Source: an uncultured virus (IMG/VR IMGVR_UViG_3300009503_000028) (taxonomy: Duplodnaviria; Heunggongvirae; Uroviricota; Caudoviricetes). From it: 64,000 nt of DNA. The notes under the pieces are model-generated. The model made no database searches and was not told where the DNA came from. It saw nothing but the letters and a program-made list of their open reading frames with translations. Below, piece after piece: positions 1 through 64,000 of the stretch. Within the stretch, counting starts at the first letter, position 1. Each line of letters begins with the position of its first letter. The position numbers and the translations under genes are program-made. The DNA lies in the IMG/VR virus record IMGVR_UViG_3300009503_000028. One strand, 5' to 3'.

Positions 1-1
1 A

Positions 2-1810
2 TTGATTTGGTCAGCAGAAAAGCATAAGCAATACTTCGACTATGGGTATTATTATGGATTCAGAGTTAAAGATATCAGAAAAGTAACACCTAAAACTTTG
101 GTAAATATTGTGACTGAAAATCACACATTCTGTTTGCCATATTGTGCTACACACAATACTGTTTGGTTATTCAAAGATAAACCAGTAGCTAAAGATCCAG
201 ATTCTCTCAAACCTGGAGATCCAGAGCCAGCTATTTATGATGTTGTAGTTGGAGCTGGAGAGCCTAGAGGAAAGATGTTTGTAATGACTAGAGGAAAAGC
301 AATATTTGGAGTTCAGAAGCCTTGGTTCCATGAGTACTTTTTGAAAGATGATAAATACTTCAAAGATTGGACTAGGATAGTTGTTAGAGGAATTAGAGCA
401 CAGAAGATAGACCCAACAACTAAAGAACCAATAAAGGGAGAATATGAAACACTATGGAGAACTATGATACCTAAGGACCAAATGCCTTATGCTATTAGCA
501 AGAGAGCTAGAGAGAAGAATTGGAAGCCATCTAAAGACAACAAGTATCCATTTCCTAAGGATTGGGCTCAGAAGAAGTTCCCTGAAGAGTTCAAAGCATA
601 TGAAGAATACTTGAAAACTTTGAAACTTTCTGAAGAGTTGAACAAGGTTAAGTTTACTTTATCACAGCACTCATGGAAAGGACCTGAACATGTTAGAGGA
701 ATGGCAATTAGACAGTGGTATCTATTCATTGATGACAGAGGAAAGGGATCTGTTAGAACATTTAGACTTGAAAGTGTTCCTCCCTTTGATGTCCAGATTC
801 TAGCATGGGATGAAGGTAGAGATGATAGAAAGTATCTAGACTGGAGTGGAAAGACCAAGCCAATGAGTAGGTTCAATCCAAACAAGGAACTGTATGGTGA
901 AATGGTTATACTTCAGAAAGGAACAGTAGACTATAGTACTACTAAAGAAGAAGGTAGAGAAGTGATAACACTAAAGTTTGGAGAAGGACAGTTCCTGTCC
1001 AAAGAATGGAAACTAGAACAGGAAGAAGCTGAAAGTGATGCTTATACACTTTACAAAGTAGAGAAAGAAAACTTAGAGAAAGAATATGAATTTGTGTATC
1101 ATTTGCATTGTGTCCAATCAAAAGATAAATGCCATCATGACATTAGGATTAAGATGGATAGCTATCTTGATGAATTCAACTTATATGGAGATATCAGAGA
1201 ACTCAAACCTGGAGAAGAAGTAAATGCTAGAAGAAAGACATGCCATGAGCCTGAGAAGTGGTTCCTCAAAGAAGGAACAGACATTGAGAGACCTTTGGGA
1301 GATATTATGACTTGGGTAACAGTAATAGATCATGGAAAAGCTAAGATAATAGAAAATACTCCAGACTTTCTGAATCTAATTCTAAACAGTAAAGATTTCA
1401 ACAATGTGCATCTCATAGCTAAGAGAACAGATGGACAGTGGATATTCAGAAGAGAGATAGAAACAAGAGGACTATCGACTGGAGATCCTCTTCATGGTAA
1501 ACCATACTCTCCATTCATTGTCCAGAAGAAAACAACATGGAACTATTTCAGAGTCTATATCTATGATCCAAAAGAGTTCACTAGAAGTGAACCATTGGAG
1601 AAGGTCAAGAAATATCTTCCAGAGTTGAAGATACCAGAAGGAGTCAAAGTATATATTGGATTGTATCCAGTTCCTGGTCAGATACACCATGCTAGAGTTT
1701 TCATGGTAGATTTTCCAGATACATGGAAAGAAGAAGATGCATTCAGATGGATTAGAGAGAACAAGCTACCTCAGTTTGAATCTGTAATGATTAGAGAGTA
1801 TAAGAAATGA
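2..1810 (+). CDS. 5'-truncated large head-module protein with repeated LigD 3'-phosphoesterase-like domains
   Basis: FVYHLH-x7-CHHDIRIK resembles the LigD PE motif FVxQxH...HYDFRLE; related units FTLSQHSW and GVQKPWFHEYFL; lies just upstream of the prohead protease. Confidence 0.45.
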   Translation: MIWSAEKHKQYFDYGYYYGFRVKDIRKVTPKTLVNIVTENHTFCLPYCATHNTVWLFKDKPVAKDPDSLKPGDPEPAIYDVVVGAGEPRGKMFVMTRGKAIFGVQKPWFHEYFLKDDKYFKDWTRIVVRGIRAQKIDPTTKEPIKGEYETLWRTMIPKDQMPYAISKRAREKNWKPSKDNKYPFPKDWAQKKFPEEFKAYEEYLKTLKLSEELNKVKFTLSQHSWKGPEHVRGMAIRQWYLFIDDRGKGSVRTFRLESVPPFDVQILAWDEGRDDRKYLDWSGKTKPMSRFNPNKELYGEMVILQKGTVDYSTTKEEGREVITLKFGEGQFLSKEWKLEQEEAESDAYTLYKVEKENLEKEYEFVYHLHCVQSKDKCHHDIRIKMDSYLDEFNLYGDIRELKPGEEVNARRKTCHEPEKWFLKEGTDIERPLGDIMTWVTVIDHGKAKIIENTPDFLNLILNSKDFNNVHLIAKRTDGQWIFRREIETRGLSTGDPLHGKPYSPFIVQKKTTWNYFRVYIYDPKEFTRSEPLEKVKKYLPELKIPEGVKVYIGLYPVPGQIHHARVFMVDFPDTWKEEDAFRWIRENKLPQFESVMIREYKK

Positions 1811-1938
1811 GTAGAGTTGAGTTACTAGTCCAACTCTCTAAGCTTTTATGCAAAGATTGCAAGGAATCAGATTATGACTTATGTAAGTCCTGTTCAGCAT
1901 ACAACTTGGTCAATACTCTTTTAGAGAAACATTCATAA
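1807..1938 (+). CDS. Small Cys-rich protein (43 aa), not in the ORF track
   Basis: ATG overlaps the upstream stop (ATGA); MSRVELLVQLSKLLCKDCKESDYDLCKSC..., two CxxC pairs. Confidence 0.5.
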   Translation: MSRVELLVQLSKLLCKDCKESDYDLCKSCSAYNLVNTLLEKHS

Positions 1939-1972
1939 GTCTAAAGGATAGGATACTCTATTGGTGTTCAAT

Positions 1973-3430
1973 ATGTCTGAATCTATACTGCAAGAGAGTC
2001 TTGCTGAAAATACTGAGCTAAGGAAGAAACTTTCCGAACTAGAAAGAAGGATCGAAAGTATTGAAGGTTTCCACTCTAACATCCAAATATTGTCTGAGAA
2101 GCCTATGGTTATAACTGGAGTTCTAATCTCAGAAGGAGTCTGGAAAGGTATAAAGTATGATTACAATGAAATGAAGAAAGCACTTGACAAGTTCAAGAAT
2201 CTGCCAGTTAAAGCGATGCATAGCAAATCAGATGAGTTTGGAGATAAAGAACTTGGAAAGGTTATTCAGGTAGGGAAAGATGATCTACTCAAAGCTCTAA
2301 CCTTCAAAGCTGAGATAACTGATGAGAAAGCTCAACAACTAATAAAAGATGGAGTATTCAATGCAGTATCTATAGCTGGAAGTTTCAAAGAACTTACAAA
2401 TGAGACTCCTCCAGTCGGTATGGGATATGAACCACTGGAAGTATCTCTAACTGGTTCTCCAGCATGTAGCAATTGTTATATCTTTAGTGTAGAAGAACTC
2501 TCTAAGAGCTTTGAAGAGAAAGCTTTAAGTAAAGATGCAACTCCTAAAAATGTAGGTGAACAAAATATGTCAGTAGAAAGTAAAACTCAGGAAGTTAAAG
2601 AAACCAAACCACAAGAAGATCTTGTAGAGATCAAAGAGAACCAGGTTCTTGTTACACCTGAAAACTTTGAAGAACTTGCTGAAGATTCAGAGTTTGATTT
2701 CCAAATAGTTGGAATGGACAATCTAACTCAAGAACTAGCTAAAGCAGTGAAGAAAAAAGCAGTAGTTAAAGTTCCTGGAAATAAATATCCAAAGGTTGCT
2801 TTGAAAGGAACCAAGAAAGGTGGAAGACCAGTATTGAAATATCCATACTATTATGGTTATCCATACTACTATTACTATGGATATCCATACTATGAGTACT
2901 ATGGTTATGGTTATCCAAGCTATGGAAGTCTTGAAGAAATCCTCGATGTCCTTGAACTTGCAGAGAACTATAGAACATTCATGAAGAAATGTATGAAGGA
3001 AAAAGGAGGAGGACCTGATGCTCTCAAGGAATGTGCTGCTGAGTGGAAGAAACAACAGAAAGCTGAAGAAGAACAGAAACCTAAAGAGGAAGTTAAACTA
3101 GAGAAAAAAGAAGAAGTGAAAGAAATGAATAACAAAGAAGAGCCCAAGACAGAAACTAAACAAGAACTAGCTAAGATAAAGTGCCCAGTATGTGGTAAAG
3201 AGTTTCCAGACAAGAAAGCATTCTTGAAGCACTGGAAAGAGGAACATGAAGAGAAGTATGGAGCATACAAGCTTATCAAGAAACTTATAGTCCAGGAAGG
3301 GCTCATACCTACTTTCAAGCATGTCATTGAACTAGCTGGAGAAGAAACTGAGGAAGAGAAGAAGGAAGCTCCTAAGAAACTTACCCCTGAAGAGATTGCT
3401 GAAGCAATAATCAGGGAGTCTAAGAAATGA
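1973..3430 (+). CDS. Prohead protease fused to a scaffold region with a Tyr-rich tract and a C2H2 zinc finger
   Basis: ITGVLISEGVW, LPVKAMH, AVSIAG and EVSLTGSPAC motifs of HK97/Mu-type proteases; Glu/Lys-rich C-terminus; CPVCGKEF-x8-HWKEEH; two genes upstream of the capsid gene. Confidence 0.8.
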   Translation: MSESILQESLAENTELRKKLSELERRIESIEGFHSNIQILSEKPMVITGVLISEGVWKGIKYDYNEMKKALDKFKNLPVKAMHSKSDEFGDKELGKVIQVGKDDLLKALTFKAEITDEKAQQLIKDGVFNAVSIAGSFKELTNETPPVGMGYEPLEVSLTGSPACSNCYIFSVEELSKSFEEKALSKDATPKNVGEQNMSVESKTQEVKETKPQEDLVEIKENQVLVTPENFEELAEDSEFDFQIVGMDNLTQELAKAVKKKAVVKVPGNKYPKVALKGTKKGGRPVLKYPYYYGYPYYYYYGYPYYEYYGYGYPSYGSLEEILDVLELAENYRTFMKKCMKEKGGGPDALKECAAEWKKQQKAEEEQKPKEEVKLEKKEEVKEMNNKEEPKTETKQELAKIKCPVCGKEFPDKKAFLKHWKEEHEEKYGAYKLIKKLIVQEGLIPTFKHVIELAGEETEEEKKEAPKKLTPEEIAEAIIRESKK

Positions 3431-3645
3431 GTGAAAACTTAGAAAACATCCTACTTGAGAAGCTCAGACCTCTAATCAAACAGATCTTCAAGGAAGAACT
3501 TGAAGCTCTGAAGACAGAAAAGCCATCATCCCCTCTTTTGTCTGTTTCACAACCTGAAAGTACCAAGCTGTCCGAAAGCTTGGAAGACAAGATAAATAGA
3601 GTAGCTGATTTTATTATACAACACAAAAGAGAACTTGGCTTCTAA
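3427..3645 (+). CDS. Small helical protein, probably scaffold-associated
   Basis: ATGA overlap with the protease stop; sits between protease and capsid genes. Confidence 0.5.
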   Translation: MSENLENILLEKLRPLIKQIFKEELEALKTEKPSSPLLSVSQPESTKLSESLEDKINRVADFIIQHKRELGF

Positions 3646-3695
3646 GGGACAAGACTTAAGTATTCCATAGGTCTCTTCTTTCTTGGTGGTTTAGG

Positions 3696-4757
3696 ATGGA
3701 AACCAAGATAGAACAACTTCAATTGCTGCCAAGTCAGGTTGAAGCTATCACACCAAAGAACATAGCTGATATTATCCTTGAGATCAGACGTGAGAAAGCA
3801 GTATGGGCTCAACTGTACAAAGAGAACAGAGATCTAATGAAGAATGGTGGGGACTATGTAATATTCCCAAAGAAAGCTTCTGGTATAACGGTCCAAGAGA
3901 ACATGACTGCTCTGCAGTCTCTAAATGCTTCTAACATAACTTACAGTGCAGTAACAATATCAATTGCAAAGCATGGTATTGGGATAGGAATAGCTGGAGA
4001 ATCAATTAGGAAAGCAATGAGAGATGTTGTTGCAGACCAGATTAGAGAAGCTGGACTTGTATGGTCAGATCTGGAAGATAGACTTGCTCTCCAAGCAGTC
4101 TTCCCATTAGCTACTACAATAGTAGCAGGTTCTTCTACAGTTGCTGCTGCTGGACCAATTGTTGGAATCTACTATGCATCCTCGAATGTAGCAAGTATTA
4201 TAAATACTTCAACTAGTGGATCCATTGTCTTCTCTGGTGCTGGTAATGGAACATGCTCATACTGGTATGTTCCAAGTGGTGTTGTTACAGTACCAACTTC
4301 AGGTTCAATAACTGCTAAAGATGTAGTAGTTGCAAGAGGAAAGATGCAGAACAACATAGTTTCTCCAAGTGTTATAATGAGTCCACCTGAAAGACTTGTA
4401 GATATAATCTATGACCCAGCTGCTAAATTCATAGAACAAGCTAAGTCGATTGGTGAAGGTGTACCATATAACTTCCAGATTGGAAAACTGTGGGACATGA
4501 ACTTCATAGTTTCAGGTCGTGTTCCAAAGCTTGGTGTAGTTCTAATAGATCCAAACTACTTTGGATACAAAGTTATCAGAGAAGACCTCAGACTCCAGAG
4601 AGATGAAGTAACTGGAATGAAACAGGATGCTTTGTTCTACTGGGGATTCGGAGAATTCGGATATGGTAATGTAACAACTGATGCATATGGTGTTGTCTAT
4701 CTTACTGGAACATTTTCAGTAAGTGATGTGACAACTGTCTTCTACAAGAATCCATGA
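3696..4757 (+). CDS. Major capsid protein (HK97 fold)
   Basis: 353 aa; position after protease/scaffold; IGKLWDMNFIVS (GxxxGxxV-like) motif; own TATA-like site upstream and hairpin downstream. Confidence 0.8.
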   Translation: METKIEQLQLLPSQVEAITPKNIADIILEIRREKAVWAQLYKENRDLMKNGGDYVIFPKKASGITVQENMTALQSLNASNITYSAVTISIAKHGIGIGIAGESIRKAMRDVVADQIREAGLVWSDLEDRLALQAVFPLATTIVAGSSTVAAAGPIVGIYYASSNVASIINTSTSGSIVFSGAGNGTCSYWYVPSGVVTVPTSGSITAKDVVVARGKMQNNIVSPSVIMSPPERLVDIIYDPAAKFIEQAKSIGEGVPYNFQIGKLWDMNFIVSGRVPKLGVVLIDPNYFGYKVIREDLRLQRDEVTGMKQDALFYWGFGEFGYGNVTTDAYGVVYLTGTFSVSDVTTVFYKNP

Positions 4758-4776
4758 TAGCTTCCCTATTTCGTAT

Positions 4777-4804
4777 ACCCTATACCTCTTTGAAGGTATA
4801 GGGT
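4777..4804 (+). terminator. Stem-loop after the capsid gene, followed by a pyrimidine tract
   Basis: ACCCTATACCT-ctttga-AGGTATAGGGT, 11-bp perfect inverted repeat, then a T/C-rich run. Confidence 0.6.
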
Positions 4805-4845
4805 TTATATCTTTCTTTCTCCCTTTCTTGTTCTAGGTGTATAAT

Positions 4846-5505
4846 ATGTGGACAAATGCTGAAATAGTTAGGAAGATTCTCGGTTTGACAGTTGATGAAG
4901 TATCTGATGATGACCTAGAATACTATATAGAAGATGCTCAGAGAGACATCTTCAACCAGATAACAGAATACCATGAACATGATAGACTAATAGGTTCAAT
5001 AGATGGAATAAATACTGTTTACAAGTTTAACTATCCATATTTGGCAGATAGTGATTTTGATGGTGTCCCAGACATAAAGGTATATGTCTGGGTTAAAGAT
5101 TCAATAGCTGGTCAAGCATTAGTTACTACAATAGATCTTTTGAACAACAGAGTAACACTTTATGCTGCTCCAAGTTCTAATGCTAGTCAGGTTACTGCCT
5201 GCTACTATACCTATCCTTCACTTATTGATACTAACAGACTCCCAAGGATAACAGGTCTTCTAGCTGCATACTATTATGCTATGTCTGAGTTTGCTCTAAT
5301 ACCTGAACAGTGGTTCCATGGTGCATACAGGTTCACATTTGAGAAACAGTTCAATAGATTGTTAGATGAATACTATAGAGAAGTTCAGACACTAATTAGG
5401 AGAGAGCATAGGATGGGAACATTTGGTGTAGTAGAATACTATCCAGCTACTATTGTCATGGGATCTGTACCTTCAGAATATTACTATTATGTTCCTCCAA
5501 CCTAA
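4846..5505 (+). CDS. Head-tail adaptor (gp6/gp15-like) with an inserted beta domain
   Basis: WTNAEIVRKILG...SDDDLEYYIEDAQ is a typical adaptor N-terminus; follows the capsid gene. Confidence 0.7.
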   Translation: MWTNAEIVRKILGLTVDEVSDDDLEYYIEDAQRDIFNQITEYHEHDRLIGSIDGINTVYKFNYPYLADSDFDGVPDIKVYVWVKDSIAGQALVTTIDLLNNRVTLYAAPSSNASQVTACYYTYPSLIDTNRLPRITGLLAAYYYAMSEFALIPEQWFHGAYRFTFEKQFNRLLDEYYREVQTLIRREHRMGTFGVVEYYPATIVMGSVPSEYYYYVPPT

Positions 5506-5517
5506 GGAGAGATAGAT

Positions 5518-5862
5518 ATGAGATTTACATCTCTTAGGAAGACAATGAGAAAATATGGGGAAGAAGCTCAGTTGAAGAAGAGAATAGAGAAGAAAGTAGA
5601 CTATCAGACTACTTTTGACTATTCTGATCCAGTTCTAATAATAGGACAGTTTTTACAGATTATGCCTTATGATGTACAGTATTCTCCGTTTGGAAGAACT
5701 CAGACTGGAGACTGGCTTGCAACTTTCAAGCCAGAAACTGACATTTCAGAAGGAGACCTGATTATTTTGAATGGAGATACTTTAGAGGTCCAGAATGTAA
5801 TACTCAGAAAACATGCTGGAAAGACAATATATATAGAAGCATTGTTGAGGAAGAAACAATGA
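5518..5862 (+). CDS. Head closure (gp16/FII-like) protein
   Basis: 114 aa, beta-rich, DISEGDLI..GDTLEVQNV motif; synteny. Confidence 0.65.
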   Translation: MRFTSLRKTMRKYGEEAQLKKRIEKKVDYQTTFDYSDPVLIIGQFLQIMPYDVQYSPFGRTQTGDWLATFKPETDISEGDLIILNGDTLEVQNVILRKHAGKTIYIEALLRKKQ

Positions 5863-6302
5863 TAGAAGTTTCAGTCTCTGGTCTAGAACAGTTACAGTCT
5901 CTAATAGGTAGACTTTCTTGGTTGCCTAGCTTGAAGGACCAGATTGACCAGATATTCCATGATGTTATGTTAGAGTTCTACCAGAGTATTCTCCAGGATC
6001 CATACATTCCAGAGAAGTATAAGAAAGGAATAATATATGTATGGCAGCCTGGTCTTTTCATTATTACTTATTTTGTAGAACCAGAGTGGAAAAAGAAAGA
6101 ACAGGAAGGAAAGCTAACTAGAGTAGAATGGGTAGTCTATAGATGTATTAAAAGAGGATATTGGGGAGGAGAAATGAAAGGAGTTCCAGAATATACTGAA
6201 GCAACATATATTGAAGATAAGTGGAATGCTGAAAAAGACACATACATTAATATGCTCAAAGAGAGAATAGTATCTTTGATTAGGAGTGTGTTGACAGTAT
6301 AA
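5859..6302 (+). CDS. Neck / tail completion protein (HK97 gp10-like)
   Basis: IEVSVSGLEQL N-terminus; synteny. Confidence 0.55.
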   Translation: MIEVSVSGLEQLQSLIGRLSWLPSLKDQIDQIFHDVMLEFYQSILQDPYIPEKYKKGIIYVWQPGLFIITYFVEPEWKKKEQEGKLTRVEWVVYRCIKRGYWGGEMKGVPEYTEATYIEDKWNAEKDTYINMLKERIVSLIRSVLTV

Positions 6303-6997
6303 TGTCAAGCTTTGAAAATATCAAATTAATGCTTACTAATAGTATAGATACTTGTCTGAAACCTTATGTTGGTCTTTCAGGAAGTATCTCTTTTTCTGGA
6401 ACTGTCATCCAGACTTTTGTTCCTCTTGCTTCAAGTATCAGTACATTGGAAATATATTCTGGAGGAGGACAGTTTACTGTTAGTTTCCTGGGTGCAACAC
6501 TTCCAATTTCAAATCCTGGTTGGATACCTATAGCACAGAATATTCAAGTTACAAGTTGCCAGGAATATACTATTTCAGTCTGTGGTTCTGGAACTATAGG
6601 GACTGGAAATATATACTATGGTGGGACATGTAGCTTGGGATTTCCAATAGCTTTCAGAGCACACTGTGGAGATATTGCTGTTCCAGTATATAGTTTTGAA
6701 CTTATAGACATTCAGGATTTGCCTAAGATTGCAGTTGAGTACTGGGGAAGAACTAGAATTGTTACTGAATATCTCTCAGGGCATATGCTTGTTGAAGATA
6801 CTGTATCATTGGAAATATATTCAAGATATCCAAGTGAGATAGATACAATAGTTTCTATCTTGGAAGAATACTTCAAAGAAAACTATGAATTTCCAGGTCT
6901 TCTACATGTTGACATCGTAGGGATAGAACCAATAATGCTAACAAGAGAAGAAATATTCACTAGAAGAATTAGACTAAGTTTGCTGAGGAGAGTATAG
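6302..6997 (+). CDS. Tail terminator-like protein with an inserted Gly/Ser-rich beta domain
   Basis: LPKIAV and VSLEIYS in the C-terminal half; lies before the tail tube gene. Confidence 0.55.
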   Translation: MSSFENIKLMLTNSIDTCLKPYVGLSGSISFSGTVIQTFVPLASSISTLEIYSGGGQFTVSFLGATLPISNPGWIPIAQNIQVTSCQEYTISVCGSGTIGTGNIYYGGTCSLGFPIAFRAHCGDIAVPVYSFELIDIQDLPKIAVEYWGRTRIVTEYLSGHMLVEDTVSLEIYSRYPSEIDTIVSILEEYFKENYEFPGLLHVDIVGIEPIMLTREEIFTRRIRLSLLRRV

Positions 6998-7048
6998 AAA
7001 GTAAGGTTTAAGTGTTAGATACTTCAATGTTTTGTTTAGGTGATTGAA

Positions 7049-7804
7049 ATGGCAAGGTATCTAGACCTAACTGCTACAGCTGTAGACACTGGCACAATAA
7101 ATATCAACTTTCCAACTAGAGCAGAATTTAGGATTAGGAAGGAGTATTTTGAAGACTATATTCTAGGTGGAGGAAGATTTGATGCTGTTAGAGGTCTAAC
7201 TAGAATCCGACCAGAACTAACTATTGAATATGAACCTGCTGGTTTCGTACTTCTACAGAAAGCAACTCAAATGACAGTTCCACAATATACTGCTAGAGTT
7301 AATGTAGATGGAACTAACATATCTGTCCAAGGTGCACTTATAGATACTTGGGAAATAACATGTGAAGAAGGGAGAGCTGCAGTAGTCACTATGGGGTTGG
7401 TTGGAACTCTCCAAGCTTCTGATGCTCCTGTCCAGGTTTCTCCCAACTTCAGTCTAACAGTTCCAACAATATCTAATAGCAATGTTACTATTGGAGGTTC
7501 AGCTGCAAATGTAAATAGATGGAATGTTAGAGTCAACAACAACTGTCAACCACTGTATTATGGAAATACTGTTCCAGCTACTATTCAAGCTCAAGCTTGT
7601 CAGATAACTGGAAGACTGAGATTCCTCCAGTATCAAATTCCAACTGAAGGGACAATAGTAATTAATACTCCAGCAGGAACAATTACTCTATCAGGAGTCA
7701 AGTTTGAAGAAATACCTCCAAGTGCTAGAGGATGGGAAGTCCCAGAGACTGAAGTATCTTTCAGAGCAAGTTCAATAAATGTAACTACATCAAACTACAA
7801 CTAG
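7049..7804 (+). CDS. Major tail tube protein
   Basis: Beta-rich, about 250 aa; own TATA-like site (tttaagt near 7007) and AGGTGA SD; precedes chaperone and tape measure genes. Confidence 0.7.
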   Translation: MARYLDLTATAVDTGTININFPTRAEFRIRKEYFEDYILGGGRFDAVRGLTRIRPELTIEYEPAGFVLLQKATQMTVPQYTARVNVDGTNISVQGALIDTWEITCEEGRAAVVTMGLVGTLQASDAPVQVSPNFSLTVPTISNSNVTIGGSAANVNRWNVRVNNNCQPLYYGNTVPATIQAQACQITGRLRFLQYQIPTEGTIVINTPAGTITLSGVKFEEIPPSARGWEVPETEVSFRASSINVTTSNYN

Positions 7805-7810
7805 TGATAG

Positions 7811-8188
7811 GTGATGATAGACAAACTTAAAGGAATAAGTGGAACAATAAGCACAGACCTTCCAGAACCATTTAACAAAATAGTTGTCAAGACACCTTCT
7901 GCTAAGGACAGGTTTGAATCTTATCATGATTTTAAGAGATTACCATACTCTCAGGATCTACCTGAAGATATGAGACTTGCAGAGCAGTCTAAGCTTCTAG
8001 CTTGGCACATGATAATAGAACCAAAAGTAACTTTTGAACAGTATCTAGAAATGGATGACATGGTTGTTAATGTTATTACTGGGAAAATACTGAACTGGTA
8101 TAACAATCAGATGCAGGAATATATGAAAGAACTAGATTTTTTACCAGTGAGGAGAGGTTCCTCTCAGACACCTTCTACTTCTTCTTAG
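7811..8188 (+). CDS. Tail assembly chaperone (lambda G-like)
   Basis: Between tail tube and tape measure; slippery heptamer near the 3' end. Confidence 0.75.
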   Translation: MMIDKLKGISGTISTDLPEPFNKIVVKTPSAKDRFESYHDFKRLPYSQDLPEDMRLAEQSKLLAWHMIIEPKVTFEQYLEMDDMVVNVITGKILNWYNNQMQEYMKELDFLPVRRGSSQTPSTSS

Positions 8189-8352
8189 AGAACTGTAATT
8201 ATGATGTGGACAAGGCTATGGAAATCTTTGAGAAGTATAATGACACTACTCTCCTATGGCTAGCAAGAAAACTTAGAGAAAAACAGAGAGAGATTTCAAA
8301 GGAATCAAGTCCAGGAGTAGTTGAAGAACGTAAGGAGGTATTCTTTAGATGA
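8137..8352 (+). CDS. -1 frameshift extension of the tail chaperone (GT-like product)
   Basis: T-TTT-TTA at 8137-8143; the -1 frame is open for 69 codons (TSEERFLSDTFYFFLENC...KEVFFR) and ends at TGA 8350-8352 overlapping the tape measure ATG. Confidence 0.8.
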   Translation, partial: FFTSEERFLSDTFYFFLENCNYDVDKAMEIFEKYNDTTLLWLARKLREKQREISKESSPGVVEERKEVFFR

Positions 8353-11351
8353 GTACTCCAATAAACATTGCTATTACTTTGACACTTACTCCTCCAGAGA
8401 ATCTTGCACAGGTTACTCAACAGTTTACTGATTTAGCTAATGCAATAGAGAAGATAAGAGGAGTCCAGATACCAAGTGATGTAGTTTCTTCGTTGAGAGA
8501 AGCACAGACTGGAGCAACAGATGTAACTAGAGCATTTAGAGGTATAACACTTGAAGAGTTTGCTAGACAGATTCCTACACTCCAGAACCTTAAAGAAGTT
8601 ACTGATGAACAAGCTAGGACTCTAGCTAAACTTTATGTCCAGAACCAACTGGCAGGAGGAGGAATGGAAGATCTTGCAAAGAAAGCTGCAGAAGCAGCAA
8701 GTGAACTTGGTGTTAATGAAGATACAGCTAGGAAATGGGGAAGTACTCTTGGAAGTGCAGTACCTTATGTTAGACTTGTTGGAGCATCCAATACTGACCT
8801 TATAGCAACATTTGGTGGAACAAATGCAGCTTTGAGAACAGCTATGTCCCACTTCTCTCAGTTACCTGAGACTATTGGTCTTCCTACTGAAGCTATTGGA
8901 AAGCTAGCTCAAGCTTCTCTTGAACTCCAGACCAGAGGAGACTCAGCATGGAGTAGTGTAGAAAATACTATCAGTGAAGTTGCAAACTCAACTGGGAGAT
9001 CTGGAGAAGAAATAAGGACAGCATTTGAGGCAATCAATGACACTATGAAAGAATCTCCACAGTATGCTAATCTCTTTTCAAGAGGATTGGAAGAAATCCA
9101 TTCTCAAATGGTTAGGACTTCACCAGAATACCTCAGGTATAGGGACTACATTAGGTCCTATCAGGCTATACTTGGTCCTCTAGGTTATGCTTTTACTCAG
9201 GTAGGATACCAGGCTTACTGGTTGGGAATTGGAGCAATGTTCTATGCTATGTCTATCAAAAGACAGGAAGCTGCTGCAGCATCACTCCAGTCCCAGATGT
9301 TGCAAGTAGTTTCAGCACATGAAAGAGTTAAAGATTCTCAGGAAGCAATGCAGAGAGCACTAGTCCAGTATGGACCAAACTCAGAACAGGCTAGGAAAGC
9401 AGCATACAATTATGTTATGGCTCAGAAACAGGTCGAACTAGAAGAGAAGCAAGTTGTAGCTGCAGCAATGCAACAGAAGGCTGCTGAACTAATGACTTAT
9501 GCTACTCTAGTTCCACTCTTCATCAATGCTGCTACTTTTGGAATGAGGTTAGCTGCAGTTATAGCTCAGATGGCAGGATATCAGGTTGGGAGTATACCTG
9601 CTGCTTTAGGATATGCTGGAGCAAACACAGCAGTAGCTGGAGCACAGATGGAAGCTGGAGCAGCTACTGGTTTCCATGCTGCAATGGTTAATTTCCTTAA
9701 GAACTCATGGATACCACTTATTGGAATAGCAGCTGGTGTTGTAGCTGCTCTTGCAACTATGGCTATAATGAACCAACAGATGGCTCAAGCTGAAGCAGCT
9801 GCTAGGAGAGAAATAGAAGAGATGAATGGATCTATACAGCAACAGGTCTATCACTTGACTGGACATAGTTTGTATGATTCTTTACTTCTAACTACTCAAG
9901 CTCTACAAAGGTTCAGATCATCCCTGGAGGAACTCCCTACTAGAGCAATAGAGATACCAATTAGAGTCCAAACTCCAGAAATACCTGAAGCAAGAGTTGA
10001 GAGAGTTACTGTTCCAGTCCAAGCTCAAGAAGTTACTGTTAGACCTAGAGTTGAGATGCCAAGATTTGAAGTCCCCCAGATAACAGCTGAAGTGAGTGTG
10101 CAAACTTTGCCACTTCCTAGAATTGAAGCTCCTAAAGTAGTTGGCACTTTAGAATTTCAAGTACCAAAGATTCCTGAAGTTGAAATTCCAAGAGTCCAGG
10201 TCCCAGTTGGAGAGATACCAGAAAAGACTATCCAATTGAAATACAAAGTCCAGAGACCAGAACTTAACCTTCCAACATCTGTCCAAGTCCAGATACAATA
10301 TCTTGAAGCTAGAGCACATCAAGAGATCCAACAGTTGGAACAGAAGATAGTCCAGAAAGTAATTAGAGCAGAGATACCTTCTGTCCAAGATCAAATTCAG
10401 AACATTAAACAGAGACTTGTTCCCGTTGAAGTACCAAATGTTCCTAATGTAGAACAGACTATTTCTCAGAGACTAATTCCAGTAACTATTCCTCAGATTA
10501 GACCAATAGAACAGAACATTGTCCAAAGACTTCAAGGAGTAAGGATTCCTCAAGTCCCTAAGCAGATACAGAATATTGAACAGAGAATAGTCCAAGCTAG
10601 GATTCAAGCAGTTCCAAATGTTTCTCAATTAGTTATTCAAAGATTAGTTCCTATAAGGATTCCAACCTATCCAGAAAGTACCCAAGTTGTCAGGCAACAA
10701 CTTATGGCAGTTAGGATCCCTCAAGTAACTTCTCAGATTCAGAATATTCAGCAAAGATTTCAGCAAGTTAGGATCCCAGAAGTTAGACCTATTACTCAAA
10801 ACATAGTCCAAAGACTAGTAAGTGCAAGAGTTCCAGAAGTTAGAAGCTATGAACAGACTTCAAGGCTTAACCTAGTTCCTAGTGTAGGAAGATTTGAAGT
10901 TCCTCGTAGAATCTTAGAATTAATTCCTAGAGTTGGAGAAATAGTTCTAACTCCCAGGACCTTAACTGTAAATCCTCAAGTCCAAGAGTTCCAACTTTCA
11001 TCTAAGAATGTTCAAGTACTTCCTATAGTTTCTCAACCAAGATTCAGAGGAGCATCTGTACAAGTTACTCCACTTCTAACCCAGACAAGGTTCACATTTC
11101 CAAGACATACACTTTCAGTTTCTCCTCTTCTAGTTGGACAACCAATTGTTAGACCTAGGATACAGACAACTAGTTTGGAAGGACTTGGACTTCCAGTATC
11201 TCTTAGGACAACAAGAGGTCAGGTTTTCTTTGTAAACATCCAGTTCCCAAATATGGTAGTCAGAGGAACTAATGACATAAATCTTATAGCTCAAGCAGTA
11301 GAGAAGGTTATAGTCAAACAGTCAACTCTAACTGGGATGAGATATGCCTGA
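8349..11351 (+). CDS. Tape measure protein with a Pro/Val/Gln-rich repeat C-terminal half
   Basis: 1000 aa; Ala-rich helical N-half with hydrophobic segments; follows the chaperone genes. Confidence 0.8.
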   Translation: MSTPINIAITLTLTPPENLAQVTQQFTDLANAIEKIRGVQIPSDVVSSLREAQTGATDVTRAFRGITLEEFARQIPTLQNLKEVTDEQARTLAKLYVQNQLAGGGMEDLAKKAAEAASELGVNEDTARKWGSTLGSAVPYVRLVGASNTDLIATFGGTNAALRTAMSHFSQLPETIGLPTEAIGKLAQASLELQTRGDSAWSSVENTISEVANSTGRSGEEIRTAFEAINDTMKESPQYANLFSRGLEEIHSQMVRTSPEYLRYRDYIRSYQAILGPLGYAFTQVGYQAYWLGIGAMFYAMSIKRQEAAAASLQSQMLQVVSAHERVKDSQEAMQRALVQYGPNSEQARKAAYNYVMAQKQVELEEKQVVAAAMQQKAAELMTYATLVPLFINAATFGMRLAAVIAQMAGYQVGSIPAALGYAGANTAVAGAQMEAGAATGFHAAMVNFLKNSWIPLIGIAAGVVAALATMAIMNQQMAQAEAAARREIEEMNGSIQQQVYHLTGHSLYDSLLLTTQALQRFRSSLEELPTRAIEIPIRVQTPEIPEARVERVTVPVQAQEVTVRPRVEMPRFEVPQITAEVSVQTLPLPRIEAPKVVGTLEFQVPKIPEVEIPRVQVPVGEIPEKTIQLKYKVQRPELNLPTSVQVQIQYLEARAHQEIQQLEQKIVQKVIRAEIPSVQDQIQNIKQRLVPVEVPNVPNVEQTISQRLIPVTIPQIRPIEQNIVQRLQGVRIPQVPKQIQNIEQRIVQARIQAVPNVSQLVIQRLVPIRIPTYPESTQVVRQQLMAVRIPQVTSQIQNIQQRFQQVRIPEVRPITQNIVQRLVSARVPEVRSYEQTSRLNLVPSVGRFEVPRRILELIPRVGEIVLTPRTLTVNPQVQEFQLSSKNVQVLPIVSQPRFRGASVQVTPLLTQTRFTFPRHTLSVSPLLVGQPIVRPRIQTTSLEGLGLPVSLRTTRGQVFFVNIQFPNMVVRGTNDINLIAQAVEKVIVKQSTLTGMRYA

Positions 11352-14300
11352 CATACCCAAAGGATACTTGAGAATAGCAGGATATCCAGTTGATAGTGGA
11401 AACTGGACTAGTAGAGTTGATGTCTGGGGTAATGAAGCAGTCTTAAAGTCTAGTTCAAGTATTCCAGTTACATTGAACCAGGTAGTTACAGTAGATTATG
11501 TGTCTGGAGGAAATATCACTACTCTAGTTTCTAATGGTATAGTCAATAGGATAGAGGCTAGAGAAGAAGGATTTGAAAAGACATACGAGTATACTGTATG
11601 GGGAAAAGAATATGTTGGAAAGTATAGACTGTCATCTGAAACTGGAACTATCCAACCTGCTACTCTCAAGTTGCAGAACTACATGACAGCAATTGGTCTA
11701 ACTCCAACCTTCTACAATCTTTCTGGAGTGACACTTGCACCAAATGAGATGGCAAATCAGTATATTTCTGATATTGTTGATGAGATATGTAAACCAGCAA
11801 CTATACACTACTACTTCAAGACAGATGGTAGTCCAGTTTTCTTCGTAGGAACAATATCTACTGTTAGTATTTCAACTCAATTGACTGAGAAAGAAAGGAA
11901 TGAAGATTTAAGTAAGGTATACAACCAAATCCTAATAGATACCAACTACCATCCTGTTAATGAAAACTTTGATTTATTTACTGATACTGTTTCTGGAAAT
12001 TTCAGGTGGAAAATACCAACAATGTGGACTAGCTGGTATTCTCTTTCTAGTGACACAATTACAAAACTGATTGGTAGCATCTCTCTCAAAGCTTCTAGCA
12101 TTGAAGCTCGAGTTACACATAATCCAACACTCAGAAGGGCAGGAGTTTTAGGATTTGATTCATGTGACTTAGGAGCTTTCGTTAGGATTCCAACGTCTTC
12201 TACTCTGACAGCTTCTTCTTTTACTGGTTTCTTTGTAGCTATAGGAAGTTCTCTGAACCCAGGAAGTTCACAAGGTATATCTTCTGTAGATTTGAGAGTT
12301 AGAATACTTCTTGGTCCAGATTCTCTAGAAACACCAGATGAAGATAAGAGATATCTTGCAACAGAAGTCCACATAACAGCCAATACATTTCTAACATGGA
12401 ATAGCATTAGTTTAGACAAAGAAGCTTTTATTACTAAAAATAAGATCAAAACAGAAGAAATGTCTAGCACTACTCTAAGTTATCTACATTTCCAGATTGA
12501 AAGTTCTACAATATGGACAGCAGTTCTAAATCATACAACTGAAAAGTTCACATTTTGGTTTGACCAAGGATACCTTACAGAATATGCTTCTACATTAATT
12601 GTAGATTTAGATTCACAGAGCAAGTATGGTATCAGAGAACTTGCTCCAGAAGAGTTAGGTTCTGAGCCAGCTTCTGCAAAGAGTTATAATGATTTGGTAG
12701 CTAAAGGTAGAAGTCTCCTAACACCTAAACCAGAACAGTTCTATTCAAGAGTTGAAGTCCCAGCTACTCTGAGTCTTCTTACACTTGGGAATGCTTACAC
12801 TCTGAGCTACGGAAGTACTCTCATAACAGGAATGGTGACTGAAATCCAACTTGATGTCCCAGAGGATGAAATGCCATCCTGGATCTATACTTTCTCATCA
12901 AGTCCAGAATATCCATCCAGGACTAAGCTATATAAGAAACTTGAAAGGTTAGATACCGAAGTTAGATATCTCTTGAATACTTCTCCTTCAGCAAGAATGC
13001 CATCTGAAGCTAGGATCATTCCCTATATTGTAGCTGGAGTTGTTTCGACAGATTCTAGTTACATCAATGCAGGATACATCTACACTTTCCAAGCTAACCA
13101 GATCGAACAGATTGGAACTATTGGAACAATAGGGAATATTGGATCCTTCAATGCTGACTACATTGGGAACATTAGCCAGATAGGGACTATAGGTAACATT
13201 TCAACAATGAATGTATATAGTATTGGAAGTATTGGATTAATCAATACAATAGGTCAAGCTAACTTTGGATATGTTGGAAACATTGGAAGTATAGGGTACA
13301 TAGGTAGCATTGATAGAATGAGTGTCAATAGAATAGACAACATCAATAGTATTTCTAATATTACATATGCTGCTATAGTCGAAGCTAATGTTCAGAACAT
13401 TGGTAATGTACAGAACATGACTGCTGCATACATTAATGTTACAAACATGGCTACTCTTGTTTCTGCAACCATAACTAATGCTTATGTTACTAATATTAGT
13501 AATATCAATACTTTGAATGCTAGCAATCTATACGTTTCAAATATTGGTTCAATAAACACAGCATACATTACCAATGCTAATATAACTAACATTAGTTCTC
13601 TATCTTCAGCAAGTATAGGGACAGCATATATATCAGTTATCCAGAATGTTGCTACTCTAGTAGCTACTACTGCTAATATTACTCATATAGGAAATGTCTC
13701 AGACTTAACTGCTACTCAGGCAAACATTACAAACATATCTGGTGTTACAAACTTAACTGCTACTACAGCTAATGTTACAAACATAATTGCTTCTTCAGCA
13801 ACTATAACTTCTTCAACAATTGGAAATGTTATAGCAACTAATGCCCAATTGAGTGGTTCAATTAAGACAGATAAGATAGTTGCTTTGACTACTCAGATAA
13901 CTATTGGAAGTTCTGGTCAGCAGGTATACATTCCAGTCCCTTCAACTATAATCAATTTGTATGGTACTTCTATCCATATGTCCTGGGGAACAGTTGACAC
14001 TGTTCTAATTGGAACTATTTCAGCTAATAGCATCAATTTCAACATTGGAACTGTCCAGACATTCTATATTGGAAGTGCCTCTGCTTCTGTTATGAACTTC
14101 AATATTGGAACAATAAGTAATGTCAATATTACTGGAGTAGCTTCTGGGAACCAGATGTCTTTCTCTTCTGCTACAATAGGAAACATCAATATCTCAAGTA
14201 TAGGAGTAATCCAAACACTTTCTGTTACTTCAGGGACTCTTGGGCAGCTAAATGTTACTGGTATAGGTCATATTTCAATATTTGATTTAGACGCTGGAAC

Positions 14301-16278
14301 TATAGATTCAGCTCTCATTACTGTTGGAACCTTGAGCAATGCTACTATAACATTTGAGAAAGTTGGAAGTTCTTACATTTCAATCAGTACAATAGATTCT
14401 TGCACTATAACGTTTGGAACGATAAGTAGTTTGTTTGCAGTTTCTGAGAATGTTAGCACTTTATCTATTACTTCTTATGGAAGTATTGCATTTGCAACTA
14501 TTTCTGCTGCTGGAATAGGTGGGCTGTGTGTATCTTCTGGAACTCTTGTCTCTTGTACTATAACAAGTGGACAGATAGGAGCTCTTTCAATTACTTCTTC
14601 AACTATAAACCAGCTTGAAATAACAACTCCTCTAATAGGTCAAGGAGTCATTAGAGCTGACAACATGATATTCTTGCCTTACAACTGGATACCAAATCCA
14701 AGCTTTGAAGTTGTTGATTCTTCTGGAATTTTAGTTGATTGGAGAGGAGTAACTAGAGTGTCAGGAGGGAAAAACAGTAACTATTCAGGAGCAGTCGCTT
14801 CTGGCTCTTTTGCTTGGGCAAATGCTACTATTAGAACAGAAGGAAATGAAATTTGGAGATACAAAGGATATTCCAAATCTCAAACTACTCATTATTTTGT
14901 TTTAAAGATCTTAGATTCTGATTACAATCCGATTTCTACTCTTTTCTATCCTTTAAGTTCTTCAACAGACTTTGCAGAAAGAACTTGGCAAGCTTATATT
15001 TCCACTGGAGCATACTGGATGGTCCCAGGTTTATATTCTCTTGGAACTTTCGATCTACTTTCATTAAGTAAAGATGTTGGCGCAATAAACATTGGAGATG
15101 GACAGATAACTGCTCAAAAGATTGCTGCTGATGCAGTTACAACTTCAGCTATTCATTTTGATCCATTGGGTAGTGATCCTAGTGATAAAGTATTGACATT
15201 ATGGTATAATACAATTGCTGACCAACTAAGATTTGGAGATGCTTTTGGGAATGTTGGATATATAAAGAGATATCCAATAACAGAATACAGTAGTCCACCA
15301 GAAAATCTTCTACCAAACCAATGCTTTGAAACGGATTTAGATGGAGATGGAATACCAGATTTCTGGTCATTTGGGTGGGAGTCTGGAGGTTCTGGAAATC
15401 GTGGCTTGACGACTGGTGCTTTTAAAGGAGCAAACTGTTTTTACATAACTAATACTGCCTCAGCTGGTTCTGGAGTTCTACGTTCATCTTACATTCCAGT
15501 TGTTGGTTCAAGGAAGTATCTTCTCAGTGGTGCTGTGAAGCTTTCCTCAGGTTCATACAGCAAGAGTTGGTTGTTTGTTGAATGGTTTGATAGTAGTAAA
15601 GCATATATTAGTTCTTCAGTCATTACAGCAACTGTAGGGACATCTTGGAGTATTCTGAGTGGAGTATTTGAAGCTCCTTCGAGTGCTAGGTATGCAAAAG
15701 TTGGATGCCATTCAAGAGATTATTACAATTCAGTTTATTTTGATGAATTAACATTCAGTGAAATGAGAGCTTATTTCAATCCTCAGAAAAATTATATTTT
15801 TCCACCATTTGCTGAAGCAGATAGGTCCTACGAAGGGATAGCACAGTATTATGCACATGCAACTTATATCAAGGTCGAGAGGACTGTGAGAGTAAGTGGA
15901 ATTCGAGAAGATCAGTATAGTACAGGTGGAGTCACAGGACAATATATTGGAATCTATGCAGATGACGGTACTGGTTATCCAGGCAAGAGATTGTGGAGCT
16001 ATGGTCCATTTACTTGGAATGGTGGTTGGCAAGAATTTACTATAGATCCTCCATTGACATTAGAACCGGGTATCTATTGGCTAGTTCACTATAATTCGAA
16101 TGCAGTAACAAATAACATAATGAGAGCTGTTAAGTTTTTGCCATTGTTCAGTACATCAACTGCTCAGCTTGTTGGTGGGTGGAGTGTATATACTACAAGT
16201 GGATTGACAGATCCATTTCCATCTGGAGGAGCTGTTAGACAATCAGTACATGAGATTGGTTTAGTGATTGCTAGCTGA
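11344..16278 (+). CDS. Large tail tip / central fibre adhesin (hub-like N-terminus, beta-solenoid repeats, two carbohydrate-binding-like domains)
   Basis: VYNQI and SQSKYGIRE hub-type motifs; long IGxIGxI and AxITNI repeats; NWIPNPSFE and NLLPNQCFE starts typical of CBM4/9-like domains. Confidence 0.75.
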   Translation: MPDIPKGYLRIAGYPVDSGNWTSRVDVWGNEAVLKSSSSIPVTLNQVVTVDYVSGGNITTLVSNGIVNRIEAREEGFEKTYEYTVWGKEYVGKYRLSSETGTIQPATLKLQNYMTAIGLTPTFYNLSGVTLAPNEMANQYISDIVDEICKPATIHYYFKTDGSPVFFVGTISTVSISTQLTEKERNEDLSKVYNQILIDTNYHPVNENFDLFTDTVSGNFRWKIPTMWTSWYSLSSDTITKLIGSISLKASSIEARVTHNPTLRRAGVLGFDSCDLGAFVRIPTSSTLTASSFTGFFVAIGSSLNPGSSQGISSVDLRVRILLGPDSLETPDEDKRYLATEVHITANTFLTWNSISLDKEAFITKNKIKTEEMSSTTLSYLHFQIESSTIWTAVLNHTTEKFTFWFDQGYLTEYASTLIVDLDSQSKYGIRELAPEELGSEPASAKSYNDLVAKGRSLLTPKPEQFYSRVEVPATLSLLTLGNAYTLSYGSTLITGMVTEIQLDVPEDEMPSWIYTFSSSPEYPSRTKLYKKLERLDTEVRYLLNTSPSARMPSEARIIPYIVAGVVSTDSSYINAGYIYTFQANQIEQIGTIGTIGNIGSFNADYIGNISQIGTIGNISTMNVYSIGSIGLINTIGQANFGYVGNIGSIGYIGSIDRMSVNRIDNINSISNITYAAIVEANVQNIGNVQNMTAAYINVTNMATLVSATITNAYVTNISNINTLNASNLYVSNIGSINTAYITNANITNISSLSSASIGTAYISVIQNVATLVATTANITHIGNVSDLTATQANITNISGVTNLTATTANVTNIIASSATITSSTIGNVIATNAQLSGSIKTDKIVALTTQITIGSSGQQVYIPVPSTIINLYGTSIHMSWGTVDTVLIGTISANSINFNIGTVQTFYIGSASASVMNFNIGTISNVNITGVASGNQMSFSSATIGNINISSIGVIQTLSVTSGTLGQLNVTGIGHISIFDLDAGTIDSALITVGTLSNATITFEKVGSSYISISTIDSCTITFGTISSLFAVSENVSTLSITSYGSIAFATISAAGIGGLCVSSGTLVSCTITSGQIGALSITSSTINQLEITTPLIGQGVIRADNMIFLPYNWIPNPSFEVVDSSGILVDWRGVTRVSGGKNSNYSGAVASGSFAWANATIRTEGNEIWRYKGYSKSQTTHYFVLKILDSDYNPISTLFYPLSSSTDFAERTWQAYISTGAYWMVPGLYSLGTFDLLSLSKDVGAINIGDGQITAQKIAADAVTTSAIHFDPLGSDPSDKVLTLWYNTIADQLRFGDAFGNVGYIKRYPITEYSSPPENLLPNQCFETDLDGDGIPDFWSFGWESGGSGNRGLTTGAFKGANCFYITNTASAGSGVLRSSYIPVVGSRKYLLSGAVKLSSGSYSKSWLFVEWFDSSKAYISSSVITATVGTSWSILSGVFEAPSSARYAKVGCHSRDYYNSVYFDELTFSEMRAYFNPQKNYIFPPFAEADRSYEGIAQYYAHATYIKVERTVRVSGIREDQYSTGGVTGQYIGIYADDGTGYPGKRLWSYGPFTWNGGWQEFTIDPPLTLEPGIYWLVHYNSNAVTNNIMRAVKFLPLFSTSTAQLVGGWSVYTTSGLTDPFPSGGAVRQSVHEIGLVIAS

Positions 16279-16293
16279 TTGTAGTAGAAAGTT

Positions 16294-17556
16294 TCAAATA
16301 ACTTTCCACCATACTTCTCCATGTTCTTTTTCATAATTATATAAACCAAGTTGGAGAGCATCTACAAGGTCATCTCCAGACTTGCTGTTCCAGTTGTACA
16401 TCCTAAGTTCTTGGATTAGGTCCTGATATATCTGTGGAATCTTTACCTTTCTCTGGTGGAATAGTAGTCTCATGTGGGACTGCATCTGAGTCTTCTTATA
16501 TTGGAAAGGAACTGGTTCTACAGCTATCCCCTTAGCTTCAAGTCTCTGGTTCTCTCCAGCATTCTCAGCATCAGCATATACTGTTTCAACATTGAAGTGT
16601 CTACATATCTCTAGTATTTTCTGATGAATGTCTTCAAACTGTTCTCTCCTCCACTGGTCACAGTACAAAACTCTGTAGATATCATTCACTTTCTGAAGTA
16701 TGACAATTGCTGTATAGTGCTCGAACCCCCAATCAAGTCCTGCAACTATCCTATTATTTCCATCTGGTAGGAACTGTTCTACATCCTTTACACAATCTTT
16801 CAAAGCATCAAATTCGACTACTCTTTCAGACTTCAATAGATATGGTTTTCCTTCCCAGAAGACTTGTCTAACTTCTTCTGGAAGACTTTCTGCTTCTTTA
16901 AGTTTCTCAACTGGAATCCTTGGGCAGTCTGATGCTTTCCAGTTGAATCTTTTCCAGTCTGGATATTCTGTAGTATCTTGGAATATGTTTACAAATAGAG
17001 AAGCAGCATCCATAGGTGTTCCACTCAATATAATGATGTCTCTTTTCATTCCACTAGTTATTCGTAATGCATCCTGGATTAGGAAATCTCCAGCTAAGAC
17101 AGCTTCATCAATTAATACTACCTCAGCATGGATCCCTTGTATAGCTTTTAGACTATTAGGTAGTGCCCGAATTTCAGATCCATTTTTGAATTTAGTTATA
17201 GACTGTAAAGGCTCTCCTTCTATTTCATCTTGGATGTACTCATGGTCTAATGCTTCTCGACAATAGTCATATAGATATTTGGCTTGGGACCTACTACCAG
17301 ATATGATAATTACTCTGATGGGATCCTTCTCTATTTTTGAAACTACTATAGAGAGCCACAGAGCTATTACAGCAAGAAGTCTTGTCTTTCCAGTACTGGC
17401 AGCAGCTTGGATGATTATCCTCTTGCTACCAGATTGTATACTCTCTAGTATCTTCTTCTGGTATTCATAAGGTTCAAATTTGAAAATATCTTTGAAGAAC
17501 TGAGATGGAGATTTGTACCACAGAAGGAATGTAGATGCTTTAGCTATTGGATCCAA
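16294..17556 (-). CDS. terL: Terminase large subunit
   Basis: PYEYQ Q-motif, AASTGKT Walker A, VLIDEA Walker B, LSGTP motif III; nuclease domain AGLDWG and DDLVDAL. Confidence 0.92.
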   Translation of the reverse strand: MDPIAKASTFLLWYKSPSQFFKDIFKFEPYEYQKKILESIQSGSKRIIIQAAASTGKTRLLAVIALWLSIVVSKIEKDPIRVIIISGSRSQAKYLYDYCREALDHEYIQDEIEGEPLQSITKFKNGSEIRALPNSLKAIQGIHAEVVLIDEAVLAGDFLIQDALRITSGMKRDIIILSGTPMDAASLFVNIFQDTTEYPDWKRFNWKASDCPRIPVEKLKEAESLPEEVRQVFWEGKPYLLKSERVVEFDALKDCVKDVEQFLPDGNNRIVAGLDWGFEHYTAIVILQKVNDIYRVLYCDQWRREQFEDIHQKILEICRHFNVETVYADAENAGENQRLEAKGIAVEPVPFQYKKTQMQSHMRLLFHQRKVKIPQIYQDLIQELRMYNWNSKSGDDLVDALQLGLYNYEKEHGEVWWKVI

Positions 17557-18070
17557 AACTCTTCCACCTATCTAGAAACTTCTTGACAAGGTCAAGTGGG
17601 AAATCTTTCATACATTCTACAAATCTAGCTTCTAAGTTTGTTGGTTCTTCTTCTTTGAGTTTAAGTTCCTTAGACCATCTTAGAAGTTCTTCAATGATTA
17701 GTCTTGCTTCTTCAATATATTCTAGTAATAGTTTTTCATCCGACTCTTCCATTGGATCTTTCTTAAGTTTCTCAAGCATTTTCTTTCTACATATCTCCAA
17801 AGCTTCAGTAAGTTGTTGAGCTATTAGGACATCTTTCTTGATCTGAGCTTTGATAACTTCATCTCTAAACTTGCTTGATTTTACTGCTTCTTCAATGAAA
17901 GGGAGACAGTGTTTAGTGAAGTGTCTCCTAAATGCTTCCCAGCTTATTATTTCATTGTGTTGAGTAAATGCTATCCTAGATAGCTCCATATATGTCAGAT
18001 GTTCTTGAAGTCTAAGTCTTTCATATTCCACTTTATGAGGAGATACGCACACTTTACATTTAGCACCCAT
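17540..18070 (-). CDS. Putative terminase small subunit (Zn-binding HTH)
   Basis: Overlaps terL start; CKVC...RRHFTKH; start set at the ATG after a GGTGG SD. Confidence 0.65.
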   Translation of the reverse strand: MGAKCKVCVSPHKVEYERLRLQEHLTYMELSRIAFTQHNEIISWEAFRRHFTKHCLPFIEEAVKSSKFRDEVIKAQIKKDVLIAQQLTEALEICRKKMLEKLKKDPMEESDEKLLLEYIEEARLIIEELLRWSKELKLKEEEPTNLEARFVECMKDFPLDLVKKFLDRWKSFGSNS

Positions 18071-18249
18071 TGTTCTTCCACCATCTATGTTCTTGTCCTT
18101 TCCTTCCATATTAAAGTAGTGCCAAGAAGATAGTTCCAAGTGTGTAATATATAGTAATAGAACAGATCGTTCTTTTATTTCTCTTTTAATATCAAGACAT
18201 TTTAATAGTATAAAGCTAAGAGAATAAGACTTAATGGAAATAGAGAATT

Positions 18250-18858
18250 TTAAGCTATTTGTTTAATGTTCAATTCTTTAAAGACTTCATGATATTTGTT
18301 TAATAAGTCTTGTCTTGTCTTGATATTTTTGAGTAGATTATTGTAAAATCTTTTCTTAATTCTGCTTAATTGTCGTTCAATTTGCATGGTTTGAGTTTTG
18401 TCTAACTTAAACGCTGAATTGTGTCGTTTATCTGTTACTAGTAAAATGTTATTTCCATATTTTTGAGTTAAGTATTCATAAGCTATTTTTGTTATTCTTT
18501 TTGTCAATTGAATGTTTGAGTTATAAATCCAGAACAATTCTCTAGTTTTTGGATAAAAGACTAGAGCAAAATTCATATCTTGTTGAGCTTTCCCTTCTAC
18601 CTTTATATATCTTGGATTATTTCCGTTCCTTAAACTTATACTGACATAGCTGAACGGTGAATTGTCAATAAAGACTTTATCTTGATAGCTTATGATATAT
18701 TGATATATCTCATTAAGTCTTTTCTGAATCTTATTTCTCTTAATTTTGTAAGTCTTTAAGTGTTTTGTTCGTGCATGTATCTTTATCATATAGTTTATGT
18801 TTTTTAATTCTTTTTGCAATTGCTCATATTCGTTTACTATTTCTCTTATGTTTTCCAT
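18250..18858 (-). CDS. Basic, AT-rich hypothetical protein transcribed divergently from the early region
   Basis: About 200-codon ORF; minus-strand TATATAAATA box near 18892-18901. Confidence 0.55.
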   Translation of the reverse strand: MENIREIVNEYEQLQKELKNINYMIKIHARTKHLKTYKIKRNKIQKRLNEIYQYIISYQDKVFIDNSPFSYVSISLRNGNNPRYIKVEGKAQQDMNFALVFYPKTRELFWIYNSNIQLTKRITKIAYEYLTQKYGNNILLVTDKRHNSAFKLDKTQTMQIERQLSRIKKRFYNNLLKNIKTRQDLLNKYHEVFKELNIKQIA

Positions 18859-19087
18859 TTTTAATCCCAATATATACCATACTCATAACTTATTTATATA
18901 TCGTATTTTCGAATTATTCGAATTTTTCGTATAGGATTTTATCCTAAAACCTTAAATTCCAATCGTTCAGTTTTCGACTAATGTTGTTTTTCCATAGTTT
19001 TAACGAAATATTTTCGAATCAAATCTTGCCAACATAAGATTCGTTTTTTGGGTTTTTTCGAAAACCTAAAATCTCATTTTACCATTA

Positions 19088-19100
19088 AAAGTTTAAATAT
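19088..19100 (+). promoter_or_regulatory. Archaeal BRE-TATA promoter (early)
   Basis: AAAGTTTAAATAT about 45 nt before ORF 19146; identical 13-mer at 19671. Confidence 0.7.
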
Positions 19101-19145
19101 TCCAATTGCCATAAGTCTTTATGTCGAAAATTGGAGAGATAAAAA

Positions 19146-19490
19146 ATGATAAAGCAAAAATCTAAAGCCTTTTACAATATGCTTTTAAGCCAAGCTTTCG
19201 GAAATTCAACGGCTGTACTCTTAACGAACAAAAATAATAGAGATGGAAAGGCAATAATGAAACTATTGGATGGCAAGGAAACATTAAAACTAGTAGTTTT
19301 TCATGGAAACAAGCAAGGCTTTTTACCAAACACAGTTTACACATTCCATAAGCAAGAGAATAAGCCTAAGTGCTTTTCGTATTTTGGCTTATACAATAGC
19401 TGTGAAAAATGCTTAGTGGCTAAAGAATGTGAAGAAAAGGCACAAGACTTAGCTGAAGAATACGGATTAGAGACAAGCCAAGACATTTAA
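19146..19490 (+). CDS. Hypothetical early protein with a Cys cluster
   Basis: GGAGAG SD; C-x9-CEKC-x4-EC. Confidence 0.6.
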   Translation: MIKQKSKAFYNMLLSQAFGNSTAVLLTNKNNRDGKAIMKLLDGKETLKLVVFHGNKQGFLPNTVYTFHKQENKPKCFSYFGLYNSCEKCLVAKECEEKAQDLAEEYGLETSQDI

Positions 19491-19670
19491 AACTTTAAAA
19501 CCTTTAAAACTCTCTCTTTTTTTTTGTTCCATATCCAAACACTTTCAAACAGTTTCAAATATAGGATATAGTATTATCCCTTACCATAAAATCCTCTTTA
19601 GTATGTAAAAGACAAGACTTTAAAGGCTTAAAGCATGGCAACACCAAACAAAAATGTAGCATAAGAGAAT

Positions 19671-19683
19671 AAAGTTTAAATAT
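19671..19683 (+). promoter_or_regulatory. Archaeal BRE-TATA promoter (early)
   Basis: AAAGTTTAAATAT, same as 19088, with similar spacing to a GGAGAT...AAAATG leader. Confidence 0.7.
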
Positions 19684-19729
19684 ATCTTCTTAACCCCTTA
19701 GGATATGCGAATAAAAGGGAGATAATAAA

Positions 19730-20023
19730 ATGTCCGAAAACATAAGAAAACTACTCGAAGGCGCTTCTAGTGAATCTAAGAGAATCAAAAAAGGTGAAAA
19801 TAGAACAGTAAGTTTTTCCAAAAAGAAAATAGTCAGATTTGACGATGGTGAACAATTGAGTTATTACGATGGTTTCGAAAAATACATAGTAAAGTTTTGT
19901 GGTTCAGAATCCTCGACAGTAATAGCAACACGACTTTTAGCACTAGCAAAAAATGCTTTACAACTAGAACAACAAAAAACTCAAACAACCCAAGCACAAA
20001 CACAAATACCTAAAAAGAAGTAA
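19730..20023 (+). CDS. Hypothetical early protein
   Basis: GGGAGA SD, own promoter, downstream C/T tract. Confidence 0.65.
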   Translation: MSENIRKLLEGASSESKRIKKGENRTVSFSKKKIVRFDDGEQLSYYDGFEKYIVKFCGSESSTVIATRLLALAKNALQLEQQKTQTTQAQTQIPKKK

Positions 20024-20081
20024 ATAGCTATATCGTAAACGTCAATTTCCCCCTTTTTTCTATTTGTATGTTGGTGGAATT

Positions 20082-20555
20082 ATGTCAGAAGTAAATAATC
20101 AGAATAACCAGATTAACGAATTTCTTAAACTAATTTATGATATTAGAAGTGGAAATATTCCAATAGCTGTTTATTCTAAAAAGATTCGTAAGAAAAATGT
20201 TCCACATGATATACAGCTAGTTTATGGTAAAAATCCACAATTAGCTTTATGCATTTTAGCTAAATGTTCTTATCTTAGTAAATGTTGGAATATGGATAAT
20301 TTTACATGGAAAAATCCAAATAACCAAAATTGCATTAATAATGATATCTGGATAAAGAATTCTAGACAAAAAGAATTAAAAAGTTATAAAGCACTTAAAG
20401 AAATTGGTTTTTCTGAATATGAATTAACCTTAATTATTGGTATCTTACAAGACTATTACCATAAAACAAATAATTCCCAGATTAAAGAGATTTTAAGTAA
20501 ACTTGTTGAATGTTCTAGCCTTAAAGGTATTGTAGTTAAAAGAGAATACCTATAA
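20082..20555 (+). CDS. Hypothetical protein
   Basis: GGTGG SD before ATG; 157-aa ORF. Confidence 0.55.
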   Translation: MSEVNNQNNQINEFLKLIYDIRSGNIPIAVYSKKIRKKNVPHDIQLVYGKNPQLALCILAKCSYLSKCWNMDNFTWKNPNNQNCINNDIWIKNSRQKELKSYKALKEIGFSEYELTLIIGILQDYYHKTNNSQIKEILSKLVECSSLKGIVVKREYL

Positions 20556-20729
20556 AATTCTGGATGTGTTTTTATGAAAGTTCTTCTTCAGTATTTAGAT
20601 AAGAGTATAAAACCAATTCCCAGAATAAAAAGTAAATATATTGTGCTTAAAGATTCTAAGAAATTTTACAATCTCATTAAGAAATATCATAAGATAATAA
20701 TATCTGTTCAAATTCTGGAGAAATAAGAC

Positions 20730-20927
20730 ATGACTTTATCTTCTATCCCAAAAGAGAAAAGAGTAGAAATAATAAAACTGTTAGATAAAGAAATCTCTAT
20801 AATAGAAAGAGAAATTTCAATACTTAATTCCATGAAACAGAAATTAAAGAAAAGAATAGAATTCCTAAAAGATATAAAGAACGATAGAATACCATTAGAA
20901 AGTTATGTATCTAGAAAGGAATGCTAG
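20730..20927 (+). CDS. Small coiled-coil protein
   Basis: Heptad pattern; GGAG SD. Confidence 0.5.
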   Translation: MTLSSIPKEKRVEIIKLLDKEISIIEREISILNSMKQKLKKRIEFLKDIKNDRIPLESYVSRKEC

Positions 20928-21012
20928 GAGATATTTGTTTTAGAAATAGAAATCATAGGTTCACTGCTATATCTCCTACATTCCCTAGAAAATATAAGAA
21001 AGAAGTGATAAT

Positions 21013-21195
21013 ATGGAACTATTTAATAAGATAATGAGTATTTTCTGTTTCTTTGCTAGTGGTTTTAGTTGTGCTATGCTAGTAAATGATATAATAAATA
21101 ACAATCCCATAATGGCTTTTGTATTCACATTTCTCATGTTCTTCTATTATCTTATGGGAGAAATATGGTTAGAGGGAAATGAGAATGAAAGCTAA
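21013..21195 (+). CDS. Small two-TM membrane protein
   Basis: Two hydrophobic segments. Confidence 0.5.
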   Translation: MELFNKIMSIFCFFASGFSCAMLVNDIINNNPIMAFVFTFLMFFYYLMGEIWLEGNENES

Positions 21196-21388
21196 AATAA
21201 AAAGAAATTACTTAGGAACATTTCTAATACTAATTTCTGAAAATAGAAAAGAAAAAGATGAATTACTCGGATTATGGCAGAAAATACCAGATATTACATT
21301 TGCTAAAAGAGTTCTATATCTGGAGATATACCTATTAGAATGCATAGTTTTGTAATTGAAATAAAATCTGAACAAAGAGATGATATGA

Positions 21389-21604
21389 ATGTCTAACTTT
21401 ACTAAAAGACATTATGAAGCTATAGCTCAGGTTCTAACTACTACTAAAGCTGCACTTAGCTATGAACTTAAAACTGAAGAAGAGAAAGAAGTAGCTAGAA
21501 GAGTTTTAGAAATCTTAGAAAATTCTCTAGCTAAAATGTTTAAAGAAGATAATGAAAGATTTGACTATTATAAGTTTAAAAGAGCAATAGAGTGGGAACT
21601 ATAA
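21389..21604 (+). CDS. Conserved phage hypothetical protein (TRKxY..IA...DNxRFD..RF type)
   Basis: FTKRHYEAIAQVL...FKEDNERFDYYKF matches a widespread small phage family as I recall it. Confidence 0.6.
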   Translation: MSNFTKRHYEAIAQVLTTTKAALSYELKTEEEKEVARRVLEILENSLAKMFKEDNERFDYYKFKRAIEWEL

Positions 21605-22198
21605 ATGATAGAATATAAGATGAAAGAACTTAGACATAGTGGAATATACCTAGAAAGTATTAATACTGAACCAAAAATTAATGTTGATATAACTATCTAT
21701 GAACATGCATGGACATTTAGATTCTTTGTAGAAACTCCATATGGTAATATCTGGTTCTCTAATTCAGAAAGATTGAATACAATTATCTCTAATCTAGATA
21801 TCCCAGAAGTTTCTTCACTTGTTCATGCTGTTTCTATTCTTTCCAGTGAAACTAGAAAATTAAATTTTATGGAAGATTTTGCTCGTCGTATAGAAAATAA
21901 TGATGATTTTACTCAGCTATTTGATAAAGTAGCTAAATCAATTTATTTATCTTATATCCACAAATTGTATAGATATGCTGAAAGTGAGTATTATGAAAAA
22001 AAGTTTTATGAGAAAAACAAGGATGGGATGTATATAGCTCATCATGAAGTTTTAAAAGATTTATCTAAATATTCTGAAGCTAATAGATGGAAATGCAAAA
22101 TAGAAAGTTTGAATACAAAAGAAATGCTTGAGAGACATAAATTGAAGAAATTAGCTAACAAACTTGGGAGAAAAGATAAAAATGAGAGTAAATATTAG
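21605..22198 (+). CDS. Hypothetical protein with C-terminal GRK[DE] motif
   Basis: Ends LKKLANKLGRKDKNESKY. Confidence 0.7.
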   Translation: MIEYKMKELRHSGIYLESINTEPKINVDITIYEHAWTFRFFVETPYGNIWFSNSERLNTIISNLDIPEVSSLVHAVSILSSETRKLNFMEDFARRIENNDDFTQLFDKVAKSIYLSYIHKLYRYAESEYYEKKFYEKNKDGMYIAHHEVLKDLSKYSEANRWKCKIESLNTKEMLERHKLKKLANKLGRKDKNESKY

Positions 22199-22541
22199 AT
22201 GTTCTTTATCTGCTGTAGAATTCTATGGTTCTGAAGTCTTCAAAAGAAGACATACCGATTATGAAGTAATAGTTAGACCTTCTGACATTAAGCGTTTAGT
22301 ATTTAACAAATTGTTAGAAGATTGTAAAATACTAGAAATAGGAAGTTTTTCTTTCCTAAATGTAGAAATGCCAGAAGATAATTTTGAAATCTTCTTCATG
22401 TTGGGAGATTTAGACCTTAGAGGAAAGAGAAAACTTAAAGAAAATCTTTTAGAATTTGCTAGAGGAAAAATTAATAAGAATGAACTAATTTCAATACTAA
22501 CTCCATACCTATTAGCTAATAAGTTTGGGAGAAAAGAATGA
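22164..22541 (+). CDS. Hypothetical protein with C-terminal GRKE motif
   Basis: Ends LTPYLLANKFGRKE; true start probably the internal ATG (MRVNIR). Confidence 0.7.
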   Translation: MGEKIKMRVNIRCSLSAVEFYGSEVFKRRHTDYEVIVRPSDIKRLVFNKLLEDCKILEIGSFSFLNVEMPEDNFEIFFMLGDLDLRGKRKLKENLLEFARGKINKNELISILTPYLLANKFGRKE

Positions 22542-22843
22542 TGATGGTAGAGAAATCTCCAAGTAATAAATCTAGATGTTATCTATGTAATAATTACATT
22601 ATGAAAGATGAACCTAGAGTAAAAATCTATAGTAGTTATGAAAATCGCCCTAGCTATTACTGTTATCATCTTAAATGTTTTCTAGCATTACCAGAAGGAA
22701 GAAACTTCTTTAATAGTATAATTGGTATTTTACTTCCTTACTATTTTTCCAGTAATTCAGAAGCATTAGAACATATCAAGAGACTAGGAGAAATCTCTAA
22801 GATATTAGAAATATCAAAGTCATTAGGGAGGAAAGAAATATGA
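22538..22843 (+). CDS. PARP-type zinc finger protein with GRKE motif
   Basis: EKSPSNKSRCYLC...IMKDEPRV...YHLKCF matches zf-PARP spacing; ends SKSLGRKEI. Confidence 0.7.
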   Translation: MMMVEKSPSNKSRCYLCNNYIMKDEPRVKIYSSYENRPSYYCYHLKCFLALPEGRNFFNSIIGILLPYYFSSNSEALEHIKRLGEISKILEISKSLGRKEI

Positions 22844-22986
22844 ATGTAAGTATAAAAATATTAGGTATAGAAGGAGAAATAGTATCTGAGAAAACATTCA
22901 GATATGCAACTCTAAAGAAGATGAAACAAATAACTATACCATTTGGAGAATATACTATAGTTCTAGAAGTAACAGGTGAGAAGTAG
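22840..22986 (+). CDS. Small hypothetical protein (48 aa), not in the ORF track
   Basis: ATGA coupling; MNVSIKILGIEGEIV...EVTGEK fills the gap between two genes. Confidence 0.5.
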   Translation: MNVSIKILGIEGEIVSEKTFRYATLKKMKQITIPFGEYTIVLEVTGEK

Positions 22987-23313
22987 ATGCAATTTGAGAT
23001 ATCTCCAAATTCTAGAGCTAAATGTTACATATGTCATAAGATTATCCAAAAGGGTGAAGTTAGAGTAGAAATACTTCATTGTTTTAATAATATTATTGAA
23101 TCAAAATACATACATTATGAATGTTTTCTCAAAAATAATTATCTTAAAGAAGATGCTCTAAACAGTACAATGATATTCTTATCTGAATATTTTAGAAACA
23201 ATACTGAAGCTCTCCAACTTATTGAGAAACTTAAACATTTTTCACAAATTCAAGAGATTTCCAGTTATATAGGAAAAAAAGAAAAAGGAGATGAGAAAAA
23301 TGAAAGTATCTGA
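22987..23313 (+). CDS. PARP-type zinc finger protein, paralog of 22538
   Basis: EISPNSRAKCYICHKIIQKGEVRV...IHYECF; C-terminal SSYIGKKEK. Confidence 0.7.
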   Translation: MQFEISPNSRAKCYICHKIIQKGEVRVEILHCFNNIIESKYIHYECFLKNNYLKEDALNSTMIFLSEYFRNNTEALQLIEKLKHFSQIQEISSYIGKKEKGDEKNESI

Positions 23314-24469
23314 ACTAGCTAAATACCTAAAAGAGATATATTTGAAAGAAACAGATTTGAATGGAGAAAGAACATCAATTCTAGTATTCGGAACGCCTGG
23401 AATTGGGAAATCTCTAGCAACACTAAGAGCTAGCCAAGATATTGCTGAAGAACTAAAGAAACAGTGGGTAGACTATGATGACAATGAAGCATTGAAAATA
23501 CTAGAAAATCCACAAAACTATTTCGTGTATAACGATATGAGACTGTATGAACACGAACCTAGTGATTTCATAGGAATACCTACTAACAAAGATGGATTTA
23601 CTATGTTCTCTCCTTTAGCATGGGCTAAAGTACTATCTAAAACAGCTGGTTTTCTAGTATTAGATGAATTCACTAATGTAAACAGAAATGACTTGATAAC
23701 AGTAAGCTATAAACTACTGAATGATAGAAAAGTAGGATATTGTAAGTTCTCTAAAGATGTTCAGATAATAGCTATTGGAAATAGACCTGAAGATGCACCT
23801 GGAATAGCTCATGTCCCAGTACCACCAGTGTTAAACAGATGTGAACTTAGATACATAGAAGCACCAACAATAGATGACTGGTACAATTTCATGCAATCTA
23901 CATATCAAGACAATTGGGCTAAAGAAACATATGCATTTCTTACTGCATATGCAAGTGAGAAAGAGAACTATCTATGTTATGGATATCCTCCAGAAGATAC
24001 AATTGATAATTTCCCAAGACCTAGAACTTGGACTAAACTAGCTAGAAGAATGCTCTATGCTAGAGACTTTGAAACTATAATATCATTCATTGGTAAAGAA
24101 GTAGGAAGTAAATTCAATGCTTTCTTGAAAACAAATATTTCTCTTGATGATTTGCTATCTAAACCAGATATGTATCCAAAGCTTAAAGTAGATGCTCAAT
24201 ATATGCTACTGTTCCAATTAGCTAAAGCAATTGAAACTAACAAGTATCTTAAACACAAAGCTAGCCATGAAATAGAAGAAAGACATCTAGCACTACTCAA
24301 TTCAATCTATGACTACAAAAGAGAACATATTCTAGTTCTAACACACATGATAGCTGAAAAGAAACTGATAGACTTTCTACTAGTAATGACCAAGAGACCA
24401 GAATTCAAAGATATTGAGAAATACTTAACAGATATTTACGACAAAATAAAAGCAGTAGAAAGGAGATAA
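23300..24469 (+). CDS. MoxR-family AAA+ ATPase
   Basis: Walker A GTPGIGKS, Walker B LVLDE, sensor-1 IGNR, arginine finger LNR, PRPRTW sensor-2; adjacent to a vWA gene. Confidence 0.88.
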   Translation: MKVSELAKYLKEIYLKETDLNGERTSILVFGTPGIGKSLATLRASQDIAEELKKQWVDYDDNEALKILENPQNYFVYNDMRLYEHEPSDFIGIPTNKDGFTMFSPLAWAKVLSKTAGFLVLDEFTNVNRNDLITVSYKLLNDRKVGYCKFSKDVQIIAIGNRPEDAPGIAHVPVPPVLNRCELRYIEAPTIDDWYNFMQSTYQDNWAKETYAFLTAYASEKENYLCYGYPPEDTIDNFPRPRTWTKLARRMLYARDFETIISFIGKEVGSKFNAFLKTNISLDDLLSKPDMYPKLKVDAQYMLLFQLAKAIETNKYLKHKASHEIEERHLALLNSIYDYKREHILVLTHMIAEKKLIDFLLVMTKRPEFKDIEKYLTDIYDKIKAVERR

Positions 24470-24471
24470 AA

Positions 24472-25695
24472 ATGCAAATAAAAGAACTGAAAGATGATAT
24501 CTCAGATATCCAAGCTGTTCTAGCAGTTCAATTTCCCTTTATAGCTAGTCTAGGTTCTAGATGCAAAATAGTAGCATCTGAGAACCTTCAGTTCCCAGCT
24601 GGAGTTACTAAGGAAAACTATCTGATAATAAATCCAAAAGAATGGGAAACTTTCGATTTGAGAGATAGAGTATTCATATTTGCTCATGAAGTATGTCATA
24701 TAGCATTCCAGCATCTAGACAGAAGAGGAAATAGAGAACCTAAGATTTGGAATTATGCTACTGATGCAGTTATAAATGACATACTAGAAGATGTTCTTTC
24801 TCATAATGTCAAATGTATATCTCTAAGAGGTTTATCGTATGATTTATCTGAAAATTATGATTCACTAAGTAAATCTTCAGCAGAAGAAATACACGATAGA
24901 ATGGCTAGAAAAGCTGTAACTTACAGATTTCTGTCTTCTCAATATGGAGATGCAGATGACCTAACTGGAATACCTTCTCCAGAAGGTAGTTCTACTATCC
25001 AAGAAGGAGATGAAGAAATCAATAACAGTACTAATGGAGAAGCTAAAGAGAAACTGTGGAGTGAAGCAGTAGCTCAAGCATATTCTATGCAGAAAAGTAT
25101 TGGAACAGTTCCAGAAGGATTAGCTAGACTTGTAGACCAATTACTAAAAGCTAAAGTAAGATGGGAAAACATTCTGAAGAAAGAAATAGCTGTAGGAATA
25201 GGAAAGAACATAATTGGAGATTGGAGAAAAAGAAGTAGAAAACTACCAGCTATGTTCCCTGGATTGAGGAAAGAAACACTACCAACTATATGGAATCTAG
25301 TAGATACTTCTGGTAGTATAGATGAGAAAGAACTTAGACAGTTCATTTCTGAAATATATGCTCAAGCTAGAGAAACATCAGTTAAAGTAATACCTTTTGA
25401 TGCTAGAAGTTATGAGATAATCCAAGCAAATACTCAGTCTGATGTAATTAGAGAAGTATCTAAAAGACTGAAAGGTGGAGGAGGTACAGAAATTAGGGAT
25501 GCACTTGAGAAGACATTTAAACAGATGCAGTATGGAGATATTGTAGTAATACTGACAGATGGAGACATCTATGATAAAGAATCTCCAGAAGTTCTAGATT
25601 TAGCTAGAAGAATTAAGTACAAAGCATCAGCATCAGTAGTTGTCTTTACTCATAGTGAAGTTCCTTTCTGGAAGAATGTAAAGATGGAGATTTAG
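24472..25695 (+). CDS. vWA-domain protein with N-terminal zincin-like metallopeptidase domain (DUF2201-like)
   Basis: HEVCH (HExxH) and WNYATDAVIN; MIDAS DTSGS, GGGT, LTDG. Confidence 0.88.
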   Translation: MQIKELKDDISDIQAVLAVQFPFIASLGSRCKIVASENLQFPAGVTKENYLIINPKEWETFDLRDRVFIFAHEVCHIAFQHLDRRGNREPKIWNYATDAVINDILEDVLSHNVKCISLRGLSYDLSENYDSLSKSSAEEIHDRMARKAVTYRFLSSQYGDADDLTGIPSPEGSSTIQEGDEEINNSTNGEAKEKLWSEAVAQAYSMQKSIGTVPEGLARLVDQLLKAKVRWENILKKEIAVGIGKNIIGDWRKRSRKLPAMFPGLRKETLPTIWNLVDTSGSIDEKELRQFISEIYAQARETSVKVIPFDARSYEIIQANTQSDVIREVSKRLKGGGGTEIRDALEKTFKQMQYGDIVVILTDGDIYDKESPEVLDLARRIKYKASASVVVFTHSEVPFWKNVKMEI

Positions 25696-25698
25696 AAC

Positions 25699-25872
25699 AT
25701 GAATTGTCCCAAATGTGGTAGATTCATGAAAATAGAAATAACAAGAGATGATGGATGTAGAATGTATTCATGCTATCACTGTAACATATCAGTTGGAGAA
25801 GAAACTGAAAAATGGTTTACGAAAATGAGAGAATATACTATCAGAAAAGAAAGGAGGGAAAATAAAACATGA
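25699..25872 (+). CDS. Small zinc-ribbon protein (57 aa), not in the ORF track
   Basis: MNCPKCGRFM...YSCYHC; stop overlaps the next ATG. Confidence 0.55.
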   Translation: MNCPKCGRFMKIEITRDDGCRMYSCYHCNISVGEETEKWFTKMREYTIRKERRENKT

Positions 25873-26318
25873 AAGAAGAAAGTCAAAGAGAAAAGATAAA
25901 TGTAGATACAGTAAAACTCTTCTTAGGAAGAATATTTGGAGGTTCTGTCGATGACTACAATATACAAGAGAGGAACAATGAACTTATTGTAAAATTTGAA
26001 GCAGACAACTTTGTAGCTCAGTTCTTAGAAAGCATTATATGTGTAGATTTGAAGTTCAGAGATGATATTGAAAGAATGGTTTTCAATACAGCAACTCTAG
26101 AAGAAATAAAGAGATTTGCACCTTCAGTATCCAAAGCATTTTCTGCTGCTTTATACTATGAATTCAGAAATGGTGTTGTGAACCAGATAAAGAAAGAAGT
26201 GAAAAGTATATTCTGTGATCTAATCTATCCACTCAAAGAGAAAGTTCTAAGAAATCTTACTGAAGACTATATCAAAAGTTTGAAGATAGCTGAGACAGTT
26301 GGGAGAAAAGAGAAATGA
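25869..26318 (+). CDS. Hypothetical protein with GRKE motif
   Basis: Ends SLKIAETVGRKEK. Confidence 0.7.
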   Translation: MKEESQREKINVDTVKLFLGRIFGGSVDDYNIQERNNELIVKFEADNFVAQFLESIICVDLKFRDDIERMVFNTATLEEIKRFAPSVSKAFSAALYYEFRNGVVNQIKKEVKSIFCDLIYPLKEKVLRNLTEDYIKSLKIAETVGRKEK

Positions 26319-26671
26319 GACAAATATTAGTGATTACACATTATCCAAGACAAATATCAATTGAAGTCTTAGATCATTATGAAGCTATTGTAAAAGTATT
26401 TGTTCCCTACAAAAGTAAGAAATATAACGTAGTCTCAAACTATCTTTTTAGAAGGAAATTCCGTACAGAATGGCAATTACTTGATTTTCCAAATAGTCTA
26501 TACTGTAAAGTCAAACCAAGAGATTTTATCTTCTTAGAAGGTCTTAAAATTCTACCAACAAGACACGAAATATGGAAGAAATTGGTAGATATTGATTCTT
26601 CATCTTCAATAATAATATCATTGTTGAAACCTTATGTCCTATCTAGAAGTTTGGGAAGGAAAGAGAAATGA
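26315..26671 (+). CDS. Hypothetical protein with GRKE motif, paralog of the next gene
   Basis: LVITHYP and KPRDFIFLE shared with 26668; ends LKPYVLSRSLGRKEK. Confidence 0.75.
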   Translation: MRQILVITHYPRQISIEVLDHYEAIVKVFVPYKSKKYNVVSNYLFRRKFRTEWQLLDFPNSLYCKVKPRDFIFLEGLKILPTRHEIWKKLVDIDSSSSIIISLLKPYVLSRSLGRKEK

Positions 26672-27037
26672 AACGAACATTAGTAATTACACACTATCCA
26701 AAAGAAATATCAATTGAAATCCTAGACGAAGCTAGAATTCTTATCCAGACAAAAATTCCTTACAGATGGTCTTTCAAATTTGCTGTTGTTAAAGATTATT
26801 TTGCTGAAAGAAAGTTCTTTACTTACTGGCAAGGCTTTGATTTCCCTGAAAATCTTTACTCTATAGCTAAACCTAGAGATTTCATTTTTCTTGAAGCTCT
26901 AAATGTTCTTCCATCTAGTCATAAAATCTGGAAAAAAATTGTGTAAAGGAAAAGTTATTTTACCTTTTCAAATAGTAAAAGAATTGAAACCTTATGCTCT
27001 TTCTAAGTCTTTAGGAAGGAAGAATAAAAATGACTAA
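26668..27037 (+). pseudogene. Paralog of 26315 split by one extra A in an A7 run (pseudogene, slippage site or sequencing error)
   Basis: Removing one A at 26932-26938 restores WKKLCKG...LKPYALSKSLGRKNKND. Confidence 0.7.
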
Positions 27038-27566
27038 AGATTATTTCAACAAGTTTCTAGCCTATTACTATCATACTTCAGAAGAGAATGTCTCTGTTTT
27101 GTCTAGAAATTCACTTGTACGAGAAATTAAAAGATCAGAACATTTAGACTACATTACTGATTTTCTTGAAGAACTTTTAAAGGATGAAGTTGGGTTAATT
27201 GATTATAATGCTCGAAATATTGCTTTGATTGTTGAGTATAATAGAAGAGACAATCTCATATATTTTGATGCTTTTACTTATGTAGAAATACTATCAGAAA
27301 ATTATACTTTTTATGTTGGATGTATGGCATTAGATTTAGAAACTTTTTCTCCAGAATCATTCAATTATCAAGTTTCTCTCCTTCTTGAAGAAGTTATCAG
27401 AAGTCATAAGAAAATCCATTTTCTCCAAGATGAAGAAAAGGTACTACTATATCTATTAGATTTATATATGTTCAATGAACCAGATGCTAGTGAGATGTGT
27501 ACAAAACTTCATGACTATATTGAAGCTAGGAGACTAGCAAGATTGGGAAGAAAAGAAAATAAATGA
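27030..27566 (+). CDS. Hypothetical protein with GRKE motif
   Basis: Ends EARRLARLGRKENK. Confidence 0.7.
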   Translation: MTKDYFNKFLAYYYHTSEENVSVLSRNSLVREIKRSEHLDYITDFLEELLKDEVGLIDYNARNIALIVEYNRRDNLIYFDAFTYVEILSENYTFYVGCMALDLETFSPESFNYQVSLLLEEVIRSHKKIHFLQDEEKVLLYLLDLYMFNEPDASEMCTKLHDYIEARRLARLGRKENK

Positions 27567-27578
27567 GGTAGAAAGAGA

Positions 27579-28124
27579 ATGGGAGAAGCAACATTTTATC
27601 TAATAGCTCAATTTGAAAGTGATGAAGATGCTAACTTTGCTGAAGACTTTGCTAGAATTGTCTTTAAGGAACTATCAAAATTCTCTGATGAGTGGCAGAA
27701 AATTAGAAGTAATCAGAATAAATCTCCTGTTGAAAGACATAAAATATTGTTAAAGAAGTTTCCGCTAGTGAGAAGATATATTAGACTGCCAAAGCCTACA
27801 AAAGAAGACGTATCTATGAATTATCTAGCTGGACAGTGTGAGATAACTAATGATTTTACTCTATATTCTGAAGGAAACTCTGTTAGACTTTCAGATTATG
27901 TCTGGCATCTTGCATCATGGGATAATATATCTGAGTTCTTTTACAGATTAGGAGCTAGAAAAGTAATATGGAAATCTGAAGAATACTTCAATTACTTTGA
28001 TTTACTAGAAGAAAGAATAGAAGACATACCAGAGGCTAGAAAGAAAGTAAGACAGTTCTCTAAAGATGAAATCGAAAAGATATTGTTAGCACTCAAAATA
28101 GGAAGGAAAGAGAATGACAAGTAG
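27579..28124 (+). CDS. Hypothetical protein with GRKE motif
   Basis: Ends ILLALKIGRKENDK. Confidence 0.7.
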   Translation: MGEATFYLIAQFESDEDANFAEDFARIVFKELSKFSDEWQKIRSNQNKSPVERHKILLKKFPLVRRYIRLPKPTKEDVSMNYLAGQCEITNDFTLYSEGNSVRLSDYVWHLASWDNISEFFYRLGARKVIWKSEEYFNYFDLLEERIEDIPEARKKVRQFSKDEIEKILLALKIGRKENDK

Positions 28125-28467
28125 TTTTGGTAAAGATTTCAAAATGGCCATGGGCAAATATTCTGCTGTTACAGATGAAATATGTGTTCTATGTAAGAAA
28201 CATATACAGAATGGAGATGAAATAGTAGTAGCTGGAGACTGGATAGAAGATGCTGAAACTAAACAGATCTTAGTTGAGCCATATTATACTAACTTTATGC
28301 ATTTACAATGCTTTCTATCTCACAATCAGTTCTTTATCCATCAGGTTATAGAACATATTTTACGGAAACACCTAACTCCAGAAACTTATGAAAATGTTAA
28401 GAAAGAGTTTGAAATCTCTATTATGGCATCTAAAATAGGAAGGAAAGAGAATGAAGTTAGTCATTAA
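28114..28467 (+). CDS. Zinc finger protein (PARP-finger-like) with GRKE motif
   Basis: CVLCKKHIQNGD...MHLQCF; ends IMASKIGRKENEVSH. Confidence 0.65.
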   Translation: MTSSFGKDFKMAMGKYSAVTDEICVLCKKHIQNGDEIVVAGDWIEDAETKQILVEPYYTNFMHLQCFLSHNQFFIHQVIEHILRKHLTPETYENVKKEFEISIMASKIGRKENEVSH

Positions 28468-28819
28468 TGGATTTTTAACTATTTCTACATCAATAACTGG
28501 ATCTACAATAAATATACCAGTTGCTGGATCTCCATTTTCTGTTTCAGTTCCTGGACTTTCTAATCCGAATAAGTATTCGTTTGAATTAAAGAGTATAGAA
28601 ATAGTAGAAGATAAAAAAGCATCTTCGAATGATCTGATATCAATCTCTTTAAGTGAATTTTCAACTTTCTTCTTTAGTGAAATTCTGAAATACACAACAG
28701 ATAAAGAGACTATTGAAAGTATTGAGAAAGTTAAGAAATTCTTAGAATTATTAGATATGAGTTCAACTATTGGTAGAGGTAATAACAATGATGTTGGAGG
28801 TAGTAAAAACGGGAATTGA
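28451..28819 (+). CDS. Hypothetical protein with degenerate GR motif
   Basis: LDMSSTIGRG near the C-terminus. Confidence 0.6.
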   Translation: MKLVINGFLTISTSITGSTINIPVAGSPFSVSVPGLSNPNKYSFELKSIEIVEDKKASSNDLISISLSEFSTFFFSEILKYTTDKETIESIEKVKKFLELLDMSSTIGRGNNNDVGGSKNGN

Positions 28820-29519
28820 TGTATTTGAAGAAACAGAAAAATTCAAAATATTCCAAGAGAAAGTCAGACAACTAGAAATAAAAAGAGATCAAATAGAAAA
28901 GAGTCTTAAAGAATTGAACAGCTATCTAATGCCATTTTCAGTAAGGGCAAAGACAGTTAACATAGATGAAAGAAACCATTTTTTAGTTACTAGAAAGACA
29001 ATTTGTTTCAGTAATTCCAATCTCACTACTCATCTATACTATATTGATTCATTAGGTTTCTTTGTTAAACTGAATGAGATAGACACAAGCTACATTAGGC
29101 AACTAAGTTTAGTAGTTAGAAAACAGATAAGAGATTACTTGTATCCATATCTTCTAGAAGGAATGAAGCTGAAAAATAATGTTGTAATAGATGAGAGTGT
29201 TCTTCCAAAACCTATAAAGATATTCTCTTATTCAGATGAGTTTAAAACATTAAATGTTGATCGTTTAAAGGTAGAAAATACAGATCTGTGCCTCATGGAT
29301 ACTTCAGCACATATAACAGAACTTCCTTTCAAGTGGGTTCTCAACCAAATAACAAATGCTCTAGCTATTGCTCAACAGTGTCCTGAAATCTTTAACTTCT
29401 ACAAGAAAGGATTGGACTACTATGAGAGTGTCCTAGATTATGATTTTTCTATACTAAAGAACATGGAACATATCATTTCTCCATTTGTAATAGCTAAAAG
29501 GATGGGAAGGAAAGAATGA
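28788..29519 (+). CDS. Hypothetical protein (N-terminal coiled coil) with GRKE motif
   Basis: Ends ISPFVIAKRMGRKE. Confidence 0.7.
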   Translation: MMLEVVKTGIDVFEETEKFKIFQEKVRQLEIKRDQIEKSLKELNSYLMPFSVRAKTVNIDERNHFLVTRKTICFSNSNLTTHLYYIDSLGFFVKLNEIDTSYIRQLSLVVRKQIRDYLYPYLLEGMKLKNNVVIDESVLPKPIKIFSYSDEFKTLNVDRLKVENTDLCLMDTSAHITELPFKWVLNQITNALAIAQQCPEIFNFYKKGLDYYESVLDYDFSILKNMEHIISPFVIAKRMGRKE

Positions 29520-29920
29520 AAGACAAAAAGAAACATTACATTTGTATCCATGTTTATCCTTTCTATATAAGTATGTCTTTATCTAATAGTAGACCTCACG
29601 TATTTCTCTTTCCCAATAATAAAATTCATTTCATATATTTCGAGGAAGACTGTGCCAAATTCAAAAAGTATTCCTTAAAGTATAAAGTAATGAAATTATA
29701 TCTGAAAGGTAAGACAGTAAAGACCTGCTTTCTAGAAACTGATTTCTCTTGGTTTCAAGCTGATGAGAATGATATTGTATTCTTCAATGCATTGAAAGAG
29801 ATTCCTCAAAGAGATAAAGTCTGGGTTGAATGTCTTACTCAACATAAGAAAGGAATAATAGAATTATTGAAACTTAGACTTTTTTCTAAGAAAGTAGGAA
29901 AACATGAAGAGAAAAAATAG
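29516..29920 (+). CDS. Distant paralog of 26315/26668 with degenerate GK motif
   Basis: NDIVFFNALKEIP...KVW versus RDFIFLEGLKILP...EIW; ends FSKKVGKHEEKK. Confidence 0.6.
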   Translation: MKDKKKHYICIHVYPFYISMSLSNSRPHVFLFPNNKIHFIYFEEDCAKFKKYSLKYKVMKLYLKGKTVKTCFLETDFSWFQADENDIVFFNALKEIPQRDKVWVECLTQHKKGIIELLKLRLFSKKVGKHEEKK

Positions 29921-29930
29921 AGGTGATAGT

Positions 29931-30308
29931 ATGTCTGAAATAGATGTAAAAGAATATTCCAAGATGTTTGAAAAACTTGTAGAAATAGAGAAAGAAGCTA
30001 AAGAACTGACAAAAGATTTGCAAAACAAAGATATCAATACTCTTGTCCAAGACCTAGAGAAGAAACTTGGAAAAGACATTAAAGGAATACAACTATTCGT
30101 AGACTATCTTGATGCCAGAGACAACAAACATTTAGCGGATGATTTCCTTGAAAACTTAGCAACAAATCTGCTAATGCTAGAAAAAATAAGGAAAAATGAG
30201 AAACTTCAAGATATAGAAAAACTTGGAGGAGAAAACATTAAACTGTTCCTAATATTGACATCCTTAGATACTGCATATAGAAAACAGCTTTCTGGTCTAC
30301 TACTTTAG
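29931..30308 (+). CDS. Helical hypothetical protein
   Basis: AGGTGA SD before ATG 29931. Confidence 0.6.
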   Translation: MSEIDVKEYSKMFEKLVEIEKEAKELTKDLQNKDINTLVQDLEKKLGKDIKGIQLFVDYLDARDNKHLADDFLENLATNLLMLEKIRKNEKLQDIEKLGGENIKLFLILTSLDTAYRKQLSGLLL

Positions 30309-30320
30309 GAGAGAATTACT

Positions 30321-30898
30321 TTGAAATACTGTATTCTATTCTGTAAGATATCTGATGTATCAGTTGATGCTGAAGGAAATATCTATCTAGTTCTCAGCAA
30401 AGAATCAAAAGCTAATGTTAGCCTAGATATTCTACACAGGTTCTGGAAGAACAAAGATGTAGGAATCATAATCTATGAACTATATAGAATGGGAGGGAGA
30501 AATAGTGGAGAATAGCTATGTTGCTCTAATCCAGGAAGTTGAGAAAAACTTAGTCAAAAACAAGAAAGCTGGACTTAACCAATTGAAACGACTGATAGCT
30601 ACTCTTCTAGAGAAACATTGTAACTCCAATGAAGCACTCAACTTTGTAATTGAGCTAACAAAAGAGATATTAGTAAGTTTTCCAGAGATAAACAAGAACC
30701 TAAAAGGTCAAGACTATGCAACATGAAAACAAGTCTGCAATAGTAGATTTGGAGAAAGCAGTTAAGTTCTGTACTACATACTGTTACATAGCGAAAGAAG
30801 AATACAAGGGAGAATGCAGGAGATGTCCACTTCTAAAGAAGTTCCCTATGATACCTGAATATGTAGATGAGTCTTTCAGGAAGAAAATGTTTAAATAA
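30321..30898 (+). CDS. Three small overlapping hypothetical ORFs (30321-30515, 30475-30726, 30716-30898)
   Basis: Tightly packed same-strand ORFs; the last is Cys-rich. Confidence 0.45.
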
Positions 30899-30938
30899 TT
30901 ATTTATTCTTGTGGTGTAATGCAAAAGAGGAGTAGAGT

Positions 30939-31601
30939 TTGGAATATATTAATGAAGACTTTCTAAAAGATATCTTCATTACTAAGAAAGCTATGCGAAG
31001 ATCTTCAAACAACAAAGTTGAATCTCCTATCCTTTTCAAATCCCTAGTTATCTTTGGTGTTCCTGGTTCTGGTAAGACTTCAATAGCTAATTACATAGCT
31101 AGAGAAGCAACAAAATACTATGGAATTAATAATGTTAATGCTAGATATGTTTCCAATGGAGAGATCGGTTTCCTAATTAGGTTTGGGATAGAGAAAAAAC
31201 TAGTAAATATCTTATTCATAGACAATCTAACTCTAGTTAAAGTTAGACCAGAAACTCTCCAGAGCTATTTCAAGATCAGACATCATCATGTTCTGGAAGG
31301 ATTAGAAAAAGGATATGTCTTGTCAATAGTAGCAATACATCGTTTCCATAGCTCTCCTCTTGAAGTTAGAACTATAATGGATGGTCTAATAGTTTTAGAT
31401 TCAACAATGAATCCATACGACAGAACAGTTCTAAACAACTTTGTAGGAAGTGAAGTTGTAAACTATTTTGATTCTCTAGCTTCTAGGAAACAAGAAGATC
31501 CTGAACTGAAATCTTTAGCATATTACAAATCCAAGAGTATAGAAGGATGGATAAAGATTCCTTTAGTAAAACAGAAATATATGAAATATGTATTTGAATA
31601 G
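30939..31601 (+). CDS. P-loop NTPase
   Basis: GVPGSGKT Walker A; ILFIDN Walker B. Confidence 0.75.
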   Translation: MEYINEDFLKDIFITKKAMRRSSNNKVESPILFKSLVIFGVPGSGKTSIANYIAREATKYYGINNVNARYVSNGEIGFLIRFGIEKKLVNILFIDNLTLVKVRPETLQSYFKIRHHHVLEGLEKGYVLSIVAIHRFHSSPLEVRTIMDGLIVLDSTMNPYDRTVLNNFVGSEVVNYFDSLASRKQEDPELKSLAYYKSKSIEGWIKIPLVKQKYMKYVFE

Positions 31602-31616
31602 ATAGGAGGTTTTATT

Positions 31617-31970
31617 ATGACTATATGGTATGCTGATGGTTCTGGATGGAATGGAAAAGAAAGTAAAGTTTGCATAGTTGAAAGAGACGAATTTAACCAG
31701 TTCAACAAGCATGTCTACATTATTAGATTTGAATATCAACTAACAAACAATGAAGCCGAATACTATGCCTTGATTCTTGCTTTAACTAAAGTCAAACCTA
31801 ATGATGAGATTAGAACTGACAGTCAGTTAGTCTTAAACCAGATTTCTGGAGAATGGAAGATAAACTTCCCTCATCTCCAGAGATTATGTGATACTGTTAG
31901 AGCAATCAAACCTCAAGATGTTAAGATATCTTGGGAACATGACAATCCAGCAGATAAAATATTAAAATGA
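31617..31970 (+). CDS. rnhA: Ribonuclease HI-like protein
   Basis: YADGS, TNNEAEY, TDSQLV and NPAD catalytic motifs. Confidence 0.85.
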   Translation: MTIWYADGSGWNGKESKVCIVERDEFNQFNKHVYIIRFEYQLTNNEAEYYALILALTKVKPNDEIRTDSQLVLNQISGEWKINFPHLQRLCDTVRAIKPQDVKISWEHDNPADKILK

Positions 31971-32500
31971 GGAATAAGACAAATATGCCAAGAATTACAA
32001 CTTTAGCATGGGTGTTACCAAGACCTTCTTCAACTTATAGAGGAAGTTTTCCTTTACACTTCGAGACAAAGTTATCTAAGCTTCTTGGATTGAAAGACAA
32101 GTTGATCCTTCAACCTTTTGGTGGAGTAGCTAAACTTGGAATTAGAGTAGATTTGAAGAAAGATGTCAAGCCTGATGTAATAGCTGATGCCCACCATTTA
32201 CCTTTTAAAGATTCAACATTTGATTGTGTGATTCTAGATCCACCTTATTCCGATGAATATTCTAAAGAACTATTCCAGATATCTCAGAAACTTAAAATGA
32301 AAGACTATATAAAAGAAGCAATTAGAGTTTTGAAAGAAAATGGTTTTTTAGTATTCTATCATATTTATCCAATACCTTGTCCTCATGGTTGTAGATGGTA
32401 TGCAAGGATTCTATTGGAACACAGAACATTTCATAAATTAAGATGGGTTGGTATTTGGCAGAAGGGATATCATGAAACCGATCTTAGCAAATATTTATAA
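31967..32500 (+). CDS. SAM-dependent amino-methyltransferase (probably DNA N6-adenine or N4-cytosine)
   Basis: PFGG motif I variant, ADAHHLPF, ILDPPY motif IV. Confidence 0.75.
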   Translation: MRNKTNMPRITTLAWVLPRPSSTYRGSFPLHFETKLSKLLGLKDKLILQPFGGVAKLGIRVDLKKDVKPDVIADAHHLPFKDSTFDCVILDPPYSDEYSKELFQISQKLKMKDYIKEAIRVLKENGFLVFYHIYPIPCPHGCRWYARILLEHRTFHKLRWVGIWQKGYHETDLSKYL

Positions 32501-32533
32501 ATATCTAATTATTTTCAAAATAGGTGAAAGAAT

Positions 32534-32761
32534 ATGAGAGATTTGAAACTTAGACTTATCCTTTCTCTACCATCAATAGCTTATATGGCATGGTGTATCT
32601 ATTTCTTTATAACATCATGGATTCCTTTAGCAAGTACAACAGCATCAAATTTCTTCCAACTTACTATTGGAGAGATAATACTATTGATTTTTGGAATTAC
32701 ATTGTTTCCTTTTACATTTGCACTAGCTATAATCTGGTTAGGAGTTGTATGGTCTCTGTAA
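32534..32761 (+). CDS. Small two-TM membrane protein
   Basis: Two hydrophobic helices; AGGTGA SD. Confidence 0.6.
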   Translation: MRDLKLRLILSLPSIAYMAWCIYFFITSWIPLASTTASNFFQLTIGEIILLIFGITLFPFTFALAIIWLGVVWSL

Positions 32762-32771
32762 GGTGAAATAG

Positions 32772-33446
32772 ATGGAAACTCAAAAGATTACAATAGATTC
32801 AAGAGAGCCTGAAGAAATAGTAGAACTAGTTAAGAAACTTAACTATCCAGTTGAAGTCCAGAAGCTTGAAGTTGGAGATATATTGTTTGGAAATATCCTA
32901 ATAGAAAGGAAAGAGATAGCAGACTTAGTTAATTCAGTTAGAGATACAAGACTATGGCATCAGTTATACTCTATGAAACTTCAAGAAGGATACAAGAAAT
33001 TCCTAATAGTAATAGGAACTGTACAAGATACTGTTCATCCTGGAATAACAGATTTCTATGCATATTCTCAATATGTCAAGAACCTACTACTTTCAGTCCA
33101 GATAGTTAGTTGCTTGAGCTATGATGTCTATTTCTTACAGTGTAAAGATAGAATGGAATTCCTAGAACTCTTGAAACTTCTAATCCAGAGAAGTAGCAAA
33201 GTTGAAGGACTTAAACCTCTAAAGAGAAAGAAAAGGAATATTGATGATGCTGTAGTTGAAATGATAGGATGTATTCCAAACATAGGAAGAAGAATAGCAT
33301 CTGAACTATCTAATATGTATAGTTTAAGTGAATTATGTTCTTTAAGTCAGAAGGAGTTGGAAGAATTGAAAATAGATAATAGAAGACTTGGAAAGAAAGG
33401 AGAAAGTATCTATAAAATGCTACACTATAAGAAAGAAAAGAGGTGA
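32772..33446 (+). CDS. ERCC4/XPF-family structure-specific nuclease with HhH domain
   Basis: IDSRE, GDI, IERKE..D and IPNIG..IA motifs. Confidence 0.88.
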   Translation: METQKITIDSREPEEIVELVKKLNYPVEVQKLEVGDILFGNILIERKEIADLVNSVRDTRLWHQLYSMKLQEGYKKFLIVIGTVQDTVHPGITDFYAYSQYVKNLLLSVQIVSCLSYDVYFLQCKDRMEFLELLKLLIQRSSKVEGLKPLKRKKRNIDDAVVEMIGCIPNIGRRIASELSNMYSLSELCSLSQKELEELKIDNRRLGKKGESIYKMLHYKKEKR

Positions 33447-33938
33447 AAAAGAAAATGAGTGGAGAAGAACACAAACATGAATGGATTCCATGCAATTTTG
33501 CAATACTTGAAGACAAAGAAGAAAACTGGATAGTAGTTCACTTTATATGCAAATCATGTGATGAAGAGAAAACTTTAATTGGAAAACTTAAAGATGTAGA
33601 ATAGAGGAAGAAAATATGATTAAAGTTGTCATTTTCACAGATGGAAAATATGCTACTTGCATGGATGAGAAGTGGAGACGTTTCCAAATACTTCTACCAG
33701 ATATAGCATACAAAGAACTGAAAGAATCAATAAAGAAGATTGAAAAGAAATACGACTGCTGAAGGAGCTGTTATTGTGAGTAGTACTACTGATAATTCAG
33801 GGAAGAAGTATCTAAGAAGGTCATACAACATCTGGATTGTAGAATGTATCTATAAAGATTTTACAGGAATAATGAACTGTTACTATTGTCCATTCAAAAC
33901 TAGATGTCTGATATTTCTTCAAAGAAGGGATTGTTGAT

Positions 33939-34214
33939 TTGAAAACTAATAATAGGAAAAAGAAGAATATTCTAATAACTATGACACCACATGCATTTCA
34001 GATATACAAGAAACATAATGGAACTGTACCAAGATGTTCATCTTGTGGTAACCCGATTCTAGTAGGAGATAAGATGACTAGACTAGTTGGTAGAAAGACC
34101 AAGTATCTATGTGAAGAATGTTCTAAGAAAGATGTAGTAGTCTTCCAATATCCTAAATCTAAGCCAGCAAACAAAATCAAGAAAGAAGACTACTGGGGAT
34201 GGGATGATGCATGA
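33939..34214 (+). CDS. Zinc finger protein
   Basis: CSSCGNPILVGD...YLCEEC. Confidence 0.55.
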   Translation: MKTNNRKKKNILITMTPHAFQIYKKHNGTVPRCSSCGNPILVGDKMTRLVGRKTKYLCEECSKKDVVVFQYPKSKPANKIKKEDYWGWDDA

Positions 34215-34570
34215 GGAACAATACAATCTATAGAGAGCTACAGACACTTAGAGAAGTACTGAATGAAATTATACTTCTCTTAAAGAAACAGGAAGAAATT
34301 CTAAATCGGATCTCTATCAATAAGAGATTAAATACTAGTCTAAATCCAAATGAAGAAATGGTATATCTACCTAATTCTCTCCAGAAGACAGTAAGAGCTT
34401 TAGTTTCTCTTGGAGGTTCTGGAACAGCTAAACAGATAAGTCAGATAACAAATAGAGTTACTGAAAGTAGGAACCTCAATAAACTAGTAGATCTATGTTG
34501 GGTAGTTAAGAGAAGGGAGAAAGACAAGTATAAGGGTTCTTCTCATGTAGTATTTTACTTAGGAACCTAA
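34211..34570 (+). CDS. Winged-helix DNA-binding protein
   Basis: GTAKQISQITNR...LNKLVDLCWVVK wHTH pattern after a coiled coil. Confidence 0.7.
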   Translation: MRNNTIYRELQTLREVLNEIILLLKKQEEILNRISINKRLNTSLNPNEEMVYLPNSLQKTVRALVSLGGSGTAKQISQITNRVTESRNLNKLVDLCWVVKRREKDKYKGSSHVVFYLGT

Positions 34571-34582
34571 GAGGAATATATT

Positions 34583-35139
34583 ATGTCAGAGTATAGAGAA
34601 ATAATTAAATATCATATCAGAGAAGCAGTCAAGAAAAAAGAAAAGACAGAAGATGAAGATACTATTAGATACTGGGAATGGGTAATAGGACAACTAATAA
34701 GTGACTTAAGAGACTACGAAGGAAGTGAAAGATGGACATTAGAACCTTACGATTCTGCTTTCCAGCGTTATCATTCTCCTCAATTTCCAAGTGTAGAAGA
34801 TATCATTAGAAATTTCTTCGACAATTTCTTCTTCTAGAGGAATGACAAATGGAAATAATTAAGAAACTTAAAGATTGGAAGATACATCTATGGGGACCAC
34901 TATTTCTCTTCTACTACTGGTTTCTATGGCAATTAGACCTAGTAGCTGCATCTTATGTCTGGCAGTATGGTAGGAATGACTATATTGATGGTTGGGTATT
35001 TGAAAGGATATTAGGTCACGAGTTCTTCAAAGTAACTAACTTCTACAATTTCTGTATGTTAATGCTCTTGGTATTTCCAGTGATAGCATTTTTAATGTAT
35101 AATAGCAAGAACATATACTCCAAGAAAGTTCTGAAGTAG
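34583..35139 (+). CDS. Two hypothetical proteins (34583-34837 soluble; 34849-35139 membrane)
   Basis: GAGG SD sites; hydrophobic segments in the second. Confidence 0.5.
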
Positions 35140-35380
35140 AGTAGAGCTTATTAGATAGTTTTCTAAGATTTCAATTTAGGTGAAATACATGGGAAGTGGA
35201 ACTTATCCCAGACATAGCAAGTGTTTATCTGGTACATGTCGTAAATGTGGGATTCCAATCAAATACAAGAAAGACCAGATTTGCATCAATTGTGCAATAT
35301 GGAATAAGTTTGCAACGAAAGATAGTTGATCTTATTTTAAGTAAATATTTAAATAAAAGTTAAAAAATAAGTAAAAAAAG

Positions 35381-35440
35381 GAATTGAATGGAACTGAAGG
35401 GAATGGACCTGAGAAGAAAGGAATTGCTAAGAATAGGAAG
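35381..35440 (+). repeat. Degenerate pentamer tandem array (GAANN-like) x12
   Basis: gaatt gaatg gaact gaagg gaatg gacct gagaa gaaag gaatt gctaa gaata ggaag: G at every fifth base. Confidence 0.6.
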
Positions 35441-35540
35441 TGAATAGTTGTTTAATTTGGAGAATGTCTTGGAAAATAGAAATATTTATATTTCGGAAGA
35501 ATGTTTCTAAAATGTAAATCTTGAAAAAGGAGAAAAAGAA

Positions 35541-36371
35541 ATGGAACTTAAAATCAACTCAGAATATAAATCTTTGATGCCAGAACTACCAGAAGATGAG
35601 TTCGAATCTCTTAAAAACAGCATACAAAAGCATAGCTATTGGGAAGAATATCCAATAATAGTTAATGATAACTATGAGATTCTCGATGGACATACTAGAT
35701 ACAAAGCATGTCAAGAACTTGACATTGAACCTACTATCAAAGTCAAGCATTTTGAAAAGAAAGAAGATGAAATAGAATTTGTTATAGAAGCTAATCTGTC
35801 TAGAAGACACCTCAAACCTTTCCAAAAAGCCGAACTAGCATTAAAATTGTTAGAGATAGAAAAAGTTAGAGGAGAAGCTAAAATGAAAGCTAAACTTAAA
35901 CAATTTGCTGAAGGTCCTTCCGCTTTTCCTGAAGAAGGAGAAGCGGTAGATTCTTGGCGAAAAGTATCTGAAAAAGTTGGAGTTAGCAAAGACACTATTG
36001 GGAAGACTAAAGAAATTCTCGAAAAAGGCGATGAAGAACTAATAGAAAAATGTAGGAAAGGAGAAGTTTCAGTTACAGAAGCATATAGGAAAATTAAAGA
36101 AAAGGAAGGATCTAAAGTGAAGTTAGTTAGACCTGAAGATATTTTTTCAACAGAAGTTGTCAGATATTTGAGTCAGCAAAGCGATCTTCAAACTCTAATT
36201 GGAAACATCAAAGCAATACATTCTTTTCTTAGTGAAATATTGAATCTAGAGTTTATGAGAAAGAAAGAATTGAAACCTTATGTTAAGAAAATCGAAGATG
36301 CAAGAACCTTACTTGGTGAAATAACGAATTATTGTCTCATAGTCCTTAAAAGGACAAAGGGAGAGAAATGA
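35541..36371 (+). CDS. ParB/Srx-like N-terminal domain protein with HTH
   Basis: PIIVN..YEILDGHTRYKAC, ANLSRRHL, KVSEKVGVSKDTI. Confidence 0.85.
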   Translation: MELKINSEYKSLMPELPEDEFESLKNSIQKHSYWEEYPIIVNDNYEILDGHTRYKACQELDIEPTIKVKHFEKKEDEIEFVIEANLSRRHLKPFQKAELALKLLEIEKVRGEAKMKAKLKQFAEGPSAFPEEGEAVDSWRKVSEKVGVSKDTIGKTKEILEKGDEELIEKCRKGEVSVTEAYRKIKEKEGSKVKLVRPEDIFSTEVVRYLSQQSDLQTLIGNIKAIHSFLSEILNLEFMRKKELKPYVKKIEDARTLLGEITNYCLIVLKRTKGEK

Positions 36372-37264
36372 AAGATATAAAAGAAATACCTAGACAATAC
36401 ATGGAAGTACCTCTTTCAGAGATAAACATCGACATGTCATTGAACCCTAGACCTGGCTTTAAAGATCTAGAAAATTTCAGTAGGATTGTTGGACTCCAAG
36501 GTATACATACACCAGTAGCTCTTAGAAAGAATTCAACTGGTAAGTTTGAGATCTTAGATGGTTTCAGAAGATGTTATGCAGCTAAAGTCAATAATTTTGC
36601 TATTGTTCCAGCATATGTTTATGACTGTTCAGAAGAGGAAGGAAAGCTTATAGCTGCTTTACTTAATTACTATAGAAAGACTCAAGGAGTAATAGCTATT
36701 GGTTCCCATATTCATGAGGCTATAGTTTCAAAAATGAAAAAAGATGGGTATGATCCTAGCGATACAGAAACTGTTAACCAAGTTATAGACCAATATTACG
36801 GTTGGGCAGCAAAGTCAATGGGAGTTTCATATGATGAAATCCAGAAACTAATACGTTCATATCTTGCTCATTCTACTGATATTCAAGTTCTCCAAGAATA
36901 TAAAAAGTTACCTGACAAATATGTTCCAAATATTACAGTAAGTGAAAAGGTTGCAGCAATAGCTAGAAAATACAATTTAGATGCTATTGAATTAGCTAAG
37001 ATTTTCAAACAAGAAAATGTAACTTCAGGAGTAGCTACAAGAATCTTGGAAGATAGGGATTTCTTCCCACATGAAGCTTTTGAAAATGAAAAAGCTTTTC
37101 ACAAAGAACTAAAGAAGAAAAAAGGAGAACTTAAGAAATTTACTGAAAGTATCAGAAGAGATATCATTGATCACATTGAAGAATATGCTGAAAATAACGA
37201 GATTCCAAGAAGCGTAGCAACTGAACAGCTAATTGAACTAGGCTATGACACTTGGAAGAGGTAA
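36368..37264 (+). CDS. Second ParB/Srx-like protein
   Basis: VPLSEI..NPR, FEILDGFRRCYAA. Confidence 0.8.
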   Translation: MKDIKEIPRQYMEVPLSEINIDMSLNPRPGFKDLENFSRIVGLQGIHTPVALRKNSTGKFEILDGFRRCYAAKVNNFAIVPAYVYDCSEEEGKLIAALLNYYRKTQGVIAIGSHIHEAIVSKMKKDGYDPSDTETVNQVIDQYYGWAAKSMGVSYDEIQKLIRSYLAHSTDIQVLQEYKKLPDKYVPNITVSEKVAAIARKYNLDAIELAKIFKQENVTSGVATRILEDRDFFPHEAFENEKAFHKELKKKKGELKKFTESIRRDIIDHIEEYAENNEIPRSVATEQLIELGYDTWKR

Positions 37265-37313
37265 CAGTCTAGTTCCCAAATTTTCTCTTTTTTTCTTTAG
37301 TAGAGGGATTAGA

Positions 37314-37560
37314 ATGGATGAATACAGGATTTCTCATATTTTAGTTCCAAATAGTTATCCTTTAGCTCATGTTGAAAAGGTTAGGAAAGTTAAAGGTTTA
37401 GGAAGATGGATTTACTGTAAATATTGCTACAAACATGCATGTTCTACCAAAACTTTCAGGTAGATATCAGGTTGTTTGTTCTAAATGTGGTTCAGGTTTA
37501 ACTCCAGACTTTAATACTTTTGAAGACCTTATTAAATGGTTAAAAGATGATAAAGAATGA
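37314..37560 (+). pseudogene. Zinc-ribbon gene disrupted by a 4-bp duplication (CATGCATG)
   Basis: Deleting one CATG at 37434-37441 gives CKYCYKHVLPKLSGRYQVVCSKCGSG...DDKE, with the stop overlapping the next ATG. Confidence 0.65.
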
Positions 37561-38072
37561 AAAAGAAAGTAAAGACAGAAGAGCTTTCCTATCCGTGCCC
37601 AAAATGTGGAACACACACAAAACCATATATGTATTCTAGAGATGGATATGCCTATATGTTATGTTCTAAATGTGGTGTCCAGTATAAAACATCAACCAGA
37701 GTCTCTGCAAACTTCCGTAAGTTCTGCCATAAAATAGCAAAGAAACCAAATAGGTCCCAATCCTACTATACATCTTCTGAACTTAAGATTAGGAAGATAC
37801 TTGAAGAGAATGGATATGTTCAAGGTAAAGATTTCTTCCATAACATTATGTTTGAGAAAGATAAGAAACATAAATATTGGGTAGATTTCATTATTCCAGA
37901 AGAAAAGTTAATAATAGAAGCTTCTCCTTCTGTTTGGCATAAGATGTGGAATAGGAATAGTTCTGACAACAGTAAGTATAAGTTTCTTGAATCTCTAGGA
38001 TATACGATTGTTGAAGTTGATGAGAAAAACTACAAAACAGTATCAGATTATTTGAAGTGGAGAACAATATGA
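37557..38072 (+). CDS. Zinc ribbon + Vsr/DUF559-like PD-(D/E)xK endonuclease
   Basis: CPKC..CSKC; TSSELKI, YWVDF, LIIEA...WH, LESLGYTI. Confidence 0.7.
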   Translation: MKKKVKTEELSYPCPKCGTHTKPYMYSRDGYAYMLCSKCGVQYKTSTRVSANFRKFCHKIAKKPNRSQSYYTSSELKIRKILEENGYVQGKDFFHNIMFEKDKKHKYWVDFIIPEEKLIIEASPSVWHKMWNRNSSDNSKYKFLESLGYTIVEVDEKNYKTVSDYLKWRTI

Positions 38073-38246
38073 AAGGAGGTGGTAATATGGATAGGAAAGA
38101 GTTGAGGGAGAAACTATATGAAGTATTTGGTGACAATCTTAGAGAACTATCAGACAGTAGGAAAAAGATTTTATTAGACGACTTACTAACTGCTTTTGAG
38201 AACAGAAAGAAAGTATTGGTAAGGACCATGTAAGGAGGAATAGATA

Positions 38247-38687
38247 ATGAGAAGAAATATAATAGCGATGCTGATACTAACACTTCTATTATTTTCAGTT
38301 ACTGTCCTAGCAGTCCTATATAGTAGACAATACATTAGCAACAGAGGGAACATCAAGACAGTTGGTATCAACATTTACTGGGATTCAGAATGTACTAACA
38401 AGATGACAGAAATAGACTGGGGAATGTTAGAACCAGGATGGGTTGGAAACACAACTGGATATCTTAAGAATGAGGGGAACTATCCAGTAGTGCTGTCAAT
38501 GCATACAGAGAACTGGAATCCAGTTGAAGCTTCTTATTACATAAGCATAAACTGGGACTACAATAATCAAACTATAGTTGCCAATCAGACTATCCCAGTT
38601 GTTTTCACTTTAAATGTTTCAGAAAGTATACAGGGGATAGAATCCTTCAGCTTTGATATAGTTATAACAGCTACTTCAGTGAGTTAA
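38247..38687 (+). CDS. Secreted/surface beta-sandwich protein of a family typical of Bathyarchaeia
   Basis: N-terminal signal/TM segment; GINIYWDSECT..IDWGMLEPG..YLKNEGN..NWNP..SFSFDIVITA (family recalled, not searched). Confidence 0.65.
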   Translation: MRRNIIAMLILTLLLFSVTVLAVLYSRQYISNRGNIKTVGINIYWDSECTNKMTEIDWGMLEPGWVGNTTGYLKNEGNYPVVLSMHTENWNPVEASYYISINWDYNNQTIVANQTIPVVFTLNVSESIQGIESFSFDIVITATSVS

Positions 38688-38947
38688 CTTGAAAGAGGAG
38701 ACATTAAATGAAGACTTTGAAAGAAGTTGATCCTGTATTGAGATACTATGCTACTATTGCAATTATAAGATGGCTACATTCAGAAAAAGGAAAGGTGAAA
38801 ACTTGAGTAATTCTGTATCTGAAGTCTATTTAATGGACTGTGAGGACTGCTACTATTGGGACATTATCAACAAAAGATGTATCAATCCAGTAAAAATTTG
38901 TTATAAATTTCTAAGGTATAGAATAACTTCTAATAGAAGGTGAAAAT

Positions 38948-39536
38948 ATGGTTGAAGATAAAATCTTGAGTTTGAAAGAAAAAGCAAAAACTCTGGTACA
39001 GATTGAAGATGACTGGGACAAATCAACAGACAAAGAGAAGTTTCTTAAACAAAAGTGGATTAGGCCTGAGGATGCAGAGCAAGAGCTAAAACAGAAACTG
39101 TTGAAATTTTTAGGTGAAATAGAAGATCACTGCCATCAATATTCTAGTGACTATAAAATCTTTGAAGGAAAGAAAAAGTGGAAAGGATACTGCCACAAAG
39201 ATTTAGAAGAGAAAATAGAGAGATTCAAGAAGGAAATGAAACTATAGGAAATTCATAGGATTGAAATACTTATATATTATTTCAATAATGTGAAAAGAGG
39301 TAGAGTTTATGGCAGTAGATTATCTTGGTCTAATAGCAAGAGGTTGGGAAGACATAGACACTGAAGTATGCAAATGTTCTATCTGTGGGAAGAAAGGAGT
39401 ATGCAAGATATTCCAGAAAGATAGAAAGAAACTATCTATCTGTGAAGATTGCTTTATAGAAGACACTGACAGGCACTTCTCTCTAGAAGATAAACATTTA
39501 AATAACCCTACTGGAATTCCAAATAGCTTGAAATGA
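38948..39536 (+). CDS. Two small hypothetical proteins (38948-39247; 39309-39536 zinc finger)
   Basis: AGGTGA and GAGGT SD sites; CSIC...ICEDC in the second. Confidence 0.55.
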
Positions 39537-39555
39537 AAAGGAGGTGGAAAGAACA

Positions 39556-39768
39556 ATGGATAGTGCTAGTAAAGCAACTCTCTTCGGGATTGGAACTACT
39601 ATTGTGACAGCAGGTCTGAAGATAGTAGATTCTTCTTCAGATATACTGATGAAAGCTCTAGGGATAGTCCTAGTAGCAATTGGCTCTGGAGTTTCTATCT
39701 TCTCAATAGAGAAAATGGTAGAACAAGGAGTAGCTAGTGGAATAAAGAAAGCAGCTGAAGGAGGTTGA
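39556..39768 (+). CDS. Small two-TM membrane protein (holin-like size)
   Basis: GGAGGTGG SD; two Gly/Ala-rich TM segments. Confidence 0.55.
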   Translation: MDSASKATLFGIGTTIVTAGLKIVDSSSDILMKALGIVLVAIGSGVSIFSIEKMVEQGVASGIKKAAEGG

Positions 39769-39968
39769 AAATATGTTGGAAGAACCTGAAGAGGAGATCG
39801 AGCCAGAGAATAATAACGATGAGGACTGGGAAGTTCAAACTAGGATTCTAGTTTGATCCTAAAAGAAGAAGATGAATGGTAGACTCTGGCTATTTCTCTC
39901 CTTTTTTTTTCTCTTTTTTGAAGTAATATTTATTAAGAAGCCCTTCTATCTCTCTTTAAGGGATAGAA

Positions 39969-40118
39969 ATGTTGGACTTAGTTCAACAGTTTATACAAGC
40001 ATTGACAAACTTTGCTATCAGTGGCTTTGAACTTGGATTGGTAATTGGAGTAGGCTATGCAGTAGTTAGAGGCATTGCAGCTATCATAGATACTGTTAAA
40101 GAGAAGTTTGTCAAGTGA
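39969..40118 (+). CDS. Small membrane protein (49 aa), not in the ORF track
   Basis: MLDLVQQFIQALTNFAISGFELGLVIGVGYAVVRGIAAII...; TATA-like aatatttatta near 39925 and T-tract downstream. Confidence 0.6.
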   Translation: MLDLVQQFIQALTNFAISGFELGLVIGVGYAVVRGIAAIIDTVKEKFVK

Positions 40119-40167
40119 ACCTAGATAGCCTCTAGACATATAAGTTCCTTTCTTTTTTTCTATTTAA

Positions 40168-40266
40168 AACAAGGAGGAGGATTCTGCTTTAGTGCATCAA
40201 GATGAGGAGTTAGGGAGTCTAGAAATCCTAGACGAGAGTGAAAACCTCTCCTCCTCTGTCCTTGTT
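40168..40266 (+). ncRNA. Putative structured RNA with tRNA-like 3' half
   Basis: GGAGGAG/CTCCTCT 7-bp stem; GAGAG-tgaaaac-CTCTC 5-bp stem with 7-nt loop; GTCTAG/CTAGAC arm; AACAAGG/CCTTGTT outer stem. Confidence 0.45.
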
Positions 40267-40320
40267 GAGAAAATATTTAAATAATAGTATCTTATAAAAA
40301 AGAAAAAGAGGTTTAAAAAA

Positions 40321-40888
40321 ATGGAAACAAGGGGAAAAATTATTATCATTCTGATGGTGCTAGGGATTCTAATACCTATTGCAACTTATGTAACAATTTT
40401 CTTACCAGCAAATGCTCAATACAACAAAAAAGTTTGCTTCTAAAGTAGTCATGGCTTACGACCAAGCTACATTTGAAGGGATGAAAGAACAAGTCTTGGA
40501 TCTATGGAAAGAAATGAACAATACTTTTTCTGGATTCAACTATTCAGAAACTTATAATACTCCCTGGTACTGGGAACAGACTTATGACAATTCTTTAGCT
40601 GCTCAACAGGATTATTTTAGACAGCTAGTCAATCGTTTGGATAGTTACATAGAATTGTACCAGAAGATGACATCAAATGCTACTAATCCAGTGTACCTTG
40701 AAGACTGGTACCACAATAGTATCCAGAACTTTAGAGTAGAAATGCAAAGAGAAGGAGGACTTGCCTGGGCTATAGAAGGAGCTTGGTATTTGAACTTTGC
40801 ACCTCTAGCTTACTGGTGGCTCTACTACATTGGCACATTCTGGGCAATAGTCTTTGTTCTAATTATATTCTTGATAGTCACATACTAG
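40321..40888 (+). pseudogene. Membrane protein (N- and C-terminal TM) split by one extra A in an A6 run
   Basis: ATG 40321 after GAGGT SD gives METRGKIIIILMVLG...; removing one A at 40426-40431 joins it to ORF 40412-40888. Confidence 0.65.
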
Positions 40889-40952
40889 CAAATTCTATTC
40901 TCTTTTTTCTGTAAGTAATATTTATGAAGTTGTTTCCTGTAGTTAAAGAAAC

Positions 40953-41054
40953 GGAGACGAAATGAAAGAGGAGGCGTGCATCTCCCTACGCCTGTCTCCT
41001 ACCTAGACTGGATATGGTCTTCGGATTTTGTCACAGTCTAGGTAATATCCTCTT
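40953..41054 (+). ncRNA. Putative structured, possibly pseudoknotted, ncRNA
   Basis: GC-rich island with GGAGAC/GTCTCC, AGGCGT/ACGCCT, TACCTAGACTG/CAGTCTAGGTA and AAGAGGA/TCCTCTT pairings; TATA-like aatatttatg about 25 nt upstream. Confidence 0.55.
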
Positions 41055-41104
41055 GACCAAAACATTTATAACATTTTTATTTCTAAGCTTATATTCGACC
41101 AGAA

Positions 41105-41449
41105 ATGATAAATCTCCAGATCATGATGTTTCCAACTCTTGAAGATCTGATCCTTAGTTCTAACGAAGATGTCCATTCTATCTATAAGAGTATTTTCTCA
41201 AATGGTCAGTATGGATATTACTACTATACTGCTGAGAAACCGGTCTATATCCTGAAGATTGTCCTAACAGACAAAGACTACAAGGGATGGATAGTCTTTG
41301 GTAAAGAGTCTAACAGTGTCTTACCAATAGAGAAATATGTTTTTGGAGCAAAGTGGATAGCTCAAGTAAGCTACGACTCTTTCCTCAATGAGTTCCTTGA
41401 GAAGTTCAGACAGAAACAGGAAAAAACACCTAATGTTCTTTCCCAATAA
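41105..41449 (+). CDS. Hypothetical protein, probably leaderless
   Basis: ORF shortly after TATA-like catttataa. Confidence 0.6.
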   Translation: MINLQIMMFPTLEDLILSSNEDVHSIYKSIFSNGQYGYYYYTAEKPVYILKIVLTDKDYKGWIVFGKESNSVLPIEKYVFGAKWIAQVSYDSFLNEFLEKFRQKQEKTPNVLSQ

Positions 41450-41494
41450 ATTTATTAGATACTTACTTTTTCTCTCTAATGTTGGTGGTATAAT

Positions 41495-42376
41495 ATGAAA
41501 CTAGCATTAGTTGAACCAACATACCTGTCTGCTGAAATCCCAAATAACAAATGGATGCAGGAACTTCCTCCAGAGCAGAGAAAGATAAATCTCGAAGTAG
41601 CATACAAACAATGGTTCAATTTATATTCTATTCTAACTCAAGGTAGTACTGTATACCTAATTCCTCCTAAGAAAGGGCTCCAAGATGAAGTTTATTGTGA
41701 AAATGTGGGGATCGTTCTGCCTCATTTACAAATAGACAAAGGTAGGAATGTTGCTGTATTAAGTAAGTTCAAAGCTGAAGGAAGACCTGGAGAAGAATTA
41801 GAATTCAAGAAATTAGCTGAAAACTTAGGATATGAAGTATACCAGTGTCCATACTATTGGGAAGGTGAAGCGGAAATGAAATGGATAACTGATAATGTCT
41901 ATGTTGGAGGATATGGAATTAGAACTTCCAAAAGAGCACATACTTGGTTTGCTGAAAACTTTGACATGAAAGTTATTCCAGTAGAAACTGATGAGTGGCT
42001 ATATCATTTGGACTGTCTAGTCTTTCCTATTAGCAATGACTATTGTATCATATGTGAAGATATCCCTAAAGATACTAAAGAAGAGATATCAAAATACACT
42101 AAGACTATTGAAGTAGACTATGATACTTGTCTTGAAGGAATAACCAATAGCTTCAGAATGAATAGTTTAGTTTTAAATGCTGATATTTCAAAACCATTAA
42201 AGCAGAATACTCAAGCTCTCAAGCAGATTAAGAGTGAACAGGAGAAACTGAATGAGATATGCAGTAACTTAGGTCTGACACCAGTCTATTTGGACCTTAC
42301 AGAATATTCCAAGTCAGGTGCACTTCTCTCCTGTATGATTCTCCATTTGACATGGGAAACAAGCTATCTGGGATGA
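41495..42376 (+). CDS. Amidinotransferase / arginine deiminase (pentein) family protein
   Basis: LQDEVY, R.GE, WEGEAE, YHLDC and the C-terminal catalytic Cys in SGALLSCM. Confidence 0.85.
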   Translation: MKLALVEPTYLSAEIPNNKWMQELPPEQRKINLEVAYKQWFNLYSILTQGSTVYLIPPKKGLQDEVYCENVGIVLPHLQIDKGRNVAVLSKFKAEGRPGEELEFKKLAENLGYEVYQCPYYWEGEAEMKWITDNVYVGGYGIRTSKRAHTWFAENFDMKVIPVETDEWLYHLDCLVFPISNDYCIICEDIPKDTKEEISKYTKTIEVDYDTCLEGITNSFRMNSLVLNADISKPLKQNTQALKQIKSEQEKLNEICSNLGLTPVYLDLTEYSKSGALLSCMILHLTWETSYLG

Positions 42377-43092
42377 AAGATATGTTGAAACTTAAAGACT
42401 GGCTGTCATCAGATGAGGTTCAACATATTAGGAATCTGTCATGGAAAGATATTCTAGAGAAAGAGTTCAACAGAAACCCAATTAGACCTATATTTTATTC
42501 TCCAAACCTACTATATTCACCAAACGATGGTATAGTTCTACATTCCAAGATTGTTAAACCGAAAGATGAATATCTCAACATAAAAGGTAGAAAGCTAACA
42601 GTCCAGGATCTCCTCCAAGACCCAAACTATTCAGAAGATAGTCTAGCAATTGGTGTATTCCTTACAGTCTATGACATGCACTATTCCAAAATGCCAACAG
42701 ATGGTCTAATCAAATGCAAATGGTTGGAGATGGAAGGGATATCTTCTGGGATGTACTCTCTGGAGAGACTAATTGTACAACAGGGAAAGATAGATGAAAA
42801 CTTAGAAGATTATCTTTTCTCTAATGAGAGATGGATATTTGAAATCCAGAACATTAGGAACGGATTGAAATACTATATAGTCCAGGTTGCTGACCCAGAT
42901 GTTAATATCATTCTTCCATACATCAAAGACAAATGGAACTATAAGATGCAGGGAGAAACTTTCAGTTTCGTGACATATGGAAGCCATGCTGAAGTAATTG
43001 TTCCAATAAAGTATAAGCCAAAGCTTCTAGTTCCTCAGGATGATTTCTATCATGTTTCAACTTCAGATTCTATAGTACAGTTTGGAGCATGA
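42373..43092 (+). CDS. Phosphatidylserine decarboxylase-like (pyruvoyl-dependent) decarboxylase
   Basis: YSPNDG, IKG, GVFLTVYDMH..MPTDG, NER and YGSH self-cleavage motif. Confidence 0.8.
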   Translation: MKDMLKLKDWLSSDEVQHIRNLSWKDILEKEFNRNPIRPIFYSPNLLYSPNDGIVLHSKIVKPKDEYLNIKGRKLTVQDLLQDPNYSEDSLAIGVFLTVYDMHYSKMPTDGLIKCKWLEMEGISSGMYSLERLIVQQGKIDENLEDYLFSNERWIFEIQNIRNGLKYYIVQVADPDVNIILPYIKDKWNYKMQGETFSFVTYGSHAEVIVPIKYKPKLLVPQDDFYHVSTSDSIVQFGA

Positions 43093-43096
43093 TAAA

Positions 43097-43538
43097 ATGC
43101 AGGTTGAACCAAAAGTCTACAAAGTTGAAAGTCTAACTATACCAATTAATTTCACTCTGATTAGACTACTTCCAAATGACCTTAGAGAACTTGCAAGAGT
43201 AAAGAATCTTCCTATTTTCAAGTATAGAGGAAATTATTATATAGTTGATGGCAATGTAGTATTTACTGCTGGAGAATAGAATGTTAGGAGAAAAAGAAGA
43301 AAACAAACCTAAGATGATTGCTAGACTAATACTTAGACACAGAGTTGTTGATGAGATGGAGATTTCAAGTATACCTGCTAAGATAAACATACCATCTATT
43401 GGATACATTGAAGATCCTACCAATTTCAATTTCAAGGTCTACAATTTGGTATTTGTATTGAGAAATGTTAGATCTGAAAATGACAAACAGATAGTTGAAT
43501 ATGAATTTGCAGGTGTAGAAGAGGTTGGAGGTTCTTAA
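43097..43538 (+). CDS. Two small hypothetical proteins (43097-43279; 43281-43538)
   Basis: Coupled ORFs in the same operon. Confidence 0.5.
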
Positions 43539-44188
43539 TGATAAGTCTTTCATACTGTGTTGCTGCACCAATAAAACAACATACAAAAGAGCTAGATACA
43601 TGGATAGAGCATCTTAAGAACTTCAAACCTTCTCCTGATGAAATTATTCTTTCAAGTGAAAATGATTTTCCTTCCAGAGAAGACGTTACATTTTTGAAAG
43701 TTGAGAATCTTTACATTCCGAAAGAATTTATAGGTAAAGAAGGAGAAAGACATTATCGTATTGGTTTGGCAAGGGAGACTATTAGAAGGTATATTTCAGA
43801 TAACACAAAACATGCTTTTACATTTTGGTTGGATTCTGATGTCTATTGTATGAACGAATATACTCCACTAATATTTGCTGGTTTGGTAAATTTAATTCCT
43901 TGTTCTGTCTTAGTTAATGAAATAACTTCTATATCTGGCTATCCTCCAATATCTTTGGGTTGTATATTTATGTCTAGGAACATTCTTCAATTAAGTTGTT
44001 TCATGCCATATGGGCATTTCTCAGAAGATAGTTTGTTCTATGTTACACTTAACAACTTGTTAGCTTTGGGGTATGATTTCAAAATAGTTTATGGAAAAGT
44101 AGTTCCAGTAAAGCATATAAGAGAAGGAAAAGAAATGGAGTTACCTCCTCCAGATTTGGATTTGAAAGTTATTCAGAGGCAAAAATGA
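43538..44188 (+). CDS. GT-A fold glycosyltransferase-like protein
   Basis: ARETIR, FWLDSDV (DxD), LGCIFM, SEDSLF. Confidence 0.7.
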   Translation: MISLSYCVAAPIKQHTKELDTWIEHLKNFKPSPDEIILSSENDFPSREDVTFLKVENLYIPKEFIGKEGERHYRIGLARETIRRYISDNTKHAFTFWLDSDVYCMNEYTPLIFAGLVNLIPCSVLVNEITSISGYPPISLGCIFMSRNILQLSCFMPYGHFSEDSLFYVTLNNLLALGYDFKIVYGKVVPVKHIREGKEMELPPPDLDLKVIQRQK

Positions 44189-44862
44189 TGAGAGAAGCAA
44201 TAGTTTTAGCTGGTGGAATGTCTAAGAGACTTAAGCCATTTACTGATATTCCTAAACCTCTACTCAAACTAAACAACAAGTACCTTTTAGATACCCAGAT
44301 AGACTGGTTAAAATCTAAAGGCTTTGGTCATGTTATTCTGGCAACAGATCTTGAGACATTCTCACATTGGGAAACAAAAGAAGACTATTTGCCACTAGTT
44401 AAAGTTAGTCTAGAAACAGACCATCTTGGGACTTCTGGAGCATTGAGACAAGCAGCAGAATATGTAGATTCCGATCTAGTCTATGTTATGAATGTTGATG
44501 ATATTCTTTTAGACTTAGATCCTTCAGAACTTTACCTTTCACTTCACAAATCTGGAATAGTTGTCTTACACCAACCAAAGATAGAATTTGGTGTAGTTAG
44601 AATAAGAGACAATACTATACTAAGATTCCAGGAGAAACCATATCTCAAGTTCTGGGTGTCATGTGGACACTATCTATTCCAGAAAGATATCCTTAAGACT
44701 TTTCCTGAATCTGGGAACTTTGAAGAACTGGTCCTTCCAAAACTTTCAAAAGATAGGAAACTCCAAGGGTTCAAATACAAAGGAAGATGGTTTACTATAA
44801 ATTCATTGAAGGACATAGAAAAGTATCTCTCAGAAATAGAAAGATTTATTAAATCCAAATAG
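44185..44862 (+). CDS. Sugar-phosphate nucleotidyltransferase (NTP_transferase family)
   Basis: AIVLAGGMSKRLKP..IPKPLL, LGTSGAL, FQEKP. Confidence 0.9.
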   Translation: MMREAIVLAGGMSKRLKPFTDIPKPLLKLNNKYLLDTQIDWLKSKGFGHVILATDLETFSHWETKEDYLPLVKVSLETDHLGTSGALRQAAEYVDSDLVYVMNVDDILLDLDPSELYLSLHKSGIVVLHQPKIEFGVVRIRDNTILRFQEKPYLKFWVSCGHYLFQKDILKTFPESGNFEELVLPKLSKDRKLQGFKYKGRWFTINSLKDIEKYLSEIERFIKSK

Positions 44863-44901
44863 GATAGGAATAAACACCTTTAAAATAAGGAGAGAAAAAG
44901 A

Positions 44902-45849
44902 ATGAACCTGTATGAAGATTTGAAAGCATCAGAACCCGTCAAACTAGTTTCACATAGTGATGCTGATGGAATATACTCTGCAGCTATTGTTGCTTCACTC
45001 TTCAAAATACAAAGTATAGATTTTCCAGAGTTCCACAAATACCAGAACTGTAATGTAGCTTTGGACCTTGGGCTACCAGAAGTAGAGTGGGATGGAATAT
45101 TAGTTGACCACCATCCTGTTACACCAGAATACAAAGTCCCAAAGAAATACTATTCAGGAAATGTCCCAACTGGAGTTATTCTCTACAATCTGTTCAAAGA
45201 CAAAATACCAAAAGATAAGACATGGTATGTAATTGGAAGTGCAGTTGGAGATGGGCAACCTGAAGTAGTTCCTAAAGAAATATGGAAACAGTATCCTATC
45301 CTTCTTGAAGAAAGAGGAGTAATATACAAATGGAAAGGAGAGAGTAGAACCAGTGAAGTTCCAATGTTCTACTATTTGAGTTCAGGATGTAATGCATTCT
45401 GTAGACTAGGTGTTCCCCAAAGAGCATTTGAAATACTAATGGAGACAAAAGATCCATTAGAATTCATAGAGAACCCAGATGTTCAGTACTACATTTCAAG
45501 AGCTAGGGATGAAGAAGAAACAATCTACAAGTCCAGGTTTATAGTTGAAACATATGGTAGAATAGTCTATGTTAGAATAACAACAAGCCAGGAGAACTAC
45601 AAGTTTGCAAGTCTAATAGCTTCCAAGCTCCAAAGTGGGAACAACTTCAATACATATGTTGTTCTTAATGAAAAGAATGGTGAACTCTCAATAAGAGGTT
45701 TCCTTTCTGACCTAATACTTGAGTATCTTAACTCAAAAGGTTTCAAATGTGGTGGACACAGTGGTTTTTCTGGAGGAAAGGTAGATACTAAAGACTTAAA
45801 TAGATTTACTAGCACAGTTAGAGGAATGAAGTATGAAATATTCCATTGA
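44902..45849 (+). CDS. DHH/DHHA1 phosphoesterase (RecJ/GAN-like nuclease)
   Basis: HSDADG, LDLG, LVDHH, GGHSGFSG. Confidence 0.85.
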   Translation: MNLYEDLKASEPVKLVSHSDADGIYSAAIVASLFKIQSIDFPEFHKYQNCNVALDLGLPEVEWDGILVDHHPVTPEYKVPKKYYSGNVPTGVILYNLFKDKIPKDKTWYVIGSAVGDGQPEVVPKEIWKQYPILLEERGVIYKWKGESRTSEVPMFYYLSSGCNAFCRLGVPQRAFEILMETKDPLEFIENPDVQYYISRARDEEETIYKSRFIVETYGRIVYVRITTSQENYKFASLIASKLQSGNNFNTYVVLNEKNGELSIRGFLSDLILEYLNSKGFKCGGHSGFSGGKVDTKDLNRFTSTVRGMKYEIFH

Positions 45850-46033
45850 AAGAAAACAACCTAACCTCTGGAAGATCTACAATGAAGAGGAAGGAGAAAC
45901 ATATGTTGTATTCAATGGAAAAGAACTTGTATGTGAATGTAAGTTCTATAGAACTAAACACTTCTGTAAACATATTAGAAGTGTAGTATATTCCCTTATC
46001 ACAGGTACAAATATAATGGAGGAAGCAGAATGA
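45833..46033 (+). CDS. SWIM zinc finger protein
   Basis: CECKFY...CKHI. Confidence 0.75.
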   Translation: MKYSIERKQPNLWKIYNEEEGETYVVFNGKELVCECKFYRTKHFCKHIRSVVYSLITGTNIMEEAE

Positions 46034-47043
46034 GTGAAAAAGAAGACACAAGCCCAGAGATAGAGGAACTTCAACAGGTACAGCATGTTGGACCAAAGAT
46101 GGCAGAGAAGCTAGTTGAAGCTGGAATAACTAAAGTAGCTGATCTAGCAGTTAAGAGACCAGAAGAACTCAAAGCACTTTTGAACATAAGCCTCAAACAA
46201 GCTAAAGAAATGATCAACAATGCATTGGAAATATCATGGGACATCATAGCTAAACCAAAATGTCTTTCTGAATATTCAGAATGGGTCAAGAACAATGTCA
46301 AGAGAATACCAAGTGGTTGTACTAAGCTAGATAGTGCATTGGGAGAAGGAGTGCCAACTACTGCCATATCTACATTTGCTGGAGAATATGGAGCAGGGAA
46401 GACAGAATTCTGTCTCCAGATAGCAGTCAATGCTAAGAAGAAACTTAACAGAGGAACTTTCTGGATAGAAACGGAACCAGGAACATTCAGTCCAAAAAGA
46501 CTTGAAGAAGTCTCAAGAGCAGAGAAAGTTTCCTTTGAGAATGATGAATTCTACATTATACCTGCTAGAGAGATTGGAGATTCTCCACACTTCCTATATC
46601 TGACATACTTGAAGGCTGAAAAGATCTTCGAGGAAAGTATGAAAGATGGTGTATGCAAGTATGGTGTTCTAGTTGTTGACAGTTTTACATCCAAGTTCAG
46701 AGGATACTATACTGGAAGAGAACTGTTCCCAGATAGAGCAAGAGAAGAGAATAGGCACCTAGCAAAACTCAACCAGATAGCAGCAAAATACAATGTTGCA
46801 GTTCTTCTGACTGCTCAGATATTGGAGATACCAGTATTGGAAGGACAGTATGCCCAACAAGCAAAGACAGACCATGTCAAGAAGATGTGGGGAGGAACAG
46901 TTCTGGAACATGGCTCAACATACCTATTCTACCTTAGGAAGCAGTCCAAGAAAGACTGGAGTATAACAGTAGTTGATGCACCTGATGTCCCATTCGAGAC
47001 ATTCCAGTTCAGAATAAGTGAAGTTGGAATTAGAGATGTATAG
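46030..47043 (+). CDS. radA: RadA/Rad51-family recombinase
   Basis: N-terminal HhH (VGPKMAEKLVEAG), GEYGAGKT, VVDS..FRGYYTGRE...R, WGGTVLEH. Confidence 0.92.
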   Translation: MSEKEDTSPEIEELQQVQHVGPKMAEKLVEAGITKVADLAVKRPEELKALLNISLKQAKEMINNALEISWDIIAKPKCLSEYSEWVKNNVKRIPSGCTKLDSALGEGVPTTAISTFAGEYGAGKTEFCLQIAVNAKKKLNRGTFWIETEPGTFSPKRLEEVSRAEKVSFENDEFYIIPAREIGDSPHFLYLTYLKAEKIFEESMKDGVCKYGVLVVDSFTSKFRGYYTGRELFPDRAREENRHLAKLNQIAAKYNVAVLLTAQILEIPVLEGQYAQQAKTDHVKKMWGGTVLEHGSTYLFYLRKQSKKDWSITVVDAPDVPFETFQFRISEVGIRDV

Positions 47044-47053
47044 AGGTGAGAAA

Positions 47054-47245
47054 ATGGAAGAGAAGAATAGAGTCCCTGAAAAGTGTCCTCTAATAGACAA
47101 GTGTATGGAACTTGTCTTCAAAGAAGAGTATGAAGACATGTGCTTAACTTCTCTATGGGCATACTGTGAAGCAGCTAAAGATGAAGTTTTGAAATATAAG
47201 AAAAGACCAATAGATTGGAAAAATAAAGGAGGGAAAGAAGAATGA
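47054..47245 (+). CDS. Small Cys-containing protein
   Basis: AGGTGA SD; CPLIDKC. Confidence 0.5.
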   Translation: MEEKNRVPEKCPLIDKCMELVFKEEYEDMCLTSLWAYCEAAKDEVLKYKKRPIDWKNKGGKEE

Positions 47246-48186
47246 ATTACCAGAAAAAGTTGGAAGAACTTTCAAAGAATGTCGGTTTCACACTTGAAGA
47301 AGTGACTAAAGAATACAACAAGAACATCGAAGTCTACAAAGATGAGGACAAAGCATGGAAATATACTAAGATGTACTTTGCAAGGATGAAACCAAGAGGA
47401 AACATGAAGTGGTACGAAGCTTTTGTCCTTTCAGTTAGGGAACCATTTGATGCTATAGACTTGAGAAAGAAACAGATCCTGAAACAGTGGCAGAATGCTC
47501 AAAACAACAAGGAAGAACTCATGAAACTTGTTCAGAGTAGAATAGTTGAACCTGATGGCACTATACTTGATTGGAGACCTACTATATTCAACAAGCCAAA
47601 TCCAAACTTCAAAGTCAAACCAATATCTGGCTCAGAGTGGAGAAGGCACATCTATGCTCTAGTTTCAGAAGATAACTTCAAGACTGTAACATTTTCTAGA
47701 CTAAGTTTCCAGGGAGACATAGCCAAAGAGAAGTGTCCATACCAGTTCTTCAAGACATACAAACTTCTAGCTTCTAGAGTTGACAAGAGTAAAATCAAGA
47801 ATCCAGTTCCATTTGAAATGTTCAGACTAGGGAAGACTTCTTTGAATGCTATAGAGATAAACACTAGAGTCGGGTTGAAAGACTTTACTGGAGGGTTCAT
47901 ACCAGTTAATCCTCCAGAAAGAAGAGACTACTGTTGGGTATATGGAGACATTGATAGTATCAGAAACACAAATGGATTTTCAAGCTTTGTAGACCTAGTC
48001 CTAGAGGAACCATCTGAAGCAGTAGGGAGAAGTGTAACACTTGCAATACCAAACTACTATCCTATAGCTTTCCAGGAAGGAGAGAGGATCCTAGCATTTG
48101 GGAGAATGACAGAATACAGAAATGCTATCATGCAGAACACAGAATGCTATCTACCACTTGACAATCCAGATATCATGAACTTGTAG
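47242..48186 (+). CDS. Hypothetical replication protein, possibly an OB-fold ssDNA-binding protein
   Basis: Between radA and polB; beta-rich C-terminus (VYGDIDSIR, GERILAFGR). Confidence 0.4.
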   Translation: MNYQKKLEELSKNVGFTLEEVTKEYNKNIEVYKDEDKAWKYTKMYFARMKPRGNMKWYEAFVLSVREPFDAIDLRKKQILKQWQNAQNNKEELMKLVQSRIVEPDGTILDWRPTIFNKPNPNFKVKPISGSEWRRHIYALVSEDNFKTVTFSRLSFQGDIAKEKCPYQFFKTYKLLASRVDKSKIKNPVPFEMFRLGKTSLNAIEINTRVGLKDFTGGFIPVNPPERRDYCWVYGDIDSIRNTNGFSSFVDLVLEEPSEAVGRSVTLAIPNYYPIAFQEGERILAFGRMTEYRNAIMQNTECYLPLDNPDIMNL

Positions 48187-48215
48187 TCCAAAAGAATGAG
48201 CACAAGGGTGAAAAA

Positions 48216-49064
48216 ATGAGCATGAAAGTTGAAAAGGTTCCAATAGACAAGTTAACCATTTCAAAATGGAACCCAAGGTTCGCAAGTGTCCCTAAAGAAG
48301 AGAAACTTAGAGAATTTGCTTCAAACATCCAGAAGATATCTCTACTATCTCCTATAGTTACAAACAAGAAGTATGAGATCCTCTCTGGAGGACTGAGATG
48401 GAGAGCACTAAAACTAGCTGGAGTGAAAGAAACTGAAGTTCTAGTCTATGATACTGAAGAACTAGCAAGACAGAAGAACCTACCACTTGAAGTCGTTGAA
48501 GCTAAGATTTCAATCTCTTCAGACCTATACAAGTTTCCACTCCACACGTCAGAAAAAGGAGCAATACTTGACAAGCTCAGGAGCCAGGGATATAGCCTGA
48601 AAGATGTAGCTTCAATCATTGGATGTACTGAAGACACTGTGTGGAGATGGTGGCAGTCTGCTGAGATCCCGTCAACACTCAAGAAAGGTCTAGAACCAAA
48701 GTACAAGAAACTATCTACCAAGAAGAAACTCAAAGTTAGACAGATACTTGAAAGTATACCAGAAGAATACCAAGCTCAGGTCCTTAACCTAGCTGAAAAG
48801 GTAACTCTAAGAGACCTTGAAATGGCAGCTAAAGACATTATATCTGGTGCTCCAGTAGATTTCGACTGGAGAGTCCAATACTCAAAAGAAGACACAGAAC
48901 TTGTCCAGTATAGGATCTTGGATACAGTCATTATCCAGTTTAGAGAACTTTGCAAGGTATACGATGTAGACCCGTACAAGATGTTCGTTGAAGCAGTCAA
49001 ATTCTTCACTGCAGAAGAAAACTTCAAGAAACTGGTAGGTCCAGTTGAAGCTCAAAATAGTTGA
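48216..49064 (+). CDS. Third ParB/Srx-like protein with HTH
   Basis: VPIDKL...NPR, YEILSGGLRWRAL, GYSLKDVASIIGCTEDTVWRW. Confidence 0.82.
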   Translation: MSMKVEKVPIDKLTISKWNPRFASVPKEEKLREFASNIQKISLLSPIVTNKKYEILSGGLRWRALKLAGVKETEVLVYDTEELARQKNLPLEVVEAKISISSDLYKFPLHTSEKGAILDKLRSQGYSLKDVASIIGCTEDTVWRWWQSAEIPSTLKKGLEPKYKKLSTKKKLKVRQILESIPEEYQAQVLNLAEKVTLRDLEMAAKDIISGAPVDFDWRVQYSKEDTELVQYRILDTVIIQFRELCKVYDVDPYKMFVEAVKFFTAEENFKKLVGPVEAQNS

Positions 49065-51414
49065 TGCAACATATAGATACAGAAATGGATCTCCAGTAGT
49101 TGTCCTAGTCTGCAAGACTTTGAACGGTGAACAGAAAATCATTGAAGTTCCCTATCTCCCCTATTTTTATGTTAGAGATTATGACCCTAATTACTGTTTC
49201 AATTCTAACAAAGTTTCCCCTCCAGATTCCTTTTTGAAATCTGAACTTTCAGACTTCAAACCATATGATTCTGATAGTAACTTGTATAAAATATATGTCA
49301 AGAGACCAAGACAGGTCCCAGAACTTGCTGAGTACTTTGAAGACCTTCCAATGTTCAGAGGAGCAACAAAGTATGGTTCTCCTGTTCTTGAAGCTAACAT
49401 CCCTTTCTTCGAGAGGTTCCTAGTAGACTATGGTATAACAACTATGGTAGAATATAATGGAGACATCAGACCTACATCCTTCGACTACAGTTTTGACATT
49501 ATCTATGCTGACATTGAAGTTTGGTCTAAGAGCCTTTCAGAGATGAAGAAAGCACAAAATGCTCCTATAATCTCAATTTCTGTATATGACAGTGGCAAAC
49601 TTCTGAACTGGAACCTTTCGACAGAGATAAAAGAAACTAAAAGTATCCAAGTAGACCCAAAAATGCTCGAATCTAGGTTCTGTTCTTCTGAAGTTGATCT
49701 AATACTCAATTTTCTGAGATATCTTAGAAACAGGTCTCCAGACATTATAGTTACTTTCACAGATTTTGACATCCCATATGTTCTTACCAGAGCAGACTCT
49801 TTCAATGTCATTCTTTCCCATTTTTCCCCTGCAAAGATGGAAGATTTCAAGAGACAGAGGATATATGGTACCCAGACTTTAGACTACAGGAGACTCTACT
49901 GCAAAGTTTTCGACCCTCCCTTTTCAAATCTAGACTACATAGCTAGGAAAGAACTCGGTTATGGAAAACTTGAGTGTAATGTCTATACTGATTGGGTCAG
50001 AGATCCTTTGAAAGTTATAGAGTACAACCTCATGGACAGTCTCCTTCTTGCCAACTTGGAAAAGAAACTTGAACTCATAACCTCATTCTACAAGCCAATC
50101 AGAGACCTTACTGGTTTACCTTTTGGTATGTGTATGGTAAACTCTAAGGTAGGTATGAACTTACACCTTAGACTTGGAACCAAGAGAAAGATATGTTTCA
50201 AGACAAAATCTTATGCTCACCCTAGAAGTTATGAAGGAGCTTATGTGTATGCAAAGACTGGTCTCTTCAATGATGTCCTACAGTTCGACTTTTCAGAACT
50301 GTATCCTTCAATAATGGAGACATTCCACATTTCTGGAGACACAAAGACAACTTCAAAAGAGAATGTAGTTACTATCAATGGAGTATCTTTTAGACTTGAT
50401 ACTTTGGGAATAACAAATGAGGTCATCAAACCTCTTAGGGAAATCAGGAGAGAAGTCAAGAAGAAATACAAAGAAAGTAGAGAAAAGAAGTATGAGATGC
50501 TTAACATGGCTCTCAAACAAGTTATCAACTCAGCATATGGCATTTATGGCTATATTAAAGTAGCAACAAAAGGACAGGACACTGGTTTCTCATATGAATA
50601 CACAGTTGGTTCTCCTCTTTACGACCCAGAGATAGCTGGAGCAATAACTTACATTGGGAAAGAGATACTTCTCGAACTTATCAGGTATGTTACATCTTTA
50701 GGGTATGAAGTAGTCTATGCTGATACTGATAGCTTATTTATTCTATCTCAAGAGGACCCTGAGAAGATCAGGAAAACAATTGAGGAACACGTCTCACAGT
50801 ATATAATGGAAAAGTATAAGGTAGAATCTAAACTTACAATTTCCTTTGAAGAAAGAATCAAGAAACTGCTAGTAATTACAAAGAAGAGATATGCTGCTTT
50901 GTCTGAAGATGGAAACATAACTTTCAAGGGGATTGAAATAGTGAGGAGAGACACGTCAAACTTGATGACTTCTCTCCTTTCAAGATTTATTACAAAAGCT
51001 ATGAATGGAGCTTCTGTTTCTGACCTGAAAGATTTCATACTTCAGGAAGAGAAGAATATAGTTTCAGGCAAGTATCCACTCCAGGATCTAGCTCTAAGGG
51101 CTAGATGTGCTAAGAAGAGTTACAAGAAAGTCAAACCAGAGAACAAGAGAGCAATGGAATGGGCTGTTTCTCATGGCTTTGAAATAGAACCTGGAGAGAG
51201 GTTCTTCAAACTGTACGTCAAAACTCCAGAAGGTGTAATAGGATACCCATCTGAGAAAGAATTAGAAAGTGTTCTCAAGATTTTGGAACAGAAAAAAATA
51301 GAGATAGACTACAAGAAACTTGGAAGGATAAGTGTGAAGAAACTGTGGAACATAATAGAGCACCTAAGCAAGGAAACATTTAAAACATACACTCTTGATA
51401 ACTTCTTTAGGTGA
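49045..51414 (+). CDS. polB: Family B DNA polymerase (archaeal type)
   Basis: ExoI ADIE, ExoIII YNLMD, DFSELYPS, KQVINSAYG, YADTDS, KKRY; C-terminal TLDNFF PIP-like box. Confidence 0.95.
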   Translation: MKLKIVDATYRYRNGSPVVVLVCKTLNGEQKIIEVPYLPYFYVRDYDPNYCFNSNKVSPPDSFLKSELSDFKPYDSDSNLYKIYVKRPRQVPELAEYFEDLPMFRGATKYGSPVLEANIPFFERFLVDYGITTMVEYNGDIRPTSFDYSFDIIYADIEVWSKSLSEMKKAQNAPIISISVYDSGKLLNWNLSTEIKETKSIQVDPKMLESRFCSSEVDLILNFLRYLRNRSPDIIVTFTDFDIPYVLTRADSFNVILSHFSPAKMEDFKRQRIYGTQTLDYRRLYCKVFDPPFSNLDYIARKELGYGKLECNVYTDWVRDPLKVIEYNLMDSLLLANLEKKLELITSFYKPIRDLTGLPFGMCMVNSKVGMNLHLRLGTKRKICFKTKSYAHPRSYEGAYVYAKTGLFNDVLQFDFSELYPSIMETFHISGDTKTTSKENVVTINGVSFRLDTLGITNEVIKPLREIRREVKKKYKESREKKYEMLNMALKQVINSAYGIYGYIKVATKGQDTGFSYEYTVGSPLYDPEIAGAITYIGKEILLELIRYVTSLGYEVVYADTDSLFILSQEDPEKIRKTIEEHVSQYIMEKYKVESKLTISFEERIKKLLVITKKRYAALSEDGNITFKGIEIVRRDTSNLMTSLLSRFITKAMNGASVSDLKDFILQEEKNIVSGKYPLQDLALRARCAKKSYKKVKPENKRAMEWAVSHGFEIEPGERFFKLYVKTPEGVIGYPSEKELESVLKILEQKKIEIDYKKLGRISVKKLWNIIEHLSKETFKTYTLDNFFR

Positions 51415-51421
51415 AAACACA

Positions 51422-51709
51422 ATGTCTGAGAAGAACAAAGAGATAGAAATCTTTGAGAGACTAAGCAAAGTTGAAGCAAAGATAGATACTCTGATAGACC
51501 AGTCCAAATCCTTGAAGATCAGCATGGACAAGGTATGTGAGAAGTACAACCATGAGATAAGTGATATCTACAATGAACTCTCAGAACAGAGTAAAGACAT
51601 GGATGACCTTAGAGGTCTAAAGAAATGGGTTGAAACAATGAGTGTAACAATGGTAAGCCTTTTAGGTGTGATACTAGTTTATCTAATCAAACTCTTCCTT
51701 AAGGTGTGA
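51422..51709 (+). CDS. Coiled-coil protein with C-terminal TM (XhlA/holin-like architecture)
   Basis: ERLSKVEAKID coiled coil plus one TM; AGGTGA SD. Confidence 0.55.
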   Translation: MSEKNKEIEIFERLSKVEAKIDTLIDQSKSLKISMDKVCEKYNHEISDIYNELSEQSKDMDDLRGLKKWVETMSVTMVSLLGVILVYLIKLFLKV

Positions 51710-51714
51710 GGAGA

Positions 51715-53739
51715 ATGAGAGATTTGAGGTCCCTATTAAAATATCCAAATGTAGTTGGTTTCTCTAATCAACTGATGCCAAGAATATCAAAAGGAGTTGA
51801 AACCAAAGAACTTGCAATCAGAGTTTATGTTATCAAGAAAGTCCCAGAGAGCCAGTTAAAGAAAGAAGAGATAATACCAAAAAGTATAGATGGTGTCCCT
51901 ACTGATGTTGTTGAAACTGGAAAGATAGTAGCTTTCAGTCAGACTGGCAAGACTTCAAAGGTTAGACCAGTAAGTTTGGGTTTGAGTGTTTCTCACTGGG
52001 ATGTCACTTCAGGAAGTCTAGGTATGTTGTATGAATATGAAGGGGAAACAGTAGCAGGTTCAAATGCTCATGTACTCTGTTATTCAGAAGATACTGAAGT
52101 GCTAACTGAAAATGGTTTTCAATTTATTAAAGATGTAGTTCCAGGTCAAAGAGTTGCAGTTCTAAATCCAGAGACAGAAGAAATTGAATATGCAACTGTC
52201 ATAAATAGTATCAAATATCCTTTTGAGGGACAATTAATAAGATTTCTGAATAGGAATATTGACCTTCTTGTGACTTCAGACCATTTGTTAGTGGTCAAAA
52301 AGGGAAGAAAGAAGTCCATTACTAGAATTAGAGCAGAAAATGTCTTAGACCGTTTGAAGAATACTCCTTGTCCAAGATTATATTTGTTCAATAAAGCTAA
52401 ATGGAATTGTCAAGCTATAGAAACAGTTCATTTACCAGAAACTAAAATTGAAAGTAGCAATCAATATTGCTCTTTTGACTTTCCTTATGCTAAGAATATT
52501 TCTGAAGTGAAAACTGAAATATTTCTTAAGTTTCTAGGATGGTATTTGAGTGAAGGTAGCATCTCCAAAACTGGACCTGACAAAGCGGAACATATGATTT
52601 CAATCAGAAATACTTCAGAAACAAATCTTTTAGAAATCAAGAACATCATAAATGAAATAGGTTTAACATCATATCTAGGAAATAATGCTGTTTGCTTCTA
52701 TTCCAAACAGTTCTTTGAATATTTAGAAGGTTTAGGAAAAGGAAGTAAGAACAAAAGTATTCCTAAAGAATTCAAAATGCTACCACCTTCGCAACTGGAA
52801 ATACTCTTTGACACTTTAATGAAAGGAGATGGATCTTGGAAAGCTTGTTCATATCTTACAGCTTCTAAACAACTTGCCGATGACGTTCAAGAAATACTTC
52901 TTAAACTTGGATATTCTTCCAGAATAACTATTAGGCATGGTAGTTCTTACAATCCACAAGGTATTTATTACAATGTTTCCTTTGCAAAAAGATATTCTGA
53001 GCTGAGAATTACTAGAAACAATATATCTTTCGTGCCATACTCTGGATATGTTTATGACTTGACAGTTGATAAGCATCACATTATTTTGATTAGAAGAAAT
53101 GGTAAGCTTTGTTGGTCAAGTAATTGCGATAATCCATCTAAGAAACCTGAAGAAGTAACAGAGAAAAGAATACTCCAACCTGGAAGTTACTTTGGAGGAC
53201 AGAATGTAGATAACATAATTGGGGCATACTTATGGCATGAACGTGTCAGACCAATAACTGAATCATGTAAGATAGCTGGAGGAATTACAAGAGTTCTTAA
53301 CAAACTTTCTAGGTTTCTACACAGGAAATCCAGGTTTATCCTTGCATCTTATCCAGTAAACTATATCGATTTTGCAGTGTATTCTCCTTCAGTAGAACAT
53401 GTCTGTGACTTCTATGACAACTGTACTCCAAAAACCTATGAGTTTATAGGTCATTTATTTGCTGGTTCAGATGTAAGTGGTGTAGTATGTAAAGTGAAGT
53501 ACATCTTAGACAGGAATTTCAAACCTTGCTACAACTATTCGACTGACGTACAAGTTGGGGACAGAACTCATGGGTGCAGCTTCTGGTGCCATTATGACAC
53601 AACAGTTTCGGATCCTTCAGCTAACCTAATAGTTTCGTATGGGAATTTCGAAGCATATTATGAAGATGTAATAATGCTTAATAATGATGGTACAATCCGA
53701 GGTGGATATAGTGGATCCTCGTGGTTCAAGGTGAAATAG
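51715..53739 (+). CDS. Nal1-like trypsin-family serine protease containing an intein
   Basis: PNVVG..AIRVYVIKK..GVPTDVVE N-domain; triad SNAHV / IDFA / GYSGS. Confidence 0.8.
   Translation: MRDLRSLLKYPNVVGFSNQLMPRISKGVETKELAIRVYVIKKVPESQLKKEEIIPKSIDGVPTDVVETGKIVAFSQTGKTSKVRPVSLGLSVSHWDVTSGSLGMLYEYEGETVAGSNAHVLCYSEDTEVLTENGFQFIKDVVPGQRVAVLNPETEEIEYATVINSIKYPFEGQLIRFLNRNIDLLVTSDHLLVVKKGRKKSITRIRAENVLDRLKNTPCPRLYLFNKAKWNCQAIETVHLPETKIESSNQYCSFDFPYAKNISEVKTEIFLKFLGWYLSEGSISKTGPDKAEHMISIRNTSETNLLEIKNIINEIGLTSYLGNNAVCFYSKQFFEYLEGLGKGSKNKSIPKEFKMLPPSQLEILFDTLMKGDGSWKACSYLTASKQLADDVQEILLKLGYSSRITIRHGSSYNPQGIYYNVSFAKRYSELRITRNNISFVPYSGYVYDLTVDKHHIILIRRNGKLCWSSNCDNPSKKPEEVTEKRILQPGSYFGGQNVDNIIGAYLWHERVRPITESCKIAGGITRVLNKLSRFLHRKSRFILASYPVNYIDFAVYSPSVEHVCDFYDNCTPKTYEFIGHLFAGSDVSGVVCKVKYILDRNFKPCYNYSTDVQVGDRTHGCSFWCHYDTTVSDPSANLIVSYGNFEAYYEDVIMLNNDGTIRGGYSGSSWFKVK
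52078..53124 (+). mobile_element. Intein (349 aa) with LAGLIDADG homing endonuclease
   Basis: Block A CYSEDTEVLT, block B VTSDH, FLGWYLSEGS and TLMKGDGS, block F VYDLTV, ends WSSN followed by Cys+1. Confidence 0.92.
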
Positions 53740-53741
53740 AT

Positions 53742-54992
53742 ATGTCCTTTTGGGATAGATTTAGAAAGAAAACTCCTACAACTTCAGAAAAAGATTCAGG
53801 AGTCTACTTTAAAGCATTGGAAAGTGAAAGAGTTGAAACTTCTGAAAGAACAAAAGAACCCTCAAGTTCTCTAATGGAACAGTATGAACTTCTATACCAG
53901 AGAGATGCTATAACATTTGGGTGTATAAACTATCTGACACTTAGAATAGCTCAAGACATTAGCTTCATAGGACCAACAGACGATGTCCAGAAGGTCCAGA
54001 AGTGGAGTGTCAAACATCTCTTCAAACAGAAGCTTGAAGACTTAGTCAGAGATGTTCTACTGTATGGGAATGCATGGTCTGAGATAATGATAGGGAACAA
54101 AGATGTAGATATTAGGATTCTCAACCCAAAATACTGTGACTACAAGAGAGACAACTATGGTAATGTCCAAGTAGACGAATATGGAGATCCAAAATGTATT
54201 ATAGTTGAAACTGAAACTGGAAAAGAATACTATATCCAGAAGAGCAAGATAACAGTTCAAAGTGAGGATGGAGAAGCAATCAAATCAATCAACGTTGGAG
54301 ACCTCAGGAAACTTTACTGCCATTTCACTTTGTTTACTTTTGGAGACTCATATACTGGGATGTCACTTCTTCTTCCTGTCCTGTCAACTGCTATAGTTAG
54401 GGGAAATGTAACTAAGATGACTGGAGAACTTGCATTCAGGTCTGGAGGAATTGTAGCATACATTACTGGGACTGTACCGGAAGATGCAAAGAAAGCTTTG
54501 GAAGATGATCTCATGAAGCTAACTAAGAGGTCAGTGTTTGTAAGTTCAGACAAGATCAAACTATCTAACATCCCAAGTGGTAGTTTGACTGAAACAACGA
54601 ACATATTGGGTACTTTAATCAATGAACAGACAGCAGCTATGGGATTACCTTATGAACTCATCATGGCTCCAATATATAGAGGAAGACTTGAGGATCTCAC
54701 CCACAAGCTAGTTGACTTTGAGAATAGGATACTATCTTACCAGAACAGGTTGGGAGCACAGATAAACCAGAAGACAATGCCTTTCGTCAATGATGCTCTG
54801 GGAACAGATGTTCAGTTCAAATTCATAGGGACAGACTACAATATCAAGCTTACAAAATCTAGAATGCTTACTGGACTTGGAAGGAGAGGTCTAGTAACTA
54901 GAGATAAGAACTTGGAAGATTGGATTAGAAGAGATTTGGGACTACCTCTAAGTGGTGGGGAAGTTGAACAAAAAGATAGAGAAACCAAGTAG
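53742..54992 (+). CDS. Portal protein
   Basis: MSFWDRF start, VLLYGNAWSEI, CHF...YTGMSLL; about 415 aa. Confidence 0.82.
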   Translation: MSFWDRFRKKTPTTSEKDSGVYFKALESERVETSERTKEPSSSLMEQYELLYQRDAITFGCINYLTLRIAQDISFIGPTDDVQKVQKWSVKHLFKQKLEDLVRDVLLYGNAWSEIMIGNKDVDIRILNPKYCDYKRDNYGNVQVDEYGDPKCIIVETETGKEYYIQKSKITVQSEDGEAIKSINVGDLRKLYCHFTLFTFGDSYTGMSLLLPVLSTAIVRGNVTKMTGELAFRSGGIVAYITGTVPEDAKKALEDDLMKLTKRSVFVSSDKIKLSNIPSGSLTETTNILGTLINEQTAAMGLPYELIMAPIYRGRLEDLTHKLVDFENRILSYQNRLGAQINQKTMPFVNDALGTDVQFKFIGTDYNIKLTKSRMLTGLGRRGLVTRDKNLEDWIRRDLGLPLSGGEVEQKDRETK

Positions 54993-56121
54993 GGAAGAAC
55001 TCCAAAAACTATATTTGAATGTTGGGATGTCACAGAGGCAGATTGCTAGGTTACTTGGTGTAAATCACGATACTGTCTCAAAGTGGTTCAAAGAGTATGG
55101 TATTCCAATCCAAAACAGTCTCTCAGTAAATAACTCTTTGAAAGAAGTCAAGATAGATTTTGATAATGTGGACCTATCAAAGTACAAGCAGGTCCCAAGT
55201 TATGTTGTGGTTGTACCAGAACCTATCAGAATCAAGTCCAAAGATGTTACTTTAACACTCTGCATCTCAGACACACATCTTGGTCATTCTGATTTCCTCC
55301 CCAAAACTTTCTTTTCTACAGTTAAAACTCTTGTTGAAGCTCTCAAGTACATTTCTTCCAAATACAACATTCATGCTTTTAGAGTAGTTTTAAATGGAGA
55401 CATAGTTTCTGGGAGAGAAGTATATCCAACACAGTATATTGACAACATCCTCCAGAGAGGGAACTGGCAGGTATATCTTGGTGAGATTATCTTCAAAGAA
55501 CTATTTGATGAACTTGAGCAGTTAGTCCCAATAGATGAGATTTACCTAATAAGAGGAACTCACGAGTCTTCATCTGCTGAGAACTACCAACTCTACCTGA
55601 AGAAAGCATTCATGGCAGATGGTTACAATGTCAAATATGCTAGTAAGGGACTTGTTCTTGACGTAGCTAGACCAATAGGTCACTACAATATTCTCTTCAC
55701 TCATGGTTTTGGTTCCACAGATTATGCTCCCATTTCTCCAGTATGCCAGAGAGACCTTATCAAAGTAGTTGCTGGCTACAAGATAGATGGAGTTCCAATA
55801 GAACGTTGTTGTGTTGGACACAGTCACTGGCTAACTTCAGAGTTTGAAATATCTGAAATACCAGTAGAGATTTCTGGAGGTTTCCAGAGATGGTCAAGAA
55901 CTCAGTCCCAGAGACCATGTGGCTGTATTCTGTATCTTTATGTTGATAGGATATGTGTCCCAGTAAAGATTAGACCAGATCCTAATGTTGAAAATGAAGA
56001 GAGAGGGAGCCCAAACCTAGAATATGAAAACATAAGGCTATATGGTGCTAAACTCATGGAACATTACAAGAAAATAGAGGAGAAACACGATGAGAAGCCT
56101 TGTGGAGAAGATGAAAGATAA
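54952..56121 (+). CDS. HTH + calcineurin-like metallophosphoesterase
   Basis: MSQRQIARLLGVNHDTV; SDTHLG, NGDIV, GTHE, THG, GHSH. Confidence 0.85.
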   Translation: MVGKLNKKIEKPSREELQKLYLNVGMSQRQIARLLGVNHDTVSKWFKEYGIPIQNSLSVNNSLKEVKIDFDNVDLSKYKQVPSYVVVVPEPIRIKSKDVTLTLCISDTHLGHSDFLPKTFFSTVKTLVEALKYISSKYNIHAFRVVLNGDIVSGREVYPTQYIDNILQRGNWQVYLGEIIFKELFDELEQLVPIDEIYLIRGTHESSSAENYQLYLKKAFMADGYNVKYASKGLVLDVARPIGHYNILFTHGFGSTDYAPISPVCQRDLIKVVAGYKIDGVPIERCCVGHSHWLTSEFEISEIPVEISGGFQRWSRTQSQRPCGCILYLYVDRICVPVKIRPDPNVENEERGSPNLEYENIRLYGAKLMEHYKKIEEKHDEKPCGEDER

Positions 56122-56386
56122 GAAGTATATTGAGAGTCTGTCGGAAAGAAGTAGAAGTGAACTTATTGCAGCAATAAGTGTACTTGATGCTGAGGAACTT
56201 TCTAAGATTTCATCTATTTCAGTAGCATACAAGATTGCAAGACAGAAATGGATAAAGATGAACCTTCCAGAAACTAAGTGGGAAGAATACATTGAAGGGA
56301 AACCTCTATTCTGGAAGTCATACATTACATTTAATAAGTTGCAAAGTCAAAATATAATGGATTACTATGGAACAACAGAAACCTAA
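56090..56386 (+). CDS. Hypothetical protein
   Basis: GAGGAG SD; overlaps both neighbours. Confidence 0.5.
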   Translation: MRSLVEKMKDKKYIESLSERSRSELIAAISVLDAEELSKISSISVAYKIARQKWIKMNLPETKWEEYIEGKPLFWKSYITFNKLQSQNIMDYYGTTET

Positions 56387-57626
56387 GATGTCTATCCTCT
56401 GGCACTCTGTTAGCCCCTTTTGTGCTAGTGGGTATGGCAAAGTAACTAGGTATGTTACTAATCTATTATCTCAAAATGGATATAGAGTTATCATCAGTGC
56501 TTATTATGGAGTTGAACCTGGTCAACAGATAGTTTTGAACCCAAATCTAATAATGGTTGGAAGCAAGATAGGACAGTTTGGTATACAATCCAGTAGAATG
56601 TATGCTGATATGTATAGGACTGATGTTTCACTATTACATACTGATTTTTGGGCATTCCCAGATTTTCCAAGACTTCATCCCAGAGCTTTACTCCATTCTC
56701 CTCAGGACAGTGAAGAATACGATCCAGCAACTTATGAAGCAACTAAACAATACTTTTCAGTTACTACTTTAACTGAATGGGCTAAGAGAGACTTTGAAAA
56801 GCATGGGATCAAAGTAGATGAAGTCATCCATCATGGTGTGGATACTTCTATTTTCAAGCCACTAGACAAGAAAGAATGTAGGAAACATTTTGGTTACCCT
56901 GAAGACAAGTTCATATTTGGTATGGTATCTGCTAACAATGACAAAGAAGATAGGAAGAACTGGAGTGGAACGTTAAGAGCATTTAGACATTTGTTAGATC
57001 AGGATCCAGATATTGGAAGAGAATGTAGACTAGTTCTCTTTACTGATCCAGTCAATCCAGCAGGATATCCAATTGCTTCCATAGCTCACAAGCTAGGATT
57101 AGACCAGTATGTATTTCTCTTTCCAAGCCAACTGTTCAATGTTGGAATACCAGATACAGAACTGAACATGCTTTACAACTGCTTTGATGTCCATGTTTTG
57201 TGTTCCAAAAGAGAAGGATTTGGTCTAACAATACTGGAATCTATGTGTTCTGGAATACCAAATATAGTACACAACTACTCTTCAATGACAGAACTAGTAA
57301 GGGGGAGAGGATGGTTAGTTAAGTCTCTAACTTCTGGGATCAATAGGATAATCACTCCAATAAATAGTGAATTTCATATCCCAGATACCTATGATCTATA
57401 TGAGAAAATGAAGAGATCGTATCTTAGACCTCAGGAAAGAGACAAGTATAGTTTATTGTCTAGGAAGTATACTTTACAGCATGACTGGAACATTATATTT
57501 AGAGAGAAATGGATACCATATCTTAGGGAAATTGGAGAAAGGCTAGAAAAGCATCCTTTAAGTGTAATAGGAGTTTCAGAAAAGAAAGACGAGATGTTTA
57601 GATCTAAATTTCAGGAGGTAGTTTGA
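56367..57626 (+). CDS. Glycosyltransferase, GT4 / GT-B fold
   Basis: SGYG, IHHGVDTSIFKP, RKN, EGFGLTILESM. Confidence 0.9.
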   Translation: MEQQKPKMSILWHSVSPFCASGYGKVTRYVTNLLSQNGYRVIISAYYGVEPGQQIVLNPNLIMVGSKIGQFGIQSSRMYADMYRTDVSLLHTDFWAFPDFPRLHPRALLHSPQDSEEYDPATYEATKQYFSVTTLTEWAKRDFEKHGIKVDEVIHHGVDTSIFKPLDKKECRKHFGYPEDKFIFGMVSANNDKEDRKNWSGTLRAFRHLLDQDPDIGRECRLVLFTDPVNPAGYPIASIAHKLGLDQYVFLFPSQLFNVGIPDTELNMLYNCFDVHVLCSKREGFGLTILESMCSGIPNIVHNYSSMTELVRGRGWLVKSLTSGINRIITPINSEFHIPDTYDLYEKMKRSYLRPQERDKYSLLSRKYTLQHDWNIIFREKWIPYLREIGERLEKHPLSVIGVSEKKDEMFRSKFQEVV

Positions 57627-59149
57627 TGGATAAAGTAGATATTATAATGTTAAACTACAATGCATTAGAAATGACCAAGATGTGTATTTCTTCCCTTTTC
57701 AAGAACACAGATTATCCTTTCAATCTAATTCTTGTTGACAATGCTTCATCAGAACCTGGAACTAGAGAATTTCTAAACAGTCTAGCTAAAGAGCATAAAA
57801 ACATGATAGTTCATTTCAATGAAGTCCCAGATTCAGGGTTTGCAGTTGGAAACAATATTGGTCTAAAGTATTCTACTAATGAATTGGTTCTCTTAGCTAA
57901 CAACGATTTGTTGTTCTTTAGAAAAGACTGGTTACGGAAACTAGTTGAAGTAATGGAAAAAGATGAAAAGGTAGGATTAGTAGCTCCAAAACTGATCTAT
58001 CCAAATGATACTATTCAACATGCTGGAACTTACATTGTGCCATCATTTATACTTAACAAGCCTGAAAATACAATAGCTTGGGAACATATTGGAAGGTTCC
58101 AAGATAGTAAGAAGTATTCTTTTACAAGAGAAATGGGAGGAGTTACTTTTGCTTGTGTTTTATCAAGAAAGTCAGTTCTTGGAAAACTTGATGAGTCCTA
58201 CAAAATAGGGACTTATGAGGACAACCAGAAATGTATTGAAGTATTGGAGAAGGGCTATAAAATTGTCTATTGTGGTGAATCTGAAGTCTACCACTATGAA
58301 AGTTACACTCAGCTTAGAAGACCTAGAGAACAGTTTGAACCTCAAAGAATAGAGAATTATAAACTATTCAATAGTAGAAAGGGAGAAATCCTCAGAAGAA
58401 TGTGGGAAAAAGATTCAAAGTTGTTTGGATATTATGATCCAGACATTAAGATATCAGCTCTTGTGCTAGCAAGGGACTGTGAGAGAACTATACCTTATTG
58501 TCTAGAATCTTTAAACTTCTTCGATGAAATCATAGTCGGATACACTAAAAGTTCAGACAAAACATATGAGAAGATCAAGGGAACAAATGCTAGAATTGTT
58601 GAAATGGATGAAATTGAAGATTTCAGTAAAGCAAGAGATGATTTAGGTAAAGAAGCATCTAATGAGTTTGTTTTCTATTTGGATTCTGATGAGATAATCC
58701 ATCCAAGTGTCTATTTTGAACTTCACAGACATTTCTCATACTCTAAAAGTAATGTAACATTTCCTAGAGTTAATGTTTCAGTAACAAAATTAGCTTATAC
58801 CAATAAATATCCAGATTTACAGACTAGAGCTATACACAAAACTGCCATGAAGTGGATCGGTAAAATTCATGAAAGATTGCAAGAAATAGGAGAAATAGTT
58901 CCATATGGTATAGTTCATTTTGGGAATTGTTTAGAGACTTGGAATTTAAAGAAATGGAAATATATTTCAGACAAGAATAAGAAGTTAGGATTTTATGGAG
59001 AAATGGAAGACAAGAACCTAAATAATGAAGAGAACTTTAGAAGAATAGTTGAAGCATATTCTTCTTATCCTCAAGAACCTATAGACATTTTTGGAAGTGA
59101 AATTATTCTTCCCAAGAAAGAGAAAATATTGGAAATATCAGGTAGATAG
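57623..59149 (+). CDS. Two-domain GT2 glycosyltransferase
   Basis: LVDNAS, GFAVGNN, NND, YED; second domain with DFSKAR and YLDSDE. Confidence 0.9.
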   Translation: MMDKVDIIMLNYNALEMTKMCISSLFKNTDYPFNLILVDNASSEPGTREFLNSLAKEHKNMIVHFNEVPDSGFAVGNNIGLKYSTNELVLLANNDLLFFRKDWLRKLVEVMEKDEKVGLVAPKLIYPNDTIQHAGTYIVPSFILNKPENTIAWEHIGRFQDSKKYSFTREMGGVTFACVLSRKSVLGKLDESYKIGTYEDNQKCIEVLEKGYKIVYCGESEVYHYESYTQLRRPREQFEPQRIENYKLFNSRKGEILRRMWEKDSKLFGYYDPDIKISALVLARDCERTIPYCLESLNFFDEIIVGYTKSSDKTYEKIKGTNARIVEMDEIEDFSKARDDLGKEASNEFVFYLDSDEIIHPSVYFELHRHFSYSKSNVTFPRVNVSVTKLAYTNKYPDLQTRAIHKTAMKWIGKIHERLQEIGEIVPYGIVHFGNCLETWNLKKWKYISDKNKKLGFYGEMEDKNLNNEENFRRIVEAYSSYPQEPIDIFGSEIILPKKEKILEISGR

Positions 59150-59151
59150 GA

Positions 59152-59784
59152 ATGTACGAAGAGAATATTGAAGTTGCAAAAGACTTCCACAAGTTCCTAC
59201 ACATGAATTGGAGACTTCCTCTTTGGTTAGGGGTTATAGTTGAAAAGCTTCCTACTGAAATGTGGATTTACCAAGAACTACTTTATGATATTAGACCAAC
59301 CAAGATAATAGAAACTGGATCGGGATATGGTGGCTCAGCTCTCTTCTTTGCTTCTATACTCGATCTTCTAGGTCAGGGTCAAGTTATATCTATAGATGTC
59401 AAGGAAATTGAGAGACCTAAGCACCCCAGAATTAAGTACATTATAGGGAATTCAGTATCTGAAGAAGTCTTTCGGGAAGTCAGAAAAATGATTAAAGAAG
59501 AAGATGTTGTCTTAGTTTCTTTGGATTCGGACCACTATTGGGAACATGTTCTTAGCGAACTGGAACTCTATTCTCAACTAGTTACAGTTGGATCATATGT
59601 TGTAGTTGAAGATACGAATGAGTATGCTAGAGTTCCAATCCTGAAAAATGGAGAAAAAGAAGCAGGTCCTGAAAAAGCTGTGGAAGAATTTCTTAAGAAG
59701 CACCAAAACTTCATAGTTGATAGGTCTAGAGAAAAATTTTATATATCATGTTGTTTAAAAGGATATTTAAGGAGGATATTTTGA
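59152..59784 (+). CDS. CmcI-like (rhamnosyl O-methyltransferase / cephalosporin hydroxylase family) methyltransferase
   Basis: WIYQELL..IRP..IIETGSGYGGSA, LDSDH...HV..EL, VVEDT. Confidence 0.88.
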   Translation: MYEENIEVAKDFHKFLHMNWRLPLWLGVIVEKLPTEMWIYQELLYDIRPTKIIETGSGYGGSALFFASILDLLGQGQVISIDVKEIERPKHPRIKYIIGNSVSEEVFREVRKMIKEEDVVLVSLDSDHYWEHVLSELELYSQLVTVGSYVVVEDTNEYARVPILKNGEKEAGPEKAVEEFLKKHQNFIVDRSREKFYISCCLKGYLRRIF

Positions 59785-60752
59785 AATTGAAAAAGGTATT
59801 GATAACAGGAATTTGTGGTTTTGAAGGATCCAACATGGCTCTGCTCTGGAAAAACAAATACAATATAGCAGGGCTTGACATAACTTCAACAGCAAGGACT
59901 GAAGAACTCAAGGACATACCAATATATTATGTTGATATCAGAGAAAAAGAAGCAGTTGAGAAAGTTTTCAAATCTGCTAAACCAGATGTAATAGTTCACT
60001 TAGCAGGTCAGGTATCTCACCTCAAATCTCAAGAAGACCCATACTACGACTTAGAATGCAATGTTAAAGGGATACTCAACATCTTAGAAACTGTTAGAAA
60101 GATAAATCCAAAATGTCAGGTACTGTATGCTAGTTCTAGATCAGTATATGGCTTTCCAAAATACTTGCCAATTGATGAAGAACACCCAACAGAACCAATA
60201 GATGCCTATGGGATAACTAAGAGGACAGCAGAACACTATTGTCAACTATATACATACCATTACGGCATTAACACTACATGTTTTAGACAAGCTAATCTCT
60301 TTGGTCCAAGACAGCAAGTATGGACTAATGTTTTCCAGATGGTTTCGTGGATTTTTAGATGTGTAGCTTTGGATGAAGAATTTACATTCTATGGTGATGG
60401 TTCCCAAACTAGAGATTTTCTATATGTTGATGATGTAGTCAAAGCATATGAACTTGCAATAGAAAATCCAGAAAAAGCGTATGGTCAAATCTACAACCTT
60501 GGAGGACATGAATACTGTTCTTGGAACCAAGTAATCAAATATGCTGAAGAGGTAACTGGAAACAAAGCTAAGGTAAAATATATACCTCATTCAGAATTGA
60601 GAAGCAAACTAGAAAATCCACACAGTTGGTTAAGCTATTCTAAGTACAAGAAAGCAACTGGATGGATGCCTGTAGTTTCTGTCAAAGAAGGTTTCAAAGA
60701 GATGTACAAATATTTTATATCTGAAAAGAAGATAGAAAAATATTTAAGTTGA
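59781..60752 (+). CDS. NAD-dependent nucleotide-sugar epimerase/dehydratase
   Basis: LITGICGFEGS, HLAGQ, ASSRSVYG, YGITK, GDGSQTRDFLYVDD. Confidence 0.92.
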   Translation: MKLKKVLITGICGFEGSNMALLWKNKYNIAGLDITSTARTEELKDIPIYYVDIREKEAVEKVFKSAKPDVIVHLAGQVSHLKSQEDPYYDLECNVKGILNILETVRKINPKCQVLYASSRSVYGFPKYLPIDEEHPTEPIDAYGITKRTAEHYCQLYTYHYGINTTCFRQANLFGPRQQVWTNVFQMVSWIFRCVALDEEFTFYGDGSQTRDFLYVDDVVKAYELAIENPEKAYGQIYNLGGHEYCSWNQVIKYAEEVTGNKAKVKYIPHSELRSKLENPHSWLSYSKYKKATGWMPVVSVKEGFKEMYKYFISEKKIEKYLS

Positions 60753-60758
60753 AAATCT

Positions 60759-61322
60759 ATGTGCAATAATGCTATACTAAAGTGGATCGAGCAGAATGTT
60801 TCTAGGAAAGAGATAGAGAACAAAAGAGTACTAGAAATGGGAAGCAGGAATGTTAATGGAACAGTCAGACCTATTATAAACAAATTCAATCCTAGTGAAT
60901 ATATTGGAATAGATCTGTTACCTGGAGACTGTGTTGACATGATATTGCCAGCAGAAAAAGCTGTAGAACATTTTGGAAGAGAATCTTTTGATGTAGTGGT
61001 GTCAACTGAAATGCTTGAGCATGTCTATTCTTGGAAGCAAGTTGTTTGGAACATGAAAGAAGTATTGAAGAAAGAAGGCACTTTATTTGTTACTACTAGG
61101 TCTTATGGTTTTGGGTTGCATGACTTTCCAGCTGATTATTGGAGATTCGAAATAGAAGACTTTGAAGCTATTTTCAAAGATTTCAAAATCATCAACCTTG
61201 AAAAAGATCCAGAAGCTCCTGGTGTGTTTCTAAAAGCTATTAAACCCTTAGACTGGAAGCCAATAGATCTATTTTCTACTCCTTTTTTAGTTTATTCAAT
61301 CAGAGAAGGCAAAAGAATATAA
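60759..61322 (+). CDS. Class I SAM-dependent methyltransferase
   Basis: VLEMGSRNVNG, YIGID, FDVVVSTEMLEH, PADYWRF. Confidence 0.88.
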   Translation: MCNNAILKWIEQNVSRKEIENKRVLEMGSRNVNGTVRPIINKFNPSEYIGIDLLPGDCVDMILPAEKAVEHFGRESFDVVVSTEMLEHVYSWKQVVWNMKEVLKKEGTLFVTTRSYGFGLHDFPADYWRFEIEDFEAIFKDFKIINLEKDPEAPGVFLKAIKPLDWKPIDLFSTPFLVYSIREGKRI

Positions 61323-61323
61323 T

Positions 61324-61890
61324 ATGATATTACTTATATATATTCAAGATACCTCTTCTCTTTCTAAAAAGCTTCTACATCTTCAACTTAGAAACTACAA
61401 ACAGTTCTATTTAAAATCTATTCTTGTTTCTCCAGTAGAATTCCCAGGATATGATGGGTACAATGTAGAGTGGAGAACAGAGCTATTTCCATGTAAAACA
61501 GGAGGAGCAATAGTTAGCATAGCTCAAACTTCTAAGGAACCGATATATTATTGTAACAACAACTATCTAGTTTTTGAGAATCCATCTCTAATTGAAACAG
61601 ATAGCCTTGTAGTTTCCAGATACGAAATACCGTATCCTGTAGTTGATAGTAAACAACAATTTGTTTACAGAACGAGAAACAAATGTTTTTCCAATGAAGA
61701 AGTTTTCATTCAGCATGCTCTCTTCAAACCAGAGACAATTATGAGATATATTAGGAAAGATGTAGGAAGTATAGAAGAAATACTTGAAGATGTTCTTCCT
61801 AGACATATTATCAAGATACATAGATACAAAGGGAAATGGTACTACATTACATCTGAAGATCAGCTAGAAGCAATAGGCTTAAGAGTTTAG
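61324..61890 (+). CDS. Degenerate nucleotidyltransferase-like protein
   Basis: KTGGAI and RYKGKWYYITSEDQLE echo GTSGAL and KYKGRWFTINSLKDIE of 44185; LAGG..R loop absent. Confidence 0.45.
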   Translation: MILLIYIQDTSSLSKKLLHLQLRNYKQFYLKSILVSPVEFPGYDGYNVEWRTELFPCKTGGAIVSIAQTSKEPIYYCNNNYLVFENPSLIETDSLVVSRYEIPYPVVDSKQQFVYRTRNKCFSNEEVFIQHALFKPETIMRYIRKDVGSIEEILEDVLPRHIIKIHRYKGKWYYITSEDQLEAIGLRV

Positions 61891-61927
61891 ACTACAGAAT
61901 ACTCTGTTACTTCTGGAGAGTTGTAAC

Positions 61928-62191
61928 ATGAGTGAGTGCCAATCCAATAGATGTGAAATAGGTATCAATCCTTCAAGGAATTTCAAATATGTTTGGAGAT
62001 GTTCTAATGACAAATGTAGGTTTGTTATTCCTATCAATGATGAAACTTATAGATTATTCTTTCCTAAGCTAAGATGCCCAAAATGTGCTAGTGGACTAAT
62101 ATGCTATCCAGCAGATTGGGTTTCAAAAAGAAGGGAATCTTTAAATAGAGAACAGTCGAAATCTTCTATAGGTGAAGTAACATGCCATTAA
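61928..62191 (+). CDS. Zinc-ribbon protein
   Basis: CSNDKC...CPKC. Confidence 0.55.
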   Translation: MSECQSNRCEIGINPSRNFKYVWRCSNDKCRFVIPINDETYRLFFPKLRCPKCASGLICYPADWVSKRRESLNREQSKSSIGEVTCH

Positions 62192-62859
62192 GTAGTTTAG
62201 ACATAATGTTTTCATACACTAATACAGCTACTGGGTCATCTAACAATACTCTTTCCCTTGGTGGGACACTAAGTTGGAATGCATCAGCTACTTTACCATA
62301 TACTATTTCTTCTGGAGTAATGGATAATATATTTGATGACGTAACTGGAGACGAATCTTTCAATGGGAAAACAGAATATCGAGCTATTGCTATTTACATT
62401 GCAACTATAAACTCACCTGGCTCTTTCGATGCTATTACACCAAAAGTATGGATTTCAGGATATTATAGAGCTGGAAGTGGTGCAGATACAATATATATTA
62501 GTGCTACTACATTTGCATTGAATTCAAATACAATGCAGCTTATTGGTAATGAGACTGTTGCTCCAACTGATATTCCAGCTTTTGGTTGGTTGCCTGAAGG
62601 AGCCCCTTCAACTACTATATGGTGGGATTCAAGTAACAACCCAACAACTGTCCCTCAAACTTCAGGATCAAGTACTCTCAGAAGTAGAAATTGGGCAGGA
62701 ATCTGGTTGAAGAGAGTTGTCCCAGCTCAAGCAAGTGCTTTTAACAACAGAGCTGTCACGATAACATTCCAGTGTGAGACAACAGCTAGTCCCTACAAAC
62801 ACTTAGTTAAAAAAGATTTCATCTATAGATGGGATTCTGGTGCTCTTGAAGTTGCTTAA
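62182..62859 (+). CDS. Putative virion structural protein
   Basis: SLGG...NIFDDVTGDE..GKTEYR...GIWLKRVVPA, a pattern I recall from phage virion proteins; Ser/Thr-rich beta composition. Confidence 0.55.
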   Translation: MPLSSLDIMFSYTNTATGSSNNTLSLGGTLSWNASATLPYTISSGVMDNIFDDVTGDESFNGKTEYRAIAIYIATINSPGSFDAITPKVWISGYYRAGSGADTIYISATTFALNSNTMQLIGNETVAPTDIPAFGWLPEGAPSTTIWWDSSNNPTTVPQTSGSSTLRSRNWAGIWLKRVVPAQASAFNNRAVTITFQCETTASPYKHLVKKDFIYRWDSGALEVA

Positions 62860-63118
62860 GAAGTTCAGAGAAAAACTTCCCCCCACTCTTTCTTATGGAA
62901 TTTTCAAACCATGTAGAAGATGTGTTTACCAGAAGCATTCAGAACCTATACTGATTGTTTCTGCTTCTAGAGGACCTAGAATTATACTTGATCCTTCAGG
63001 AGGATGCTATGTAAGAGTCAGTGATTGTATCGGATATGAAAAATGTGGTAAATGTTTTGAAGCTGTAAAAGGTAAAGTCCCAAACTGTAAATGGAAATCT
63101 TTTTGTAGCAGAAAATAG
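62840..63118 (+). CDS. Small Cys-rich basic protein
   Basis: CRRC, CGKC. Confidence 0.45.
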   Translation: MLLKLLKKFREKLPPTLSYGIFKPCRRCVYQKHSEPILIVSASRGPRIILDPSGGCYVRVSDCIGYEKCGKCFEAVKGKVPNCKWKSFCSRK

Positions 63119-63141
63119 TTTAAAAGCAATAGGGAACTGAT

Positions 63142-63792
63142 ATGCCTGCTCCAACTATATCTGTATATTTCAATACAATAGACCAAGAAACAACTATTGG
63201 AATGACTAATATTTCAGGGAAGTGGCTATATTGGGCAGGACCTCAAACTACTGGTAGTGCACTAGATCCTGTTACTAGAGAAATATATAACAAGTGGGTT
63301 GAAAAGTTATGGATTGCAGATCCTTCAGTATTTGCTAATGGCACAATAGTTTCAAGCTATCATCCTCCTGGGCAGACGCCAAATAGATGTATGTTCATGA
63401 TTCGCTTAGACTCTGGAACTCTAAGTGATGTAGTCCAAATGACTGCTTTCGACAATACACTCCATACAACTTGGAGTTCAGAAATATTCGGTACTGACAA
63501 TACTAACTACACTTCTTGGCTGAAAGCTGCTCCGACTGGATACATCCACAGTGGAAACACTCTTCTATTGAATGTGTCAGCAGGGTGGGCTACTTTCACA
63601 ACTGCAACTACTCCTCAAAACGACACTCCAAATGCTCTAAAAGGCACTGTTAACTATATTACATGGTCTTCAATACCGGTAGTAGGAGATGCTCTTCTTG
63701 GTATCTTAGCTTGTGTAGTTCCAAGTGATGCTTCAGCTGGTTCATCTGGAAAGACTCCAGTTATTACAGTAATTTACAGGTGGACTGAATAG
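63142..63792 (+). CDS. Putative virion structural protein
   Basis: Thr/Ser/Gly-rich beta composition; VITVIYRWT C-terminus. Confidence 0.5.
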   Translation: MPAPTISVYFNTIDQETTIGMTNISGKWLYWAGPQTTGSALDPVTREIYNKWVEKLWIADPSVFANGTIVSSYHPPGQTPNRCMFMIRLDSGTLSDVVQMTAFDNTLHTTWSSEIFGTDNTNYTSWLKAAPTGYIHSGNTLLLNVSAGWATFTTATTPQNDTPNALKGTVNYITWSSIPVVGDALLGILACVVPSDASAGSSGKTPVITVIYRWTE

Positions 63793-63793
63793 T

Positions 63794-64000
63794 TTGTGGA
63801 AGATAATCTATTGTGATGGTACAACTTATTCTAGTGATGATTGCAGTTTTCTTACCTTGCCAAGGGATAAAGAGGTAGATTCTCTACAATTGGTCAGTAA
63901 AGACAAAATATTTGTTCTTAAGTCTCCAGACAAGAAATTTAGATTCATCTATAATAAAGTAGCTTTTCAATCTCTTATTTATGGAAATACTGTTGTTCTT
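63794..64000 (+). CDS. 3'-truncated hypothetical protein
   Basis: TTG start just after the upstream stop; WKIIYCDG...; frame open to the window end. Confidence 0.5.
   Translation, partial: MWKIIYCDGTTYSSDDCSFLTLPRDKEVDSLQLVSKDKIFVLKSPDKKFRFIYNKVAFQSLIYGNTVVL

Follow-up and report, generated by a model that had tools for sequence, protein, structure and literature searches.

A block of small genes with a shared ending

The window, by which we mean the whole 64,000-nt stretch of DNA analysed here, comes from an uncultured tailed virus, probably an archaeal one. Between positions 21605 and 29920 it holds a block of small genes arranged around a MoxR-like AAA+ ATPase and a metallopeptidase-vWA protein, and 13 of the products carry a similar C-terminal tail, or tag. 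The features of the block are as follows.

21605–22198, plus strand: tagged protein of 197 aa, tail LANKLGRKD plus 6 residues
22182–22541, plus strand: PY-tail family protein of 119 aa, tail TPYLLANKFGRKE; partner chain in the complex model (AF2 pLDDT 90.9)
22538–22843, plus strand: PARP-type zinc finger with a long C-terminal helix, tag at its end (ISKSLGRKEI)
22987–23313, plus strand: PARP-type zinc-finger paralog, tail ISSYIGKKE plus 9 residues
23300–24469, plus strand: MoxR-like AAA+ ATPase, 389 aa from ATG 23300 or 392 aa from ATG 23291
24323–24469, plus strand: C-terminal helices of the ATPase, residues about 345–392 of the 392-aa form, the predicted tag-binding groove (complex-model contacts at 348–388)
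24472–25695, plus strand: zincin-like metallopeptidase (HExxH) fused to a vWA domain, MIDAS intact
25869–26318, plus strand: tagged protein of 149 aa (IAETVGRKEK)
26315–26671, plus strand: PY-tail family protein, F2 branch, 118 aa (KPYVLSRSLGRKEK)
26668–27037, plus strand: frameshifted PY-tail paralog in two ORFs, 26668–26946 and 26903–27037, tail LSKSLGRKNKND; an intact 121-aa relative, P0040, matches across the two frames
27030–27566, plus strand: tagged protein of 178 aa (RLARLGRKENK)
27579–28124, plus strand: tagged protein of 181 aa (LALKIGRKENDK)
28095–28117, plus strand: tag/Shine-Dalgarno/start junction, an exact 23-nt repeat of 28432–28454
28114–28467, plus strand: third zinc-finger paralog (MASKIGRKENEVSH)
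28451–28819, plus strand: tagged protein of 122 aa, degenerate tail MSSTIGRG plus 12 residues
28785–29519, plus strand: tagged protein of 244 aa (ISPFVIAKRMGRKE)
29516–29920, plus strand: PY-tail family protein, F2 branch, 134 aa, with the weakest tail (FSKKVGKHEEKK)

All 13 tagged C-termini listed in an earlier, sequence-only reading of this DNA were found in the translations of the genes it had assigned them to, and the tags are concentrated in the block as that reading had proposed. The strict motif h-[AS]-x-x-h-G-[RK]-[KRH], searched as [LIVMF][AS]xx[LIVMF]G[RK][KRH] in the last 20 residues, occurs in 11 of the 19 plus-strand ORFs starting within 21605–29920 and in none of the 87 elsewhere in the window (Fisher p 2.7e-10); the antisense ORF 28372–28788, a longer ORF from a greedy call, was replaced in this count by the sense genes 28114–28467 and 28451–28819. 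For the core h-G-[RK]-[KRHG] the figures are 13/19 inside and 1/87 outside (p 2.2e-11), and the strict motif has no internal match in any ORF of the window. The six untagged ORFs of the block are the ATPase, the vWA-peptidase, tiny ORFs at 22840 and 25699, the first half of the frameshifted gene and the ORF at 29904.

The bearers had been described as mostly unrelated, which is true to the extent that BLAST of their bodies yields about eight groups, but some are paralogs: three zinc-finger proteins, four PY-family members, one weak pair and four singles. Since the PY family and the zinc fingers account for four and three of the 13, there were fewer independent acquisitions than 13. The bearers nevertheless span different folds. 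The zinc-finger model (pLDDT 86.3) matches PARP-1 Zn1 (E 2.3e-4, rmsd 1.4 Å over 53 columns), and a fold search with the PY-family model gave no match.

Peptide conservation and the overlap with Shine-Dalgarno sites

Among 37 non-redundant tags from the window and its close relatives (L001–L005), the G is invariant, R occurs in 32 and K in 33; position −4 is A or S in 29, and position −1 is L, I, F, V or M in 34. Tag identity across 11 ortholog pairs is 70% (62/88) versus 37% for the bodies (577/1541), and the ATPase is 81% identical to its L004 counterpart. The L005 ortholog of the 21605–22198 product has a body only 32% identical and has kept the tag.

The sequence-only reading had rejected a Shine-Dalgarno (SD) explanation, citing the 27030 copy, and in this it was half wrong. 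At most junctions the G-R-K-E codons, which mostly lie 11–16 nt ahead of the following start, are the SD and spacer of the next gene, and the tag at 27014–27025, contrary to that reading, does lie at SD distance, 16 nt before ATG 27030. Counted from the following ATG, the G codon is 10–16 nt upstream in 26 of the 37 tags. Synonymous choices in the G-R codon pair co-vary in a way that preserves GGAG or AGG (GGG-AGA 13, GGA-AGG 12, GGG-AGG 6, GGA-AGA 1), in counts that include orthologous copies and hence non-independent events, and the sole GGA-AGA pair belongs to the one window tag that does not serve as an SD (Fisher p 9e-4). What stands of the rejection is that positions −5, −4 and −1 are conserved beyond the SD: they lie 3–15 nt upstream of it and keep their residue classes with variable third codon positions, a pattern that the SD does not explain. 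The tag is also retained where it is not an SD, in the window gene 27030–27566, whose downstream neighbour has its own GAGGT after the stop, and in the L004 genes ending at 4045 and 6626. At the 22987–23313 junction, the GGAG of the next gene lies downstream of the tag.

Translational coupling through an SD embedded in the upstream gene is well established, and the junctions resemble it in placing GGAG or AGG 7–12 nt before an overlapping ATGA-type start. Such coupling ordinarily uses any frame and leaves no shared peptide, whereas here 13 adjacent genes keep to a single frame that follows a conserved helix. The window's other genes have GGAG, GGAGG or GGTGA at the same distance before their starts, and the embedded SDs outside the block occur in all three frames with unlike endings, such as IREYKK, LLRKKQ, ERKEVFFR, KRTKGEK, NKGGKEE and IMEEAE.

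The tail in other loci and a modelled contact with the ATPase

The PY-tail family is rare, and its members are about 120 aa long; the 53 library representatives among the matches listed are all small proteins, and L-P-Y-h-h-[AS]-x-x-L, followed by a few residues, closes nearly every one of them. The tail is the hallmark of this family; in this genus other folds carry it too, PARP-type zinc fingers among them. With a profile of the 22182 family, full-length relatives were found beside MoxR-vWA pairs in L042/L047 (9.5e-7), L011 (5.4e-5 and 2.4e-4) and L009 (3.5e-4). The expectation that viruses with such a pair would carry shared C-terminal tails of their own was borne out in several distant contigs, which have h-[AS]-x-x-h tails and place the SD after the stop codon, in the intergenic space. 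Compared with shuffled tails, L009 has 10 against 2.0 expected and L046 has 8 against 2.0 (neither number reached in 2000 shuffles), L011 has 7 against 1.9 (reached in 2 of 2000) and L041 has 6 against 2.1 (29 of 2000); the rest of the window has 4 against 4.9.

A general link between tag and pair did not hold up. Among loci that were all fetched through the ATPase, tail enrichment was absent from 9 of the 18 larger metagenome loci bearing the pair (L010, L014, L015, L019, L020, L021, L027, L029 and L033), from three of four bacterial phages (nACB1, PA5oct and Moorella MTATph1) and from 15 of 17 genome loci with an ATPase/vWA pair. Docking, a prediction in silico, is not universal to MoxR-vWA loci. 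A C-terminal helical region is kept by all ATPases of the tail-less loci, and tags therefore cannot be predicted from the groove.

The complex model comprised three chains, namely the ATPase, the vWA-peptidase and the 22182–22541 protein, one of the 13 tagged proteins. It scored 0.78, above the pass mark, as a three-chain job with shallow alignments (7, 12 and 15 rows), a setting unlike the tool's calibration; the best of three controls reached 0.41. Of 157 solved complexes, 116 reach the pass mark, as do 2 of 215 mismatched pairs. Contact agreement across runs was at least 98%, and partner pLDDT was at least 82. With either of the two unrelated stand-in partners the score was 0.00. The 0.41 control had the vWA chain swapped and the partner still on the ATPase, and is thus not a negative control for that contact.

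In the model, the partner's interface consists of residues 104 and 107–119, which is exactly the tag, and the predicted site is formed by the ATPase C-terminal helices (residues 348–388), away from both the vWA MIDAS and the peptidase. The contacts of lowest error are made by L111, A112, F115 and G116, the conserved tag positions, and 19 of the 21 contacting ATPase residues are identical in L004. The ATPase chain in the model is a monomer; in a hexamer the groove might be hidden or have another use. Earlier, the tags had been proposed to address proteins to the MoxR-vWA/peptidase machine; the model agrees in docking one tag on the ATPase.

A possible docking handle and its alternatives

The tail looks like an address label because the structure model places it on the virus's own MoxR-like ATPase. 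We favor, at a probability of about 0.55, the reading that it is a docking handle for this ATPase, with the same codons serving as peptide and SD at once. The tail would be the end of a short amphipathic helix, (P-Y)-h-h-[A/S]-x-x-h, to which this genus adds a closing G-R-K-E, and would bind the groove between the last ATPase helices. It may have originated as the C-terminus of the PY-tail family and then have been copied, in this genus, onto at least seven other unrelated bodies, including the three PARP-type zinc fingers. If all tagged proteins dock alike, about a dozen different proteins would be tethered to the ATPase/vWA-metallopeptidase pair, either as adaptors that bring targets or as clients that the pair remodels or cleaves. 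In a second job, the G-R-K-E codons supply the overlapping gene downstream with its SD and a purine spacer, which would fix the frame and make each junction a portable cassette boundary of tail, ribosome site and start.

One alternative is that the peptide has no function and that the shared ending, coming after an ordinary helix cap, is just what the downstream gene's SD and spacer encode in the frame of the gene before it. The placement of GGRAGRAARGAR 10–16 nt before the next ATG in 26/37 cases, the similar sites before other window genes and the covarying G-R pairs are what this would produce. We consider it very unlikely, since it accounts neither for the three-frame usage and unlike endings outside the block nor for the residue classes at −5, −4 and −1, the tags at non-SD junctions or the distant lineages whose SD follows the stop codon.

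Common descent, combined with recombination or gene conversion at similar 23–35-nt junctions, could also have spread a tail that matters only for each protein's own folding and has no shared partner. Four of the 13 bearers are indeed PY-family proteins, whose model includes the last helix (99–115) in the fold with high confidence; the exact 23-nt repeat occurs at two junctions of unrelated genes, and tags of unrelated genes share 34–35-nt repeats at 71–79% identity. This explanation seems improbable to us, as the zinc fingers have a different, recognizable fold, at least five further bodies resemble the PY family in nothing beyond the tail, and a tail serving only its own protein's fold would not be expected to hold on to the same residues across unrelated folds when body identity has fallen to about 30%; the model, moreover, buries exactly the tag residues in the ATPase. 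It is somewhat easier to imagine, though still doubtful, that the label is real and read by a host protein, by another viral protein or by the tagged proteins themselves, co-assembling through the shared helix. The many ATPase/vWA loci without tails fit such a reader. Against it, the ATPase, contacted through the tag, was chosen in the only partner test run, and the PY family was found here only in loci fetched through the ATPase, which is a biased sampling.

Docking of the tail on the ATPase would have parallels in other AAA+ machines. Cofactors of p97/Cdc48 bind its N domain through short helical or linear motifs, and the SspB adaptor tethers to ClpX by its tail, so that there, too, many unrelated proteins are tethered by one short motif to a ring ATPase, at an accessory part outside the motor. 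In contrast to these cases, the machine and all bearers come here from one virus and one gene block, the motif codons double as a ribosome-binding site, and the tag is predicted to bind a MoxR-like ATPase at its C-terminal helices, a site for which the literature searched describes no docking motif.

Bacterial vWA-MoxR ternary conflict systems contain accessory effector-associated domains, and the passages on their peptide-processing modules describe a zincin peptidase with small, fast-evolving proteins in which the C-terminal peptide is conserved (Kaur, Burroughs, Iyer, Aravind 2020, eLife, PMC7159879). The block shares with these accounts its MoxR-vWA core and zincin-like peptidase, and also the small, fast-diverging proteins conserved at the C-terminal peptide. 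The ternary systems as described there are cellular, include VMAP or iSTAND as a third component and release the peptide by cleavage, whereas the tag here is a helix end followed by 0–18 further residues; a Pfam scan of 24 window proteins found no VMAP- or iSTAND-like component.

Viral MoxR-vWA pairs are described in group 2.2 jumbo phages, as a MoxR AAA+/metallopeptidase-vWA pair (Iyer et al. 2021, Viruses, PMC7824862), and in the Acidianus two-tailed virus, as p618 and p892 (review PMC4124505). The gene pair in the block is the same as in these descriptions: the ATPase comes first, and the protein after it has its HExxH peptidase domain at the N-terminus and its vWA domain at the C-terminus. 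For the described pairs, roles in virion assembly and structural-protein processing have been proposed (PMC7824862, PMC4124505). The passages on these pairs mention no panel of tailed small proteins, whereas the pair here sits amid small non-structural genes with the tail predicted on its ATPase. Relatives of the vWA-peptidase were found by tblastn in 431 phage records, including those of PA5oct, phage G and N4-like phages.

The shared tail and its bearers

All 13 of the C-termini singled out in the sequence-only reading were found in the translations of the 21605–29920 block. The ending that they share, referred to here as the tail or tag, closes a predicted helix and reads h-[AS]-x-x-h-G-R-K-E, where h is a hydrophobic residue and positions -5, -4 and -1 are counted from the G. 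The strict motif h-[AS]-x-x-h-G-[RK]-[KRH] falls within the last 20 residues of 11 of the 19 ORFs in the block versus 0 of the 87 elsewhere in the window (13/19 versus 1/87 for the core h-G-[RK]-x), and no window ORF has an internal match to the strict form. For this count ORFs were called greedily, with one antisense ORF exchanged for the two sense genes it displaced. That 138-aa antisense ORF, at 28372–28788 (minus strand), is longer than either of the sense genes it overlaps and so misleads length-based gene calling, but is almost certainly not a gene. The tagged genes surround the following pair:

23300–24469, plus strand: MoxR-like AAA+ ATPase
24472–25695, plus strand: zincin/vWA-metallopeptidase (vWA-peptidase)

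The bearers had been described as mostly unrelated proteins, and this description holds for several distinct bodies and folds but not for 13 independent proteins. BLAST of the bodies without their last 16 residues united 22538, 22987 and 28114 (genes are named by start coordinate), a second family of 26315, 26668 and 29516, and a weak pair of 21605 and 27579, with the remainder as singles; a profile joined 22182 weakly to the 26315 group. Paralogy accounts for part of the pattern only.

The PY-tail family (22182, 26315, 26668/26903 and 29516) has profile-matching bodies of ~100–155 aa whose ending, L-P-[YF]-h-h-[AS]-x-x-L, is followed by a few more residues. Outside the tail, the link from its F2 branch (26315, 29516) to the 22182 branch is weak (1.7e-4 to 7.7e-3). 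The 22182 profile detected full-length relatives in the distant loci L042/L047, L011 and L009, and among 1.84 billion representatives it retrieved just 53 proteins at E <= 1e-3. These are 62 to 155 residues long, in most cases at least 100, and almost all have the family ending, often with basic residues after it. A search of viral_contigs with an alignment of closer PY sequences yielded no relative. The AlphaFold2 model of 22182 (pLDDT 90.9) has a mixed strand/helix body and a last helix, residues 99–115, that bears the tail. This fold had no convincing match in the PDB (Foldseek, best E 0.3) or BFVD (best E 0.032), a wide VIA-align search reached Z 5.3 for a helical hairpin only, and Atlas feature matches, a lead only, were at most 0.88. 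The paralog at 26668–27037 is split into two frames near 26903–26946, and its 121-aa relative P0040, which is intact and 79% identical, matches the first 91 residues in one frame and the last 36 in another; sequencing error, decay or programmed slippage may have produced the split.

Two of the three zinc-finger paralogs (22538, 22987, 28114) matched Pfam zf-PARP at 23.3 and 32.7 bits, under the cut-off of 39.3, and 28114 had no match. Foldseek matched the PARP-1 Zn1 fold (E 2.3e-4; 53 columns at an rmsd of 1.4 A) and 15 chains reached E <= 0.001, and the C-C-H-C ligands C14, C17, H44 and C47 are invariant in 11/11 sequences. A word-index search with 22987 returned just three near-identical relatives, and its Pfam lead, DUF2175, was weak. 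In the models of these bearers a PARP-1-like finger is followed by helices, the last of which (74–96) stops at the tag glycine. Since the PY helix 99–115 and the zinc-finger helix 74–96 both end in the tail, the same tail is predicted to close helices on different folds.

The ATPase has seven relatives at E <= 1e-10 in a word-index search, and a scan of metagenome contigs yielded 48 loci. Strict G-R-K matches number 5, 5, 4, 6 and 2 in the close relatives L001–L005 (81–98% ATPase identity), and among the other 43 loci the G-R-K tag occurs only in L046, once. L004 carries ~11 tagged genes 3' of its vWA-peptidase gene. Over 11 ortholog pairs identity is 70% at the eight tag positions (62/88) versus 37% in the bodies (577/1541), so the tail is more strongly constrained than the fast-evolving proteins it ends.

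Overlap of the tail with ribosome-binding sites

Might translation signals rather than the peptide explain the tag? Window genes have GGAG, GGAGG or GGTGA ~6–12 nt 5' of the start, and tag junctions have a GGAG/AGG core 5–12 nt before it, with exceptions at window 27566 and 23313 and at the L004 genes ending at 4045 and 6626. In 37 non-redundant tags from the window and close relatives, with the next start searched as ATG only, the G codon lies 10–16 nt (mostly 13–14) ahead of that ATG in 26; six further L004 tags had no ATG start, three of which have TTG or GTG at 13–16 nt in the printed sequences read by eye. The G-R codon pairs are GGG-AGA (13), GGA-AGG (12) and GGG-AGG (6), and GGA-AGA, which contains neither GGAG nor AGG, was seen once, at 27566 (Fisher p 9e-4, counts including orthologous copies); the gene 3' of 27566 has its own GAGGT after the stop codon. 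From this spacing and codon-pair choice it follows that the G-R-K-E codons are a Shine-Dalgarno (SD) sequence plus purine spacer, which partly explains the tag, and the earlier remark that the 27030 copy is not the SD of the next gene was therefore wrong.

The SD cannot, however, account for three features of the tag. SDs embedded in coding sequence elsewhere in the window occur in all frames and yield dissimilar peptides, whereas the tags are locked in one frame. The residue classes at -5, -4 and -1, which lie 5' of the SD, are conserved while third codon positions vary. Finally, the tag is kept at junctions where it has no SD role (window 27566; L004 4045 and 6626). The tag is a clean example of one DNA stretch under two simultaneous constraints, as a predicted docking peptide and as a ribosome-binding site. 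The tag is unlike a C-terminal degron of the ssrA kind, whose motif sits at the free carboxyl end: in this genus 0 to 18 residues follow G-R-K.

The double constraint may explain the spread of such tags between genes. Two junctions whose genes are unrelated share an exact 23-nt repeat (28095–28117 and 28432–28454) that covers the tail, the ribosome site and the start, and 34–35-nt repeats of 71–79% identity are also found at tag junctions of unrelated genes. These repeats suggest that the tail spreads by recombination at the tail/SD/start boundary, and recombination or gene conversion might act on the exact repeat.

The ATPase/vWA-peptidase pair and predicted docking

The P-loop G-x-P-G-x-G-K-S is invariant in 7/7 relatives of the ATPase, and AAA_16, AAA_22 and AAA_5 are matched by 7/7 alignment members. 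AAA_5 on the window ATPase itself scored E 0.049, under its cut-off (best alignment member 7.6e-5), the bpMoxR profile matched three of the seven members (best 0.0025), and a profile search of PDB sequences gave weak P-loop matches only (ClpB, 0.016). The window ATPase is a divergent AAA+ protein, and since MoxR-type profiles are sub-threshold we use the MoxR name because of the vWA partner gene, the annotation of phage relatives and Iyer et al. 2021. In L011 (10001–11197), L037 (2831–4028) and L041 (10419–11162) the ATPase is present as two ORFs or as a C-terminal half only, which may reflect a split, a frameshift or an interruption of the gene.

The adjoining product of 24472–25695 is, by its profile matches, clearly assignable as a DUF2201_N plus DUF2201/VWA protein: VWA_2 (2e-8) and VWA (8.1e-7) are both above cut-offs, as are DUF2201_N (92.5 bits, cut-off 23.2) and DUF2201 (40.8 bits, cut-off 26.4). 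Its MIDAS residues D278, S280, S282, T339 and D363 are invariant in 12/12 sequences, and H72, E73 and H76 of HExxH are invariant among its relatives. These include 431 phage records, and no close relative was found in IMG/VR. Jumbo phages carry the same pair, for which Iyer et al. 2021 (PMC7824862) proposed a role in virion assembly, and the genes listed in a 2026 transposon study as needed against a predicted defence system include a phage MoxR gene (PMC13716836). The pair is widespread in phages.

The sequence-only reading proposed that the tag addresses proteins to this machine or docks them all onto one host target. We modelled the ATPase, the vWA-peptidase and 22182 together, with a separate alignment for each chain and no interface specified beforehand. 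The complex scored 0.78 against 0.41 for the best of three controls, with at least 98% contact agreement between runs and a pLDDT of at least 82 for the partner. Of 157 solved complexes, 116 attain the mark that it passed, against 2 of 215 mismatched pairs, and these counts are only a rough guide for a three-chain job with own alignments. Two unrelated stand-in partners scored 0.00, and a swap of the vWA chain left the partner at 0.41. The modelled interface places residues 104 and 107–119 of 22182 against ATPase residues 348–388, and its lowest-error contacts are L111, A112, F115 and G116, which are the conserved -5, -4, -1 and G positions. As read from the alignment, L004 has the same residue as the window at 19 of the 21 ATPase contact positions. 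The vWA-peptidase gives just three residues to the interface, and the tag is predicted, for one tagged protein and a monomeric ATPase, to contact an accessory part of the ATPase. The ATPase C-terminus was too divergent across lineages for an alignment reliable enough to assess covariation with the tail.

Like an AAA+ cofactor docking motif, the tag is a short motif common to unrelated proteins, and here its contact with the ATPase is a modelled one. We infer that all 13 tagged proteins dock as 22182 does, that they are adaptors or clients, and that the block may be an early one. Zinc fingers of the DNA-break type would suit an adaptor role, whereas for clients one would expect remodelling, or cleavage by the peptidase. 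If the tail marks the partners of the pair, clients or adaptors could be read directly from genome sequence, and the role of the pair becomes testable with peptides and pull-downs. The literature covered, mainly titles and abstracts, describes no shared viral C-terminal tails read by a MoxR-like ATPase.

Tails in distant relatives and the virus that carries them

Many proteins in distant loci have h-[AS]-x-x-h near the C-terminus, followed by a finish particular to the lineage, such as V-S-E-E-L-[SP]-P in L009, I-S-x-x-h-M-[SR]-stop in L007 and L012, and I-A-x-x-L with 1–4 further residues in L011 and L046. We compared tail counts with 2000 shuffles of the last 16 residues of each protein.

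Observed and expected tail counts in distant loci, with the number of 2000 shuffles reaching the observed count
L009: 10 observed, 2.0 expected, 0 shuffles
L046: 8 observed, 2.0 expected, 0 shuffles
L011: 7 observed, 1.9 expected, 2 shuffles
L041: 6 observed, 2.1 expected, 29 shuffles
L007: 5 observed, 2.0 expected, 73 shuffles
L035: 4 observed, 1.3 expected, 60 shuffles

The same test showed no enrichment in L010, L014, L015, L019, L020, L021, L027, L029 and L033 or in the remainder of the window (4 versus 4.9 expected), and control patterns with D/N or T/G replacing A/S were not enriched at C-termini. An HMM built on just the 14 columns of the tail was powerless in the distant loci (best i-E-value 7.3). 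Bacterial phages with the pair likewise lacked enrichment (nACB1, 2 versus 3.1 expected; PA5oct, 3 versus 1.9; Moorella MTATph1, 2 versus 2.1), and in Thermus phage phiFa (L049) the tail pattern was seen twice against 3.0 expected. Four neighbouring phiFa proteins 3' of the vWA-peptidase (13651–17669) have K-[YF]-[YF]-x-x-x-A-x-K tails resembling the PY tail, with the fullest form, K-[YF]-Y-T-D-L-A-x-K ... G-G, in two of them; the four look like paralogs of one another. Seventeen genome-contig loci with the ATPase, mostly archaeal MAGs, yielded no PY-family match, and tail enrichment only in L053 (4 versus 1.2) and the two-ORF locus L060. The expectation that viruses with the pair carry their own shared tails was borne out in several distant loci but not in nine others, three of the four phages or most genome loci; the tail thus belongs to a subset of pair-bearing viruses and not to the pair as such.

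In several distant loci, where many proteins nonetheless keep such tails, the SD instead follows the stop codon, as a stereotyped T-run and then GGAGG or GGGGTGA. At nearly all genes of L009, L011, L012 and L041 (e.g., L011 7816–7832 and L041 12432–12460) the junction consists of the stop, a few C, 5–7 T, GGAGGA or GGGGTGA, and the start, and could be a joint oligo-T terminator-like signal and strong ribosome site.

A tentative wider reading, to which we give a probability of about 0.3, is that viruses of several unrelated lineages use modular address labels. The MoxR-like ATPase with its vWA-metallopeptidase would be the hub and a short, lineage-specific C-terminal helix the plug, while the tail/ribosome-site/start junction would act as a recombination-ready cassette boundary by which any captured gene could be wired to the hub. 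The panel, which includes DNA-break-sensing zinc fingers and PY proteins, would on this view supply adaptors that can be interchanged, or clients with set timing, so that targets of the host or the virus are remodelled or proteolysed. The ternary conflict systems described by Kaur et al. 2020 (PMC7159879) have a VMAP or iSTAND component and a zincin-released C-terminal peptide; a Pfam scan of 24 window proteins found no such third component, distant versions of which could escape it.

The virus itself is a tailed virus and encodes, besides a RadA/UvsX-like recombinase and ParB-like proteins, the following:

16294–17556, minus strand: large terminase
49045–51414: family-B DNA polymerase

The polymerase is closest to those of haloarchaeal tailed viruses (~24% identity), and the ATPase relatives lie mainly on archaeal MAG contigs (Methanomethylicaceae, 44%; Archaeoglobaceae, 38–39%; Thermoproteaceae, 35–36%), which makes an archaeon the likely host. 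No tRNA genes were found in the 64-kb window. The first ~200 residues of a 677-aa protein (51706–53739) match PHROGs annotated as protease, ribonucleotide reductase and thymidylate synthase, a mix that is frequent with intein or Hint-like segments. Beyond the tagged block, at 30939–32500, lie genes for another small AAA-type ATPase, a methyltransferase and an RNase H; phage phiFa likewise has an RNase H, located between its ATPase and its vWA-peptidase.
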